64,000 nucleotides of DNA from an uncultured virus (IMG/VR IMGVR_UViG_2061766007_000740) (Duplodnaviria > Heunggongvirae > Uroviricota > Caudoviricetes), in IMG/VR virus record IMGVR_UViG_2061766007_000740; one strand, 5' to 3'. This document shows, one piece after another, positions 1 through 64,000 of the stretch (position 1 is its first letter; every line of letters starts with the position of its first letter). A program made the position numbers and the translations under genes. The notes below the pieces were generated by a model. That model had not been told where the DNA came from and ran no database searches. It saw only the letters and a program-made list of their open reading frames with translations.

Positions 1-229
1 AAAAATGATGGGCTACAAAATACATATCATCCGTGGTAGCGTGAACATCGAGAAGGAGTTCCGCAACTACTGCTGGATGAAAGGCGCGAATGGAGAGTAT
101 ACGGACACGCCTATTGACAAGTTCAATCACGGTATGGATGCAGTACGATATGCCACGATGAGTGACCGTACAGGCCGTATCACGAGACACCGATATTCAA
201 AGACAGAATTGAAACTAAACGGAATATAA
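1..229 (+). CDS. Terminase large subunit, C-terminal end (PBSX/Terminase_3-like; 5' part outside window)
   Basis: EFRNYCW...PIDKFNHGMDAVRYA matches the C-terminal nuclease motif; lies upstream of portal. Confidence 0.85.
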   Translation, partial: KMMGYKIHIIRGSVNIEKEFRNYCWMKGANGEYTDTPIDKFNHGMDAVRYATMSDRTGRITRHRYSKTELKLNGI

Positions 230-230
230 A

Positions 231-557
231 ATGGACACTAAACATTACATCGAGACGCTGAAAAGCAAGAGTAGAGCGCCGCTCTATGTAGCTATGCGCC
301 AAGCGCTATGCTATTACTTGTACGAATCAGGCGTGCCATGTGACATCATCTACAAAGCCATGCATTACACCCGATCGAATGTCTACAATGGCATCAATCA
401 AGCGCGTAATATGCTGGAGGTAGGCGACAAGATCATGCAGGCCGGTTACGAAGAACTGAACAACCACAAGATACGGGTAGTGGCATGCACGGCAGATGGA
501 GCTGTACTGTCACGTTTCGTGGGTTACAGATTAGTTATTGATAATGTAATTTACTAA
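231..557 (+). CDS. Small HTH protein resembling the DnaA C-terminal DNA-binding domain
   Basis: RQALCYYL...IYKAMHYTRSNVYNGINQA pattern. Confidence 0.5.
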   Translation: MDTKHYIETLKSKSRAPLYVAMRQALCYYLYESGVPCDIIYKAMHYTRSNVYNGINQARNMLEVGDKIMQAGYEELNNHKIRVVACTADGAVLSRFVGYRLVIDNVIY

Positions 558-561
558 GAAT

Positions 562-2123
562 ATGGCAAAGAAGAAAGTAGTTTATAATGTAGGTTCAGAG
601 CCGGAGCGTCCTATTGAAGAGGTACGCCAAGCCATGCTGAACGAGGAGCAGAATACGGTCATCTATGGCACCGGACTCCGCTCTGTGCTTGAAGGGTATC
701 TGGAAGCAGGTGACATAGAGAAGGCTAAGAAGATGTTTGCTTGCCATCACGATGAGGCGATGGAGGCTATCTCTCAGTATGATCCGAAGCTACATAAGAT
801 CAACCAGCGTGAAGACAAGGAACGTATGGATAAGGAAGATTATGAGACTGCCAAACTGTCCCGTCCTATCCAAAAGGGCACTAACCAAGTAGGTACGTTC
901 TTCATGTTCGGTAATCAGATCGACATCACGCTGGCTAATGAACCGGATGAGGCAAAGGAGCTGTCAGAGACATTCCAGATGTATCTTGACTTTCTGGATA
1001 GCCTGTATTTCCATGAACAGTTGTACGAGACACGCCGTATAACCGGTGCAGAGACAGAGTGTGCAAAACTCTACTCGCTTGCGAAGGATGAAGACGGAAA
1101 CGTAGAGGTAGTGTGCCAGATCAAGAGCAACGGCAACAAAGACATGCTCTATCCTCTCTTTAACCAGTATGGCAAGTTGGTAGCTTTCGCATTCGGCTAT
1201 GTGCTCCGCAATCTGGAGAATAAGTTCGATGAGCACTTCGACGTGTACACGAAGAAGACTATCTGGAAGTTCCTTCGTCCGAACGGCCAGGGAACGAGTA
1301 CATGGCGACTGCTCGAAAAACGCGATAACGAATTTCAGAAGATTCCTGTTATCTACTACAACCACGAGGTAGATTGGGACGGGTCACAGCCGAGTACAGA
1401 CCAACTCGAATGGCGTATGAGTAAGCACAGCGATACCGTAGAGTACTTCGGCGATCCTTATCTGCTCATTACGGCCGATATAGCCAATAACCGCTTGTCA
1501 GATGCGAAGGAGGTAGGTAAGGTCATCGTCATGGACGATCAGAACGGCCGCTTCGAGTACGTTACTCCTCCGGATAGTGCAGAGATGGTGAAGAACGAGA
1601 TGGAGTCTCTGAAAGCAGCTATTGAGGAAGATACGTTGACTCCTGACTGGTCCTACAAGAGCATCATGGGTCTCGGTACCCTTTCCGGTGAAGCAATGAG
1701 ACGTGCTAACCTGCCCGGTTATGTAAAACGCACACAGTTTGCTGTAGGTACGTATAACAAGATGATACGCCGTGAGCTGAACCTCATCCGTGACATCATG
1801 TGCAACTACGTGTATCTGGCTAATGATCAGGTTATAAAGAAACTGCGCCGGATGAAGTTGAAGTTCGACTATACCGATCCGTTTATCGGAGGTATCGAGG
1901 ACAACGCTACTGAGATTGCTACTCTCGTAGGTGCCGGAGCTATGTCTATCCATGCTGCTGTAGCGGCTAACCGCTATATCAANNNNNNNNNNAACGCTGG
2001 CTAATGAACCGGATGAGGCAAAGGAGCTGTCAGAGACATTCCANNNNNNNNNNTGAGCGTATGGCTATCATCGAGGCAAAAGCGAAGGCTGCTGCTGCGT
2101 CTAACACTAACAAGGAGGAATAA
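562..2123 (+). CDS. Portal protein (SPP1 gp6-like); 3' end broken by gaps
   Basis: ~480 aa after terminase; KIPVIYY, YFGDPYLL, LGTLSGEAMR motifs; frame resumes after gaps and stops at TAA 2121-2123. Confidence 0.8.
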
Positions 2124-2125
2124 TC

Positions 2126-2705
2126 ATGACAGACTTCAAGGACTTTTGGATTCGTGTAGGTCAGCCCGGTGCTTACTCGCAGAACATGTCGTATGGTCAN
2201 NNNNNNNNNNNNNNNNCGCTATCGTACACGAGGCGGTGGATTATCAGCCTACCTTTGTCATCTACTANNNNNNNNNNGCATCAAGATCAAGCATGCTCCC
2301 ATGTCGTTGATGCCGAAGATCAAGAACGTTGTTTCGCAGTCGTGGAAAGACGAAGACGGAGATGATGCATGGATGCCGATGAATGCTTCCAGCGAACCTG
2401 CTATCGTACACGAGGCGGTGGATTATCAGCCTACCTTTGTCATCTACTACCGGGCAGATGATGATGGCGATAAGAAGTTCGCCAATGATGCCGTTACATC
2501 TCTTATTAAGCGTATCGAAGGCCGCTGGCTACAGATGTCTGATGACTACACACAGATAGGCTACGATGGTGCTTATTTGGTAGACGTGGACGATGATCCG
2601 AAGTTCAAACGTCGTGAAGGCTACGAGTATATGGAGTTCTGGCTCAAATTCAGAATCAATGGTACAAATGTAATCGCTCCTTTCAAAGGAACAACAAGCA
2701 AATAA
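2126..2705 (+). CDS. Tail protein (distal-tail-like), gapped
   Basis: PKIKNVVSQSWKDEDGDD motif typical of Bacteroidota phage tail genes; precedes the large tail gene. Confidence 0.55.
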
Positions 2706-2710
2706 TCATT

Positions 2711-5700
2711 ATGATAGTATATAGAGATGNNNNNNNNNNNNNNNNNNNNNNNNNNNNNNNNNNNNNNNNNNNNNNNNNNNNNNNNNNNNNNNNNNNNNNN
2801 NNNNNNNNNNNNNNNNNNNNNNNNNNNNNNNNNNNNNNNNGTAGAGATAGAGATGCAGGATCTGGTAGCCGGTAGCAATAAGTATGGCGACTATGGGGCT
2901 ATTGAGAAGTTCTACATCTACACCGAGCCTCAATGTAAGAAAACAGCACGGCCGCTGAGNNNNNNNNNNNNNNNNNNNNNNAACGGTGGTCTTCTATCCG
3001 CGTCAATATGAGTTATCGTGTATCATGATGCGTGACTTCATACAGCAGGGTGCCAATGGCTCTAACATCATCTATACCGGCTTCGATAATGTGACGTTTG
3101 TCGGAGGTGCGAAGGCCTTGCTGGATCGCTGTATGGAGTGTTTGAAGCAGCAGTATCATAATAGCCAGGGAGATGGCCTTTGGACCTATGNNNNNNNNNN
3201 NNNNNNNNNNNNNNNNNNAATGCGTTGGAGCAATATCAGTTCTCCTTCAAGGGTAATAGCGTCATGGATGCCTTGCTCAAACTGAATGACAAAGAAGGTA
3301 TCAACACAACCTTCTTCATCAATGACCGCAAGATATGGGTAGGCTATAAACGCCCCTATCTGTGCAAGGTGGATAGTGGAGGAGAATTGGAGAATACCCC
3401 GCTGCGTATGATGTATGGTAAGACATCGCATCAACCCATTGATTTGGACCACGGAGGCCTATACGAGATCACCAAGACCGTAGGCGAGGAGTTGCCGTTG
3501 ACGAAACTCTTTGCTTATGGTGCTTCTCGTAACCTCAACCGCTATTACTGCGCAGACAGAATTGCCAGCGGACGTTTCGTGAACAAACTGATGCTGCCTT
3601 CGTTTAGCGATGACGGCATGACGGATTACGTTCTATCCGAGGATGGAGTAAGCAAGTATGGCATCGTCGAGGGTAGCCGTGAGTTCGAGGAAATCTATCC
3701 TTCGCTTCGCTATATGACTTATGCCGATATCCGAGGCATCAAGTACTGCATCAAAGTGCGTACAAGTGGTCTTGAAAGTGATATTTGGAGCGGAGATAAG
3801 ATGGAACACATGAACTCTTCCTCCGAGTATCCTATTGCCCGTGTGCAATGTTACAAAGTAGTGCCATGCACAGGAGATAAGGCTGGCCGTAACACTCTCG
3901 TAGAGGCTNNNNNNNNNNNNNNNNNNNNNNNNNNNNNNNNNTCATACACGCCACCGGCAAGACAGTGAAGGTAGTGCTATGCGGTGACGATGGACAGCAG
4001 TCCTCAACTCCTGGCATGCCACGCTCTGTGGAACGCCAGCTTGCGCGAGATGCTAAAGTGCCGACGACTGATGGTGTAGATGATTGGATAGAGGGTGCTN
4101 NNNNNNNNNNNNNNNNNNNNNNNNNNNNNNCACATATGATGCTGGTTCTGCTGCTACTACTGATAGCGATAGTAACATGTATCGTATCGAATACGTAGAT
4201 ACGTTCTGGTTAACGGATTTGTACGTTTTTACCGCTTACAACCAGACGAGCTTCCAACGCGATGGTTACTCGGCATGGGCATGGCCGCGACTGAATAGTT
4301 ATTCTAATCAGCCGGACAGCCTGCTCGTGAATGAGGTGGTAGCAGTAGAGCCTGTTGTCATTGCCGACACGAGTGATAACATCACCAGCGGCCGGCAGCA
4401 GCACTTCGACATCTACCTGCGTGACCTTGGCTTTGCCATCGACGAACAGAACGACTTCGGTGAGATGGTGTTTGTCTATAGCACACCTCTTGTGAGCGTG
4501 CTGGATAACACCCTTGCCGGTCGTGAGTTCACGATAGACGGAGGTAATAACATGAACGACTTCCAAGACCGTGTAGTATGTGCCTATAAGGACGATGGTT
4601 CTTTCAATGATGACTTCATGATTCCGGGTGACAGCGGAAACTCAGGTCTTCCTGCTCAGGCTTTGCAGAAAGGTGCTGTATGGCGCATCAGACTCAACCG
4701 TAACGATAACGATAACGAGTTGAGTTCAGTAGGCCTTGTAATCCCGAATACGGATATTAACATGGCTGCAGGCGACCATATCGTGCTGCTGGATATCTAC
4801 ATGCCAGACATCTATATCCGTGCTGCAGAACAGCGTCTCTTGCGCGAGGCAACCAAGTATCTGGAGAACAACGACAAAGGCAATGTAGGCTATGCTATTG
4901 CCTTTGACAAAGTACGTATACAGCAGATCCCGCAGTATGCTCTCCNNNNNNNNNNNNNNNNNNNNNNNTCGTGTGGTCGATGCCGATCTGAATATGACTT
5001 CGGATAACACGGTGCGCGACCTGTTGAAATACAACCTTCCGGCATGGTACAACGTGCAACTGTTTACTGATGTTCAGAGCTCAACGACTAAGACCGTAAC
5101 AAATACGTATAATTATGGCTACAAGAGCGGTACCGGTTCCTATCCCGCAAAGACAGAGTGTATCGTAGAGTACTCCAATAATAGGATGAAATTCCGCATA
5201 CCGAAATCGTCACCAACTGCAAGTGCTATAACTATTGATCGTATCTTCTATGGTGCACAATATAGCACTCAGCCACAGAATCAATCTGTGCTATCTGTTG
5301 ATGATCATTGGTTAATCACCTTCGATTGTGATAATAGCTTGTGGTCGAGTATCGACAAATGTGCTACGTTGGAAGTGCGTGTTATCGAGACCGTTGCTGT
5401 CACGACCTACACCAAGACGCATAAGACCAGTAGTCAGTACGTGAATGCTATCTGCCAAGACTTTATCGACTTCAAGGCCGGTAAGTATTACGAGGTAGTG
5501 GTTGAGAAGGATAGTGCCTTCTGGACAAATAATGGTACTGTCGTGCTGTACGATGCGCAAAGTCGACCTCTTCTGTATGATTGTGATATCGTGCTGTTGC
5601 CGTCTTTGGATGCTCAGACGTACTACAAGCCTGAATATACGTTGGTAGCATCCGGAGATAGATTGACCTATAAGTTCCATCTTCCGGAAGGCTTCAACGA

Positions 5701-8700
5701 CAACCACGGCTATTATGTATCGCTGTTCTATCATGGCGACGGAACGACGGATTATGGCAAAGTAGGTATGGTGCTTGTAAAAGAGCAAGACATTGACGAC
5801 CAAGGCAACAAGGTGGACTATGTGGACTTCCTTGTGAGCCATCTGACGATCAAGATCACGGACAATACTCGTCCGGACAATAGCGATACGGACACCTTCG
5901 TCAATGGCGAGTACAAACGCGACCGTCAAGTGGCTATTGTACCGCAACCTATCCGTGAGATACAGGCGCAGATCACCGTGCAGACGGAAGCTTCTGCTTG
6001 GGGACAGGTTATGAGTAAGGTAGAGGAAACGGCTATTGAGGTTGATAAGGCGCAGCAGATATACGCTGACCTTGTTAACGTAGCCCGCTCTAACTACCAG
6101 CGTATTCTTGCGCTCAGATCTAGCCTCTTTGACCCGGACGGGACCTGCAATGATCTCTTTATCCAGACGATGATGATGCAGGTTGGTGCAGACTCCATGA
6201 ACTTCCGTCTTGTCAATACCTATACCGAACCAAACGGAGCAGAGCATAACTTCACTATTGAGAAGGAGAGCGGTCATGGTTATTACACCTTCCGTGTGCT
6301 GAACGAAGATCTGCTAAGCCACTATGTCTTCACACAAGGAGCACAAGGAGGCTCATGGAGAATCCCTGCTGCTGCTACGGATTTGGTACAGGTTAGCAAT
6401 GCGTGGCCGGTGTACTATATCGCGCTCAAATGTCAAAAGGATGGCATCTATGGCCAATGGATAATTGACACCGTCCAACATCCGGTGGACGCAGAAGCTA
6501 ACTACTGGTATTTCAACTGGGGTATCTTAACTCCGGATAGCAATGGTAACTACACGCTGACTGAGACCCGTGGTAATGCCTATATGTACGGCGATAACCT
6601 CATCTGCGGTCAGATTAGCGCTATTGGTAAGAACTCGTACTTCGACCTGACGCATGGTAACTTCGTACTTGGTGATGCGAACGGAGCTAAGTTGTCGTAT
6701 ATTGACGGGAAACTAACGATAGGCGGTATCGAAGAAGGAAGCGGTATTGGTAAGACACTCCATGATCTCGGTTTGGATATAGATGGTATAGTAGATAATG
6801 TCATTCCGAATGCGATTAGCACCAATAATCAGACATATGTAGATGTTTTATTTGACAATCTACAGAACCAAGTTGATGGTGTTGTTGATTCTTGGTTTAT
6901 GGAAGGAGTACCTACGTTGGATAATCTGCCTGCATCCAATTGGTATGATGATGAAGAAAGCAGTAGTTCATCAAGTGAAGAGAGCAGTAGTTCAAGCGAA
7001 GAGAGTGAGAGTCAGGTTGAGAAAGAACCATACAGACGTCATGAAGGCGATACCTATACCAATATACAGAGTTATCAGAAACTCGGTAGTATGATGTGGG
7101 AACAAGGTGCTATCTCGCTCGGTGACAGCAATATCGGTCAGCCTATTGCGAAATGGGATAACAAGCCGAAGTGCCTGCGAATGAAAACCTATATCACCTA
7201 TAAGGCAGGTGATACGCTTTCGCTCGGTGCATTGCCGTCCGGCTATAATATCATCATCGCATACCTCGTAGAAGATAATGGTCAGATCGTAGTACACGGA
7301 AGACAATGGAATTTCACGAATGGCAGCAAATTGACAGAGACGTACACCAAGCAAGACGGTACTACCGGCTACTACACCATGTGTATCGTGCAGATACGTC
7401 CGGCCGACGAGAGTTCCGCGACCGATGCTGATCCGGCATGGGCAGAGACATACGGTTTCTGCGTCAACCCCACAGCCGGGCACTCGTGGCGTTTCTGCAA
7501 GGGCACAGGTGAGAACACAGCGACATGGCATTGGCACGAGATAGCCGATAGTGATGCGGTCAAGGCTCTCCAAGACGCAGCAAAGGCTCAGGACACGGCA
7601 GATGGTAAGCGGAGAGTATTTATCGTAACGAGAAATCAAGATGATACTGCTTTGCCTACACCACCATATGATCCAGGAGATTTATGGGCTAATGCATATT
7701 ATCAAGACCCAAACCATCCAACAGACAGAGACAAGTTCCTCTATAAGAATGTACTGCTTAAATGTAAATCAAATTGTGGCAAGACAGCCGGCGAGATACC
7801 TCTAATCTCAGACTGGGAAGACAGTAGCCGCGCTATCTCTGCTGCTGATGCTGCACAAGCGTCAGCAAACGATGCGATGGATAAGGCGAATAACATTGCG
7901 AATGATGGAATTATCAGCGGAGGAACGGAGAAACAAGTGCTCAATAAGGAGTTCATCGAGATAGCTGGTGNNNNNNNNNNNNNNNNNNNNNNNNNNNNNN
8001 NNNNNNNNNNNNNNNNNNNNNNCAAAGGCTGTTGCTCAGGCTACAGATTATGGGGTGGAACATTCCGACCTTGATGCTGCGTATAACGAACTGCTATCTG
8101 CAATGAAAGTGGTGCTTGGAACGAACGCTTCAACTGGCAAGATAGATGGCANNNNNNNNNNNNNNNNNNNNNNNNNNNNNNNNNAAAATATGATATTACA
8201 GTATATGGCGCCAATCTGTATTCTGGTAATGACCCGTTGACAGTTGCATCGATACAGAAAGTATTTACGACGATAACTCCGGATGTAGGAAAGCGTTACG
8301 AGATAAAGATAAATACCGTATCTGGTAATGCTCGTACGTTATTTGCTATAGATAAGCAAGATAATGAAGACGTTGATCTTGCAACAATCGTATATGCTGA
8401 ATCGGGAGGTGGTACGTTCACGAACAGATCGGTAGAGATAGACGGAACAGGACATATTCTTGGCTTCCGCTGTGGTTCGGATAATCCAGGACAGTCTTGG
8501 GAATTGACCGGCATCAATATCCGCAAGAAGACGAAAGTTAACGCAGCAGNNNNNNNNNNNNNNNNNNNNNNNNCGAAATAGCGTTACTCAATGCGGTGTC
8601 GGAAGTGATAGATGGTCGCGCTATTGGTGGTGAAAACTTATTGTTTGTGAATAACATAGATAAGCGCTATCAATTGGAAGCAGATGAATATTACAGTGAG

Positions 8701-10024
8701 AATATTATTCTGACGGCGTATAACAATGAANNNNNNNNNNNNNNNNNNNNNNNNNNNNNNNNNNNNNNNAATACGTCTTCTCAGCAAAGAATATTGTATG
8801 TAATAAACTAGATGAAGTTCATTGGGATAATTCCATACGATATGAAATTGATTTGGTAGCTGTAAATAATAGTGGTGTTGCGAAAAAGACTGTCAAACTC
8901 TATGATGAGACAAAAACGGGAAGTGGTGTCAGTTNNNNNNNNNNNNNNNNNNNNNNNNNNNNNNNNNNNNNNNNNNNNNNNNNNNNNNNNNNNNNNNNNN
9001 NNNNNNACATCATTTTACAGGCTACAGAACTGATGCTTCAAAAAGGGGATAAGTCAACAGCATATCAAGACTATGTGAAGCATATTACAGAAGCGTTACA
9101 TGGTACGACACAGATTGCCGGNNNNNNNNNNNNNNNNNNNNNNNNNNNNNNNNNNNNNNNNNNNNNNNNNNNNNNNNNNNNNNNNNNNNNNNNNNNNNNN
9201 NNNNNNNNNNNNNNNNNNNNNNNNNNNNNNNNNNNNNNNNNNNNNNNNNNNNNNNNNNNNNNNNNNNNNNNNNNNNNNNNNNNNNNNNNNNNNNNNNNNN
9301 NNNNNNNNNNNNNNNNNNNNNNNNNNNNNNNNNNNNNNNNNNNNNNNNNCTCACCTAATGCCATTCTTGAACCGAGTAACTATACAAGTGTATTAAGTAA
9401 AGATGCGAACACAAAGACTGTAAACAGCAGTGAGATTATGTTCTATAAGACTATCGGAACTCTTAGCGTGGATGTTCCTGCTAACAATGAATATGTAATT
9501 GGCACAGTAGAAGGAAATAACATGTTTAGCGCTCAGATATACTATTATAACAATAGTAGCCGATTGNNNNNNNNNNNNNNNNNNNNNNNNNNNATAACAC
9601 GACAACCGGAGATTACTTTGATGCTCCTGTGACATTCCAAGGACCAATGGTAGGACCATATATAGATGGTAGGACGGTATATCAAGTATCTGTAGATGCA
9701 GGCACTAGAATTAACTTGACGGCTGGGGCATATAGAGTTGATCTTGTCCTAAACTGCTCACTCACTGCTGATGTATTGATGTACTTTACATACACAAATA
9801 CACTCAATCTATATACGGATGCATCAAGTTATAGTAAGATAATCATCGGAAATAATGGTATATTATGCTCATCTACAACCGGACAATATATGTTAGTCAA
9901 CACAAAATCAAATAAGGGATTCCTCGATGTTAAGTTTGTTGGATTGACTAACAATGTTCAAACAGGATTAGGGCAATTATATATGTCGAGTGATGGAACA
10001 TTAAAGATCGGATTGGGTTCTTAG
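2711..10024 (+). CDS. Very large tail tip / host-specificity protein (~2400 aa), split into many ORF-track pieces by N gaps
   Basis: Open frames on both sides of the gaps inspected; TKLFAYGASRNL, EFEEIYPS, DIYMPDIYIRAAEQRL, SWFMEGVPTLDNLPASNW, AQDTADGKRRVF, PTPPYDPGDLW, IGGENLL motifs. Confidence 0.7.
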
Positions 10025-10026
10025 CC

Positions 10027-10365
10027 TTAATACTCCTTAGCGTAAGGTTTGTTATTCCAAAGAATGAAATCACCATAGGATATTATAACCTCCTTCCCAT
10101 TAACTTGATTAGGCGATGTACTGTACGGCCATAGTTTGACAACCTCATACTCTTGGACGTATGGTACATTCTCGTATATAGCAACTCCTGATTCGGGGGA
10201 AATAACGCTTCCGNNNNNNNNNNNNNNNNNNNNNNNNNNNNNNNNNNNNNNNNNNNNNNNNNNNNNNNNNNNNNNNNNNNNTCCTGTTGTATAGGTAGGA
10301 CTGTTCTGATTGCACCCAACGAGCAAGAGGCACAGCGTGCCCAAAAGGATAATTTGCGCCTTCAT
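10027..10365 (-). CDS. Lipoprotein moron, antisense within the tail operon
   Basis: Lipobox LLVGC; own TACCTTTG promoter upstream. Confidence 0.7.
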   Translation of the reverse strand: MKAQIILLGTLCLLLVGCNQNSPTYTTGXXXXXXXXXXXXXXXXXXXXXXXGSVISPESGVAIYENVPYVQEYEVVKLWPYSTSPNQVNGKEVIISYGDFILWNNKPYAKEY

Positions 10366-10390
10366 AAGAGATTGAATTTAAATGTCGCTG

Positions 10391-10421
10391 CAAAGGTACA
10401 AAAAATATTTCACATACGCAA
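10391..10421 (-). promoter_or_regulatory. Bacteroidota primary-sigma promoter for the 10365 lipoprotein
   Basis: Minus strand TTTG(CGTATG)...TACCTTTG(CAGC) = -33/-7 consensus. Confidence 0.7.
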
Positions 10422-10518
10422 ATTTTAAGCATAATAAATTTCGTTAATCATCACGAAATGGTATTTATAAGAGGTTATTGCNNNNNNNNNNCCTTTGTCG
10501 CAAATTTTAAAAACGACT

Positions 10519-10854
10519 ATGGATAACTTATACATTGGTGCTAAATACGATGCAGGTATCGTGCAGTACGAGGACGGAACGGCGATTGACTTCCCGGTGA
10601 CAGCCGTGCTCTATGACCGTCAGTCCAAACGTGCTTATGAGAAACTGAATGTAACGACTGTTTCTCCGGCATTGGGTCCGCATATCATATGGGACGCAAG
10701 TGAGACCAAAGACATGATCCCGGCTATGTATGATCTGGAGCTCTATAAGAATTACAATAGCGCTACGGAGCGTGAGATGATCGGTTATGAGCGTGACTAT
10801 GTGAAGGCGCAGACCGTATCGGCAACAGACCTCGAGGAATCTTCAAGTAACTAA
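10519..10854 (+). CDS. Hypothetical structural protein (BppU-like beta domain)
   Basis: IIWDASETKDMIPAMYDLELY pattern; tail region. Confidence 0.45.
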   Translation: MDNLYIGAKYDAGIVQYEDGTAIDFPVTAVLYDRQSKRAYEKLNVTTVSPALGPHIIWDASETKDMIPAMYDLELYKNYNSATEREMIGYERDYVKAQTVSATDLEESSSN

Positions 10855-10859
10855 GAACT

Positions 10860-11051
10860 ATGGCAGGAAAGATCATCATAAAGAAGACGACGGCGAAGAA
10901 TCTGGTTGTTACCAGTCAGAAGTCGAAGGTCATCAAGGCTACTGACGGTACGCTGTGGGGCAAGATCGTGGGCGATATCCATAATCAAGCAGACCTCATG
11001 GCTAAACTGAACAAGATTGAGAAACTCGCAAAGGCAGGAATAGTATTATGA
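10860..11051 (+). CDS. Small hypothetical protein
   Basis: WGKIVGDIHNQADL motif as in tail-fibre shafts; ATGA overlap with next gene. Confidence 0.55.
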   Translation: MAGKIIIKKTTAKNLVVTSQKSKVIKATDGTLWGKIVGDIHNQADLMAKLNKIEKLAKAGIVL

Positions 11052-11614
11052 AAGAGATTATCTACAATATCGACGGAGTGGCTGGCCGCGTGATCACGCT
11101 GACCGGCTTGACGGGTACGTTCACGAAGAATAACGTGCTCGGTATCATCAACAAATCCCAAGGCGATGTGCTATACACGCCGATGGACTGGAACCTGCTG
11201 ACCTTTGCGTACAGTAACGGCACGATGACGCTGACGCTCGCGGAGAGTGTGGCGGCTATCACGGCAGGCGACAAACTGTTCATCAAACTCTACACCGACG
11301 AGGAAGGCGGCGGTGACGCGGCGGAGCAGGTCAAGGACTTCTTCGGCATCGTCAAGGATGGCGACACGGTCAAGGTCGTGACGGAGGATGGCGGGGAAGA
11401 GGTGGTCGAACCCGTCGGGCTNNNNNNNNNNNNNNNNNNNNNNNNNNNNNNNNNNNNNNNNNNNNNNNNNNNNNNNNNNNNNNNNNNNNNNNNNNNAAGG
11501 TGCAAGCGACGTGGTTCGGCGTGTATATCAAAGACAAAATCCAAGAGCCGCTCGCNNNNNNNNNNGAGCGGTGAAGGCGGAGAAGGCGGTTCCGGGAGCG
11601 GCTCAGGTGAGTAA
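11048..11614 (+). CDS. Hypothetical virion protein with Gly/Ser/Glu tail, gapped
   Basis: ORF coupled to upstream gene; ends GEGGEGGSGSGSGE. Confidence 0.5.
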   Translation: MKEIIYNIDGVAGRVITLTGLTGTFTKNNVLGIINKSQGDVLYTPMDWNLLTFAYSNGTMTLTLAESVAAITAGDKLFIKLYTDEEGGGDAAEQVKDFFGIVKDGDTVKVVTEDGGEEVVEPVGXXXXXXXXXXXXXXXXXXXXXXXXXXRCKRRGSACISKTKSKSRSXXXXSGEGGEGGSGSGSGE

Positions 11615-11633
11615 CAATTAAAATCAAAGAGAT

Positions 11634-12456
11634 ATGACAGATTCAATGAGAAAACTATTTGACAACTTTTTGTTCAAGGTGCAAGCGGCGTGGTTCGGCG
11701 TGTATATCAAAGACAAAATCCAAGAGCCGCTCGCNNNNNNNNNNGGGATTACAGCCGCAAGGAGTTACGATGCCGATAAGGTGGCTCGTGGGGGATACAA
11801 ACGGAGCGGCTTATATTGACACGGACTTTATACCGGGTAATCTTACGACTATCGAAATGTCGTTCAAGATAAACGAGATACATTCCAGTTCGCAGCACTC
11901 ATGTCTCTTCGGTTCTCGTGCAACTTATTCGTCACGGACAATATCGTGGGGATGGGGTAACAGCGGATGGCAGATGACGGGAAGCCAATGTTTCACATCG
12001 TGGGGATTATCGGCAAACTATCAGATGCTAACGAGACCACTCGACACGCAGCAACACACGGTCAAGTTGGATAAAGGAAACTATATCATCGACGGAACTT
12101 CTGTATATCAATATCCGCAATCGACATTTACTTGTCCGTACAACCTGTACGTATTCAACCTACGGCAAGACAGCGGTCTGCTGCCGAACGGATTGGATAG
12201 CGATGGATATGTGGCGTACTTCAAAGTATGGGAAGATGGCGAGCCTATTGCTCACATGATTCCTTGCAAGCACAATGGGCAGAACGGAATGTATGACATA
12301 GAGCGGATGCGGTGGTTTGGGAATGCAAACAGTAGCGGCTCATTCACCATCCCCGACATTTCCTACAACCCCCTCCACCCCATAACCCGACCAACGGAAG
12401 CGCATCAATTAACGCATCGAAGCGCATCAACCGACAAACGGAAGCGCATCGACTAA
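11634..12456 (+). CDS. Receptor-binding-like protein, allele 1 (LamG/ConA-like beta-sandwich C-terminus), gapped
   Basis: N-terminus MTDSMRKLF..., then GLQP..MPIR..GD..AYIDT...MIPC...GMYD...NANSSGSFT. Confidence 0.55.
12397..12450 (+). repeat. 3 x GAAGCGCATC, 22-bp period
   Basis: Copies start at 12397, 12419, 12441. Confidence 0.9.
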
Positions 12457-12494
12457 AATTAACAATAAATATAAACATTATGGANNNNNNNNNN

Positions 12495-13314
12495 CAATTT
12501 GGTATGGACGTACTGGCTGAAGGCTCCGGCCATGACTGCCATCCTCGGGGCGTTTGGTCAGAGGGATGGCATGGAGGTGATCAATGCGACCAATGCCTAT
12601 CTGAACCAGTTGGCTGCGAGTGGTCAAGCAGGGAAGGACAAGGCTACCGCTCTGGCGGGGTTCATCAACGAAGACCCGATGATGGTCTGCTCGCTGGGAT
12701 TACAACCGGAATTGACGGTACTGCCGAGTATGCCGATAAGACTTGCTTGTGGCGATGGCTCGGCTTGGCTCGATAGCGGAAAGAAGACCACATCGACAAT
12801 GACCCTTGACGTAGAGGTTATGCCGAACGACAACGATATATCCACAAGCCGCTACATCCTTGGCGGTAACGTGGCATGGGGTTCGTTCCTGCTCCGATAC
12901 TATGTGCAGAAGTTCATGTGGCACTACGGAATCAACGGCGGAGACCACGGCGTAGGAAGTCCGGCAGTCGGCAATGTCTATCACATAACCGCAGGACCAT
13001 ATACGATTGCGGTAGATGGAGACTCTTGGACGGCATCGAACACCAAGGCATGTGCTGCAAATGAGAACCTACGATTCTACCGAAGCGGTAACATGACGGA
13101 CTTGTACGCAAAGAGCGGCATCGGTAAACTGATAATCGGAGATAACGGAACAAACGTATTGGAAACATATCCGTTTGTACGCAATAACGTAATAGGGCGA
13201 TTGGATGTCTTGAGCAATACGTTCTTGATAAACCAAGGCAGCGGAGCGTTCACGATTATCTATAAGTATAAGCAAAACGGCTCATGGGTAACTTGGACCC
13301 CATCCACCCCATAA
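12495..13314 (+). CDS. Receptor-binding-like protein, allele 2 (5' end in gap)
   Basis: Shares GLQP..MPIR..GD..AWLDSG...YPF...GRLD...NQGSGAFT framework with allele 1; ends TPSTP. Confidence 0.55.
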
Positions 13315-13324
13315 CCCGACCATC

Positions 13325-13352
13325 GAAGCGCATCAATAAACGCATCGAAGCG
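13325..13352 (+). repeat. GAAGCGCATC array, 22-bp period, truncated by gap
   Basis: Copies at 13325 and 13347. Confidence 0.85.
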
Positions 13353-13362
13353 NNNNNNNNNN

Positions 13363-13402
13363 AGGCGGCAACAACAACCCCGATGACGGGATGCTGGGAT
13401 AA
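13363..13402 (+). CDS. 3' end of a probable HU-like DNA-binding protein gene (partial)
   Basis: GGNNNPDDGMLG*; same end as 23278-23376. Confidence 0.4.
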
Positions 13403-13414
13403 GGAGGAATGGCT

Positions 13415-13573
13415 ATGACACAAGATTATATGACAAATCACTACAGTTTGCCGAATGGTCGGGTTTGGAAACCTATGGCTCACGATGCTAAGAAACAGGA
13501 CAAGAAGAATCGTATCTTTGTCTATGTTGTGGTTGGTATTGTTGCGGCAATGGTAGTATTGTGCCTCCTTTAA
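13415..13573 (+). CDS. 52-aa membrane peptide (not in ORF track)
   Basis: AGGAGG then ATG; MTQDYMTNHY...RIFVYVVVGIVAAMVVLCLL*. Confidence 0.6.
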   Translation: MTQDYMTNHYSLPNGRVWKPMAHDAKKQDKKNRIFVYVVVGIVAAMVVLCLL

Positions 13574-13674
13574 TCGGGTTACGGCTCTTGGCTGAGCCGT
13601 AGCTCCCAAAACTTGAAATGTCCAAAATTATGGCTGTTTTTTGGACAGATTTTGGACAATTAACTTGAAAGCAT

Positions 13675-14744
13675 ATGAATATAGAAAAAACAATAAGTGA
13701 GCAGGCAGTCTCTGACATACTGACCCCGATGCTTGAAAGCCAAGACCGCATTGTGACAGAGGACGTTGCGCCGTTGTTCGATCAGGCAACAGGTCTCGAT
13801 ACTCCGCCCGCCAGTGGTTCTGTCACTACGACCATCGAAGAAAGTCGCAGCGTGATTACTGCTATCATCCGCAAGGCTTGGACGGCTACACTGACCATGC
13901 TTTGTGGAGCGTCTGTCATCAGTTATATTACAGCAGCCTATACCTACCTGCGGAATCGCTTGCAAGGCAATGAGACATACGGCATTCCAGACCGCCGCTC
14001 GGAGATTTCCGCATCGTCGTCTCTCGCCGCTAATCTCGCGCTGCTGAACGATAGGAAGATAAGCGGAGTACCAGAGGCCGTGGATGGGATGAGTCTCGTG
14101 CATCTACTTGTGGACAATAGCAGCATCACAGAACTGACTGACGATAACAAGTACCGCTTGACGAAACAACTGACCATCAAGACGCATCTGCCTAACTGCT
14201 CAAAGGTCACGATGGGTTGCACGGAGATGCAAGTGCCTTTCGAGTATGCCGGTGGTGTCGTATTTGGTAGCGACTGCGAGTACTATCTGCCGAACCTCAA
14301 GAAGATTATTCCTTCGACCGCAGGCGGCTTTGGTCACGGCATCTTCAACGGCAGTGTGCAGACCCATGACATCAACTGCCCTGAGTTGGAAGAGATAACA
14401 CCGACGGGCGGATTCTTCGGGTTCTTGCGTGGGAGTGGTTCGACAACGACCGAGCCGTTTGAGATATTGCTGCCGAAATTACGCATCAGTCCTGCGATAT
14501 TCTCGCACTATAACGCATCGTCCTATGGCGTTACAAAGTTGGTAGTCGGAAAGATCGAGACGAACAACTGGAATCCTTATTATAATTATGGATCAATGCC
14601 GACTACTCCGTACTTGCAACATTTCGAGATAGGAGAAGGAACGGCTGTTAGTTTGAACCTAAGCGGTTGGAATCCAACGGACAAAGGTGCGACCTTCCTC
14701 TCGAACTTCCGCGACTACATCGCCAACCGCCTCACCGACAACGG
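13675..14744 (+). CDS. 'MNIEKT' variable protein, allele A (LRR/BspA-like middle; probable receptor-binding protein), ends in gap
   Basis: Constant ~130-aa N-terminus, LPNLKKI/CPELEEI/LPKLRI repeats, NFRDYIANRLTDN motif. Confidence 0.65.
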
Positions 14745-14753
14745 NNNNNNNNN

Positions 14754-15369
14754 NGGATGGCAAGCAGAGGGTACGGCTCTATATTGCTACATCGCTGCAA
14801 ACTGCGCAAACATTGAGGAGATACATGCTCCGGCTATGTGGCGGTTCAATGGTGAGAACTCGGCAACGAATACGAACAATATATCGCAGAACCCGAAACT
14901 ATGGTGTGTCGAGATGGGAGACATGAAAGACCACCTCGGATGGTCGGTCTATTATTTCTACCAATGCCCGAAACTGATACGTTTGGAGTTCAAGGGAGTG
15001 CAAGGAAGTATAAATTTGTCAAATTGGAACCCGTCGTATGTCCTATCCGACAACCCGACCGGCACGGACTTGATTGAGGAAGGCTCAACGGCTCAGAACA
15101 ACCTCCAGCAGTTCCTGCAAAACTTCCGCGACTACATCGCCTTACGCCTCACCGACAACGGCAGTGGCAAGACCCTCACCCTTTCCCAAGCCGTCTATGA
15201 TGCAATAAAAGGTACTAATGGAGGATATGCAAGTACACATACTCTTGGAGAGATATACAGAGAAAGCCTGGTATTAACGCCTTTAGAGATTGAGTTGGGA
15301 ATAACCGAGAATACACTATACTCCACATGGCTTACAACCTATTTTGGAGAGAATGGAATAAACTGGAAN
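14754..15369 (+). CDS. 'MNIEKT' family, C-terminal fragment of another allele (D)
   Basis: CANIEEI/CPKLIRL repeats then NFRDYIALRLTDNGSGKTLTLSQAV; bounded by 10-N gaps. Confidence 0.6.
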
Positions 15370-15379
15370 NNNNNNNNNG

Positions 15380-15486
15380 ATTTGGTCCGGCGTATAGTGT
15401 CCGGACGAAAGCAGGAAGCAAGCGTAGTGCAGTTGCTTCTGATCCAGCTCGCGCCAGTCGGTAGGGACGGTGATGTCTATTCTCAT
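15380..15486 (-). CDS. Phage B hypothetical protein, N-terminus only
   Basis: MRIDITVPTDWRELDQKQL; ATGA-coupled to upstream gene; runs into gap. Confidence 0.55.
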
Positions 15487-16277
15487 AACCAAAAGCCTCC
15501 TGAATTCTTATCGTTTTTGTAGGAATAGTCTGCCCAGTACTTGGCAGCCTCGGAATTCTCCCAGTTGGGGAAGGTGTCCGGATGCTTGCGGATCCAGTCC
15601 ACCATCTGACGTGCCACACGCTTGCCCTCTTCCGGTGTCATCTTATCGGTGAGCTTCCGGACGATGTACTGCTTGACCATGAAAGCGAGCGTCGAGAGCG
15701 GTTCGTTGACGGTGGTGTCATAGGCGTAGTTCCGGAGTGCGGAGAGTACCTCGGACGAGAGGACACGGCGCGCCAGCATCTCTTCCATTGCGATGATTCT
15801 TATTTTGTCGGCCAGGTAGCGGGCAAAGAAATCCGCCGTCACCTCCTGCATCCGTTGCGCCTCGTAGCCCTTAAAGACGGTACCACCAAGGACAGCGCCG
15901 TTGAGAATCGCATCCAGTGCCTCGATAGCTTCGTCCACTTGTGCCCGCAGTCCGTCGAGCAAGGCATTGACACGGTCACGGGATGCCGGAGCGACATTGT
16001 TGTCGGACACGATACCGAAACCGTTTTCCGTCAGGATGAGGTCGAGCGACGGTATAGCACGCCGGAAGCCTTCGTTGGCGACGATGATCTTGGCGTAGGT
16101 CAGGGCGTTTTCGTTCCCGGCGATATCGGCATACTTGACTACTCTCGACTCCAGCCATGCCTCTGCTATCGTCAGATGCGGCGTAATCTTCGTGAACAGG
16201 TCTTTCTCTCCTTCGACGGCGGTCACCACATTCGGGATGTACGCCGTCAGGAGATTGTTGTTGGTGATGTATTTCAT
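15483..16277 (-). CDS. Phage B conserved protein downstream of portal (DUF6712-like)
   Basis: AIPSLDLILTENGFGIVSDNNVAPASRDRV and C-terminal YKNDKNSGGFWL. Confidence 0.7.
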   Translation of the reverse strand: MKYITNNNLLTAYIPNVVTAVEGEKDLFTKITPHLTIAEAWLESRVVKYADIAGNENALTYAKIIVANEGFRRAIPSLDLILTENGFGIVSDNNVAPASRDRVNALLDGLRAQVDEAIEALDAILNGAVLGGTVFKGYEAQRMQEVTADFFARYLADKIRIIAMEEMLARRVLSSEVLSALRNYAYDTTVNEPLSTLAFMVKQYIVRKLTDKMTPEEGKRVARQMVDWIRKHPDTFPNWENSEAAKYWADYSYKNDKNSGGFWL

Positions 16278-17618
16278 TGGTTATCCTCCTTTCCTTGGTC
16301 CTTGGTCTGTTTGATATCCTTGTGCTCGTCGAGGGTGGTGAGCTGCATGATTTTGCACTCCGGCTTCACGCCTTCCCATTTATTGATGTAGCAAACCATC
16401 TGGTGCACACGCATCATCAGGTCGTGGGTGGGTTTGTTCAGCAGCTGGGCAATCATGTACAGTTCGCGTTTGTCGGAGCCGGAGTTATTGGACTGCGACT
16501 TGCCCGGTACCGAGCCGACGAGGTTCGAATGAACGCCCATCACGAAGCACACCATGTTAATCGCTTCCTGGATATCGGTCTCCCAGTCGCCGCCTTCCTT
16601 ACCCTGTTCGAGGTTGGTGATGGTGATGTAGGGATTGGGTTTGCCGGTACCCGGGTCGAGGTACGCACCGGTGAAGATAGCTCTTCCGGAGTTCTCTGCG
16701 CCGGTGAGGAAATTGATTATCTCCGTCTTCTTGGCGTTGACAGCCTCCTGTTGGGCCTTCTCATCGGTGACGCCGGAANNNNNNNNNNNNNNNNNNNNNN
16801 NNNNNNNNNNNNNNNNNNNTGGTGATGATGTACTTGAGCGGGGCGGCATTCTTGAGCTTGGAGTACTTACCGATGGCGATGAGCTGCTTGATGTCGTACC
16901 ACTTGCCCTTGAACAGGGAAGCGTAGTACGGAATCGGGTAATAGGTGCTGTCCGGAGTCGGGAAGCGCGTCACCATGGCGAACTGCACTTCGCCTTCCTT
17001 CTTGCCCTTGGCTTTCTGCATATACTGCTCCAAGTCATACAATGGGTCATCCGGATCCAGCAACACAAAGCGCTGCACCTTCTCCGGCGTATCCGTGTCC
17101 CGCCACTGACCATAGAACACATACTGCCGTGCGGCGTCCTTGGGACTGAACCGACAGTACATCGACTCCAGGCGATGGATAGAAGCGATGGCGTCGCGTT
17201 TCTGGTTGAGGGTGAAGAGGGTGACGGCGAAGTCCCAGTACTTCATGTCGGTGCCCATACCGAGGTTGAACGAGGTGAGGTCGTTATGCAGCATGAAGCG
17301 CTGCACACCGTTTCGTGTCTCTTCGGTGGCATTCTCCGGCAGGGTGTACTCCAGACCGGCGGCATAGCAGTTCTTGATGTTATGCTGCATACAGGTATTG
17401 ATGGTCTCGTCCTGCTCTATCTGGTCGAGGATCTTGAAGGGGATATCGTTCTTGATACCCCACGGCATATATTCCAGACCGTTTTTGAGCTTGGTCGGTT
17501 TGATGCCTTCAGTAGCCGAGTCCTCCTTGAACACTTTCTGAGCGGACGCAGTAAACGCGGCAGCCAAAGCGCTCTTGTTGACGGTGAACTCGTAAAATTC
17601 GATAGGTAATGTCTTCAT
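16274..17618 (-). CDS. Phage B portal protein (Bacteroides prophage type), split by gap
   Basis: YMPWGIKNDIP, YYPIPYYAS, MGVHSNLVGSVPGKSQSNNSGSDKREL, QLTTLDEH motifs. Confidence 0.75.
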
Positions 17619-17691
17619 AGTCGTGCATTAAATTCGGGTGCAAAGATAATACATCGCACACGGGTGCAAAAACCACAGCGTTTTAGGGCAC

Positions 17692-17723
17692 AAAAAAAGC
17701 AGGGCGCTAACCCTGCTTTTTTT
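17692..17723. terminator. Bidirectional intrinsic terminator
   Basis: A7-GCAGGG-cgctaa-CCCTGC-T7. Confidence 0.8.
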
Positions 17724-17919
17724 CTCGTGCAACAATCTGCATGAAGACGAGGTGATTGAACCGCCATACCTGCCAGTACTCCTCGCAATCCTTTGCCAAC
17801 TCGACACCGCTGGAGCCGCTTATGAACTCCAAATGTGCCATAATTCTGCCGCTGTGCTCCAGCAGCTCCTCCAGCTGCTCCACCCGGCATGCTTCCAATA
17901 ATTCTTGAATGGTAACCAT
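17707..17919 (-). CDS. Hypothetical protein
   Basis: 70-aa ORF in tight operon. Confidence 0.5.
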   Translation of the reverse strand: MVTIQELLEACRVEQLEELLEHSGRIMAHLEFISGSSGVELAKDCEEYWQVWRFNHLVFMQIVAREKKQG

Positions 17920-17922
17920 AAC

Positions 17923-18189
17923 TCAATAACTTTTTAACATTTTTTTATATCGCGGCGAGGCGAACGCCTTACCCGCTTCTATGTCCTTCAACTCCTGCTT
18001 GGCTTGCTCGCGGCATATCTGATAGATACGACCACCCCAACCGAACTCGCTGACCTCTTGCCGGAACGCCTCACGCATTGCGGCGCTTATCTTTGCCGGA
18101 GCTTTGACCGGCTTAGAGGCTGCCGGCATGGGAACCGGCTGAACCTCTGCGGCTGCGAAAGCGGCAAACAAATCTAACTGCTGTATCAT
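17923..18189 (-). CDS. Hypothetical protein
   Basis: MIQQLDLF start overlaps upstream stop (ATGA). Confidence 0.55.
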   Translation of the reverse strand: MIQQLDLFAAFAAAEVQPVPMPAASKPVKAPAKISAAMREAFRQEVSEFGWGGRIYQICREQAKQELKDIEAGKAFASPRYKKMLKSY

Positions 18190-18518
18190 TGTGCGCCTCC
18201 TTTCTTGGCAAAAGCGACCTGCGACGCTGCAAACAGGAACACCACCGGGCACCAGCTCTGACCCTCGCGCGGCTTGCCCCAAAATGGGAGAGCCTTCTGA
18301 CCCTTGCGAACCTGACCACCGCGGCGCTTCCAGCCCTCGAATGTATGCAACTTTGCACCCTCTTTCACTCCATACGCCTCACGGAGCAATTCATTTGCCT
18401 TAACTCCCGGACGACCTGCAATTTCGGCTTGCACATCCAACCCTGCGCAAAACTCTTTCAATGCTTTTCTAACTTCTACCATCTTCGTAGCTGACTTCAT
18501 TTCTAATTGCTCTTTCAT
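18186..18518 (-). CDS. ArdC-like N-terminal ssDNA-binding domain protein
   Basis: TFEGWKRRGGQVRKGQKA...VFLFAASQV resembles the ArdC N-terminal motif. Confidence 0.7.
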   Translation of the reverse strand: MKEQLEMKSATKMVEVRKALKEFCAGLDVQAEIAGRPGVKANELLREAYGVKEGAKLHTFEGWKRRGGQVRKGQKALPFWGKPREGQSWCPVVFLFAASQVAFAKKGGAQ

Positions 18519-18877
18519 AATTGTACTGAATTTGATTGTTAATAACTTGTTGATAACCTAAATTTTTGATGATTTACGCTGCTTTATCAAGGTAGCCGGA
18601 TATAGCCCTGCAAGATTTTACGCGACAAAATACGAGCCAAGGGTCTGGAGATTTTTCGATAAACGAAGCCTGACCTTGCTGCGCTCAATAGACGCGACTT
18701 AGTTTTGCGGCGGAAATCGGAGAAAATAGGATCAACAAGAACAATCTCAGCACAAGAAGAGCAAAGGAATGAAGCCGAACGAAGAGAAGGAAGCTACACC
18801 CCACGTGCCGGGTTCCGGCATGTATCGAGCAGCCGGATGGGGCTACCACCGGACAGCAGACACCTGCCTGCGAGACG

Positions 18878-18902
18878 AAAAAAGCAGCCGGTTAAGGCTG
18901 CT
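18878..18902 (-). terminator. Intrinsic terminator of the pilin-like operon
   Basis: AGCAGCC-ttaacc-GGCTGC-T6 on minus strand. Confidence 0.75.
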
Positions 18903-18945
18903 CCTTCATTGCGTGGGTATCATCTTGCTGACGCCAGCAAAATGT

Positions 18946-19380
18946 TCAGAACGTGACCACAATGGTCGTCGCGCGGATGTATAGACCGAGGACAGCGTAC
19001 TTGGTCTTCTGCCCGGCCTTCGACACGCTGGCTGATGGCATTCCAAAGGTATAGCCGTCATCGGTGAGATACCGAATCCCGGCATCTCCATACTCGATGT
19101 GCCGCAGTACCGACGCTTCCTCGTGCGTCGGGATGTGGTAAGGCTCCGGAACGGAATAGCTATCGGACGCAAGAACGCCGGTCCGGAAGACGGACACTAT
19201 CCATTCGGTCGAGTCGGTCTGATAGACCACTGTAGCCACATTCGAACCGCCGGGGCCAGCAGGATTAGAAGGGTTGAGTTCCTCCTCCGTCCTCCCACGA
19301 CACGCCGACATGCACAGTGAAAGTGACAGCAGTAGTACCACTGGAGCATAATATGTGAGCCGTCTGCACATCCTGTACAT
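18946..19380 (-). CDS. Lipoprotein partner of fimbrillin-like protein (copy 1)
   Basis: Lipobox MSAC; DGYTFGMPSASVSKAG shared with 36951-37409. Confidence 0.7.
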   Translation of the reverse strand: MYRMCRRLTYYAPVVLLLSLSLCMSACRGRTEEELNPSNPAGPGGSNVATVVYQTDSTEWIVSVFRTGVLASDSYSVPEPYHIPTHEEASVLRHIEYGDAGIRYLTDDGYTFGMPSASVSKAGQKTKYAVLGLYIRATTIVVTF

Positions 19381-19389
19381 GTGTTTCGG

Positions 19390-20235
19390 CTACCACGTAC
19401 CGACGATGTTGCTGTTCCATGTCGTGTTAACCGTTACGCTGGCCGACGGAGAGGTGAACAGATTGCCGGAGATCAATGTCTTGGTGTTAGCCGCCATCCG
19501 GACATCATCCACCGTTACGGAATAGATGACCTCGTTCGACGAGTTGTAGATGTTAATAGTGACATCGGCGGTAAACTCATCCGTCCGGCTGGGTGCCAGG
19601 ATATTGAAGCTGTACTGTACGCCGGACTGTCCGACCTTGGCGGTACACGACACCTTCTGACTCCACGACGCACCATCGACACCACATAGCGTGGCGATAT
19701 CCAACGAGGTGTAACGCGGATTCATGATGAACTCAATCTGATTAGCCGCTGCCGGGAACTCGTCATTGATGGTAACAAACACCATACCGGTCAGCCGGTC
19801 CAACTGCAATTCCTGGGCCGGTGTCGATGCCGACACATTGAGCGCCAGCGACTTGCCGAAGGTCGAACGGAGCGATGTAGCGGAGAGCACACCTTCACTG
19901 TAGCTCAGACCGGCAGAACGGGTACAGATGAAAGACAGCGAGTGATTACCATGAGACAGGTTGAGAGTCACAGTACCGAACGACGGATCATCGTTGGTCT
20001 GGTGAGCGAGCTGGGTCGAACCGTCAAACACATACAGGTCGGTCAGAGCAACACCACCTTCATCATCGAGGATAGTCGCCTGCGGAGCTTTACGCGGGCT
20101 GTTCATCGGTTCGGTAGATTGTTCGAAGGCGGACACCTTGAACGTGACTTGCTGCTTGGCTTCCGGGTCGTTGCCGGACTTGCAGCTAATGAGCAATAGC
20201 GCACAGATGGCGCTGAAGAAAAGATATTTTTTCAT
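19390..20235 (-). CDS. Fimbrillin/Mfa-like Type V pilin lipoprotein (copy 1)
   Basis: Lipobox LISC, QVTFKVS, LSHGNHSLSF, C-terminal ANTKTLISGNLF...TW; paralog of 36096-36938; own promoter near 20257-20264. Confidence 0.7.
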   Translation of the reverse strand: MKKYLFFSAICALLLISCKSGNDPEAKQQVTFKVSAFEQSTEPMNSPRKAPQATILDDEGGVALTDLYVFDGSTQLAHQTNDDPSFGTVTLNLSHGNHSLSFICTRSAGLSYSEGVLSATSLRSTFGKSLALNVSASTPAQELQLDRLTGMVFVTINDEFPAAANQIEFIMNPRYTSLDIATLCGVDGASWSQKVSCTAKVGQSGVQYSFNILAPSRTDEFTADVTINIYNSSNEVIYSVTVDDVRMAANTKTLISGNLFTSPSASVTVNTTWNSNIVGTW

Positions 20236-20344
20236 ACAATGGTTAATTAGACGCTGCAAAGGTACAAAAATCTTCGGATATACGCAAGAAAAATGGCACT
20301 AAATCTTTAAATTTGTGCCATTTTGTCGGGGAATTGCCCCTTTT

Positions 20345-20830
20345 CTACTGTTTCTTGGTCCACCTTGGTAGCAATCGATAGTTGACACCGTCGGTGGTGA
20401 TCAGGTCCTGACGGCGCTGCTTGCCGGACACCGTGAAATGACCCAGATGAACCCACTCGGAACCGTTGCGCGTCTCGTCGATATACTGGTCATACTCCTT
20501 TCGCTCCTCGTGCAGCCAGTCACGGAAACGCTGCTTGAACTCCTTGATGCGGCTCATGTTCTTCGGACGGATATCCACCGCCAAGCCTTCCGGATGGACC
20601 GACGTGGCGGATGAGTGCTCCAGCTTCTGGATCTTCTCGAAGCCCCGGAAGCCCGAAGTGACCTCGATAGCATCGCCCCAGACGAGACGGAAAGGTTCGA
20701 GGATGTCATACACCAACCGGCAGAGGTGCACCGTCTGCACGGCGTTCGGCTCGTTGGGCAGACCTTTGGCACTCGCTGTCTTCGAGTAGGTCAACTCCTC
20801 CAGCGTAAAATGTTCACTGATTTTAGTCAT
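20345..20830 (-). CDS. Phage B endolysin, peptidase M15 family
   Basis: SEHFTLEEL, TSGFR, SVHPEGLAVD, WVHL motifs. Confidence 0.85.
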   Translation of the reverse strand: MTKISEHFTLEELTYSKTASAKGLPNEPNAVQTVHLCRLVYDILEPFRLVWGDAIEVTSGFRGFEKIQKLEHSSATSVHPEGLAVDIRPKNMSRIKEFKQRFRDWLHEERKEYDQYIDETRNGSEWVHLGHFTVSGKQRRQDLITTDGVNYRLLPRWTKKQ

Positions 20831-20916
20831 AAATATATACGATTATTAAGATTTTTTTGCGTCCGGCAAGACAAACCTCGAGATATCGTCTGCCTAAAGT
20901 TTACGATTATTAAGAT

Positions 20917-21191
20917 TTACAGGAACGGAACGAACTTCCGTGCTATCAGGATATACGGTGCGGTGGTGGGGATCTTCTCCATCACCCAGCACGCTACCTT
21001 GGCCAGCAGCAGTATCGCCGTGATCCAGAACCACCACGAGCAGAACCGGTCATAGCCGGTGCGTTTGGGCATTGTCCGTTCCGTCTCCAGCTGAGACGAA
21101 AAGGTTTTATAGACCTCGCTCAGGCTGTCGTTTCGGGCACGTTCGGCAGCCAAATCGGCCCGTATATTCACCAACGAATCATTCACGGCGG
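20917..21191 (-). CDS. C-terminus of a membrane-anchored coiled-coil protein (probable spanin)
   Basis: Coiled coil then TM FCSWWFWITAILLLAKVACWV; directly upstream of endolysin. Confidence 0.5.
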
Positions 21192-21951
21192 NNNNNNNNN
21201 NAAACTCCTTGATGCGGCTCATGTTCTTCGGACGGATATCCACCGCCAAGCCNNNNNNNNNNNNNNNNNNNNNNNNNNNNNNNNNNNNNNNNNNNNNNNN
21301 NNNNNNNNNNNNNNNNNNNNNNNNNNNNNNNNNNNNNNNNNNNNNNNNNNNNNNNNNNNNNNNNNNNNNNNNNNNNNNNNNNNNNNNNNNNNNNNNNNNN
21401 NNNNNNNNNNNNNNNNNNNNNNNNNNNNNNNNNNNNNNNNNNNNNNNNNNNNNNNNNNNNNNNNNNNNNNNNNNNNNNNNNNNNNNNNNNNNNNNNNNNN
21501 NNNNNNNNNNNNNNNNNNNNNNNNNNNNNNNNNNNNNNNNNNNNNNNNNNNNNNNNNNNNNNNNNNNNNNNNNNNNNNNNNNNNNNNNNNNNNNNNNNNN
21601 NNNNNNNNNNNNNNNNNNNNNNNNNNNNNNNNNNNNNNNNNNNNNNNNNNNNNNNNNNNNNNNNNNNNNNNNNNNNNNNNNNNNNNNNNNNNNNNNNNNN
21701 NNNNNNNNNNNNNNNNNNNNNNNNNNNNNNNNNNNNNNNNNNNNNNNNNNNNNNNNNNNNNNNNNNNNNNNNNNNNNNNNNNNNNNNNNNNNNNNNNNNN
21801 NNNNNNNNNNNNNNNNNNNNNNNNNNNNNNNNNNNNNNNNNNNNNNNNNNNNNNNNNNNNNNNNNNNNNNNNNNNNNNNNNNNNNNNNNNNNNNNNNNNN
21901 NNNNNNNNNNNNNNNNNNNNNNNNNNNNNNNNNNNNNNNNNNNNNNNNNNN

Positions 21952-23058
21952 TGCGATGTAGTCGCGGAAGTTTTGCAGGAACAAAGCCTTGTTATCATCC
22001 GTAATAGTCGGAGACCAAGTAGAGCAATCCAAACTAATACCTTGCTCCTCGCCAAGCCTTAGTTCCAAGAAGTCAGGATGGTCGCCCGATACCACGAAAG
22101 CCGAACTTTGCCCGATAGTTACGCGCTGAATCTTTGGGCAAGAATTGATGGTCGAATAGCTCCATTGCGTTGCTCCATGATAGTGCGGAGCATAGACCTC
22201 AAGCAGTTCGCTACAATCGTAAGCAATAGAGCAACCATAGACCACATTCAGCCGTTGGAACTTTGGCAGGTACAATCTCTTCAAGTGAGTATCTACGGCA
22301 TACAATCGACCATAGCCATCGGACTTGAACTCTTCCAACTCCGGGATGTTCATCTCCTCAACCTTTAGATTCGTAAAGCCGTACTGATTATAGCCGACCC
22401 AAGTCTTCTGATAGATGAGTTTGACTTTCGGCATATCCAACTGCTCCAAGTTTGCGCAGTTGTCAGTCCATCCCGATAGCGAGCACTCAACCGTCTCGCA
22501 GTTCAGCGTGAGTTTCTTCAAGCCGGAGAACAAAGACACCAAGCGGCTCAATGCTCCGTTATAAGTCCAACCTACATTGTCATCCGTCAGTTCCTCAATC
22601 TCTGAGGCTGTGCTCGTCTCACCAATAAGATGAGCAACCGACATCCCATCCGCTGCTTCGGGGACACCGCCAATCTTCCTATCGTTCAGCAGCGCGAGAT
22701 TAGCGGCGAGCGGAGACGATGCGGAAATCTCCGAGCGGCGGTCTGGAATGCCGTATGTTTCATTGCCTACCAAACGATTCCGCAGATAGGTATAGGCTGC
22801 TGTAATATAACCGATGACAGACGCTCCACCAAGCATGGTCAGTGTAGCCGTCCAAGCCTTGCGGATGATAGCAGTAATCAGGTTGCGACTTTCTTCGATG
22901 GTCGTTGTTACCGTACCACTCGCGGGCGGAGTATCGAGACCTGTCGCATCATTAAACAACGGCGCAACGTCCTCGGTGACAATGCGGTCTTGGCTTTCAA
23001 GCATCGGGGTCAGTATGTCTGATACGGCATGCTCGCTTATTGTTTTTTCTATATTCAT
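21952..23058 (-). CDS. 'MNIEKT' variable protein, allele B, ends in gap
   Basis: N-terminus nearly identical to allele A; different LRR-like middle; NFRDYIA motif. Confidence 0.65.
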
Positions 23059-23112
23059 ATGCTTTCAAGTTTTGAGAATTAGGGCGCAACCAAGCACCCT
23101 AATCCGGGTTAG

Positions 23113-23265
23113 TTAGTCCCTCGGCGCAAATTGCCCGTTGGAACAATGGAAGTGCGGTTGCACTTGGTGGTAGGTCTTCGACTCAATACAATGGAGAGAG
23201 TCGGTCTTCGGGTTACGGCGACAATTCTTACATTGTCCGCAGACTGAATCTTGGAAAGTTCCCAT
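23113..23265 (-). CDS. 50-aa Cys/His-rich peptide (not in ORF track)
   Basis: AGGAGG then ATG; MGTFQDSVCGQCKNCRR...HC...HFHC...RD*. Confidence 0.6.
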   Translation of the reverse strand: MGTFQDSVCGQCKNCRRNPKTDSLHCIESKTYHQVQPHFHCSNGQFAPRD

Positions 23266-23277
23266 AGCCGTTCCTCC

Positions 23278-23376
23278 TTATCCCAGCATCCCGTCGTCGG
23301 GGTTGTTACCGCCACCGTTGCCGCCACCTTCGCCTTGGTCGTCATCCTCCTCGTCAGTCTCACCCACGAAACGCAG
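23278..23376 (-). CDS. 3' end of a probable HU-like DNA-binding protein gene (partial)
   Basis: LRFVGETDEEDDDQGEGGGNGGGNNPDDGMLG*; acidic Gly-rich tail typical of Bacteroidota HU-related proteins. Confidence 0.45.
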   Translation of the reverse strand: MRFVGETDEEDDDQGEGGGNGGGNNPDDGMLG

Positions 23377-23386
23377 NNNNNNNNNN

Positions 23387-24287
23387 CGGAGGTGCATCTG
23401 TCCTCAGTTCTATTGCAGCAGCCTATACCTATCTGCGGACCCGTTTGCAAGGCAATGAGACATACGGCATTCCAGACCGCCGCTCGGAGATTTCCGCATC
23501 GTCTCCGCTCGCCGCTAATCTCGCACTGCTGAACGATAGGAAGATTTCTGAGCCGAACGCAATAGATGGCATCAGTCTTGTGCGATTGCTTTGTGATAGT
23601 ACGGCAGCAATGACCGAGTTTGAGGATACGAACTACGGATGGACGTTCAACAAGACCTTGCCCGCNNNNNNNNNNNNNNNNNNNNNNNNNNNNNNNNNNN
23701 NNNNNNNNNNNNNNNNNNNNNNNNNNNNNNNNNNNNNNNNNNNNNNNNNNNNNNNNNNNNNNNNNNNNNNNNNNNNNNNNNNNNNNNNNNNNAATTTCCC
23801 AGAGTTGGTAAACGTATCGACATGCAATAATCCTCCGCTCAATTCGACAACGATTGAGGAGATAGATATGCCGAAATTGGACTACATTAAACGGTATAAT
23901 ATCGGTTGCATAACAGGATGGTCGGCAATTAAGAAGTTGCGTGTTCATCATCCAAACTTTGACAGAGTTTATCCGAATGTAGGCGANNNNNNNNNNNNNN
24001 NNNNNNNNNNNNNNNNNNNNNNNNNNNNNNNNNNNNNNNNNNNNNNNNNNNNNNNNNNNNNNNNNNNNNNNNNNNNNNNNNNNNNNNNNNNNNNNNNNNN
24101 NNNNNNNNNNNNNNNNNNNNNGAAAACTTCCGCGACTACATCGCCAACCGCCTCACCGACAACGGCAGTGGCAANNNNNNNNNNTTCCCAAGCCGTTCAC
24201 AATGCCATCAACGCCGCCGAAGACGACTATCACATAAGAGAAATAATAACCCAAAAAGGCTGGACGATTTCGCCAGCACCGAATTGA
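23387..24287 (+). CDS. 'MNIEKT' variable protein, allele C, gapped
   Basis: GNETYGIPDRRSEISASSPLAANLALLNDRKI; NFRDYIANRLTDNGSG; ends QKGWTISPAPN. Confidence 0.6.
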
Positions 24288-24288
24288 T

Positions 24289-24528
24289 ATGAAGAAGATT
24301 ATTGACCTTTACCCCGAAGCCCCCAATGAGTGGCTTTGGCGCGACCACGCAGAAGACGTCAAGCGTGAGTTCTATCCGTCCGTTTCTATCCCTGCACAAG
24401 ACGAACCGCTCTGGCACGAGTGTACCGACATGGCTCGCATTGACTACGAAGCATGGTGGGAACGTGAGCATCCCCAACCCGAACCGGAACCATCGCCCGA
24501 ACCCGAACAGAAAGGAGGTGAGGTATGA
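24289..24528 (+). CDS. Small protein following fibre gene (tail-fibre chaperone-like)
   Basis: WHECTD..R..YEAWW pattern, PEPEP tail; tail repeated at 25322-25384. Confidence 0.5.
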   Translation: MKKIIDLYPEAPNEWLWRDHAEDVKREFYPSVSIPAQDEPLWHECTDMARIDYEAWWEREHPQPEPEPSPEPEQKGGEV

Positions 24529-24964
24529 ACTGGGAGTTATTAGTCGAAATCGGCAACTTCGCCGTCGGCATCATCGGTGTCATCGGCGGTACGGCTGGCA
24601 TCATCTTCTGGCGGGCAGCTCGTAAGGCACAAGAAGCAGCCGCCAAGGAGAAAGAAGCCAATGCGCAGTCTGCGTCCATCGAAGCCAAGAGCAAGGAAGC
24701 CGACCTCGTGGACACCATCCTGCAGAAGTTCGAGAAGGCGGTCATCGGTCGCATGGACCAGGGCGAGGCAGTCCGCAANNNNNNNNNNCGAGCTGTATCA
24801 GAAGCAGATCAAATGGATGTCCGAGCGATTGGATAGTAATGACAGCGTTCGGAAGCAGGAGTTTGACCAACTGCGTACCGACATCGGCGGACAACTGACG
24901 AACATCCNNNNNNNNNNCCGGAAACAGAAACGGAGCCCGTTGAGCCGGAAGATCAACCATCTAA
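24525..24964 (+). CDS. Holin-like protein (N-terminal TM plus coiled coil), gapped
   Basis: FAVGIIGVIGGTAGIIFWRAARK; lysis-region position. Confidence 0.5.
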
Positions 24965-24976
24965 CGAGTAGCAGCT

Positions 24977-25307
24977 ATGAACCGCAAAGTTGAGTACCGG
25001 GACACGACCGGTTGTTTCTATGGCTTTTGGATCATGGTCGGCGCTATCGCCCTGACGGTCGCTCTTTGTCTCCTGTTCCCCGGCTGCGCCTCGTCGAAGC
25101 GCATGGAGAGCAGCACCGGCAAGGATAGCACCATCTTCCACCATATCTACGACACTACCCGTATCGTGGTGGCGGTCACCCGGTCCGGTCAGTACCACAA
25201 CCATGTGCAGACATCGACCGGCAAGCAGATCCAGTTCGGGGAAGGTGGCGGAACATACAACGAGAAGACCGGCGAAGCTACCAATGTCTCGTCCGTCATC
25301 AACAATA
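24977..25307 (+). CDS. Lipoprotein N-terminus (probable spanin), ends in gap
   Basis: Hydrophobic leader with LFPGC lipobox, DSTI..IYDTT. Confidence 0.5.
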
Positions 25308-25380
25308 NNNNNNNNNNGCGGCAGCATCCCCAACCCGAACCGGAACCCGAGCAGGAACCGGAGCAGAAAGGAGGTGAGGT

Positions 25381-25875
25381 ATGACGTTATTATTTATCCC
25401 CTCGCTGATGGAAGGCAACATAGATGCTTTCCTGACAAAGGTGGCAGTAGTGGTGTTGCTATGGCTCATCGTTATTGCCGCGAGTATGATTGACCTTATC
25501 ACCGGCATTGCTGCGAGCAAGCGAACCGGCATTCAGCACACGACCTCATGGGGACTGCGCCGAACCGTCAGCAAGGACTTGCAATACCTTGCGCTGCTGG
25601 CTATGCTGCTGATTATCGACATCGGACTGAGTGCTCTTTCGCAGCAACTGCCGTTGTTCGCGATGCCGTTACTCTCGACGCTGGGAGTGATTACAATCTC
25701 AACCGTAGAGGCTATCAGCGTAGCCGAGAACACACGCAAAGGCAAAGCGCCGGAGGACGACAAGATGGACGATATTCAGCAACTGGTAATGGCGGTCGCT
25801 GATAAGTTGGGCAAGGACAAAACCAAAGCCTTTTTGCAGGCCTTGGAGGAATACGAGAAAGGGAAGAAAGCATGA
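25381..25875 (+). CDS. Phage holin (Bacteroides type)
   Basis: Three TM segments, IDLITGI, SWGLRRTVSK, EAISVAEN. Confidence 0.8.
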   Translation: MTLLFIPSLMEGNIDAFLTKVAVVVLLWLIVIAASMIDLITGIAASKRTGIQHTTSWGLRRTVSKDLQYLALLAMLLIIDIGLSALSQQLPLFAMPLLSTLGVITISTVEAISVAENTRKGKAPEDDKMDDIQQLVMAVADKLGKDKTKAFLQALEEYEKGKKA

Positions 25876-26000
25876 AAAGCAAGTATATCATTGATCCGAA
25901 CGGACGCTATGACAGCGTTGTCGGCAATGCTATCCGTTATGGTGTCGGCGGTGGCATCCTCGCCCTGCTGCTGTGGGTGCTGTTCGGTATGGTTGGCTAA
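25872..26000 (+). CDS. 42-aa single-TM peptide (not in ORF track)
   Basis: ATGA overlap with holin; MKSKYIIDPNG...GGGILALLLWVLFGMVG*. Confidence 0.55.
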   Translation: MKSKYIIDPNGRYDSVVGNAIRYGVGGGILALLLWVLFGMVG

Positions 26001-26001
26001 T

Positions 26002-26583
26002 ATGGAACTGAATAAAGGACATATAGCTTTTGCCGTAGCCTGCTTTGTGGCAGGAGGTATCATCGGTGCCGGACTCAAGTCGTGCTCGACACCCAAGCAA
26101 CCGAAGGCTGATCCTGTCGTTATCCATGATACGATAGAGGTCAGCAACCCGGCAGACATCGAGGCACATTCCAAGCCGAAGTATGTGATTAAGCGGGACA
26201 CAATGTGGCTTCCACGCCCCGTCAGCCCTTGTGACAGCGTAGATTCTTTATGTGACGGCAGAGTAACGGACAGCATTCCGGTGGATATTCCGATCATGGC
26301 GTATGAGTACCGCGATACCTTCCAGACCGACACCAGCCGGATAGAGTTAGGCATCCGCTATGAAGGCTACAAAGCCAAGATAGACGGGATAGACTTGCAA
26401 TACCGCTTCGAGAGCCAGCCTCGTATCATCGAGAAGAAGAAAGGATGGGGGCAGTTCATAGGTGTTGGCATCGGTGTCGGCTATGGTGCTTCGTTTGTGG
26501 GCAACGGCTCCGGTGCTACTATCGTCCATGCCGCTCCCGAGATCGGTGTTCACATAACGTATGGATGGGGCTATCATTGGTAA
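26002..26583 (+). CDS. Spanin-like lysis protein (DUF6808-like)
   Basis: N-terminal TM, DTI/DSI repeats, WGQFIGVGIGVGYG and IGVHITYG ending; between holin and endolysin. Confidence 0.6.
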   Translation: MELNKGHIAFAVACFVAGGIIGAGLKSCSTPKQPKADPVVIHDTIEVSNPADIEAHSKPKYVIKRDTMWLPRPVSPCDSVDSLCDGRVTDSIPVDIPIMAYEYRDTFQTDTSRIELGIRYEGYKAKIDGIDLQYRFESQPRIIEKKKGWGQFIGVGIGVGYGASFVGNGSGATIVHAAPEIGVHITYGWGYHW

Positions 26584-26599
26584 AAGAAAGGAGAGATAT

Positions 26600-27061
26600 A
26601 TGGAAGAAGAATTAGAAAGATTCAAACGCTACTTCGACTTGAAAGAGGTCGTGAGTAAGCAAGTGTATAACCGCTATGGGCAACAGGCCTGGCAGTTCTT
26701 TGATCCGCGTCTGTTAGCGGTAGTAGTATGGCTCCGTGAGGGGCTTGGTATTCCGTTGGTATGCAACAACTGGGCAAATGGTGGTACGCTGTCACAGCGC
26801 GGCTTCCGGTCTAATCTGGAACCGATAGTTGCTACCAAGACGAGACTGAATGAGTTGTATTGCTCTGCGCATTGTCTCGGCAAAGGTATAGACCTCTCGT
26901 CTGGTCGTATGTCTGCACCGCATATCCGTCAATGGATCAAGAATCATCTGCCGGAAGTGCCATATCCTATCCGCTTGGAGAGCGATAAGTCCGCACCGAC
27001 TTGGGTTCATATCGACGTGATGAACGTAACAGATAAGAAGATAGTCGAGTTTAGCGTGTGA
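26600..27061 (+). CDS. Phage A endolysin, peptidase M15-like
   Basis: QRGFR, SAHCLGKGID, WVHID Zn-peptidase motifs. Confidence 0.8.
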   Translation: MEEELERFKRYFDLKEVVSKQVYNRYGQQAWQFFDPRLLAVVVWLREGLGIPLVCNNWANGGTLSQRGFRSNLEPIVATKTRLNELYCSAHCLGKGIDLSSGRMSAPHIRQWIKNHLPEVPYPIRLESDKSAPTWVHIDVMNVTDKKIVEFSV

Positions 27062-27128
27062 AGAATAGAACAACAAAGGCAGACAAAATCGCGGGATTTC
27101 ATCTGCCTCTTGTGAAGTTTAGAACAAT

Positions 27129-27332
27129 ATGGACCACGAACAGGACATAGCCAAGCTGACCGTCTTAGCCGACGTGAAGCATTTCGTGACGGATGGAGAG
27201 AAATACTACCTCCGCAAGCTGTGCGACCGTCTCAACGAACGCTATGAGCCTTGTTCGTGTCCCGATTATCACCACGACCTCGCCATGCAACTGCTCATCA
27301 AACTCAAAAGACAATCACAACCACTAAAATAA
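27129..27332 (+). CDS. Hypothetical protein
   Basis: 67-aa ORF with CSCPD. Confidence 0.5.
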   Translation: MDHEQDIAKLTVLADVKHFVTDGEKYYLRKLCDRLNERYEPCSCPDYHHDLAMQLLIKLKRQSQPLK

Positions 27333-27339
27333 CAGCATT

Positions 27340-28101
27340 ATGAACAAAATCAGACACATCATTGCCGTGCGCTTCCTCTGCTTTGAGGGCAACCTCGGCG
27401 ACAAAGTGCTCTCCAAAGAGTACATCCACATGGGTCTGCATCTGATGTCGAACTACCTCGTGCCGACATTGGAGAACCAGACCAACAAGAACTTCGAGGT
27501 GGTCATCCTCGTGCATCCCAAACTCAACCTCGGTGCGTACAAGAAGAAAATCATCTCTCTCGGCGGTACGCTCAACCTCGACGTGGTGCGCTTCAACAAG
27601 TTCGATGAGTATATCAAGGACGCTGCCAAGACCGCAGAGAACCTGATCATCACCCGTATCGACTACGACGACCTCGTTTGGGACGGTGCCGTGGCAGATG
27701 CGCAGAAGCGTATCGGTCTCGCTCCGCTTTATATATACGGATACAACCGTGGTTATGCCTGGAAAGAGGACGACGATAAGATCATGGCGTTCTACCAGGA
27801 GTACAAGAAACGAGGTCATATGTCGATATTCCAGTCGGCTATCATCCAGACGAACGACCCGGATGTGGTCGGCATCCATCCATACAAGTGGAACCACACC
27901 AAGCCGATGGAGTCGCCGCATGTGCAAGCCATCAGCAAGGATAAGGTCAAGTACGAGCCGAACTACACCAAGGACGCTTTCGTATGGGTACGGCACGAGA
28001 ACACCTCGTCCGGTCTCATCTTCCCAGGTTATGTCCGCAACAAGGCCTACCTCGACAAGGATGCAGTAAAACAAATCTTCGGCGTGGCGATCCTCGATTA
28101 G
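27340..28101 (+). CDS. GT-A fold glycosyltransferase (putative rhamnosyltransferase-like)
   Basis: PTLENQTNKNF and ITRIDYDD (DxD) motifs. Confidence 0.7.
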   Translation: MNKIRHIIAVRFLCFEGNLGDKVLSKEYIHMGLHLMSNYLVPTLENQTNKNFEVVILVHPKLNLGAYKKKIISLGGTLNLDVVRFNKFDEYIKDAAKTAENLIITRIDYDDLVWDGAVADAQKRIGLAPLYIYGYNRGYAWKEDDDKIMAFYQEYKKRGHMSIFQSAIIQTNDPDVVGIHPYKWNHTKPMESPHVQAISKDKVKYEPNYTKDAFVWVRHENTSSGLIFPGYVRNKAYLDKDAVKQIFGVAILD

Positions 28102-28102
28102 T

Positions 28103-28831
28103 ATGGCGAACAGTTTCGGAGTATCGGTATGTATCACGGCTTTCCAGGCGACACGCTTCATCAAGGAGTGCCTGGATTCGATCGAGCAGCAGACATGGTT
28201 TCGGGAACGCGACAACTACGAGATATTGGTTGGCGTGGATAACGACCCGAAAACCATGCGCTACTTGCGAAAGATCATGCCGAACTATAAGCACATCCGT
28301 GTGTTTATGATGAACTCCAACGAAGGCACATACGTCACCATCAACACCTTGTTCTACCTCACGAAGTACGATTTTGTGGTACGCTTCGATGCAGACGATA
28401 TAATGCACGCCAACTGTATCGAGGAAGCCATGAACAAGCGGAACCAGTACGATTTCGTGCGGTTCAAGTTCCGCAATTTCTATGAGACGGACTTCCGTTG
28501 GAACCACGAGGTGTTGATTGCACACGGTATCGGCTTGTTCCGCAAGAGCATCATCCGGCACTACGGCTATTTCCGGCCGTGGCGCATAGCANNNNNNNNN
28601 NNNNNNNNNNNNNNNNNNNNNNNNNNNNGTCCGACCGACAACGTGGTATTTGCACGACGGGTCTATGAAGGCTCATTGACGACCGCCAAGAGCACGAGTC
28701 GCAACTCCATGCTGCGTAACTACTACTCGTCTATCATCAAGTCGGCACGGTACCTGACCGCAGTCCAGGCTATCATCCCGACCGTCACAAACCAATATAT
28801 AGAGGTCTTCCCTCTGCCCGGCACCAAATGA
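28103..28831 (+). CDS. Glycosyltransferase family 2
   Basis: VSVCITAF...IKECLDSI, EILVGVD, NEGTY, RFDADD. Confidence 0.85.
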   Translation: MANSFGVSVCITAFQATRFIKECLDSIEQQTWFRERDNYEILVGVDNDPKTMRYLRKIMPNYKHIRVFMMNSNEGTYVTINTLFYLTKYDFVVRFDADDIMHANCIEEAMNKRNQYDFVRFKFRNFYETDFRWNHEVLIAHGIGLFRKSIIRHYGYFRPWRIAXXXXXXXXXXXXXPTDNVVFARRVYEGSLTTAKSTSRNSMLRNYYSSIIKSARYLTAVQAIIPTVTNQYIEVFPLPGTK

Positions 28832-29247
28832 CCCAGCAGCGTTTCACATCGGCACAGTTCCAAGCACTTGCAGCGTCCAAGCGTCGCAAGATAATGGGAG
28901 CAGAGGGCACGGAGCATCATCTGCAGGTTGAGTGCGTCAAGTGGTTCCGGCTCAAGCACCATAAGGACGGTATCATCTATGCCATACCGAACGGAGGTCT
29001 GCGCAATCGCACCGTAGCAGCCGAGTTGAAAGAAGAAGGGCAGACCAACGGTATTCCCGACTTGCATATACCTGTGCCACGAAAAGGCTATGCTTCGCTC
29101 TATATCGAGATGAAGAACGGCAAGGCAGGCAGGCTCTCGGAGAATCAGAAGGAAATGATAGAATTACTTCGGAAGTTTGGCAACAAGGTAGAAGTGGTCC
29201 GAACGCTGGACGAGTTCATGGCGGTAGTAGATGACTACTTCGCATAA
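28828..29247 (+). CDS. VRR-NUC domain nuclease
   Basis: EHHLQ, AIPNGG, GIPDL, IEMK, GRLSENQ. Confidence 0.9.
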   Translation: MTQQRFTSAQFQALAASKRRKIMGAEGTEHHLQVECVKWFRLKHHKDGIIYAIPNGGLRNRTVAAELKEEGQTNGIPDLHIPVPRKGYASLYIEMKNGKAGRLSENQKEMIELLRKFGNKVEVVRTLDEFMAVVDDYFA

Positions 29248-29286
29248 GAAAACACCCTACTCGAAATGAGCGGGGTGTTTCTTTTT
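29246..29286. terminator. Terminator between convergent VRR-NUC and tape measure genes
   Basis: AAACACCCTACTC-gaaat-GAGCGGGGTGTTT-CTTTTT. Confidence 0.75.
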
Positions 29287-29296
29287 GAACTGTGCC

Positions 29297-32200
29297 TTAC
29301 GCCATCGTCACGTGGAGTGGTCTTGCAGGCGAAGTACGCAGTTCGTTGAGTTGATTCAGAATAGCATCGGTAGCAATCCTGATGAGCGATGTATCGCTGG
29401 CTATACTAACCACGGCTGCTTGTACGCTGGCCATTGTCGAATCGCCGAAGCCACCGNNNNNNNNNNNNNNNNNNGCAATGTCCGGATAGCGAACACTTCT
29501 CCAAGTTTGCTGTTCTCCAATGCCTCGATACGCCGTGCCGTGTCTTCCGTCACGCTCTCTATACCGCCGGACAACGTGCCTAATTCCGAGTTATGCTTGT
29601 AGAAGTCCTGCAGCACGCTCGGCATGCCGTTGACGGTATCAATCAGCGTGTCGCCGATCATCAACATGCTCTGATAGAAGTTCTCCGCTTTGTCCGGATC
29701 ACCGATGTTCTGCAGCAACTCCTTGAGGTAGTTATCCTGGTCGAACGACTTACGGGTTATACCGTCGTCACCTGTGATGGTCTTTGTGTACTTCTGCTTG
29801 AGGTAGTCGCTGTTCGTCCATGCCTCGATAGCGCTCTCAATCAACGGCTCCAAGATAGCCATCTGCAACATGTTCTCGATGACGTCGCCAATCATGGTCT
29901 TCACCGTATCACGGAATGCTCTTGCAGCGTTTTCGCCATTCTGGAACGCCTGGCGTATCGCACTACCCATTTGGCTTGCCCAGTCATCGGTGGACTTAAC
30001 CAGCGTGTCTCGCATCTGACGAACACCTTCCTCGAAAGCATCAAGCGCCTCTTGCTGTGAACGCTCATATTCACGTACCTTATCATCATCGGTGTTCTTC
30101 TTGTCTTTCTCCTTGTTGACCATCTCCGCATACAAGGCTGCTTTCTCCAGTTCCTTGCCGGTGGCTGCTATCTCATTGCGCAGTTTCTCGAAGCCTACGG
30201 TACGGTTAGCGATGGACTGCAAGTGCTGCATTGCGGCATCCAGTTCCTCCACCTCGTCTTTCAGTTTCTCTATCTGACGCTCCAATCTGCGGTCGTGCAT
30301 TTGGAAGACGGCAAAGATAGCTGCTGCAATAGCGGCTGCTGCGATTAGAGCGCCGAAGACTGCGCCTGCTGTGGTACCGAGTACGGCTACAGCAACTGTC
30401 AACGCTATGATCAATCCCATCACGGCTACAATAGGAGCAACCAATGCCTCGAAGTCACCCATGAAGTCCTCCATGTACCCGTCCATGTCTTGCATCCATT
30501 CCGGGTTCTCGCCGTCATTCATCATGTCGTAGAACTTCGACAACGCACTTGTCATGGACTTGATAGTGCCGAACAGAGCGTCTGCGGCTGCTTTGGTCTT
30601 ATCCATCTTACCTTGCCAATCGCCGAGGTCCTTCATCATGTTCTCGTAGCCCTTGTTACGAATCTCAGGGATTATATTCTCGCCATTCTCACCCATTTCA
30701 GTCTTCTCGCTGAGTATCTGAACGAGACGCGCTCCGATGTCTGCCAACTCCTTCAATTCGCCTTCTGTGCGCTCCTCAAGCGGTATCTGCTCCAACTCTA
30801 TCTTACGCTCTCCGATACGTGTTTCCTCGTCATCGAGAGCCTTGTAGCGCCGTGCAGCCTCTTTCTCCGGATGGAAGAAGTCTCGCATATAACCAATCAT
30901 GCCGGTGCCGATAGAAGCGTTGAACTCCTTCATCTGCTTCTCCAGTTGGAACCACATCTGATCCATCTCGCCTTGCATGGTCGGAGAGAGGTTCAACTTA
31001 CCTTTGGCTGCATCGTATTTCTTCTTCACAGCCTCGATGTCATACGGAGCAATGTCATAGACAGTTCCGTTCGGATAGCGCTTCAAGGACTTGCCAAGCT
31101 GCTTCTCGAAGTTCTTGAATACATCGTCCACTCCTTTCTTAACGGACTCTGCGAACTGCTTGTAATCACCAGCGCCGACAGAACCCTCATGCAATATCTC
31201 TGCTCGCATCTTTTGTACGAGAGAGTTGATAGCGCTGTTGCTGTCGATGAGCGAGTTGGCGATAGCATCATTCAGTCCGTTGCCGGTGAACTGTCTGCCG
31301 TTGATACCTGCTATCTCCGTCCGCATGGTCTTGTCGAGGTCTTTGAGCGCCGTGATGAGCGCCTTGGTCAGAATCTCGCCTTGCGGCAGCGCCTTGAATG
31401 CACCTTTGTTCATCTCCATCTGCTCGTTGAGGTAAGCGATCTGGTCACGGACATCCTTGATATTCTTCATGTCGCCTAACTCGAACACCGGTGCTTTCTC
31501 GCCGTTCTCACCAACCGTCTCTTTCGCCCATTCATTATACTTGGCGATGAGCTGACCGATGTTCTCCCGTTGTTCCTGGGACTGCGGACGAGTGAGGTCA
31601 GGACGTGCAATGCCTGTGATGTCGGCAAACGAACCGATCGTACCGTTGGCAATCATAGCACGGCCCAAGTCGATATTGTTGTGCATGTTCTCGAAGTCAA
31701 TCGTCAAATTCTGCACGGAACGCTCGAACGACTCCAGCCATTTCTGTATCTCGTCTTTGGTGAAGGTCTCATCTACCCACTTGCGGATTTGCTCTGCCAT
31801 GCGGATATAAGAGCCGTGCGTTTGCTTATTTGCTTTGCCGAACGCTTCCAACTCATCTGCAAGCGCCTGGCCTGCTTCACGGAAGTTCACGATACCATCT
31901 TCCAGACCGCCTTTGATCAGATGCTCACGACCGCTACCTACTAATATCTCCCCGAGCGTCTTGTTACCGATCTTGGAGTCGAAGTCCGTACCGCCTTCAC
32001 CGCCGAACAGACCACCATAGACCTCCTGAATCTTGGCGTTGGTGCGTACCTCGTTGATACCGTTCTTCACACCGCCTTGCTGCAGCGCTTTCTTGTACAA
32101 CTCATACGCATTCTTCAATATATTATAGAAGTCCGGGAACTCACGTTCTGTTCCTCCAGAGCCGGACTTTTTCAGCCAACTGCCTTGATTGTAATACTCC

Positions 32201-35200
32201 GGCTTTGCAAGGATGTCGAGTATCTTCATCAAGCGCTCATTCTCTTTGTATGTATCAGAGAACGTGCCTTCTTTATCGCCTAACTTCTTATTGAAGTCAT
32301 ACATGCTTTGATACTCAGAGGCAATCTCGGCTATGTTCGATTTGACATTCTGATCCGTCGGCTCCCATTTCTTGATGTAGTCCTTCTCCTTGTCGGTAAG
32401 GTTCATGCCGCCAAAGAGGGCGTAGTTAGACATGTTGGTTCTGATACGGGAAGCATCTACACCGTTAGTACCTGCGATCTTCTCGAACTCACTTGAAATA
32501 GCAGCTAAATTTGTTTTCAGGCTAACATCAGTAAGGTTGCCTATCAGAGCGTTCAGAGCATTTACGATAGCAAGCGTCTTGCCTGCATTGGAGTTGTCAA
32601 GAGCAAGCGCATCTTGGTATGCTTTATCATTTGCGAGTTTGTCCTGGAAGTCTTTCGGCACATAACTCGATGCAAGCAGACCTTTCAATGCTTCGATATA
32701 CTGCTCGTTGCTGAAAGCGTTTATACCGAAAGGATTGTAGTTCTTGTCTTTCTCGCCGGTATATACCTTATAGTTATCGGATATTTTCTGTGAGGCATCT
32801 TGGAACGCTCTGCTGATGACATTTTGCAAAGCGGATGTGATATAACTCTCCGATTCTGCATACTTGTCATAATAACTCGAACGCTGGATGCTTTTCAATA
32901 CGCTTTCGCTTTCTCCGGAGAGAGCAGCAGCCGTCTCGGGTGTGAAGCCATAGCGCTTTGCCCATTTGTCGATGATGTCCGGAAGTTGATCCTCGGTAGC
33001 GCCAAGAGTCAAGTATTCTCTCGCGGCAGTAGAGAGCGCCTTTTGAGCGTTCTTTTGCTTCAACTCGTTACCAATTTCATTGTAGGTGGCAAATTCTCTA
33101 CCTGTATCATCCACCATGTAGGAAGTTATGTTCTTGTCCCTAACAACATTGGATAGGTTCTCAAGTTTTCCTTCTATATCACCGATGATATTGTCAATAG
33201 CCGTATTCTTGATGGTCTCGTGGCGCTCATACTCTTTCTTTTCAAACACGGCCTGTTTGATTGCTTCTGCAAGTTTGCCCCAACTAACAGCAGTACTCTC
33301 GGCTGCTTGTGCTTCTTGCAATAGAGACTGAACGATACCATCATTAACATACTCACCATAATTTGACTTGAGTGTATCAAGCGTATCTTTGTACTCTTTG
33401 GAGTTCTTGTTCAGCGTTTGTAGTTTGCCGATGAGTTTGTCGAGGCCAGATGTTAAAGAAACGGTATCTTTAGCAAACGACGTATTGATATCGTCAAGTG
33501 TGCTTTTCCATTCTTTCGATTTCTGTCGGGCCTTAATAATAGCTCCGACCAATGCACCAATAGCGATTAGCGCCGCATTGAACATCAACGAACCGAAACC
33601 TGTACTGAAAGCTTTTTGCAGAACATTGAATTTGGCTATAAGGCCATTTGCACGTGACAATTGCCTTGTCAAAATCCTCCATTGCAATCCAAGACTACGA
33701 ACCTTGGCATTCCATACATCGGTCAGAGCAACACATCTTGCAAGGATTTTCGGAACAATCTTAATTGCACCAATAGCAAGAATACCATTAACTATTGGAC
33801 GTATGTTTCTAACGATAGATTGCAGCAGAGAAACAATACCGCCAAGCAATCCACCTGTCGACTTTCCGAGTTTGTCAATGTTAATAGTCCAAAGGTCTTT
33901 CAACTTCTGCTTCTGACCATAGAGAGTGTCGGTAATACGAGACTGCATCTCGTAGAACTTACCGCCTTCCTTAGTCATATCGGAGAGGACAGAAGCGACC
34001 ATCTCGAACGATACCTGACGTTTCGAGATCAACTCAAACACCTCACCGGTCGTAACCAATCGACCGTTGAGAGCAGAGAACTTATCCGCTAACTTCTCAA
34101 CCAAAGGAATACCAGCCTCGGTGAACTGACGCAACTCTTGACCACGCAGAACGGAAGCGGCATTCACCTGACCATAGGCAAGGATAAGACGCTGCATATC
34201 TACGCCGAGACCGGTTGAAAGTTCGGCTAATTCATGTACGGTATCAAGTAGTTTGTCCGGATCGCCGTTACCAACATCATAAGCCGCCAACTGTTTTGTG
34301 TAACCAACCAATTCATAGGTAGTCTTAGGCGAGTTTAACGCCATATTCTTAATACGCAGAATGGCTTGCTCTGCTTTCGCTGCGGAGCCAAGAATACCTT
34401 CAAGCGCTACTTGTTGTTGTTGGAAGTAGCCGGTAGTATCAATAATCTTCTTGCCAAAGTCCCAAAGCATGAAGATATTGAGGTAGCGAGAAGCGGTAGT
34501 CCATAATTTACCAAGAATCTTCTCCTGGTCATTCAGAAGCGCGTTGTTCTGGTTGATTGCTTTTATCCTCGCTCTTTCCTCTCCTTCTCTGTTCTGCAAT
34601 GAAATCTGGTCCTTCTTCAAACTAACCAGATTAGCGTTAGTCTTTCCAACGGCTACATTGTACTTCTTCTGGAGTTCAAACAGGTCGGTATATTTCCTAA
34701 TGAGATTATCGACCGCTCTTTGCTCCATGTGAATCTGGTCGATCTTCTTGGCAAGAGTTCTCGACTTCGCTCTATCATCTTCCAGAGATTTTATCTTGGC
34801 GAGAATAGCCGCTTCTTTCTCGGCGTACTGATTGGCACGTTTTTGTGCATTGGCAGCATCTTGCCGCGCCTTTATCTCTTGTCGGATAGCAGCGATACGC
34901 TCTCTTGTTGTCTGTGTCTCGTTAAAGGAAGCACCGGAAGCAATTTCTCTGTTCTGCAAAGTATTCAGCAACCGTTGACGGAGTTTCAATTCTTCCTTCA
35001 AATCTCCTTTCGCTTGAGACTCATTTGCAAGACCAAGCTGCTGGTTATAAGTACGGAGGAATCGTGCATCGGCAGCAGATGCAACACCACTCATCTTATT
35101 TACGAGACCTTGATCAGCGAATGCAGTACCGGCTAATTGGCGTTGAATATCCAAGATGCGTTTTGATATGTTATACCGCTCTTGAAGTCCAACAAGCGTC

Positions 35201-35994
35201 TTGTCATTTGCCGAATTGAACTTCTGCAATAACTCCTCTTGTTTTGTAGCCAACGATATCAGACGCTCATCTTCCTTCTCCGCTTTCTTCTTTTGCTCTA
35301 CTTGACGTTGGAGATCGCGTACCAACTCATCATTCTTGGCAGCACGCATATTGCCGGAGTTAGTACCCCATTTGCGCATCTCATCGGAGATACGTTGAGC
35401 GAGTTGCAAGCGCTTCTGCAGATCGCCAGACTTGTCACCTTGGATAGCCTTCATCTGCTCACGGAGAACGGCAATACGCTTCTCCTGCTCTGCTCTCAAC
35501 TTCTGCTCATTAGCAATAGCAGTCTTGACGGCAGCGTCTTGCTTGTGAATCTCTCCAGTAGCAGTCTTCCAGTTCGCTATGTACAGTTCCTGGAGTTGGA
35601 TGATGGTTTGCAACTCGTTCACATTCCCAATGTTGAATGTATCGGGAGTACGAAGCATCGCTTTGAGACGCTTCATCGAGTTCTCCATCTTGTCAATACT
35701 GCCGAACAAGTCGTCGAACTTCAACGACTCCTTCTGCATAATGCCTTGTGCATCTGCTCGACTGAATGAAAACTCGAAATTCCTCTTGAACTTACTTGTG
35801 ATCTGGTCCCATGTCTTCGTCATCTTCTGCAATGACGCCTCGAACGCCTTCGTATTCAAGTGAGGCGCAATGTCAAGATGCTTCATCAATTGAGATTCGG
35901 TGCTCTCAACCTTCGAAGTAAGTCTGGCCAAATCTTTTTCTACTTGGCTTAATTCAATACCAACAGGTAAATTTAATCCACCAGAAGCTGCCAT
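29297..35994 (-). CDS. Tail tape measure protein (~2230 aa)
   Basis: KQLAAY, DMQRLILAYGQV, LRGQELRQFTEAGIP, MTKEGGKFY; C-terminal LSGGIESVTEDTA; after the last gap the frame continues to ...PLHVTMA* at 29297. Confidence 0.9.
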
Positions 35995-36034
35995 AATTTA
36001 ACTAATTTTGTATTTTTTATTCAAATTATTTGTG

Positions 36035-36060
36035 TATATCAGATATTTTTACTACCTTTG
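36035..36060 (+). promoter_or_regulatory. Bacteroidota promoter for pilin-like operon copy 2
   Basis: TACCTTTG(CAGC) at 36053-36060 with an upstream TTTG. Confidence 0.65.
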
Positions 36061-36095
36061 CAGCGTTTTTGCTAAAACGCTAAAATCAAGGATAT

Positions 36096-36938
36096 ATGAA
36101 AAAGACATTCTTACTCTGCGCTCTGTGCGCTCTGATGCTTCTCGGATGTAAGTCCAAGAACGATCCCGAAAACGTACAACAACATCAAGTCACTTTCCGT
36201 GTTCCACAACTCGCCGTTGAGACGCAGCCGATGGATGCACCTGCTATCCGAAAGGTCGCTCCACTGACCGATGAGGACGGATCGCAAATGACTGACCTCA
36301 TTCTCTTCGATGGTGCTACGTACCTGATGCGTCAGCAGAACACCGACCCGAACTTTGGAACTGTCACGGTTATGCTCACCGCCGGGGAGCACCATCTGCA
36401 CTTTGTCGCTACCCGTTCGACCGAACTGAGCTATGCAGAGGGCGTGCTGAACTGCGCTTCTCTCCGATCGACTTTCGGTAAGCACTACGACATCAACGTG
36501 ACCGGTGGGTCGGATGAGTATGTAACCATGGATCGTCTGACTGGCATGGTGGTCATCACTATCGAGGACGAGATACCGGCAGGTGCTGCGAACCTCCGCA
36601 TACAATTCGGCGACTATTACAAGGGACTGAACCCTACGACCTTTGCCGGTGTGCGTAGTGGCGACTTCGACCAGACGGTCAGCATCGCAAGCAAAGTAGG
36701 TCAAACGGATGTGCAATACAAACTCCCTGTCCTTGCACCTGTGTATGGCACCGAGAGCACAACGACCTACACGCTCACAGCCACCAATGGCAGCGGTGAA
36801 GTGATTGGTCAGGCAACAGGCACTATGCCAATCAACAGCAACACAAAGACACTGCTCCATGGCAATCTGTTCGTCGGTACTCGTTCATTCATCAGCCTTG
36901 CAACATCATGGGGAGCGGACAGCGACGTCTCTTTCTAA
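36096..36938 (+). CDS. Fimbrillin/Mfa-like Type V pilin lipoprotein (copy 2)
   Basis: Lipobox LLGC; paralog of 19390-20235 (SLRSTFGK, DRLTGMV, NTKTL..GNLF). Confidence 0.7.
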   Translation: MKKTFLLCALCALMLLGCKSKNDPENVQQHQVTFRVPQLAVETQPMDAPAIRKVAPLTDEDGSQMTDLILFDGATYLMRQQNTDPNFGTVTVMLTAGEHHLHFVATRSTELSYAEGVLNCASLRSTFGKHYDINVTGGSDEYVTMDRLTGMVVITIEDEIPAGAANLRIQFGDYYKGLNPTTFAGVRSGDFDQTVSIASKVGQTDVQYKLPVLAPVYGTESTTTYTLTATNGSGEVIGQATGTMPINSNTKTLLHGNLFVGTRSFISLATSWGADSDVSF

Positions 36939-36950
36939 CGCCTGAGACAC

Positions 36951-37409
36951 ATGTTCAGGAAGTTAAGTTCACAAACATATTGTGCGCTTCCGGTGATCCT
37001 GTGCCTGTTACTTTCCATTTCGGTACTAACAACGCTCCTGGTAGGGTGCAAACCTTCTAACCCGCCGGATGAACAATCGCAAGAGGATGATCATTTCGTT
37101 GAACCCAACGAGGTGATTGTCCTCGTGACAGATTCCGATGAGTGGTCCGTATGTCTTTTCAAAGAACACCTTGTCTATAGTGAGGCGGTAAAAACCAATC
37201 TACCTGCCCCGTGGTCGATCCCCGTTAGGTCGGAGGCACAAGTGCTGCGGACACTCGAATATGCTTCGCCTTCCGGAGAGCGCTTCATTACGTCAGATGG
37301 TTATACTTTCGGAATGCCGAGTGCTTCTGTCAGTAAGGCCGGCACAAAAACCCAATACAGTGTCCTCGGTCTGCATCGCCGCAAGACAACCATCGACGTA
37401 CCTTTCTAA
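36951..37409 (+). CDS. Lipoprotein partner (copy 2)
   Basis: Lipobox LVGC; DGYTFGMPSASVSKAG. Confidence 0.7.
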   Translation: MFRKLSSQTYCALPVILCLLLSISVLTTLLVGCKPSNPPDEQSQEDDHFVEPNEVIVLVTDSDEWSVCLFKEHLVYSEAVKTNLPAPWSIPVRSEAQVLRTLEYASPSGERFITSDGYTFGMPSASVSKAGTKTQYSVLGLHRRKTTIDVPF

Positions 37410-38161
37410 ATCTTCTCCTCCACGCCTCGGAAATGGACGTTCAGTTCATGCAGGTGCTCCAGCAGTACACCCATCGGCGTGCCTTTCGTCATCGCGGCGA
37501 AAGCGTTAACATCCTTTGGGAAACATTTGCCACCGTAACCTAACTTGCCGTCCGGACCCGGAACGAACGTGTGGGTGTCGTTGATATAACCCGACAGCAA
37601 CATGCCGTCATGCACCTTCTCCCAGTCTGCCCCCATCTGCTCGCAGTACTCGCGGCAAGCATTGAAATACGTCACCTTGTACGCTCCGAAGACGTTATGC
37701 ATGTACTTCGTCAACTCGGCCTCAAGAGACGACATGCAGACGTGCTTCTTGCCGATGAAGATACGCTCCAGCAGCTCGTGCTCGCCGGTGAACACCATCG
37801 TCTGGTTCGCGAAGTCCTCGATGAACGTCCGCTCCGTCAGGAACTCCGGCAGATAATACACCGTGTGACCAGTTGCAGCACTCAAGCGCTCACTCGTCCC
37901 GGGCAAGATCGTCGTCCTGACGAACACCGGCACGTCCGGTAACTTCCGTATCAACTCCTTCATCAGAGTCAGGTCTTGCGTCCCGTCGTCCTCCGTCTGC
38001 ACGTGAATCTGCAAGAACGCAATGTCAATACCACTCAAGTCGTCGTTGTAACCCTTGTACGGGTCGCTGATGAACAGCTTGCACTCCGGATTGTTCTTCT
38101 CCAGCCAATCCTTCAAGGCTCCTCCTACGAAGCCACATCCGATTATTCCTACGTTAATCAT
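37406..38161 (-). CDS. UDP-glucose/GDP-mannose 6-dehydrogenase family, short form without C-terminal domain
   Basis: GCGFVG Rossmann motif, PEFL, AELTKY..N, GYGGKCFPKD catalytic motif. Confidence 0.85.
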   Translation of the reverse strand: MINVGIIGCGFVGGALKDWLEKNNPECKLFISDPYKGYNDDLSGIDIAFLQIHVQTEDDGTQDLTLMKELIRKLPDVPVFVRTTILPGTSERLSAATGHTVYYLPEFLTERTFIEDFANQTMVFTGEHELLERIFIGKKHVCMSSLEAELTKYMHNVFGAYKVTYFNACREYCEQMGADWEKVHDGMLLSGYINDTHTFVPGPDGKLGYGGKCFPKDVNAFAAMTKGTPMGVLLEHLHELNVHFRGVEEKI

Positions 38162-38651
38162 CTTTCTTTTTCGTTTTGTAATACACTTTATCTACTAACT
38201 CGTGGTCCTCGATCACGCCGCCCCAATACGAGACAGCCACTCGACCACCCTTGACTTTCTTGTTAACCGAAAGGTGAGCCTCGTCGTACATCGACACGTA
38301 GCACAGCACACCTTCGTCCACCGATAGCAGCACGTCGCCGTTGTGCCGGACCGTGATGTTGCAGGGACGGGTCACGTGAATATCCACGTAAGCGTCACCC
38401 ATCACCGCCATGTCAGCCATGCCGTCGGCCTTCCGTGCGTTCTGAACGAAGATACCGTTCTTCGCCAACTCGTCCTGATCGACGCTCTTGAACTCGTCCA
38501 GCGTCGGCCAGTTGTGTTCGATGCAGAAGTCCTGGTACTTGAAGTACTTCTCACACAGATCACGGAGATTCGGTTCACCCCATGACTCGATTCCTCTCTC
38601 GCAGGCACCGAGGTTAATGGCTTCTTGTTTCAGTTTCTCTTGCAATTCCAT
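38154..38651 (-). CDS. Conserved Bacteroidota phage hypothetical protein
   Basis: LKQEAINLGAC...DFCIEHNWP pattern. Confidence 0.6.
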   Translation of the reverse strand: MELQEKLKQEAINLGACERGIESWGEPNLRDLCEKYFKYQDFCIEHNWPTLDEFKSVDQDELAKNGIFVQNARKADGMADMAVMGDAYVDIHVTRPCNITVRHNGDVLLSVDEGVLCYVSMYDEAHLSVNKKVKGGRVAVSYWGGVIEDHELVDKVYYKTKKKDD

Positions 38652-38859
38652 TGTTGTGATTTTTGAAATTTTGCGCAAAGATAGGTACTTTCAACCAAAG
38701 TTCAAGAAGGAAGTTGAGTATAGTTTTTGTTCAAAAATTGAGAATTATTTGCATATCTCAAATAATTTTTGTAATTTTGCAGCGTTTTTCGTTATGCGTT
38801 GTTTTATGACAGCGATTAAGACAATGCAAAAAACGCCAGAAAATGCAAGATTTTTGCAG

Positions 38860-39105
38860 AAGTTGTTGAATTGTTTTACAACAAAACACCATACAAACAC
38901 TTAACAGTCTGTAAATAAATAAGATACAAAGATTATGGCGAATATTGTGGCAATATTTGCAATGAAAAATAGGGCATGGTAGGAAAAATCGTGGGAAGTG
39001 AGGAGTGGACGAAGAAAAGAGTGGAAAAGGTGGCGAAATGGGATGAAGAAAATTAGGTTAATTTAGACGAAATGTTTTGCAATTGTTTTACAATAGTTTT
39101 ACAAC
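38860..39105. other. Probable attP region
   Basis: AATTGTTTTACAA at 38869 and 39081, GTTTTACAA at 39096; non-coding, directly upstream of integrase. Confidence 0.55.
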
Positions 39106-40365
39106 ATGGCAACATTCAAGGCGGTAGTCATTCCGGCACAACGGAGGCAGGACGGTACGTATAACGTCAAGATCAGAGTCACACATCAGCGCAAGTCGAG
39201 GTATCTATCGACTCCGTTCTACGTGACATCAGAACAGCTTACGCGCGGATTTAAGATTAAGGACATGCGCATATGCGATAAACTCGACGAGCGCATATCG
39301 GAGTTCCGGCATAACGCGGACGAGTTGGGTTTCCTGGCTGACGGGATGGGTATAGATCATCTGGTGGAGTTGCTGCAGAACCGCGCAGAGAGCATCGACT
39401 TCATCGCGTTCATGGAGAATTACTGCAAGCGGTTGGAGAAAGAAGAAGGTCGTGGCAGGTCGTCCGAGACGTTCATGGTGGCGGTGCGTTCGCTCAAGCG
39501 GTTCAACAACAACCGGCCGCTCTATTTCTCTGCGATCACGAAGACATACATGTACCGTTATTGGGAGTCCATATCGCACTTGAAGCCGAACACGAAGATT
39601 TCATACATCACGGCCATCAAGTCGATGTACCGCCGGGCGCAGAAGGAGTTGAACAATGACGACACGGGTCAGATCATCGTTCGGCACGGGGTGTTTGATT
39701 TGATTGAGGTGCCGCGAGAAGAAGCGGCGACGGAATTGGCTTTCGAGACGGTGGAGCAGATGCAGGCGGTTATCGACTCGCCGTACACCGGCACATGGAT
39801 ATTTGATTTCGCGAAAGACATGTTCGTATTCTCGTTCGTCTGCTTTGGGGTCAATCTGGCAGACATCGTAAGGTTCAGGAAGGAGGATTACAAGGACGGC
39901 GTGCTGACCTATCGGCGTAAGAAGGTGTCGAGACGGTTAGGCCATGGAGCCGAGATGAAGATTAAGGTTCCGGAGGTTGGACGGATCATCATCGAGAAGT
40001 ACAACGGTGATCCGGAATGGCTGATTGATTTCCGAGGCCATTCGAGGAAGGTTCGGGTTGCGCGGTGTATTCATGCCACGTTCCAGATAGCGGGCGTGGA
40101 GCCGAAGGGAGATTATCTATCCCGGACGGGACATTATAAGGGTAAGTATGTTTTCTATACCGCACGGCATAGTATGGCTACGTACGCACGTAACGTGTGT
40201 CATATAGATAAGGTGACGGTTCACGAGATGCTTAATCATGCGACACCCCAGGATATGAGAACCACGGACGTTTATCTGCGCCGTGATTACTCACACCTGT
40301 GGGAAGCAAATGAGAAGTTAATGGGATTGTTCGACTGGAGTTTCTATCTTAGCCAACGCAACTAA
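39106..40365 (+). CDS. int: Tyrosine integrase
   Basis: N-terminal arm-binding VKIRVTHQRK, YRRKK, YTARHSMATYA, MLNH, TDVYL. Confidence 0.92.
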   Translation: MATFKAVVIPAQRRQDGTYNVKIRVTHQRKSRYLSTPFYVTSEQLTRGFKIKDMRICDKLDERISEFRHNADELGFLADGMGIDHLVELLQNRAESIDFIAFMENYCKRLEKEEGRGRSSETFMVAVRSLKRFNNNRPLYFSAITKTYMYRYWESISHLKPNTKISYITAIKSMYRRAQKELNNDDTGQIIVRHGVFDLIEVPREEAATELAFETVEQMQAVIDSPYTGTWIFDFAKDMFVFSFVCFGVNLADIVRFRKEDYKDGVLTYRRKKVSRRLGHGAEMKIKVPEVGRIIIEKYNGDPEWLIDFRGHSRKVRVARCIHATFQIAGVEPKGDYLSRTGHYKGKYVFYTARHSMATYARNVCHIDKVTVHEMLNHATPQDMRTTDVYLRRDYSHLWEANEKLMGLFDWSFYLSQRN

Positions 40366-40569
40366 GAATTTCTTACGTGACTTATAGACGTTGCCGTCGA
40401 TCATGTAATGGCGGTAGGTTCGACCATACTCGAACTCACCTTTCCTGATGGTATGGTCGCAGATGGCGAAGCGACCATCTGATGTCTGCCAAGTTGATGA
40501 GCATTGGTCAGACATGTTGAGGTGGCATCGCTTGCGCCAATCTAACTTATAGAACTCTTCTTCTGTCAT
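40318..40569 (-). CDS. Hypothetical protein
   Basis: Last ORF of leftward operon; overlaps integrase 3' end. Confidence 0.55.
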   Translation of the reverse strand: MTEEEFYKLDWRKRCHLNMSDQCSSTWQTSDGRFAICDHTIRKGEFEYGRTYRHYMIDGNVYKSRKKFLVALAKIETPVEQSH

Positions 40570-40572
40570 ACT

Positions 40573-41028
40573 CTATCCCTCCTCTATTTTGTCGAGGACA
40601 TCGTTGATGCGAGTGGTCGCGGACTCGATGCTCCCGATGAGTTTCTTCTTGACTACCAAGTCGGCAATAAGGACATTCACTTGCTTGCGCAGAGTAGCCA
40701 CCGAACTGGTGGCTGCTCGTTGCTTGAGGTCTTCCATCTTCGCCTTGTAGTCGTCGATGATCTTCTGCTGGTCGTCGTTGCGCTTGTTCGCCGCCATCAG
40801 TTTGTTGTGCAGGTCCTCGATGATAGACATGTCGTCCGGCGTGTCCGTTCGGGAGATATGCTGCACTATGTCATGGCACTTGAACCATTGCGCCGCACCG
40901 CCTGGCAATGAAATCTTAACCGACTTAACAGGGAAGCAGACGTTCAGTACTGCACCGGTGATGTCGCCGATAACCTCCACGGTGTCGTATGGCCGCCACA
41001 CGTGCTTCATAAATTCTTGCTCGGTCAT
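40573..41028 (-). CDS. Hypothetical coiled-coil protein
   Basis: ATGA-coupled ORF starting MTEQEF. Confidence 0.6.
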   Translation of the reverse strand: MTEQEFMKHVWRPYDTVEVIGDITGAVLNVCFPVKSVKISLPGGAAQWFKCHDIVQHISRTDTPDDMSIIEDLHNKLMAANKRNDDQQKIIDDYKAKMEDLKQRAATSSVATLRKQVNVLIADLVVKKKLIGSIESATTRINDVLDKIEEG

Positions 41029-41366
41029 TGCTGCTCCTCCTTCTTTTGGTGTTTGAGATGAAAGTCGATGATGTAACGCTTGGTTGCGGTCTTGCACACC
41101 TCATCGACAGTCTTTCGGACGGATGCCGGCAGTTGCGATTTCTTTTCTATGATAAGCAGATACTCGTCATAGTATTTCTCCGGGTTCTTCTCCGGGTCGC
41201 CGAACTTCTGCAGCATCAGTTCGTACTCGTTGCGTCGGTTGTACCGTTCTTGGTACTTGCGCCGTGCGGCACCGAGTACGCGATGAATCTCTTTGCCTGC
41301 CTCTACGAAGAAAGGCAGCATCTCTTCCTTCGCGAACGAAGGTGTTGGTAATTGTTGCTCTGCCAT
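41025..41366 (-). CDS. Hypothetical protein
   Basis: EYLLIIEKKSQLPASVR motif. Confidence 0.6.
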   Translation of the reverse strand: MAEQQLPTPSFAKEEMLPFFVEAGKEIHRVLGAARRKYQERYNRRNEYELMLQKFGDPEKNPEKYYDEYLLIIEKKSQLPASVRKTVDEVCKTATKRYIIDFHLKHQKKEEQQ

Positions 41367-41368
41367 GG

Positions 41369-41641
41369 TTAGTCCTTTCTTAATGTAGGACATGGTGTCC
41401 AGTGCGTTACTTGGCTGACTGTGGTGTAGCCGGTACCATCGTCCGTGGTGTTGTTGCCGCAGTAGCCGATTTCTGGGTTGTACTTCTCCTGGAGCGGAGT
41501 CTCGAAGCCTTGTTTGTACACTTCCTTGTTATCCTCGAAGACGGTGATAGTGCCTTCTGTGAGGATGAGTTGTCCGGGTTTCGGAGTGTCTTCTCCGACT
41601 GGAATCCAGCGCGAAGCCGGAATAATCAATTTGTCGTCCAT
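41369..41641 (-). CDS. DUF551-like protein
   Basis: WIPVGEDTP...VTHWTP. Confidence 0.6.
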   Translation of the reverse strand: MDDKLIIPASRWIPVGEDTPKPGQLILTEGTITVFEDNKEVYKQGFETPLQEKYNPEIGYCGNNTTDDGTGYTTVSQVTHWTPCPTLRKD

Positions 41642-41658
41642 AATACGATCTTGTTTTT

Positions 41659-41865
41659 TTAGATTTGTAAATTGTTTGATATTTGATAGGACATTGCCAC
41701 GCTTGTAGCATATTCTATATCCCTACTCAACTTTTCAAAGTCGAAGCCGAGATTTATATTAACAGTACATTTCTTATCGGGTACTATCATGTAGTCAAGA
41801 GTGCCCTCATTCCTAAAGAATGGAACAACCTTCTTGCCTTTTAATGGGATAATCAGATTACTCAT
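41659..41865 (-). CDS. Hypothetical protein (AT-rich)
   Basis: ORF track; ATGA overlap. Confidence 0.5.
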   Translation of the reverse strand: MSNLIIPLKGKKVVPFFRNEGTLDYMIVPDKKCTVNINLGFDFEKLSRDIEYATSVAMSYQISNNLQI

Positions 41866-42122
41866 ACCTCCAATAGTATTTTCTTGGCGTTTTCGTAGTC
41901 CTCTTTGGAGATGACGGCAGACTGCGAATCTGGTGTTATCTTATGCCTCCCTTCGTCCAATCTCTCTACGATTACAGTTTTTACGCACAGCGAGAACCGA
42001 TCGCCTGTTTTGCTAATTGACGATATTCTGTCCGTCGAGATAATCAGCTCTTCAATCGCAGGTACGTTATTGCCGAACAAATCTTTCGGCTGCACATTTG
42101 TGAATTTAATAAACTTTGCCAT
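41862..42122 (-). CDS. Hypothetical protein
   Basis: ORF track. Confidence 0.55.
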   Translation of the reverse strand: MAKFIKFTNVQPKDLFGNNVPAIEELIISTDRISSISKTGDRFSLCVKTVIVERLDEGRHKITPDSQSAVISKEDYENAKKILLEV

Positions 42123-42127
42123 AATTA

Positions 42128-42679
42128 TTATTCATATTTTGTTTCACGAAATTCTACATTCACACCTACAACACCTTCTACTAACTCGTATTTGTCAAGC
42201 AGAACAACATTGCCATTTATAAAGTTGTATAGAGGGTATTCGTATTCCGGAAGGAAAAAGACTTTGTTTAATACGATTTTCTCTCTTAGGTGTCCGTAAA
42301 CGATTTTCTCATTCGCGATGACAGCGCCAAAGCGTTCAGAAGCGATTTTTATAGCCCTTTCTTTCGAGTCGCTTTCTATGTAGAAGATTATTCTTGGGTC
42401 GGGCTTCTCAAATAATCCTCTTTCATAATACTCTATGCAATCTTTCTTAGACAGGCATGAAGAAATATAGCAGCGTTCCACTTCCTTGTTTCTTAAACTC
42501 ATACGAACGGCAAATATATGCGTTTCTATTTCTATCGGCTCATCAAGTTCGTACTCTTCGATTCGCCAATCATCATCTTTTGTATCAACGTACTGTTCTG
42601 CGAGTTTTCTTGTCGAGAACACTCTGTCAATACCATAATCTGAATATTCTCCAGATGTTACAATAAATACTTTAGCCAT
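42128..42679 (-). CDS. Hypothetical protein (AT-rich)
   Basis: VFIVTSGEYSDYGIDRVFST..AE motif common in phage proteins. Confidence 0.6.
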   Translation of the reverse strand: MAKVFIVTSGEYSDYGIDRVFSTRKLAEQYVDTKDDDWRIEEYELDEPIEIETHIFAVRMSLRNKEVERCYISSCLSKKDCIEYYERGLFEKPDPRIIFYIESDSKERAIKIASERFGAVIANEKIVYGHLREKIVLNKVFFLPEYEYPLYNFINGNVVLLDKYELVEGVVGVNVEFRETKYE

Positions 42680-42813
42680 AATAGTTTTTTTAGTTAGTTT
42701 ATAACTTAATTTAGAAAAACTATAGTTTTAGTTATACAAAATGTGCACTTTTCTATGGGTAAAAGTACCCTGCCCCGGGTTTTAGGATACAACCCCTGGG
42801 GTGCAAAAGAGGG

Positions 42814-42939
42814 TTAGTTTTGGTTGGGGTTGGAGAAGCGTTTGGCATACTCCTCCAACTCCTCCCGTTCGTCCGCCGTGATGCGCTCACCGGCACATAA
42901 CTTGGCGTAGATACTACTCGCTTTCTCGACTGAGATCAT
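42814..42939 (-). CDS. 41-aa hypothetical protein (not in ORF track)
   Basis: TGATG overlap with upstream gene; MISVEKASSIYAKLCAG... Confidence 0.45.
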   Translation of the reverse strand: MISVEKASSIYAKLCAGERITADEREELEEYAKRFSNPNQN

Positions 42940-43739
42940 CAGAGTGAACCTGCTTCTTGTCCGACACGGCAACCATCCATCATCCATTCATGCGTGTTGG
43001 CATATTTGGCATAAGCCTTACTCATATCCAACGGAACGATGTCTGTGATAGGCGATTGTTTAGCGACTGCGATCTTGTACTCGCCAAGTATCTCTTGCAG
43101 TTTCTCGTCCTGCGAGATAACGGCGCGAACGATGTCAATGGCTTGGTCTGCATCTTTGCCGAGTGCAAGGAATGTTATTGTGTCGTTCTTCTCGTCCAAC
43201 TCTTCCCAGTACTCAACGGTAACGACATGGAAGCTGAGTTGTGCTTCGTCGCATTCGGACGGCTGCATGTTGACGATGCGGTAATCGTCCGCTACCTTGA
43301 TGCTTGTGATATAGAAGTCACCTCCTGCAACTTGCTCACCCCAATCGGCTGCGATAGCGAGAGCCATGTTCAGACCTTTCGACTGAATCAGGAGCCGCTT
43401 CTTACCGCCTTGCATCAGTTTGAGAACAACCTCAAACATATAGCCGGACTTGATGTAGGAGAACGGACGGTCCTGGTTAGTGACGAGCACGTCTTTGATC
43501 TCTCCGGACTGCTGATGGAACTGAATCTTTGCCACATCTTCTTTTGTGAGGACATGATGGTTGGCGATAACGAACTCCGTCCGCTCTACGGTTGCGATTT
43601 CTCCGGTGTCCTTGTCAACGAAATCCTCTTTCCATTTACGACTAACCGTCTCTGCGGTCATTTTCCCGACCATCTGTTTCGGGTCTTCGACGCGCCAACG
43701 AACCTCGTCGAAGCGCGTCACTAATTGTTTAGTTTCCAT
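42939..43739 (-). CDS. Conserved Bacteroidota phage protein (DUF4494-like C-terminal part)
   Basis: WKEDFVDKDTGEIATVER; FLALGKDADQA. Confidence 0.6.
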   Translation of the reverse strand: METKQLVTRFDEVRWRVEDPKQMVGKMTAETVSRKWKEDFVDKDTGEIATVERTEFVIANHHVLTKEDVAKIQFHQQSGEIKDVLVTNQDRPFSYIKSGYMFEVVLKLMQGGKKRLLIQSKGLNMALAIAADWGEQVAGGDFYITSIKVADDYRIVNMQPSECDEAQLSFHVVTVEYWEELDEKNDTITFLALGKDADQAIDIVRAVISQDEKLQEILGEYKIAVAKQSPITDIVPLDMSKAYAKYANTHEWMMDGCRVGQEAGSL

Positions 43740-43750
43740 TGTTGTGGATT

Positions 43751-44179
43751 TTAATAATTATACGGATATTTGTAGCCATGCTGATCCACGACGGGTGGGA
43801 GCGGCTTGCGTTGACCCTTGCGGCGCGGCGGCATGACTTGGTTATACTTGCGATAGAGCGTCTGGTTGAGCGGACGGATGGCGGTGCAGTTGAGTACCGA
43901 GAAACAACTGTTGCCTTTCCGTACCGCCTTGCAGTAGAACGTGAACTCGGTGCGGACATGGTAGTCGCGCAACGGCTCAATCATACTGACGTAGAAGCAG
44001 TCGGGCAACTGGAGCGCGACCGATCCTTGCGTAAAGCCCTTGCGTGGCTCCTCGGTGACGATGACCATGCGGATGAGGTGCGCCCGTTGTTTGTCGGTCG
44101 TGATCTGCCGTGGCGGTATGATGTCGGTCACGAGGCCCACAAACCGCATCGTGTTCGGACGTTCTACTGATTCGATCAT
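43751..44179 (-). CDS. OB-fold-like protein (DUF3127-like)
   Basis: MRFVGLVTDIIPPR...VALQL...FTFYCKAV...FSVLNC spacing. Confidence 0.4.
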   Translation of the reverse strand: MIESVERPNTMRFVGLVTDIIPPRQITTDKQRAHLIRMVIVTEEPRKGFTQGSVALQLPDCFYVSMIEPLRDYHVRTEFTFYCKAVRKGNSCFSVLNCTAIRPLNQTLYRKYNQVMPPRRKGQRKPLPPVVDQHGYKYPYNY

Positions 44180-44180
44180 G

Positions 44181-44756
44181 TTAATTACCAAGAAGTTGTT
44201 TCTTAACCTCTTCCGTTTCGTTATCCTTATTCGGGATAAAGTAGTTCTTGTTGTCAAGGAAATGCTGGATTCCGATGATACGATTCCCAAGCCTGCCCTC
44301 GTCGCGGCTGATAGGCTTGCCGTTCTCATCGAGGTCACCCCAACACATGAACTCCTCCACGTTCTCAATGTAGATGTAGTCCGGTTGCAGCGCGTCGATG
44401 TACCGGAAGAGATGTTCTGCCAGTGTGCGACTGTCCGCGTCTCGCGGCTGACCGCCTTTGGCTTTGGAGAAGTTGGTGCATTCCAGTGATGCCCAAAGCA
44501 CAACCCTTGCACCGGGATTCTTGGTGCGCTCTTTATCCGTGATAGCCTGCAACGGCTTCATGTCGAGCGTCCTAATATCCTCGGTGAAGTGCTTGGTATT
44601 CGGGTGGTTGGCGGCGTGCGACTTGATGGCGTTCGGATCGTGGTTGACGCAAGCGATTACCCGTGCACATTTCTTACCGCCGAGCCGTGCGCGTTCCACT
44701 CCAGTACTCGTACCTCCTGCCCCGCAGAATAGGTCGATGTATAATAGTTGTTTCAT
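44181..44756 (-). pseudogene. Truncated DNA (cytosine-5) methyltransferase
   Basis: Motifs I (DLFCGAGG), IV (SLECTNFS), VI (IENV) present; ORF ends ~55 aa later without motifs VIII-X. Confidence 0.7.
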
Positions 44757-45352
44757 TGCTGTTTCTTTTTGTTTGGTTCTGATATCGGCATCCAATAGGC
44801 AACGTCAGATATCATATTGCAATTTGTTCCTTTTGGAGCATGACGCAGGAACACTCTGTCTCTGATATCTATTACTTTACGGAAACCTCTGTACACTAAA
44901 CCGTCAGGAAGCATAAAGATAACATCCTTGCCCTCTGCAGGTTTTTCATCCTTAACGCTTATCCACGGATTCTTCGGATTATCATAAGCATCACGCATTC
45001 CTTGTTGATAAGCATCGGTTATATCCTCGTTTTCGTATCTGATACCATACATATTGTTGTTGTATCGGTTCTTTTCATCCTCCTCAATCTTAATGCATAC
45101 AAACTCTTGCAGATAATTTTCTGCCATCCTGAATATGCGGATATCTTCACGAACATCATCACCGACATGTAGCGCATATGCTTTTACTTTGCTCAACGCG
45201 GCAAGCTCGTGCTGCAGTTGCTCGATCTCTTTCTCGCGGCTCTTTGCGCCTTCTATATAAGCAGCCCGTAATGAGTGATGGATGAATGGTCTGCCGATAT
45301 CATATTTTGTCGCATGTTCTTCTGCGTTCTGTATGATTTGTTCCTCTGTCAT
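44753..45352 (-). CDS. DUF551-containing protein
   Basis: PWISVKDEKP...VAYWMPI. Confidence 0.65.
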   Translation of the reverse strand: MTEEQIIQNAEEHATKYDIGRPFIHHSLRAAYIEGAKSREKEIEQLQHELAALSKVKAYALHVGDDVREDIRIFRMAENYLQEFVCIKIEEDEKNRYNNNMYGIRYENEDITDAYQQGMRDAYDNPKNPWISVKDEKPAEGKDVIFMLPDGLVYRGFRKVIDIRDRVFLRHAPKGTNCNMISDVAYWMPISEPNKKKQQ

Positions 45353-45354
45353 GG

Positions 45355-45534
45355 CTATACCTCCACAGTTATTTCGAGTTCACACGACTCTCCGTCTTGC
45401 AACTCCGGGATTTCTACATAATCACCACCGTTAGGATCAAAACGATACTCTGTCGTTCTATACTCACGACAGATAGGGTTCTTTGCGTATAGGAATATCT
45501 TCCCATCGCTATCTTTTGCTACGAATAGTTTCAT
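45355..45534 (-). CDS. 59-aa hypothetical protein (not in ORF track)
   Basis: MKLFVAKDSDGKIFLYAKNP...; fills operon gap. Confidence 0.6.
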   Translation of the reverse strand: MKLFVAKDSDGKIFLYAKNPICREYRTTEYRFDPNGGDYVEIPELQDGESCELEITVEV

Positions 45535-45536
45535 AA

Positions 45537-45788
45537 TTAGTCCTCCATTTTTATGAGTACTTCGTCAATATATCTTTTGGGATATTCTTCGATTTGTGGA
45601 TGCCAACTCCAGTTACGTTGTTTCAAGAATATGCCATCCTTATAGAAGAAATAATCTACACCGTGACCATATTTTGAGTGTATAATTATATCATATCCTT
45701 TATATTTCCTTTTGGTGGTTAGTCCACCCTTTTGCAGGTTGTGTGCATACATCTCGTCAAAAGAGAATCTTTCAGGATGATGAATCAT
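45537..45788 (-). CDS. Hypothetical protein
   Basis: ORF track. Confidence 0.55.
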   Translation of the reverse strand: MIHHPERFSFDEMYAHNLQKGGLTTKRKYKGYDIIIHSKYGHGVDYFFYKDGIFLKQRNWSWHPQIEEYPKRYIDEVLIKMED

Positions 45789-45799
45789 AACTATTCCTC

Positions 45800-45988
45800 C
45801 TATTGAATGAATATGTAATTGACAGTTTCGCCTTGCTTGTTGGTGTACTCCTCGACGTTAATGTCTTCGTCATAGACATCGTATTCAGCACCATCTTGTG
45901 TGCTTGCAGCGACATCTACGTTGCCATAACTTTCGTAGAGCATCCTCAATCTTGCGATAATGTCTAATACTTTATTGCTCTTTTCCAT
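45800..45988 (-). CDS. Hypothetical protein
   Basis: ORF track. Confidence 0.55.
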   Translation of the reverse strand: MEKSNKVLDIIARLRMLYESYGNVDVAASTQDGAEYDVYDEDINVEEYTNKQGETVNYIFIQ

Positions 45989-45993
45989 AACTA

Positions 45994-46296
45994 CTAATCA
46001 AATAATGATGGCAGATTTGCCGTTTTACTTTTCCGTCTGTGTTTGCGTACTGGCCAATGCTCCTTTCGGAACGGACAATCATTCTTTCGACAGATGTCTA
46101 TAGTGCGTTGCGCTATAGGTTCGTCGCTATAAGTGCGCAACTCTATGTCTCGATAGATGGCGCAGCGACATTTTGTATAAGCAATGAGGTCGCTTACAAC
46201 CATCTTCGGAGATTTGATGCACTTGTCGCAGTTCCTTGCTGACCACCAGCGGAAATCCTCGCCATTGCTGAACGGGTCTTGATTAACCTTTGCCAT
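45994..46296 (-). CDS. Cys-rich hypothetical protein
   Basis: PFSNGEDF...NCDKC...C..C. Confidence 0.6.
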   Translation of the reverse strand: MAKVNQDPFSNGEDFRWWSARNCDKCIKSPKMVVSDLIAYTKCRCAIYRDIELRTYSDEPIAQRTIDICRKNDCPFRKEHWPVRKHRRKSKTANLPSLFD

Positions 46297-46298
46297 AA

Positions 46299-46871
46299 TC
46301 AGTCAATCAGTTCATACGTATAAGCATATACCAGGGGATTACTCTCGAAGTACCCGCGCTTATTCAGACGGTCGATCAGTTCCTTATAGGCGAGGTATGG
46401 AGTTTTCCACCATACTTTGTCACCTTTGAATGTGTAGGCATCTTGGTTGCGGAATCCACCTTTTAGTACCTGAATGCCTTCTTTCAAGCAATCCTCATCG
46501 GAGATACCTGCCAGGCCCTCTACCTTAATGCCGGTCATCTTGACATGACGCTGCATCAATTCGGCTTTGACATACATCTTGTTACCCCATCCTTCCGAAT
46601 GCACGAGAGACAAATTTCCGTCCTCCGTCAGATGTCCGTTTGCAACCAACTGGCTATACCGCTGCGCTATGGCAACTATCTCGCCGACCTTATATGGAGC
46701 ATGGTCGAGGATGTATTTCTCATAGGCTTTCTCGTCGCCTATGTGGTGACTCTGATACGCCAGAGCATCCTTCATTGTTTTATCCGGCACGGCTCTCCGT
46801 GTCATAGTCTTTGTTCCGTCGAACGTGGCTTGCTGTAAGCCAAACGGTTCGTTAAACATTATCTTTTGCAT
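46299..46871 (-). CDS. ASCH/PUA-like phage protein
   Basis: KIMFNE...GTKTMTRR, ISDEDCLKEGI, NPLVYAYTYE. Confidence 0.7.
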   Translation of the reverse strand: MQKIMFNEPFGLQQATFDGTKTMTRRAVPDKTMKDALAYQSHHIGDEKAYEKYILDHAPYKVGEIVAIAQRYSQLVANGHLTEDGNLSLVHSEGWGNKMYVKAELMQRHVKMTGIKVEGLAGISDEDCLKEGIQVLKGGFRNQDAYTFKGDKVWWKTPYLAYKELIDRLNKRGYFESNPLVYAYTYELID

Positions 46872-47145
46872 CTGTCAAATGTTGTTGAATTATGAATAAT
46901 ACTGTGTTCATGCCGTCCATGAACGCTTTGTGTTCCCGTTTGCCGGTGTTCTTCGTGATGTCAATGTAGCGGTCGGCTTGCATCCGGATAGAACGCTCGG
47001 AGAACGGCTCGTCTGCAATCATCTCCGCTACCGTACCTTTGTTGTCGGCAAGGAACTTGCAGATTTTCGGATAGTCCACCGGCATAGCGGCGAAGATGTC
47101 TTGGTCGAACTGGTGTGCCAGTTGCTTTGTCGATACCTTCGCCAT
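46852..47145 (-). CDS. Hypothetical protein
   Basis: ORF track. Confidence 0.55.
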   Translation of the reverse strand: MAKVSTKQLAHQFDQDIFAAMPVDYPKICKFLADNKGTVAEMIADEPFSERSIRMQADRYIDITKNTGKREHKAFMDGMNTVLFIIQQHLTDAKDNV

Positions 47146-47146
47146 G

Positions 47147-47428
47147 TTATGCCGCCTTTCTCATTTCGAGTCTGATGGTGTGACCACCGGGCAGACCCCA
47201 GTACGTGATAGAGCCATGAGCCACTTCCCTGCACGGACTGCATGGGAAACTGTCGTAGTTCTGATAAACGCGGACATAGCCACCCATGATACCGTCAATC
47301 TGTTGCTTGGCCTTGTGATAATTAGCCTCGATGCCTTCGAGAATAGCGCTCTTGCTAATCTCCGGCACTTCGATGTTGAATTGAGCATTGCCGTACAAGT
47401 CACTCATACGGACTCCTAACTGAATCAT
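47147..47428 (-). CDS. Hypothetical protein
   Basis: ORF track; AAAGGAGG before MIQL. Confidence 0.55.
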   Translation of the reverse strand: MIQLGVRMSDLYGNAQFNIEVPEISKSAILEGIEANYHKAKQQIDGIMGGYVRVYQNYDSFPCSPCREVAHGSITYWGLPGGHTIRLEMRKAA

Positions 47429-47442
47429 AATGCCTCCTTTCG

Positions 47443-47757
47443 TTACCATTCCGGCAAGCGGAACCATTTGTTGATTTTGATTTTGCAGCCTTTTAGGTAG
47501 GTGAGCATGTAAGGTTGGCAGTTACCTACCTGCACCACTACGAACTCGCCGTCTTTCGGACGCTTCTCCTCTACGTTCTCATCGAACTCTATCCATTCGG
47601 GTGTGCTTACATTGAAGCCGCCAGCTTTCTCTATCTGGTCGAGAAGTTCTTGCTCTCGCTTCCGAAGTTTTTCGTTCGCGGCGGCAAGTTTCTCGGCGCT
47701 ATCGAGAAGACTGTGTGCGTCATGCAGCATTCCGTCACAAATCTCTTTCGTTTCCAT
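47443..47757 (-). CDS. Hypothetical protein (DUF551-like end)
   Basis: EWIEF...RPKDG...KWFRLP. Confidence 0.55.
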   Translation of the reverse strand: METKEICDGMLHDAHSLLDSAEKLAAANEKLRKREQELLDQIEKAGGFNVSTPEWIEFDENVEEKRPKDGEFVVVQVGNCQPYMLTYLKGCKIKINKWFRLPEW

Positions 47758-48079
47758 TGCGTTTCCTGTTTTCTTGCTCTATCAGAGCGTTGTTATACAC
47801 TTCCGTCAAGCGTTTCTCTGCCATCTTGAGCGTGACGATCTCAAACACACTATAGAACTTAGTAGATGTCTCTCCGGGGCCGACACGTGTGAAATGCAGC
47901 TGCCCGATGGCTACGTGGCTCTTGACCCACGCCTTACCGTATCGCTTGTACGCATCGTTCTCGGACACCTCGTCTTCCCTGCGACCCTCGATGGCCTGCA
48001 GAGCGAACGCCGCAAGAACGGCTGCTTCACGGATGTCCTGTGCGAACTGCTGTACAAGTGTTCTTGTGTCTGGAATCAT
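47735..48079 (-). CDS. Excisionase-like DNA-binding protein
   Basis: VSENDAYKRYGKAWV...KFYSVFEI winged-helix-like pattern. Confidence 0.5.
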   Translation of the reverse strand: MIPDTRTLVQQFAQDIREAAVLAAFALQAIEGRREDEVSENDAYKRYGKAWVKSHVAIGQLHFTRVGPGETSTKFYSVFEIVTLKMAEKRLTEVYNNALIEQENRKRNGNERDL

Positions 48080-48324
48080 ACTTCACATGCTTTTACGAGT
48101 GCGTTATAATCGTCACGCACATTCTTCTCTGCGGCTGCTTTGTCACCGTCACCATCATACCAGAATACGGTAGGCTTCTCATCATTGACGAATTGTACCA
48201 TCAGCGACCACTCGTGCGGTTTGTGACGCGGTGTCTCTCTATGAGCACTCGGCTTGCCGACGAAGCAGATGCGCATAATGTCAATTATCATACCCGAAGG
48301 CAGCTTTACAAATTTCTTTTCCAT
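48076..48324 (-). CDS. Hypothetical protein
   Basis: ORF track. Confidence 0.5.
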   Translation of the reverse strand: MEKKFVKLPSGMIIDIMRICFVGKPSAHRETPRHKPHEWSLMVQFVNDEKPTVFWYDGDGDKAAAEKNVRDDYNALVKACEV

Positions 48325-48326
48325 AC

Positions 48327-48560
48327 TTAATGAATGATAAGTTTGACCTCTATCCATAGCGTACTAACCTGCAGGACGTACAACTCACTGATGTCGCGAT
48401 GTCGATGATGGAAGTCGCATGCCTGATAGTAGATGCTATAGGGCACACGCTCCGTGATCTTGATGTCGCGGTTGAAATTCTTCTTACTTATCACCTGCTG
48501 TATTGAGCGAGATGTAGTGTATGTTTTCTTCTTGTAATATCCGTAGTGCTTTCCGTCCAT
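48327..48560 (-). CDS. Hypothetical protein
   Basis: ORF track. Confidence 0.45.
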   Translation of the reverse strand: MDGKHYGYYKKKTYTTSRSIQQVISKKNFNRDIKITERVPYSIYYQACDFHHRHRDISELYVLQVSTLWIEVKLIIH

Positions 48561-48704
48561 GGATAGAGATTGATATTAGTTACAAATTAGTTCGATCGCC
48601 AGAGCGCCGAAGAAGATAAGTTTGATGATGTCAAACAACAATCCGAGGATCATACCTTTCATGTTGTTAATCGACTCCATTATTTTCTCGTAGTCACTCA
48701 TAAC

Positions 48705-49031
48705 TTAAAAGATGTCTTCGAAAGCAACGCCGGACTGTCGTGCTTGCGTTTCCTGTCCGTTGGCTTTCGGTTGATACTTACTCGGTGTGCCTTTCCCGAA
48801 GAACAGCACGTTACCGTTATTATCTTTCACGTCGGCCCAGGCATCGTCTTTCTTCATCGTGACGTTGTGTGTCTTGTTGTCGGTGGGGTTCTTGCACTCC
48901 TTGACGAACAGACACACGGTCTGATGCTCAACGCCTTGCTTATCCGTGTATATGCGCGGCTTGACAAAACCGTTTCTGATGGCTTGACTGATTGCAGTCA
49001 GGTCAATATCTACATTAAGATTCTGATTCAT
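48705..49031 (-). CDS. Probable single-stranded DNA-binding protein
   Basis: IDLTAI...KTH...FFGKG and acidic-aromatic tail FEDIF; replication module. Confidence 0.5.
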   Translation of the reverse strand: MNQNLNVDIDLTAISQAIRNGFVKPRIYTDKQGVEHQTVCLFVKECKNPTDNKTHNVTMKKDDAWADVKDNNGNVLFFGKGTPSKYQPKANGQETQARQSGVAFEDIF

Positions 49032-49854
49032 TGCTTTTGATAGGTTTGTATTGTGACTCATAACCATGCTCTACTGCCCATGCGTCTATGTATTCTTCAA
49101 TCATATTGTCGTGCGTGCCGTCTGCTCGTCTGCGCTCAAACGACCATTTGGTTTCCCAAAGCATCGTGTCGCCACAAAGCACGGCTTCCGACCAATACTC
49201 GAAGAACTCCTTGCACATCTGCTCCGGATAGTACTTAACGAACTTCATCACGGCTGCTTCAAACGCTTTCTTGCGTTGGTGGAATGCCGGACTGTCGTAC
49301 TTGCCTACCCATTCGATGATACCAGGAGTATGATACACGGCCAGTATATGCAGGTTATACATCTTGGCATCGTCCATCAGCACGAACCGTCTCTCTTGGA
49401 ACATCTCGACGATCGCTATGTCTTCCCACTCCATCTGAAAGCGCACTTTCGAGCGGAGAGACTGGAGAGACCTCGCCACGATAATCTTTTTGTCAATCGA
49501 GATCAATTCGGCTGGTGTAAACGATTTGTTATACGTATGCGTCTGCAAAAACTGCGACACCGCGAACCGCAGACGCTCCGCAGATATACCGCTCTCCTTG
49601 ATTGAGTATTTGAGCGTACCCCAGAATAACTCCGGCATATCTCGCCAAACACTCTGCAAGAGCAACACCTGCTTGTTTATGTCTTCCTGCGTGGCAGGAC
49701 TGTCGCCATCGAAGACCGACACCTCCAGCACTTCTGCGCGACGGTTGATATAGCTGCTTTCGCTATCGAAGCGCCGTGCGAGTTGCTTGGTGCCGACATC
49801 GAGGACGCTCATCAACGACTTGGCATCGCTTGTTTTTGCTACACTTGTTTCCAT
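49015..49854 (-). CDS. Replication-module protein
   Basis: Follows initiator; EFFEYWSE...MLWE motif. Confidence 0.55.
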   Translation of the reverse strand: METSVAKTSDAKSLMSVLDVGTKQLARRFDSESSYINRRAEVLEVSVFDGDSPATQEDINKQVLLLQSVWRDMPELFWGTLKYSIKESGISAERLRFAVSQFLQTHTYNKSFTPAELISIDKKIIVARSLQSLRSKVRFQMEWEDIAIVEMFQERRFVLMDDAKMYNLHILAVYHTPGIIEWVGKYDSPAFHQRKKAFEAAVMKFVKYYPEQMCKEFFEYWSEAVLCGDTMLWETKWSFERRRADGTHDNMIEEYIDAWAVEHGYESQYKPIKSNESES

Positions 49855-49855
49855 A

Positions 49856-50658
49856 TTACGAATTTGCTAATGCTTCAACGAACTCGTCCACTCGTTTCTG
49901 CCTTGCCTGGCCTTCCGGTGTAACGAAACCCGGAACGACCTGCTGGGCGCGCTGTTGAGACCGACTGTCAGGCTCAAAGTGTTCCTCTGCTTCCCAACAC
50001 CGCTGATTGATGTAGGTTGACAGATTCTTCTCTTGCGGCACAAAGCAACCTTGACGCAACGCTTGCTCACGTTTCGTCTGCTGTGCTTGGTACGACGGAA
50101 GAAGAATTACCAATACTTCCCGCCAGTCTTTGTGTTTCTTCTTGAAGTTTGTGAACTCTGTCTGCAATCCGCGTTTCGTACCTCTGTACGCTTTACGGAA
50201 TGTATCAAACATAAGTTCTTCTTCTGAAATAGTCTCAACCTCCACGGTCTCGCTCTCAACCCCCTTGGGGGTGTTATCTTTAGATAACGGGGGATTATCC
50301 TTATTTATTATTATATTATTATTAGGTAAAGAATCTTTACTACCCCCCTCTGTCTCTTTAACCGGTGGTAAAAATTCTTNNNNNNNNNNNNNNNNTTGAA
50401 CTTAACGCCGTTAACATCGTACTGCTCTTTCTTGACGAGACCCTTATCTTCAAGGCTTTTCATCGTCGCAATCGCAGTCGGTCTGCTGCACATAAGCCAC
50501 TCTTGTATATACGATATACTACCGGAGAATTGTGAGTTATTATCCTGACTAAATCCATACACAAGAGCGTATGCTGCAACCTCTTGAATACTCTTGCATC
50601 CGAGGTCGAGCATCCACCCTTGTATATTGAGATAGTTTTGTGGCTTCACCTTATCCAT
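49856..50658 (-). CDS. Replication initiator (N-terminal wHTH), split by gap
   Basis: NYLNIQGWM...YALVYGFSQD...FSGSISYIQEWL; C-terminal KNLSTYINQRCWE. Confidence 0.75.
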
Positions 50659-50659
50659 C

Positions 50660-51400
50660 TTACTTCGCTTTCAGAAGTTCGTCAACGAATTGGTTTGCGA
50701 GGACGATGCGCTCTTTCATAGCGGATATATCTTCATCGTTACGCTCAATACGGATACATACGAAGCCATTCACCTGCATCTTATCGAAGAAGATGAAGTC
50801 GCACCACGGGAGATTATTGCACTCGCAGTGAGATTGGCATTGCCAGTAATACTCCGGCTTCTCTGCTTTCAACTCCTCGGCATTGTGAATCGTAGCCTTG
50901 TAGCGCATGAACGTCTCCGGCTTCGGGCATTTGATCTCGATAGTTCCGATAGGCTTGCCATTCTCATCAAGCACCACACCGTCCGGGCTGTCGCCGTAGT
51001 TAGGAATAGTCTGGTGCAGAATAAAACCTGCCTGCGCAACTTCACATTTCATGCGCCCCTCGTACACCTTACGTGCTACGTCTTCGTTCTCTTGTCCGTA
51101 GCGGATAGCCTTGTTAGACAACTCCACGCGGAACAGATATTCCTCGAAGTAAGCATCATTCTCCACGATGCTCGGAAACAGATTGCGCTCGGATGCTACT
51201 TGGTAGAGATAACCCTTGGCGGTGTCCGAGAACACTTCTGGATTAGGATTGGACTTAGTAGCCTTACCTGCTTTCATCACGTAATGCACGTTACTGCTCG
51301 TGATGTAACCAAGACGGGCGCGGAACCAATCGAATGAGCCTTGTTCTACGCAAGCAATCTGCTCGCGCATTTCTTGGGATAGTTCTTTCGTGTTAGCCAT
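50660..51400 (-). CDS. YqaJ/lambda-type exonuclease
   Basis: EQGSFDWFRARLG, SPDG, IEIKCP, YYWQCQ. Confidence 0.9.
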   Translation of the reverse strand: MANTKELSQEMREQIACVEQGSFDWFRARLGYITSSNVHYVMKAGKATKSNPNPEVFSDTAKGYLYQVASERNLFPSIVENDAYFEEYLFRVELSNKAIRYGQENEDVARKVYEGRMKCEVAQAGFILHQTIPNYGDSPDGVVLDENGKPIGTIEIKCPKPETFMRYKATIHNAEELKAEKPEYYWQCQSHCECNNLPWCDFIFFDKMQVNGFVCIRIERNDEDISAMKERIVLANQFVDELLKAK

Positions 51401-51403
51401 AAC

Positions 51404-52276
51404 TTACTCCTTTCCGTTGAATAAGTCGCTACCTTCTTGGCTGCCGTCTTGCGGTTCTGCAGGATCAGGCTCGATGTCCTCTACCTCTTTCTTGCTACCT
51501 GCCTCGTTGTCGAGGAACTGGGCTGCTTGATCTGCGGAGTCGGGCTTCTGATTGTCGATGTAACGCGCATCGCCATTCTCATTGAGAATAACAGATTGGT
51601 CGTACCGAACGGCTTGTTGCATCTCTACGCTCATCGGAGCATCGCCCTTGTTGAGCATCAGTTTGAGCACGGTCTTCTTTGCCATAGCATCGAAGTTGTC
51701 TTTCCATACTCCGTAACCTTTCTTGTAGGTCTGCGAGTACTGCAAGCCATGCTTCTTCAACTCCTCAATAGACCAATACGATTCTTTCTCGTAGCCATTG
51801 AGCAACAGGAAGTAACCGAGATAGCCGATAACCGGTGCTTTCTCGCGCTCGGCATCATTCTCGATAAACTCCAAGATAACATGCCCGGTGCGGCGGTCAC
51901 GACCTTTCAACTCTCCCTCACGCACATCCGTCACGTTGATCGTCTTGAACTGACGAGAACGAATAGCCAACTGCACAATTCCTTTGTAACCGATTTGGAA
52001 CTGTGCTTCGGTAATGCCTTCCTTGTTGTTTTTGTAAGGAAGCACATGCGCAAAGCCGAGATTGGCATCAAGCGGCAGATTGAGAGCCGTTGCTTTGAGA
52101 GCTGCAAACATGACTGTCGTCGGAACGCAGTCCTGCAATGCTTTGTTGTTAGTCACTAAGGCGGTTACGTTGTTGACGAACTCGCCCTTTCTTTCACCTA
52201 AGACGCTTTCCAGATACGCTTGCGTCTTCACATTGGTGATTGTCTGATTGAATAATTGTAATCCAGACGTTGCCAT
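51404..52276 (-). CDS. recT: RecT-family ssDNA annealing protein
   Basis: LNLPLDANLGFAHVLPY, AQFQIGYKG, FDAMAKKTV. Confidence 0.92.
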   Translation of the reverse strand: MATSGLQLFNQTITNVKTQAYLESVLGERKGEFVNNVTALVTNNKALQDCVPTTVMFAALKATALNLPLDANLGFAHVLPYKNNKEGITEAQFQIGYKGIVQLAIRSRQFKTINVTDVREGELKGRDRRTGHVILEFIENDAEREKAPVIGYLGYFLLLNGYEKESYWSIEELKKHGLQYSQTYKKGYGVWKDNFDAMAKKTVLKLMLNKGDAPMSVEMQQAVRYDQSVILNENGDARYIDNQKPDSADQAAQFLDNEAGSKKEVEDIEPDPAEPQDGSQEGSDLFNGKE

Positions 52277-52327
52277 AATTGTTAAACATTATCGTCCATT
52301 TAATAAAGGCTGGACTTGTTGCCTGAG

Positions 52328-52398
52328 CAAGGGTAGAGAGAGTCGAACTCCCATTCACGGGTCTGAAATCCGCTGTCCTACCATTGGACGATACCCCC
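52328..52398 (-). tRNA. tRNA with UCA anticodon (opal-reading, Trp-like body)
   Basis: GGGGGTA-TC-GTCC-AATGGTA-GGAC-A-GCGGA-TTTCAGA-CCCGT-GAAT-GGGAG-TTCGACT-CTCTC-TACCCTT-G; 71 nt; no encoded CCA. Confidence 0.8.
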
Positions 52399-52470
52399 GG
52401 GCATCTGCGTCTGTCGTCCCGACTGTCGCAGAGCGATGTATTATGTCACAATCAGCAGTTTGCACTGCTT

Positions 52471-52601
52471 TGTGGACGGGAGTGAACCCAATCACTCGTA
52501 GGATTTTTCGGCGAACTTTTTTGAAGAAAGTATTTGCAAACAATCTAATGGCTAAATTTACTCGCCTGCGGGACCTCTATCATTATCCCGCCTTTCCGTC
52601 C
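52471..52601 (-). ncRNA. Putative structured ncRNA with tRNA-like closing stem
   Basis: GGACGG/CCGTCC-ACA closing helix; arms GCGGGA/TCCCGC, GGCGAGT/GTTCGCC, GAGTG/CACTC. Confidence 0.45.
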
Positions 52602-52931
52602 TTATAAACGAATGGTCTGGTTATGTACAATGTCAATCTTGACCTTTCGTTCTTCTTTTTCTGCGTCTCGGATGAAGGCTTCGATTGGCCTATGGCGCAC
52701 ACCTGCGTCATAATACCACCCGCGCCAACGATACAATGCTTCGTTGATCGTCCGCTCGTCTGCCTTGAACTTCGACATTGCCTTGAACTTCAAGAGCCAT
52801 ATCTCTGTACCTCGTTCGTAGTTCTCGCGTAGGATGTAATTGCGTATGCGTTCACATCTGCGATACCTTGACTTCGATACGCGATAGACCTTTCGTCCGT
52901 TCTGCAATATCAAGTACTCGGCATTGAGCAT
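52602..52931 (-). CDS. Basic hypothetical protein
   Basis: ORF track; follows cro-like gene. Confidence 0.6.
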   Translation of the reverse strand: MLNAEYLILQNGRKVYRVSKSRYRRCERIRNYILRENYERGTEIWLLKFKAMSKFKADERTINEALYRWRGWYYDAGVRHRPIEAFIRDAEKEERKVKIDIVHNQTIRL

Positions 52932-52932
52932 A

Positions 52933-53139
52933 CTAACGAATGCGTGTTACTCTCGTACCGTCCACACCTTTGATGGTTATCTCGAACCGCATATCGGTAG
53001 ATTTCTCCAGCCGCTTAACGGTCGGATAGAGCGTTGTGTAACGACATTGCGAGTCTTTGAACACATGGGACTGGCCAACCTCGAACCCTAAAAGTGTCTG
53101 CCGAGGTGAAATTTTTCGGATTAAATTTGGAGATGTCAT
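52933..53139 (-). CDS. Cro-like/early DNA-binding protein
   Basis: First gene of leftward operon, divergent from repressor; TLLGFEVGQS...TRVTRIR. Confidence 0.6.
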   Translation of the reverse strand: MTSPNLIRKISPRQTLLGFEVGQSHVFKDSQCRYTTLYPTVKRLEKSTDMRFEITIKGVDGTRVTRIR

Positions 53140-53330
53140 AAATTTTTCGTATCTTTGCACAATTTTTACAAAATTGACAATGATTAAGACGCTCTTTATT
53201 ACAGGTCTAAATCAAAATCGGGTGCAAAGATAGTATAAATTTATGATATATGCAAATTTTTGAGTATAAATTTGTGATATTTTTTCATTTTTTATGATAT
53301 TTAACCCTTTAATAGTACAAAATTATGACA
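53134..53330. promoter_or_regulatory. Lysis/lysogeny switch: two face-to-face promoters and operator repeats
   Basis: TATCTTTG (+) 53150-53157; TATCTTTG (-) 53232-53225; AGTATAAATTTRTGATAT at 53232 and 53263. Confidence 0.7.
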
Positions 53331-53663
53331 AACGAGACTGATTTCCGCAAACGAGTACAATTTGTGCTCGCTGCAAAGAACCTCAATCCGAGGTCGTTGA
53401 GTAATGGGGATGATAATCTCTGGAAGAAATTGTACAACCAAATCACGAAGGAGAAGACTATCACGTACTCACTAATTGAGGCATTACTCAATCATGTTCC
53501 CGATCTACGTACAGAGTGGTTGTTCCGTGGAGTGGGTGAACCATTCCGAACGGGAGAGTCCATTGAGGAACAACTTTCCGCTATCCAAGAACGCCTTTCC
53601 GCTCTGGAGGGCGAGAGAAAAAACGACATATCCGAGGATTATCCCGCTGCCGCGTCTGCATAG
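53325..53663 (+). CDS. CI-like XRE repressor, no peptidase domain
   Basis: Lone + gene divergent from lytic operon; LRTEWLFRGVGEP motif. Confidence 0.7.
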   Translation: MTNETDFRKRVQFVLAAKNLNPRSLSNGDDNLWKKLYNQITKEKTITYSLIEALLNHVPDLRTEWLFRGVGEPFRTGESIEEQLSAIQERLSALEGERKNDISEDYPAAASA

Positions 53664-53669
53664 TCGGTA

Positions 53670-53936
53670 CTAAAGCGTGTCACAGAAGCCGTAGAAGTCC
53701 GTCACAACGAAGTCTTCGATACCTTCTTCACACAGGCTCAACAGGTCATTCAGACCGCTTGTGTAATAGAAGATGAGGTTTTCTTTGTCGTCCAACTCGT
53801 CCAATAACTTGATGGTTACGTCCATACCGTTGTCCTCGTTCTTGAACTGTACACGGCAGTCCGCATAAACGGGTTCACATCCGTTGGCTTGGACGTACTC
53901 ATTCCACTTCTCTTTGATATTCTCTTTGATAGCCAT
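53670..53936 (-). CDS. Acidic hypothetical protein
   Basis: ORF track; IFYYTSGLNDLLSLC motif. Confidence 0.6.
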   Translation of the reverse strand: MAIKENIKEKWNEYVQANGCEPVYADCRVQFKNEDNGMDVTIKLLDELDDKENLIFYYTSGLNDLLSLCEEGIEDFVVTDFYGFCDTL

Positions 53937-53938
53937 AA

Positions 53939-54517
53939 TTAGCCCTCCACTTCCATTGCGTTAATATAAAGGAACTCATCATCGTCCCCGTTCTCGTTCA
54001 GTCCTGCAGCAAAAGCCTGACAGTCCTCGATGCTGTTCACGTTGGTCTGGTAGTGTTTCTCCACGAACTCGCATACCTCGTCCTCGGTCATAAACGGATA
54101 GTCCGGCTGCTCCGGTCCGGCATCCACGTAGTACTTGCCTTCGTACTCGTCATCGTTGGAGCAGTACACTCCACACCCCGGCTCAATAGCCACATAGAGT
54201 ATGTGCAAATCTTCAATCTGCGACTCAATGAACTCTCGCCATTGATTAGGTTCTCCCCATGCTGTCTCGCAATAGATAGTACACTCGGCATAATCCTCGA
54301 AGTCGTCTCTCAGATACGGCTCATCCTGCATCCATCCACGTGCATAGGCAGTCTCAGGACCATTGAGATAGTCCACAAAACTACCAAGCCAACCTGTGTC
54401 GGCTAGAGGATGTTTTTCGTTACGTTCTTTCCACGACCGCATAGCGAGGTCATAGAACTTCTTTACACTTTCTTTCGGACCTACTGCTTTGTAGGTTGTA
54501 TCACACCAGTTTGGCAT
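53939..54517 (-). CDS. Acidic protein, DUF1281/YubB ferredoxin-like
   Basis: MPNWC start, ETAWGEP, EPGCG. Confidence 0.6.
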   Translation of the reverse strand: MPNWCDTTYKAVGPKESVKKFYDLAMRSWKERNEKHPLADTGWLGSFVDYLNGPETAYARGWMQDEPYLRDDFEDYAECTIYCETAWGEPNQWREFIESQIEDLHILYVAIEPGCGVYCSNDDEYEGKYYVDAGPEQPDYPFMTEDEVCEFVEKHYQTNVNSIEDCQAFAAGLNENGDDDEFLYINAMEVEG

Positions 54518-54521
54518 AGTT

Positions 54522-54959
54522 TTAATCAATTTTGAAGTTGAACGATGTTATCTCTTTCGTCTCGTAAGAGGTGCGCAAGTCGAGCTGTTTGTTCTTGCAA
54601 GATACCGTGCAGTACTTGCCATTCCATCCGTGCCAATATTCATAGAAGAAATAGCCAGCCTTCACCATGCTCTTAATGGCTTCATTCACCTCACATGAAC
54701 GCAAGCGGTAACGCTCTTTGACCTCTTGGTGCCTGGGATATGTTTCCCAATGTAAGCAGGCTGTTTCATCTCCGCTACGATTGATGCACTTGGAAACATA
54801 GAGTTCGTTATTGCAGTACCCTAATTCCAATGTGTTATAGTTGTAGTTCTTGGCTCTGACTCCTTTGAGACTTTCAAGGAATGCGTCCACAATCAGTTGA
54901 ACTACCTCTTCCCGACACTCTGTCGGTACTTTGTACGTGTTTACAGGAATGTTTACCAT
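54522..54959 (-). CDS. Hypothetical early protein
   Basis: ORF track. Confidence 0.6.
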   Translation of the reverse strand: MVNIPVNTYKVPTECREEVVQLIVDAFLESLKGVRAKNYNYNTLELGYCNNELYVSKCINRSGDETACLHWETYPRHQEVKERYRLRSCEVNEAIKSMVKAGYFFYEYWHGWNGKYCTVSCKNKQLDLRTSYETKEITSFNFKID

Positions 54960-54973
54960 AGTTGTAATCGTTT

Positions 54974-55444
54974 TTAAGCAATGAATGATTCGTTGTATAT
55001 GCTATCAATCACATTACCTCTGCTAATAATGAGGCTCTTGATAGTCTGCCACTCGGACAGGAACTTTTCGAGTTTGTCGTTGCGGAATCCATAGGTGTCT
55101 GCGAACAGATAAGGAGTAGATTGCATACTGCCTTGCGAGTAGTACGCGGTTCCTAACTCTGACAGATACCATTCGTAACCTGCACTATGACTACCATAAG
55201 CGAGTATTGCTATGCCGTTCTCTACAATCAAGTCCAACTTGAAGTACGGGTCATGGCTTGTGTGAAATGTCTCGCTCATTTTTGGATAGTGTTCCTTTAC
55301 CCACTTGGCACACTTAAAGAAGTTCTCCAACAGCGCATGGTTGGTGCTGTTGATTATGTTACGTTGATAGTCGTAACGATAGACCGGCTCGCCTGTTCTA
55401 AAATGCGAACCCATCTCATTGATGTCTTTATTTATATAGTTCAT
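54974..55444 (-). CDS. Hypothetical early protein
   Basis: ORF track. Confidence 0.6.
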   Translation of the reverse strand: MNYINKDINEMGSHFRTGEPVYRYDYQRNIINSTNHALLENFFKCAKWVKEHYPKMSETFHTSHDPYFKLDLIVENGIAILAYGSHSAGYEWYLSELGTAYYSQGSMQSTPYLFADTYGFRNDKLEKFLSEWQTIKSLIISRGNVIDSIYNESFIA

Positions 55445-55482
55445 GTTAGTTAGTAATTAGTTAGTTAATACCTTTTGGTATA

Positions 55483-55755
55483 TTACAATTCGATTTCTTG
55501 TTCAACAATAGACCATCTGTCGTGGCATTCGCAGAAGCGACCTTCTAACTGAACGCAGGCATAGTCTTTGGACTTTTCGTACTCGACACACTCACGGCAA
55601 TGGTTTTCAATCATGTCTTTCTTGGTCCCACGATAGGCTTCGTTCATAACCTTGCGTGCATCCGCTTTCGTCCGGAATGTCTGTATGCTAATATCCGAAC
55701 CGTCGTACATCGTTACCCAATCATAGACGAGTACATAAATCTTACGCTTTTTCAT
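55483..55755 (-). CDS. Hypothetical early protein
   Basis: ORF track. Confidence 0.6.
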   Translation of the reverse strand: MKKRKIYVLVYDWVTMYDGSDISIQTFRTKADARKVMNEAYRGTKKDMIENHCRECVEYEKSKDYACVQLEGRFCECHDRWSIVEQEIEL

Positions 55756-55982
55756 AACTTACCTCCATATTGTTAGTGTTAATAAACCTATTGCGGCATC
55801 CTCCAGTTCTTGCGAGCCGCATAACGGATAATGCTCCTGGCTGTCATTCGGGACGCCGAGAGCTGCACATAATTGCTTCGTCATAACTCAATACCAATTA
55901 CTCAAAGAGTCGTTGTTACACATAAACTGATACGACAGTCGCTCGTTCATATTCAGAGCGTCAGTCACAATTCGCACCTCAC

Positions 55983-56453
55983 TCATGGCTCGTCCTCCTC
56001 TAATAGTGGCACTTCCCAATAACTACATGCCCCGTCAACGGCATACCAATAATCGACACCTTCTCTGATGAGGTCGTCCATTTTGCTCGCTATACTCTGC
56101 ATGTCGTCGTCCGACAGATTGGACGGATCGTAACCACGTTCTTTCACATCCTCCCTCGATACGCAACATACCTCGAAGTAGTTGCTCATTACCGGCACCT
56201 CATGGATGTCAATATCCAGCGACTCGCCGCAGGACGTGTCTTCTGCGTGGAAACTGCCACCGATGGAGAACTCTTCCTTGTAGAAGTCCTTGCCGTCCAC
56301 ACAGTCCCTCGTCCAATGGTTCGACTTGACCTCGTTCACGTGTTCACGGATGTATTCTTCTGCCTTTTGGTGGTTGTCGAACACTCCACCAAGCGGATAG
56401 GCTTGTGTGTTTTCTTCATCGTACACACTCACGATAATGATATACTTTTTCAT
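55983..56453 (-). CDS. Acidic hypothetical early protein
   Basis: VSREDVKERGYD...DDDMQSIASKM motif. Confidence 0.6.
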   Translation of the reverse strand: MKKYIIIVSVYDEENTQAYPLGGVFDNHQKAEEYIREHVNEVKSNHWTRDCVDGKDFYKEEFSIGGSFHAEDTSCGESLDIDIHEVPVMSNYFEVCCVSREDVKERGYDPSNLSDDDMQSIASKMDDLIREGVDYWYAVDGACSYWEVPLLEEDEP

Positions 56454-56455
56454 AC

Positions 56456-56698
56456 TTATTCCTCCTCGAATATGGCATCTTCGCCTTGTTTGACATAATA
56501 GTCCGATAGGTCGAACGGACTGATAAAACGCAATGGGCATGACTCCGCGTATATCTGCGGCAACATCCCGATCGGATAGACCGTGTAACCCATCTCTTGT
56601 GATTCGCGCACTTCTTGCAGGTTCTTGCACACATACATCTTGTGGCAACCCTCATAGGCAAAGTGCTCGCCTATTACTTTCTTTCCGTTGATTAACAT
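56456..56698 (-). CDS. Hypothetical early protein
   Basis: FAYEGCHKMY...SCPLRFIS. Confidence 0.6.
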   Translation of the reverse strand: MLINGKKVIGEHFAYEGCHKMYVCKNLQEVRESQEMGYTVYPIGMLPQIYAESCPLRFISPFDLSDYYVKQGEDAIFEEE

Positions 56699-56748
56699 AA
56701 TCGTTATTGTTTTGGGGTTATTTGGTTATAACGGTCACTTTTCTGGTC

Positions 56749-56802
56749 GAAGCGCTTCGATTGGTCAGTTGATGCGCTTGCGTTGGTCAGTCGATGCGCT
56801 TC
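56749..56802 (-). repeat. 3 x (G)AAGCGCWTC, 22-bp period
   Basis: Plus-strand starts 56749, 56771, 56793; same motif as 12397 array. Confidence 0.85.
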
Positions 56803-56825
56803 GATGCCGAAATCGACCGTGGACG

Positions 56826-57341
56826 TTATGCCTGATACAGTCGTCCGTCCTCGGTGAACTCAAAGTCCTGTCCATCGATCCATTCCTCGACATTATCGTC
56901 CTCGAAATAGCACATGCAGTCATCGTTGATCTTCTCGCAGAACTTGACAATCATCCAAGCCACGTTCTGCTCATAGCACCGGCGTTCGCAGTACGGATAG
57001 TTCTTCACGATGTCGAGCATTATCCGGTCACACCACAGCATCTCCTTGAACTGCTTGATATAGACCTTGCGGAACTCCTCGAACTCGTCCTTGTCGGAAA
57101 GGTCGTAACGCACATCTCCTCTGCGGAAAGCGTTGTTCACGTAGAAGCCCTGCGAACTCTCGTTGATGTCGCAGCGCACACAAGCCGTTTCCTCGACCGT
57201 CTTAATCGTTGCACGGGCATCCTCCCACGTCCATTCGGCGTTGGCACAGTAGCACCGTTCACGCAGCAACTTGACAGCCGTTTGTTTTGCCTCTTGGTTC
57301 AGTTCTCCGAACTCATAGAGCGTTGTTTCGATTGTTCTCAT
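56826..57341 (-). CDS. Conserved early phage/plasmid protein
   Basis: MRTIETTLYEFGELNQEAKQ...FEFTEDG family pattern. Confidence 0.65.
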   Translation of the reverse strand: MRTIETTLYEFGELNQEAKQTAVKLLRERCYCANAEWTWEDARATIKTVEETACVRCDINESSQGFYVNNAFRRGDVRYDLSDKDEFEEFRKVYIKQFKEMLWCDRIMLDIVKNYPYCERRCYEQNVAWMIVKFCEKINDDCMCYFEDDNVEEWIDGQDFEFTEDGRLYQA

Positions 57342-57500
57342 GATTACAATTCTTCTATGCTCCAGGTGTTGCCCAGATAGGTTATACCTCCGTGAGAGCC
57401 GCTATGCTCAATAGCCAATGCCACCTCACGCAATTCAGCCGCGATGTCACACTCATTCCAAGCGTCATCGTCTATGTTAATTACCACTTGCCGTGCCATA

Positions 57501-58232
57501 CTACATTGCAATATCGAAGTTAATACTCAGTTGGTCACGTTCGAGCATCCGTTTGTACTCTACTTTCTGCTCGTACTGTGCCCATTCTTCCTTAGCCTCG
57601 TCCGTTTGCGGTTCGAGATAAGATGTCGGATAGATGCCTTTCCAATCGGTCACTTCCATGTAGGCACTCTCATCCAAGTCGTGCAGGTCGTCAAAGCCGT
57701 TCTCACACATGACGATGTACGTCAGCAGATAGGACACATACAGACCAAAGCGGTCGCTGTCCTTGTCCCATCGTGCTATGCGGCGATACCAATCATGGTA
57801 GTCGTTATCCATCCACGACCAGAAACCGTCGCACGAAGTGTGATAGCGTGCGATCAGGTTTGTCAGATGCACCTCATGTGCTCGCATCAACGCAAGCAGT
57901 TTGTACCGCAATTCGTTGCCGGTATAAGTCAGGTCAGCCCATATCTTATCCGTCTCGAAATTGTAGTACGAAGGCGAAGTCATTGCCTCGTACTGCAGGT
58001 CGATGTTCAGACCCAACTCGCGCAACTTGTCACGCATAAACTCCGTGTATGCCTTGCACACATCCGTTTGGTAGGTACTGCTGATACCCCAATCGTCCAA
58101 GTGCTCCAGGTGCATACCAAATTCGAGGTTGTCGTCCATTTCCTTCAACTCCCAATACTCCGTATCGGAATTTCGCCACAGACTCTCGTAGAAACCACCG
58201 AATGACGGCAGTTGGATGTTAATTGTTTTCAT
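57501..58232 (-). CDS. Conserved acidic early phage protein
   Basis: PSFGGFYES, SPSYYNFETDKI motifs. Confidence 0.65.
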   Translation of the reverse strand: MKTINIQLPSFGGFYESLWRNSDTEYWELKEMDDNLEFGMHLEHLDDWGISSTYQTDVCKAYTEFMRDKLRELGLNIDLQYEAMTSPSYYNFETDKIWADLTYTGNELRYKLLALMRAHEVHLTNLIARYHTSCDGFWSWMDNDYHDWYRRIARWDKDSDRFGLYVSYLLTYIVMCENGFDDLHDLDESAYMEVTDWKGIYPTSYLEPQTDEAKEEWAQYEQKVEYKRMLERDQLSINFDIAM

Positions 58233-58233
58233 A

Positions 58234-58506
58234 CTATCTCTCCATTTGGAATTGATACTCTCCGTGACCCGAGAAGGCATTGTAGTCATACCATCCGGTC
58301 GCGATTACTTCACCCGTTTGCTCAAAGGTTGCCACCAATTGAGCACGACCGAACAAGAGCCATTTGTTGATAGCCTTGCGGTTCTTGTCAAGCAGCCGTT
58401 TGATACTGTCAGCGGTTGCCGATACTACGTTCCCTTTCAGGGTGAATACTGGCTCGCGGTTCTCATGCGCATAGCCGTTGTCCAATGAAATAGTTACTGC
58501 ATTCAT
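58234..58506 (-). CDS. Hypothetical early protein
   Basis: ORF track. Confidence 0.55.
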   Translation of the reverse strand: MNAVTISLDNGYAHENREPVFTLKGNVVSATADSIKRLLDKNRKAINKWLLFGRAQLVATFEQTGEVIATGWYDYNAFSGHGEYQFQMER

Positions 58507-58508
58507 AG

Positions 58509-58973
58509 TCAGTCCTCCATTTTTGATAGATATTCTTCCAGCGTTTCTTGCACACTCCAATCGAGTCCGAAGAGCCGCTGATATTGTTGATACGATTTCT
58601 TACACTCCTTGTACGCACTCATGGCATACTCGTAGTCGGTTATGTACACCCATCCGGAACTCTGACAGAACTCCACGAAGTCCCTGTTCGCATCCCACAT
58701 GGCTGCATCGGCGCAGAAGCATATAACTGCATCCACGAGATCGCGCGGTTCAAGTCGTTCTTTATCATCGGCTGCATCCTTGCGGCTACCCCAATAATTG
58801 AACGAGTGCGAGAGGTTCTTCAAGTGCTGGTCAATATGACTGCGCTCCAAGTTCATCCTCACGCGGAAATGCGGATGGAAATACTGCTCGTTCTCCCATG
58901 CCGGTCGGTCGAAGCCTACGAAATAGGAAGAGAGGCACAATACCTCTCCTCCCGATAGTTGTATACGTATCAT
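58509..58973 (-). CDS. Hypothetical early protein
   Basis: ORF track; ATGA overlap. Confidence 0.6.
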   Translation of the reverse strand: MIRIQLSGGEVLCLSSYFVGFDRPAWENEQYFHPHFRVRMNLERSHIDQHLKNLSHSFNYWGSRKDAADDKERLEPRDLVDAVICFCADAAMWDANRDFVEFCQSSGWVYITDYEYAMSAYKECKKSYQQYQRLFGLDWSVQETLEEYLSKMED

Positions 58974-59422
58974 GCTCGTGTCCCTTCCAACTGGTTAAAC
59001 ACATTCATCACTCCCATTATGCCCATCATCCGGTCGGCGTCCTCCTGCGTTTGCATAGGTGGAGTCTGAGCCAATACCTCCTTCTGTCGGTCAGTTAGTC
59101 CGGCATGCAGTTGTTTGAACGCAGCGATTTGTTTTTCGCATTGCTCATGCACCTCCTGTTCTTTCTTGTGGATGAGGATGTCCGTAAGCGGTTGTTGCAG
59201 TCGTTTGGGACATTTCTCAATCGCTCTCCGTAGGACTGTTTCGTACTCAAAACTCTCCCACGTTCGGTTGTAGTAACTCACCTTGCTCGTTTTGTCGTGG
59301 GTGTAGTCGTAGCAGGTGTGACAAAACCCATTGCGGGTGTCTGTTGTGTGACAGCCAAAAGTGTAGTCCTTGCCGTCAATCGTGGCAGTAAACAGTTTCT
59401 GCCCATAGATACGTGTAGCCAT
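58970..59422 (-). CDS. Hypothetical early protein
   Basis: TRNGFCH...YYNRTWESFEYETVL. Confidence 0.6.
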   Translation of the reverse strand: MATRIYGQKLFTATIDGKDYTFGCHTTDTRNGFCHTCYDYTHDKTSKVSYYNRTWESFEYETVLRRAIEKCPKRLQQPLTDILIHKKEQEVHEQCEKQIAAFKQLHAGLTDRQKEVLAQTPPMQTQEDADRMMGIMGVMNVFNQLEGTRA

Positions 59423-59456
59423 AGTCGTAAGCAATTACCTATACATTGCGAGGTTT

Positions 59457-59804
59457 TTAGATAAAATACAATTCACCATTCACTTCGAGAGATACAGCCT
59501 CTTGCGCCATATCCTTCTTAATCTTCTCACAAACCAAGATAATATCCTCGTCATATCGTTCGAGTTGTTCATCGGTGCAGAACGCATACACGATCGTCAC
59601 TCGTTCTTTCACTAATTCGCCTGACTCGCTAACCCATCCACCGATAGCCGGTGCGCATGTTGCACCACCGAAGAAGCGACTCAGAGTGGTATGCACGTAG
59701 TCCACCATCGCGCTATTGTCAACTTGTTCGTTCACGTTGTTCGTGCTCGGAACGTAGATACTCACCTTACTCCGAAGTGGTATCATGTATTTCAACTTTT
59801 TCAT
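59457..59804 (-). CDS. Small alpha/beta protein (DUF3574-like)
   Basis: FGGAT...GGWVSESGELVKE...QEAV. Confidence 0.55.
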   Translation of the reverse strand: MKKLKYMIPLRSKVSIYVPSTNNVNEQVDNSAMVDYVHTTLSRFFGGATCAPAIGGWVSESGELVKERVTIVYAFCTDEQLERYDEDIILVCEKIKKDMAQEAVSLEVNGELYFI

Positions 59805-60019
59805 ATCTTTGTTCGTTTATACAGTTTACCATCCATGAATACTATTCCGTTACGGAAGTTAGTCGCGCACTCGTTCGTGCATAACGTCAGATCGCTCGGC
59901 ATGTCGTTCATCTGACGCATCGTCCGGACTGCTATTATCGCAGCCTTACAGTCGTTCGTGCATAGTTGGTGCACAAACTGAGTCGTTGGTGATACGACCC
60001 AAAAGATGATGCTTTTCAT
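59801..60019 (-). CDS. Hypothetical early protein
   Basis: ATGA overlap; internal LCTNDC/LCTNEC duplication. Confidence 0.5.
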   Translation of the reverse strand: MKSIIFWVVSPTTQFVHQLCTNDCKAAIIAVRTMRQMNDMPSDLTLCTNECATNFRNGIVFMDGKLYKRTKI

Positions 60020-60122
60020 CGTTCATCCCTTTCGCTTGTTCGCTATATACGCGAAGATTAAACACAATGCAGCGCACACAATTACAGCCGTAATCTGCGC
60101 ACCAAAATTGCACTTCGGGCAA

Positions 60123-60308
60123 TCAAAGCCAGTGCAACACATAACCGAGAGAAGCCCAAAAACTCCACTCAAAATATCTAAAAAATTCATAAATTCCTAC
60201 CTTTCTTTTGCAGGGTTTTTCTTTGGAAATAGTTATTGTTCTACATTCAAAAGTTAAACAGTCGTTCAACCTACTGCACAACAATATAAAAGATAATCGT
60301 TCATTCAA
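60123..60308 (-). CDS. Possible small protein
   Basis: ORF track only; overlaps repeat tract. Confidence 0.25.
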   Translation of the reverse strand: MNERLSFILLCSRLNDCLTFECRTITISKEKPCKRKVGIYEFFRYFEWSFWASLGYVLHWL

Positions 60309-60432
60309 CCGTTAAACATATACAGCCGTTCAACTATAACAGTCTGTTAAACAATTATTCAACTGCTTATTAAACGATATAATTATTCTACACAATACAC
60401 AGATAGTTAAACAGTACTGATTGTTAAACTAA
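60253..60432. repeat. Cluster of GTTAAAC motifs
   Basis: GTTAAAC at 60253, 60311, 60345, 60406, 60424. Confidence 0.75.
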
Positions 60433-60665
60433 ACAACTGAATAACATAAACTGTACAATACACCACCGAAAAAATGCGGTCGCCCCGTCCGAAAATCTCC
60501 GGTCGTTCAGATCGTTCGTTCGCCTGATGCACGGACGCGCCCAATCGTTCAGGCTCAATTCGTTCGTTCTGCTGCGTTCTTTTCGTTCGGGTGGTATAGT
60601 TTACCGGAAACAATGAGAAAACGCGCCAAAATGGAGAAAATCGGCACGCAACCGGCACACACAAC

Positions 60666-60695
60666 AAAAGCGGGCACACATTTTGCACCCGCTTT
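60666..60695 (-). terminator. Intrinsic terminator
   Basis: GCGGGTGCA-aaatg-TGTGCCCGC-TTTT on minus strand. Confidence 0.75.
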
Positions 60696-60716
60696 CGCTC
60701 TATTTGTCCGGCTCTT

Positions 60717-61544
60717 TTATTTGGTCGTTACTTGTTGGCTTGCTTTCGTTTTCGTGTTCGTTTTCTTGCGTACGTTCTCGCCCTTTGCCTTGCTCGCCTG
60801 CTCGGCTTGCTCGCCCTGCTCGGCGGCTTTCTTGCTTTCCGCCTTGCTTACTATCTCGGCGGCGGCGGCNNNNNNNNNNTCTGAACAAGAGGAAAATGGC
60901 AAAGATATACTTCAATAAGATCCAGCAGCGCGTGATNNNNNNNNNNTTGCCTCCGCTGCCTCCGCTGCAATTGCTTGCGTAACACCCAAAGCAAGGAACA
61001 AAGCCCCGATAAATTCGGCGGCGGGGTACACGTCACCGCGTTTGCAGATATATTCGCGGACGATCACAAGGTCGAACACGCGCGCCCCGCTTTTGTCCGT
61101 TTCGTAGATTTTACCCGCCGCGCCTAAATCCTGCTTAATACGCGGCACGCGCTTTTGACGTTCGCGGTAAAAATACACGGCGCGCCCCTTGCCGTCACCC
61201 ATATTTGCACCCAATTCGAGAGAAAGCGCACCACAATTGCGGAACGCGTCCGCGGTCGTGCCTTCTTCGAACGTTTGCGCCTTTTCTTTGTTGCTTGTGA
61301 AAGTAACACCACCGACGGCGGAAATAGAGCAGGCAGGCAGGAACGGAAGAACGGCAGCGCGCGCCCAATCTTTTTGCGCTTGCTTGCTTGCATCCGTAGC
61401 AGGAGCGGCGGCGGCTTCAAAATAAGGTACTAAAACGGGGTCGCGGTCAGTAGAGAGAACAACAACGGCGGCAGCGTTAAACGATTTGAAATTAGCCAAA
61501 GCGGCGATTTTTTGAGCCTTTGCGGCTTTTCTTAATTGTGACAT
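60717..61544 (-). CDS. Ala/Lys-rich first gene of the early arm, gapped
   Basis: MSQLRKAAKAQK... after AT-rich leader; frame resumes after gaps to ...QQVTTK*. Confidence 0.6.
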
Positions 61545-62557
61545 AGTTTTATAAATTAAAGTGTTTGTATTTAGTTTGCGCCGCCCTTTTTGGCGGTCGC
61601 GTTTTTGCGTTTCGTATAGGTACAAAGCGCCCCCAACAACGAAAAAAACCATTTTTCGCCGTGGAGCACCGCCCCACGTGGAGCGGAACACAGGACAACA
61701 AGCAGCGGCGGCAGGCTTTCGCGCCCTACCTAATCGGCAGAGCACCCACGCAGCGCGGCAGTGTGTTTGTAGTCCCTTTGTGCAGATCGCGCACCAAATC
61801 GGCAGGCAGACAAGCGGAACGGCAAACAAGCAGAGCAGCGGCGGCGGCTTGTGTCGGTCAGTGTTTCAATGTGCACCCCCTTTCGCCGTGGGTATTTCTC
61901 CCACCCTTGAAAAGTTATGCAAAGGTACTGCTTTTTTTTGACATATGCAAATTTTTTGGCATAAAAAAACGGCTGTTTTTGCGGCTTTCGCAAGCCTTAA
62001 AAACAGGAAGTCCGATATAGCGAAATATCGCAAATCAGACTTCGCTGTTTTAGGCTATCCATCCGATTTTGTCCTCATTTTCGTTAATACACCGATTATT
62101 GTGTTGTGTATATATAGATCGTGAATTTTTTCAAGTAGAAAATACGATTTTGGTCCTTATAAAGGCGTTTTTAGGTTATGGTATAGTTTTAGTAGTAGGA
62201 AAAGTGCAGTTTTTCTGGTAGTAAAGGTACAGTTTAAGTGTTGATATAGCGTATATGTGTGAATCAGTAGATATAAGTTAGATTTTTTCGGCAAAAAATT
62301 TGCCTTCGGCAAGTATATAAAGCGGACCACACCCGGCTTCCCAGTCGGATGTGGCTAATTATGTCACGTCTTAACAAAAAGCTGTTAAAGACGGTGCAAA
62401 GGTAGTAATAAATTTTTGGATGTGCAAGTTTTTCGTCAGATTTTTTGAATTTTGATGTTAAAAAGTGTGTATTTAGTAGGGTGAGCGGGTGATTTTAGTG
62501 TTTTTTGTGCATTTTGGAGGATGTTAGATAATTCTTGCGTGTATAGTTGATAAGCAG

Positions 62558-62565
62558 TACTTTTG
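62558..62565 (+). promoter_or_regulatory. -7 element of head-gene promoter
   Basis: TACTTTTG(CGGC) ~40 bp before scaffold ATG. Confidence 0.6.
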
Positions 62566-62602
62566 CGGCGGAAATCACAACACAAACCAAATTTTTGACA
62601 TT

Positions 62603-63286
62603 ATGAAAGAAAAGATTCTTGCTGCGTTGACAGCGATTAGTGGACAGTACAACTTGCCGAAGGAGCAGTTGGAGAAGATTGCGGCTCTTGCGCCGTCTGA
62701 TTTGGCTGAGGACAAGATCAATTCTTGGGCTGAGTCGATGAAAGGCACGATGTCCTTGATGCAGTCTTATGCGGATTCTCGCGTTACGGGTTCGACGAAG
62801 GACCTGGAGGCGGCTCGCAAAGAGATTGAGGACTTGAAGAAAAAGGTGGAGGAAGCCGGAAAACAGCAACCTACCGTATCTGCTGATTTGAAAGAGGCAC
62901 TGGGTGCTATGAAGAAGGAGTTAGAGGATGGCTTCAATGCCAGACTCGCAGAGATCACGAAACAGAACAAGGATTTGCAGGATCAGGCTAACGCCACTGC
63001 AGCGGCTGAAAAAGAGCGTCAGTTCTTGGAAATTAAGAAACGTGTAGCCAAGGAACTGGGCTTGACGGACAAAGCGCTGGAGTTAGTTGACGGTAAGTTG
63101 AACTCTGACATGGACGAAGCGAAGATCAACGAGGTTCTTTCGGCGCAAAAGAAAGCGCTGGTCGAACTTGGATTGAACTCAGTAGAGGCCAGTCATCTGT
63201 CGGAAGACCCGTCGGAGGCCGCAAAGACTCGTGCTAAAGCTTATCTCGACGAACTCGAAAAGAAACAGCAGCAGAAAGTCAACTAA
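62603..63286 (+). CDS. Capsid scaffolding protein
   Basis: MKEKILAAL...QSYADSRVT, long charged coiled coil. Confidence 0.7.
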   Translation: MKEKILAALTAISGQYNLPKEQLEKIAALAPSDLAEDKINSWAESMKGTMSLMQSYADSRVTGSTKDLEAARKEIEDLKKKVEEAGKQQPTVSADLKEALGAMKKELEDGFNARLAEITKQNKDLQDQANATAAAEKERQFLEIKKRVAKELGLTDKALELVDGKLNSDMDEAKINEVLSAQKKALVELGLNSVEASHLSEDPSEAAKTRAKAYLDELEKKQQQKVN

Positions 63287-63314
63287 TAGTTTAACAACGT
63301 AAACAATCACATTT

Positions 63315-63920
63315 ATGGCAGTAGTTTTTGAAAATACTGATGCTAACAAAAGAGTTTTCTGTTTCCATGAGGAGCCTGCAAAGCGCGACGTAATGGGTTA
63401 CACAGTCTCTGGCGTAGCAGAAGGTGATGTTATTCCGCAGGGTACACCCCTTGTTGTGAATGACAACGACACCAACGGAAAGAAGACCGCCGGCATCTGT
63501 AAGTATGCCCATATCACCAAAAAGACTTCGACCACGAAGTTCGAGGTGGACAATATCGGCTTCCTCAAGGTAGGCGATAAGATTTTCAAGTCCGGCCAGA
63601 ACAGTCCTACTCTCTCGACCATCAGCGCCATCAGTGGCAAAGAGATCACGCTGTCCGCAGCTAACTCTCAACTCGCAGTTGGCGATACCGTGTTAGAGGG
63701 TAAGGAAGAGAACAGCACTGTTGTTCCTGTATCTGTTCCGAACCGTATCGCAGCCCGTTCTCAGAAGATGACGGCTATCGACAAAACCATCTCGGCAACC
63801 CACCAGGCTCTTGTTATCAAGAACGTGCTGGATTATCCAGTAGAATGGCTCAATGAGACCACGTTCCCCGGCTCTTGCCTGCTCAAAGGTTGCCCGTTAA
63901 TCCTGTTTATTAACCAATAA
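63315..63920 (+). CDS. Head decoration/fibre-like protein
   Basis: GDVIPQGTPL, LKVGD, VGDTVLE; between scaffold and probable capsid gene. Confidence 0.6.
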   Translation: MAVVFENTDANKRVFCFHEEPAKRDVMGYTVSGVAEGDVIPQGTPLVVNDNDTNGKKTAGICKYAHITKKTSTTKFEVDNIGFLKVGDKIFKSGQNSPTLSTISAISGKEITLSAANSQLAVGDTVLEGKEENSTVVPVSVPNRIAARSQKMTAIDKTISATHQALVIKNVLDYPVEWLNETTFPGSCLLKGCPLILFINQ

Positions 63921-63933
63921 TGGAGGACTGAAT

Positions 63934-64000
63934 TATGCCAGAAGAAAGTTTTTTGAGTAGCCTTTTGTATCAAGAGGCCGTAGAGGAAATCCGCTTCCGT
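63934..64000 (+). CDS. Probable major capsid protein, N-terminus
   Basis: MPEESFLSSLLYQEAVEEIRFR; assigned from position only. Confidence 0.4.

Follow-up and report, generated by a model that had tools for sequence, protein, structure and literature searches.

A hypervariable leucine-rich repeat gene of gut phages with block-wise exchanged middles between conserved flanks, present in several versions in one metagenome scaffold

Hypervariable host-recognition genes are the ground on which the arms races between phages and bacteria take place. To our knowledge, very little is known of such genes in rumen and other Bacteroidales-type phages. Among the described systems close to the locus presented here are the gp38 adhesins of T-even phages, which have a conserved N-terminal attachment domain and a specificity region, in which conserved motifs bracket hypervariable and easily interchanged segments (Trojet et al. 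2011, PMC3157838). Another is phage mosaicism by relaxed homologous recombination, in which a divergent fragment that was exchanged is flanked on both sides by stretches of high identity in temperate-type phages (De Paepe et al. 2014, PMC3945230). Such high-identity borders around a divergent exchanged fragment are also present in the leucine-rich repeat (LRR) gene described here, which is a real and undescribed example of a binding domain exchanged as a block between conserved flanks; a search of the open-access literature found no description of this LRR family.

The window, i.e. the whole stretch of 64,000 nt that was analysed, is a scaffold from a bovine-gut metagenome. The LRR gene encodes a protein of about 390-450 aa that consists of an N-domain, an LRR solenoid, an anchor and a tail. 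It is found in the window in pieces of four versions, called alleles A, B and C and fragment D, together with these features:

11746-13314, plus strand: gene X in two stacked alleles (11746-12453 and 12499-13314), a conserved N-terminal part of about 100 aa and a hypervariable LamG-type lectin domain
13363-13573, plus strand: region 5' of the LRR gene, with the last part of gene Y (...NNNPDDGMLG, up to 13403) and a small ORF (13409-13573)
13675-14061, plus strand: constant N-terminal block of allele A, codons 1-129, ending ...LLNDRKI; 89% identical to allele B over 461 nt (13662-14122 against 22611-23071)
14062-14703, plus strand: variable LRR middle of allele A, identity to allele B 0.24-0.62 per 45-nt bin
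14704-14744, plus strand: start of the anchor of allele A (20-mer, repeat search), cut by the N run 14745-14754
14755-15120, plus strand: fragment D, the 3' part of another allele's LRR middle, with the optional sub-block DLIEEGSTAQNNLQQFL
15121-15195, plus strand: complete anchor of fragment D; contigs branch at 15121 and at 15195/15196
15196-15368, plus strand: tail of fragment D, class YDAIKGTNGG... (tail class 5 of 7, common to homologue P0038), cut by the N run 15369-15378
15379-23376, minus strand: inverted block from a second phage, similar to the related contig G001, with the gene order of locus L001 and with modules duplicated elsewhere in the window; it holds allele B, a spanin-like ORF, an M15 endolysin, two lipoproteins, a portal-like gene and a DUF6712 gene
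21952-23058, minus strand: allele B (constant 22672-23058, middle 21973-22671, 20-mer 21953-21972), then a 699-N run
23388-24287, plus strand: allele C in four pieces, 23388-23665 (constant to 23546, then middle), 23793-23986 (middle), 24122-24174 (anchor only) and 24185-24287 (tail ...TQKGWTISPAPN and stop)
24289-24528, plus strand: small gene 3' of allele C, part of the conserved right-hand block; the same gene lies 3' of the LRR gene in locus L002
50663-52276, minus strand: YqaJ exonuclease (50663-51400) and RecT (51407-52276), Pfam 2.1e-19 and 6.1e-38

Because the alleles of the window are truncated, the fold was modelled on a full-length homologue, P0010 (AF2, pLDDT 79.8). In this model the conserved N-domain of 129 aa is predicted, with low confidence, to be helical. 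Residues ~130-430 are predicted to form a right-handed beta-solenoid with repeats of ~20-25 residues, of the TpLRR/BspA type. The first-pass annotation of this DNA had called for a structure prediction of each allele; that of the homologue gives an LRR solenoid. The middle is about 210-260 aa long and differs in almost every phage. The 25-codon anchor is a conserved C-terminal cap, modelled as a helix (372-385) and a strand with pLDDT of at least 83, and is followed by one of at least 7 alternative tails. Matches of the model in VIA-align are 4h09 (Z 12.7, rmsd 3.6, 184 aligned), the TpLRR protein 6mlx (Z 12.6, rmsd 3.6, 188 aligned), 4fs7 (Z 11.9, rmsd 5.4, 229 aligned) and 4cp6 (Z 11.7). Foldseek with the whole model gave no PDB match at E<=0.001, its rows being LRR proteins with low TM-scores. 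Pfam LRR_5 (PF13306) is matched by 4/103 family members (best E-value 7.8e-07), while alleles A, B, C and D have neither this match nor any other in Pfam at E<=0.01, and none in PHROGs. The N-domain has no usable match in the ESM Atlas and no recognisable relative there, and the family has no signal peptide-like N-terminus and no lipobox. A transmembrane anchor at residues 68-92 was considered and rejected, as hydropathy is below threshold and other N-domain classes have Arg-rich helices at this position; for the best 19-residue segment of the N-domain, hydropathy values are 1.25-1.39 (main class) and 0.61 to 1.62 (other classes), with no conserved stretch of transmembrane grade.

When clustered at 50% identity, the family comprises 337 groups, all without a name; BFVD has annotated proteins of a similar kind from uncultured gut phages. 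Among the 185,579 species genomes of GTDB there were 29 pattern matches, none of them a relative, and tblastn against the phage record collection gave no match. The middles had been regarded as unrelated, but they are homologous LRR solenoids with a median identity of 29%. All of them have the landmarks FPN..K..LGC, P.L repeats and WNPT, and their lengths are similar, and therefore they share an ancestor. The middle closest to that of allele A is found in P0063 (57%), behind an unrelated N-terminus; the middle of A was not found inside longer proteins among 604 candidates, which is weak evidence.

The first-pass annotation started from a 20-mer, AACTTCCGCGACTACATCGC, in four places. There are exactly four copies, at 14704-14723, 15121-15140 and 24125-24144 on the plus strand and at 21953-21972 on the minus strand (two of the earlier coordinates were off by one), and 100 shuffles contained no occurrence. 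Its extension, CGCCTCACCGACAACGG, continues in three of them as described (A, D and C); in B, the 20-mer is followed immediately by an N run. The complete 25-codon anchor is NFRDYIALRLTDNGSGKTLTLSQAV. At third positions its diversity (pi) is 0.078 with 9 sequences and 0.143 with 10. The anchor is nearly invariant at silent sites, but it has no special status, since the whole constant part is equally invariant at silent sites (0.087 vs 0.078). Neither are the anchors short, as had been assumed: the left homology block is ~390 nt long, and the right block is 75 nt, or ~380 nt into the next gene with the commonest tail. Exact shared runs in the N-terminal block reach 50 nt between A and B and 44 nt among A, B and C. 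The anchor motif is missing in 31 of the 120 homologues listed, and the anchor in 3 of the 12 loci that extend to the 3' end of the gene. A search for special DNA structure at the junctions revealed nothing notable (z-scores -2.4, +0.4 and -1.65).

It had also been seen that A, B and C have a common N-terminus up to LLNDRKI and then differ, and this holds: allele C is 92% identical to A and to B over 155-159 nt each, and the similarity of all three ends at codon 129, which encodes the I of this motif. Across the loci, pi at third positions rises from 0.087 in the constant block (70 codons, 16 sequences) to 0.651 from two codons later, and next to the anchor (9 sequences) it is 0.59 upstream and 0.53 downstream; these DNA loci come from few metagenome projects (Ga0326511-14, Ga02333xx) and may be close relatives. 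The divergence is block-wise, with a boundary within 1-2 codons. At the protein level, 64 proteins fall into 54 middle clusters, and among their 2016 pairs the N-domains are at least 90% identical in 773, the middles at least 60% identical in only 16. For 44 proteins of the same N class, 7-mer sharing is 0.47-0.86 in the N-domain and about 0.00 across most of the middle.

Evidence for reassortment comes from the clustering of modules and from examples of pairs. In P0001 and P0081 the middles are 92% identical between N-terminal and C-terminal parts of 23% and 20% identity, the common block reaching from DRKIGG to NFRD. Within one N class, all four combinations of sub-block and tail class occur (16, 6, 13 and 3 proteins). 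The annotation had stated beforehand what would count against it, namely ordinary synonymous variation in the anchor, gradual divergence and no incongruence across the anchors; what is found are near-invariant silent sites, block-wise divergence and reassorted blocks. The same three observations bear out its view of the middle as an exchangeable cassette bounded by conserved sequence.

Between the related contigs G001 and G002, identity is 95.3% for the N block, 93.7% for the stretch from the anchor through the tail to the next gene, and 64-75% elsewhere. Window positions 24125-24500 are 88% identical to G002 and 90% to G001, where the backbones reach 70% or less. Together with the module clusters and pairs above, this shows that middle and tail are each passed on as a block, whatever the flanks beside them, and that the DNA of the flanks is near-identical across phages that are only 64-75% identical elsewhere. 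From flanks that are 94-95% identical in spite of such backbones, and from the reassortment of the blocks, it follows that phages exchange the cassette at the population level. We infer that whole LRR cassettes would move when co-infecting phages or prophages undergo homologous recombination within the conserved flanks. The middles would be too diverged to recombine, which would leave knife-edge boundaries, and selection on binding specificity may keep many old cassettes in circulation. The RecT/YqaJ pair had been suggested as the machinery. A specific role for it is not borne out: the pair is 26 kb distant, and as the scaffold is chimeric this part of it possibly belongs to another phage; RecT is found in 0/3 relatives (G001-G003), so that, going by RecT, a Rad52-like recombinase would be no constant companion of the gene. 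It is possible, though rather unlikely in our judgement, that the flank DNA itself is selected as the homology arms of a community-wide cassette exchange. If so, any co-infecting relative, even one ~70% identical elsewhere, could donate an LRR cassette and, next door, a LamG cassette; a phage population would be a distributed library of binding domains, the population-level counterpart of VLR or pilin cassette systems, and a rumen phage would re-arm its specificity through recombination instead of mutation.

The arrangement of the copies in the window is a different matter. What look like four alleles of one locus are variants of a phage gene that is single-copy; they come from gut phages that occur together and were strung together by the metagenome scaffolder. 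As already observed in the first-pass annotation, an N gap is found at every allele junction (the window has 41 N runs in total), and no two LRR copies are joined by unbroken sequence. The pieces terminate at the conserved flanks of the gene: that of allele A stops within the anchor, that of allele B directly 3' of the 20-mer, and the anchor of allele C is a 53-nt island. Pieces as small as 51 to 53 nt are flanked by N gaps, the 50 nt at 21203-21252 are an exact copy of sequence 665 nt distant, and endolysin, lipoprotein and portal-like modules are present in duplicate. Positions 15379-17677 are 95.6% identical to G001. An inverted copy of the region with the gene Y end and the small ORF lies at 23263-23316. 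The versions from related phages of the same sample would have been set in series at N gaps, one of them (B) in inverted orientation with 8 kb of its own backbone. It is worth noting that a 615-aa ORF at 13675-15522 is an artefact, as a 10-N gap happens to preserve the frame; allele A is already at its anchor by 14704, and fragment D is the 3' half of another allele.

Contigs from sequencing runs were compared over 13363-21191, which covers alleles A and D. Depth is here one figure per contig, summed over all that aligns, and not a copy number; by this measure, in runs with allele A, the constant part has 10-16 times the depth of the middle of A. Summed contig depths for X1 and X2, which are from one sample, are 107-167 (constant block), 9.4-10.7 (middle of A) and 7.8-20 (backbone), and contigs of fragment D have 6.0-7.6. 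Per-allele read depth against the backbone had been proposed as a check; by summed contig depth, the constant block is far above the middle of A, and A differs from D. An independent assembly of the same run has allele A solely as a 685-nt contig (14040-14724), and contigs branch at 14060, 15121 and 15195/15196. Three joints in X1 (14060>14755, 14060>15066 and 14069>14695) were left out, as their sides are only 21-27 nt. Run X8 has contigs over the constant block (summed depth 835-1051) and none for the middle of A, and run X3 covers parts only, although missing cover in such contig sets is no evidence of absence. In each of the 2/2 near-complete viral contigs (estimated 95% and 100% complete) there is a single match to the LRR gene, and a tblastn search with 64 middles gives a single LRR region per contig; both contigs (G001 and G002) are classed as linear and end less than about 1 kb upstream of the LRR gene, which leaves a second copy past their ends possible. 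All 9/9 distinct anchor-bearing loci have one anchor per locus. The idea of four alleles in one molecule finds no support, as the copies are split by N gaps and relatives are single-copy, while the earlier caveat of co-assembled variants is upheld by the single copies in near-complete relatives, by the ends of the pieces and of the independent contig at the flanks, and by the depth difference between constant and allele-specific parts.

Taken as a whole, co-assembled single-copy alleles, block-wise cassette exchange by flank recombination and a putative role in host recognition make up what we regard as a probable reading. Against its first part, one could take the scaffold at face value as an in-genome system in the style of pilins, VLRs or shufflons, with an expressed copy, silent or partial copies, and switching by gene conversion or inversion at the anchors. 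As written, the scaffold does have four versions within 11 kb, two of them inverted with 461-nt inverted arms, and a tyrosine integrase in addition to RecT/YqaJ. This is nevertheless scarcely plausible: N gaps separate all copies, the inverted one carries 8 kb of its own duplicated backbone, depth is unequal between constant and allele-specific parts and between A and D, and both near-complete relatives (2/2) are single-copy without a further LRR fragment. Several cassettes in one genome were not found, the copies in the window being scaffold joins. Nor is there an invertase, or a reverse transcriptase (RT), among the 80 ORF pieces of the window by Pfam; the first-pass annotation had seen neither in the sequence. 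The latter bears on targeted hypermutation of the middle by a diversity-generating retroelement (DGR) or similar. DGRs are common in gut phages, and a binding domain of such a phage with extreme diversity confined to one place would fit one, but with RVT_1 matches at 0 in the window and in 0/3 relatives, no template-like second copy of any middle (a repeat search of 1-30000 gave constant blocks and anchors only; tblastn with 64 middles), and middles that differ in length and are unalignable instead of showing scattered differences, we consider it extremely unlikely. Vertical divergence without any exchange, the flanks being under strong purifying selection and the middle under relaxed or diversifying selection, would account for the shared landmarks and similar lengths, hence an ancestor, and LRR solenoids tolerate rapid change. 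It is very unlikely all the same. Selection at the protein level does not explain why silent sites are invariant in the flanks (0.08-0.09) and saturated right next to them (0.65), nor flanks 94-95% identical in genomes otherwise at 64-75%, the same middle in unrelated flanks, or the existence of all four combinations of sub-block and tail.

What the protein does is less certain. The order gene X, gene Y, methyltransferase or small ORF, LRR gene is found in L018, L019 and L002. Gene X has 285 homologues and is hyperdiverse in alignment; its AF2 model (pLDDT 84.9) is LamG/ConA-like (Z 15-17). A 70-nt repeat at 11497/11676 precedes N gaps. As gene X has the same architecture of a constant part and a variable lectin domain, it suggests a host-recognition module, and we give about even chances that the LRR gene and gene X form one. 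The constant N-domain would then dock on the virion and the LRR middle, a putative receptor-binding domain, would bind a variable host surface structure, as in the gp38 adhesins of T-even phages. With the same cassette genetics, the protein could instead be an accessory (moron) protein that acts within the lysogen or at its surface. It might, for example, be a binder in superinfection exclusion or anti-defence, its LRR following variable targets in competing phages or in the defence proteins of the host. LRR proteins of the BspA type usually act as monomeric binders, structural matches in PHROGs are absent, the N-terminus has no likeness to a signal peptide, and the gene of G002 is separate from the head and tail genes and on the other strand; its neighbours there are a methyltransferase, lysis genes and oppositely oriented lipoprotein genes. 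On the other side, there is no conserved membrane anchor, the linkage to genes X and Y is constant and gene X is lectin-type with the same design, and in the left-hand phage of the window the LRR gene is 3' of the tail genes on the same strand. We see the accessory role as a serious but less probable option.

For scans of this kind the locus is a warning, as short-read metagenome scaffolds may stack population variants serially and so imitate multi-cassette loci. The LRR family is also a natural experiment: a single animal has dozens of versions that cannot be aligned with one another, all of them with the same DNA on either side. Because the flanks are conserved, the whole allele pool of a sample is amplifiable with one primer pair, which would make cassette diversity, turnover and host linkage directly measurable.

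Compared with BspA/TpLRR surface proteins, the predicted fold of residues ~130-430 matches (Z 11.7-12.7), but the family has its own N-domain, anchor and tails, no signal peptide or lipobox, and window alleles that lack a Pfam match. With pilin and VLR gene conversion, shufflons and DGRs it has in common that a binding domain is varied between invariant flanks. For a shufflon, there is no resolvase or invertase match in the window, and the inverted arms are split by N gaps and lie in a duplicated backbone block; for a DGR, there is no RT in the 80 ORF pieces or in the 3 relatives searched, and no template repeat was found. Silent cassettes are likewise missing; there is one copy per genome, and the library is spread over the phage population. 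Compared with the relaxed-recombination mosaicism of De Paepe et al., the LRR gene is similar in its high-identity borders, and the window has a RecT/YqaJ pair; it is different in that both borders are inside one ORF, the exchanged unit is a protein domain and RecT is found in 0/3 relatives. Set against gp38 in Trojet et al., the LRR protein likewise has a conserved N-terminal part and a variable specificity part with conserved bracketing motifs, and both genes adjoin a variable fibre-type gene; gp38 varies in four short segments between glycine-rich motifs, whereas here it is one LRR solenoid of ~210-260 aa with essentially no 7-mers common to alleles. The two are unrelated in sequence and fold, and where gp38 is an adhesin, the LRR protein is a putative virion adhesin, known here from sequence and context.

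The four-allele LRR locus in the window is an assembly artefact, and the four copies or fragments of the gene (A, B, C and D) do not form one genome's locus. The first-pass annotation had cautioned that they might come from co-assembled variants, and this caution is borne out: the pieces end at conserved parts, their depths differ, and related phages carry a single copy. The window contains 41 runs of N, many exactly 10 long, and the stretch 1983-29474 consists of 38 pieces between such runs, some only 51 to 59 nt. A ends inside the anchor (the 25-codon conserved block that follows the variable LRR middle), B ends directly past the 20-mer with which the anchor begins, and the anchor of C is a 53-nt island flanked by gaps; such ends are what a de Bruijn graph produces when variants share a node. 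The 20-mer itself is present in four copies as reported, at 14704 (+), 15121 (+), 24125 (+) and 21953-21972 (-), with none in 100 shuffles, and CGCCTCACCGACAACGG follows it in three of them. A 615-aa frame at 13675-15522 survives only through a 10-N gap and is a spurious joining: A reaches its anchor by 14704 and what follows is a separate allele:

14755-15368, D, the 3' half of another allele, carrying a separate anchor and tail

In three of the short pieces a 50-nt part is an exact duplicate of sequence a few hundred bases off. These pairs (928-977 and 1994-2043, 2218-2267 and 2400-2449, 20538-20587 and 21203-21252), each with one member isolated between N runs, resemble artefacts of read-length gap filling by the assembler.

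The stretch is present in public metagenome runs, and 20 of the 21 runs listed, from 14 studies, are bovine-gut. In the best two, X1 and X2, both from one sample, A is confined to one contig of 685 nt (14040-14724), branch points between contigs fall at 14060, 15121 and 15195/15196, and two further tails (RNAIHAA... and FSEIWDSQGQ...) run on from the anchor. Contig depth, summed from per-contig figures and not a count of reads, is 112-167 in X1 and 107-125 in X2 for the constant block, 10.7 and 9.4 for the middle of A, 6.0 and 7.6 for D's own contigs, and 7.8-20 across the two runs for the backbone at 15451-21191. Two near-complete related viral contigs, G001 (40.4 kb, 95% complete) and G002 (42.8 kb, 100% complete), have exactly one copy of the gene each, of 436 and 435 aa. 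When 64 different middles were used as tblastn queries, a single LRR region was found in each of these contigs and only A, D, B and C in the window, and all nine distinct anchor-bearing loci have just one anchor. M15 endolysins, lipoprotein pairs and portal-like genes are also each found twice in the window. The minus strand of 15379-23376 has the gene order of G001, with 95.6% identity to it across 2.3 kb, and is a second phage placed backwards in the scaffold. A mixture of at least two phages in the window is also indicated by a very long tape-measure gene (29476-35994, minus strand, more than 2170 codons), which runs against the direction of the portal and tail genes in 1-15368. Microdiversity at the LRR gene region fragments assemblies generally: the G001 and G002 contigs both break off on the upstream side of the LRR gene, no more than about 1 kb away and inside or close to the upstream genes X and Y, and many short metagenome contigs begin or stop within the LRR gene.

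What survives the artefact is the block structure of the gene. A (13675, plus strand) and B (23058, minus strand) have 461 nt in common at 89%, and C has about 155 nt in common with each of them at 92%. The three are constant up to codon 129 (...LLNDRKI) and split right past it, as had been read by eye. Pairwise diversity at third codon positions was taken from A, B and 14 metagenome loci, 16 DNA sequences in all: it is 0.087 for the 70 codons preceding this boundary and 0.651 starting two codons past it. The anchor is a 25-codon island, NFRDYIAxRLTDNGSGKTLTLSQAV, with a third-position diversity of 0.078 in nine sequences, or 0.143 in ten when an indel variant (locus L014) is included, against 0.59 upstream and 0.53 downstream of it; the 20-mer is exact in seven of nine distinct loci. 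The anchor had been described as invariant at the nucleotide level, and its silent sites are indeed nearly fixed, but it is not special in this, the whole N block being equally invariant, with exact runs of up to 50 nt between A and B and 44 nt common to A, B and C. In each of the three copies examined (window 13660-14103, minus, and 22630-23022, plus; locus L002 1163-1555, minus), an antisense open frame of 130-147 codons lies over the constant N-terminal block; conservation of the sense strand most probably accounts for it.

At the protein level, modules were compared in 64 proteins with both landmarks (62 of the 120 homologues listed, plus A and B). Identity between N-domains is 90% or higher in 773 of the 2016 pairs, and between middles it reaches 60% in only 16. 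Single-linkage clustering gives 54 clusters of middles, seven N classes and seven tail classes, and in the main N class (44 proteins) 7-mer sharing is 0.47-0.86 in the N part and about 0.00 across most of the middle. The earlier description of the middles as unrelated is fair as to their median identity of just 29%, but they have landmarks and length in common and are therefore diverged homologues rather than unrelated inserts.

These blocks are found in new combinations. The proteins P0001 and P0081 have middles that are 92% identical, with N-domains at 23% and C-parts at 20%, the common block spanning DRKIGG to NFRD. The closest middle to that of A (57%) belongs to P0063, whose N-domain is unrelated. 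In the main N class, each of the two commonest tails is found both with and without the optional sub-block DLIEEGSTAxNNLQQFL, the four combinations numbering 16, 6, 13 and 3 proteins. Alignable regions of G001 and G002 are 64-75% identical, but identity rises to 95.3% in the N block, 93.7% across the anchor, tail and next gene, 98.8% at the end of gene Y and 91.2% in a 557-nt stretch with which the G001 contig begins. One more segment of high identity, unrelated to these four (122 nt, 92.6%; G001 15359-15480, G002 11919-12039), lies outside the putative host-recognition region. Between the window and G002, the N block is 94% and the block of anchor, tail and next gene 88% identical, and elsewhere there is at most 70% or no alignment. 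The first-pass annotation held that ordinary synonymous variation across the anchor, gradual divergence and congruent histories would speak against cassette exchange; to judge from the module comparison, the reassorted blocks and the contrast between flank and genome identity, none of these appears to hold.

The protein family is large and nameless. A word-indexed search gave 258 homologues, all metagenomic, nearly all single-member 90% clusters of 390-450 aa, and 'hypothetical protein' is their sole source label. When 1.84 billion representatives were searched exhaustively, 337 clusters matched at E<=1e-3, with 202 left at <=1e-10 and 84 at <=1e-30. Searches of 185,579 species genomes and of the phage record collection turned up no relative, and the window alleles had no match in Pfam or PHROGs; Pfam LRR_5 is matched by 4 of 103 family members. 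The AlphaFold2 model of a full-length homologue, P0010 (pLDDT 79.8), has a low-confidence helical N-part, then from about residue 130 a regular beta-solenoid, and at the C-terminal end a helix at 372-385, which is the anchor, and a small helical cap. The best structural matches among representatives are of the BspA/TpLRR type (4h09, Z 12.7; 6mlx, 12.6; 4fs7, 11.9; 4cp6, 11.7), and the Foldseek viral library returned 'BspA family LRR' proteins from uncultured gut phages. The hydrophobic stretch at residues 68-92 was considered as a conserved membrane anchor and rejected: over 19 residues, hydropathy peaks at 1.25-1.39 in the main class and at 0.61 to 1.62 in other N-domain classes, several of which have Arg-rich helices there.

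The gene order X, Y, methyltransferase or small ORF, LRR gene, small gene, lipoprotein and lysis genes is kept in the window and in three metagenome loci (L002, L018 and L019). Gene X has a design like that of the LRR gene, with a conserved helical N-part of about 100 aa and a hypervariable C-part of about 190 aa, and its 285 homologues are for the most part single-member clusters. For several of them the longest contig is equal in length to that of an LRR homologue, which suggests that some share contigs. The variable part is predicted to be a LamG/concanavalin-type lectin jelly roll (pLDDT 84.9). Structures match it at Z 15-17, among them a carbohydrate-binding protein from Bacteroides (15.4); a tailspike domain of a phage scores 11.6. 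In the window two alleles of gene X are stacked:

11746-12453, first gene X allele
12499-13314, second gene X allele

The stacking (11497-13352) is the same scaffold artefact as for the LRR gene. A 70-nt stretch precedes the N gaps here and is repeated at 99% (11497-11566, 11676-11745). A unit of about 22 nt, CATAACCCGACCAACGGAAGCGCATC..., stands three times in tandem just past one allele and once past the other (12381-12456; 13309-13340), and similar sequence lies past gene X in L019. The unit may form a conserved border on the 3' side of the gene X cassette, or it may be regulatory. A 62-nt repeat (24467-24528 and 25323-25384, 89% identity), which codes for a Pro/Glu-rich C-terminus (PQPEPEP...EQKGGEV) and finishes with GGAGGTGAGGTATGA, the start point of the following gene, ends two different small lysis-region genes. 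The window also has accessory genes of a kind typical of lysogenic conversion, which point to a Bacteroidales host:

28103-28591 (+), family-2 glycosyltransferase
37409-38161 (-), UDP-glucose/GDP-mannose dehydrogenase-like gene
19393-20259 (-), lipoprotein with a Bacteroidales-type lipobox
36096-36935 (+), related lipoprotein, also with such a lipobox

The LRR gene thus has knife-edge block borders, flanks with silent-site identity across diverged genomes, and reassorted blocks. Homologous recombination within the flanks, between co-infecting phages or prophages, would move whole cassettes; the middles would be too diverged for crossing over, which would keep the borders fixed, and selection on specificity may have retained many old cassettes. 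The RecT/YqaJ pair proposed as the agent is present (50663-52276), but a role for it is unsupported: RecT is absent in all three relatives searched, and the pair's part of the chimeric scaffold may come from a phage other than the one with the LRR gene. The other mechanisms not seen on first reading are missing here as well, with no reverse transcriptase among the window's ORF pieces or in the three relatives, no invertase among those ORF pieces, and no template copy in a repeat search and tblastn with the 64 middles. DNA structure at the block junctions is not notable. The borders agree with temperate-phage mosaics, for which one account describes exchange that is driven by homology, proceeds despite divergence and leaves marks of high identity at the borders (PMC3945230).

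We would give about an even chance to the LRR protein being a host-recognition adhesin. An accessory, lysogen-side binder instead of a virion adhesin has a probability of about one third; in its favour, the terminase, protease and tape-measure genes of G002 are on one strand and its LRR gene is on the other. That phages exchange specificity domains as modules is already well known. New here is an undescribed family in which, going by sequences and models, a BspA-type LRR solenoid would be an internal cassette with both borders within one reading frame; also new are the alternative tails, the extreme allele count, and the pairing with a lectin gene of like design. A search of open-access literature found no description of this family, which does not prove its absence from print. 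If the LRR protein is an adhesin located on the virion, the closest parallel is with the T-even phages, where gp38 combines a conserved domain for attachment with hypervariable segments that are interchangeable and bracketed by conserved motifs (PMC3157838). The LRR gene and gene X, adjoining and each with a putative constant docking part and an exchangeable putative binding part, resemble the fibre/adhesin pairs of those phages.
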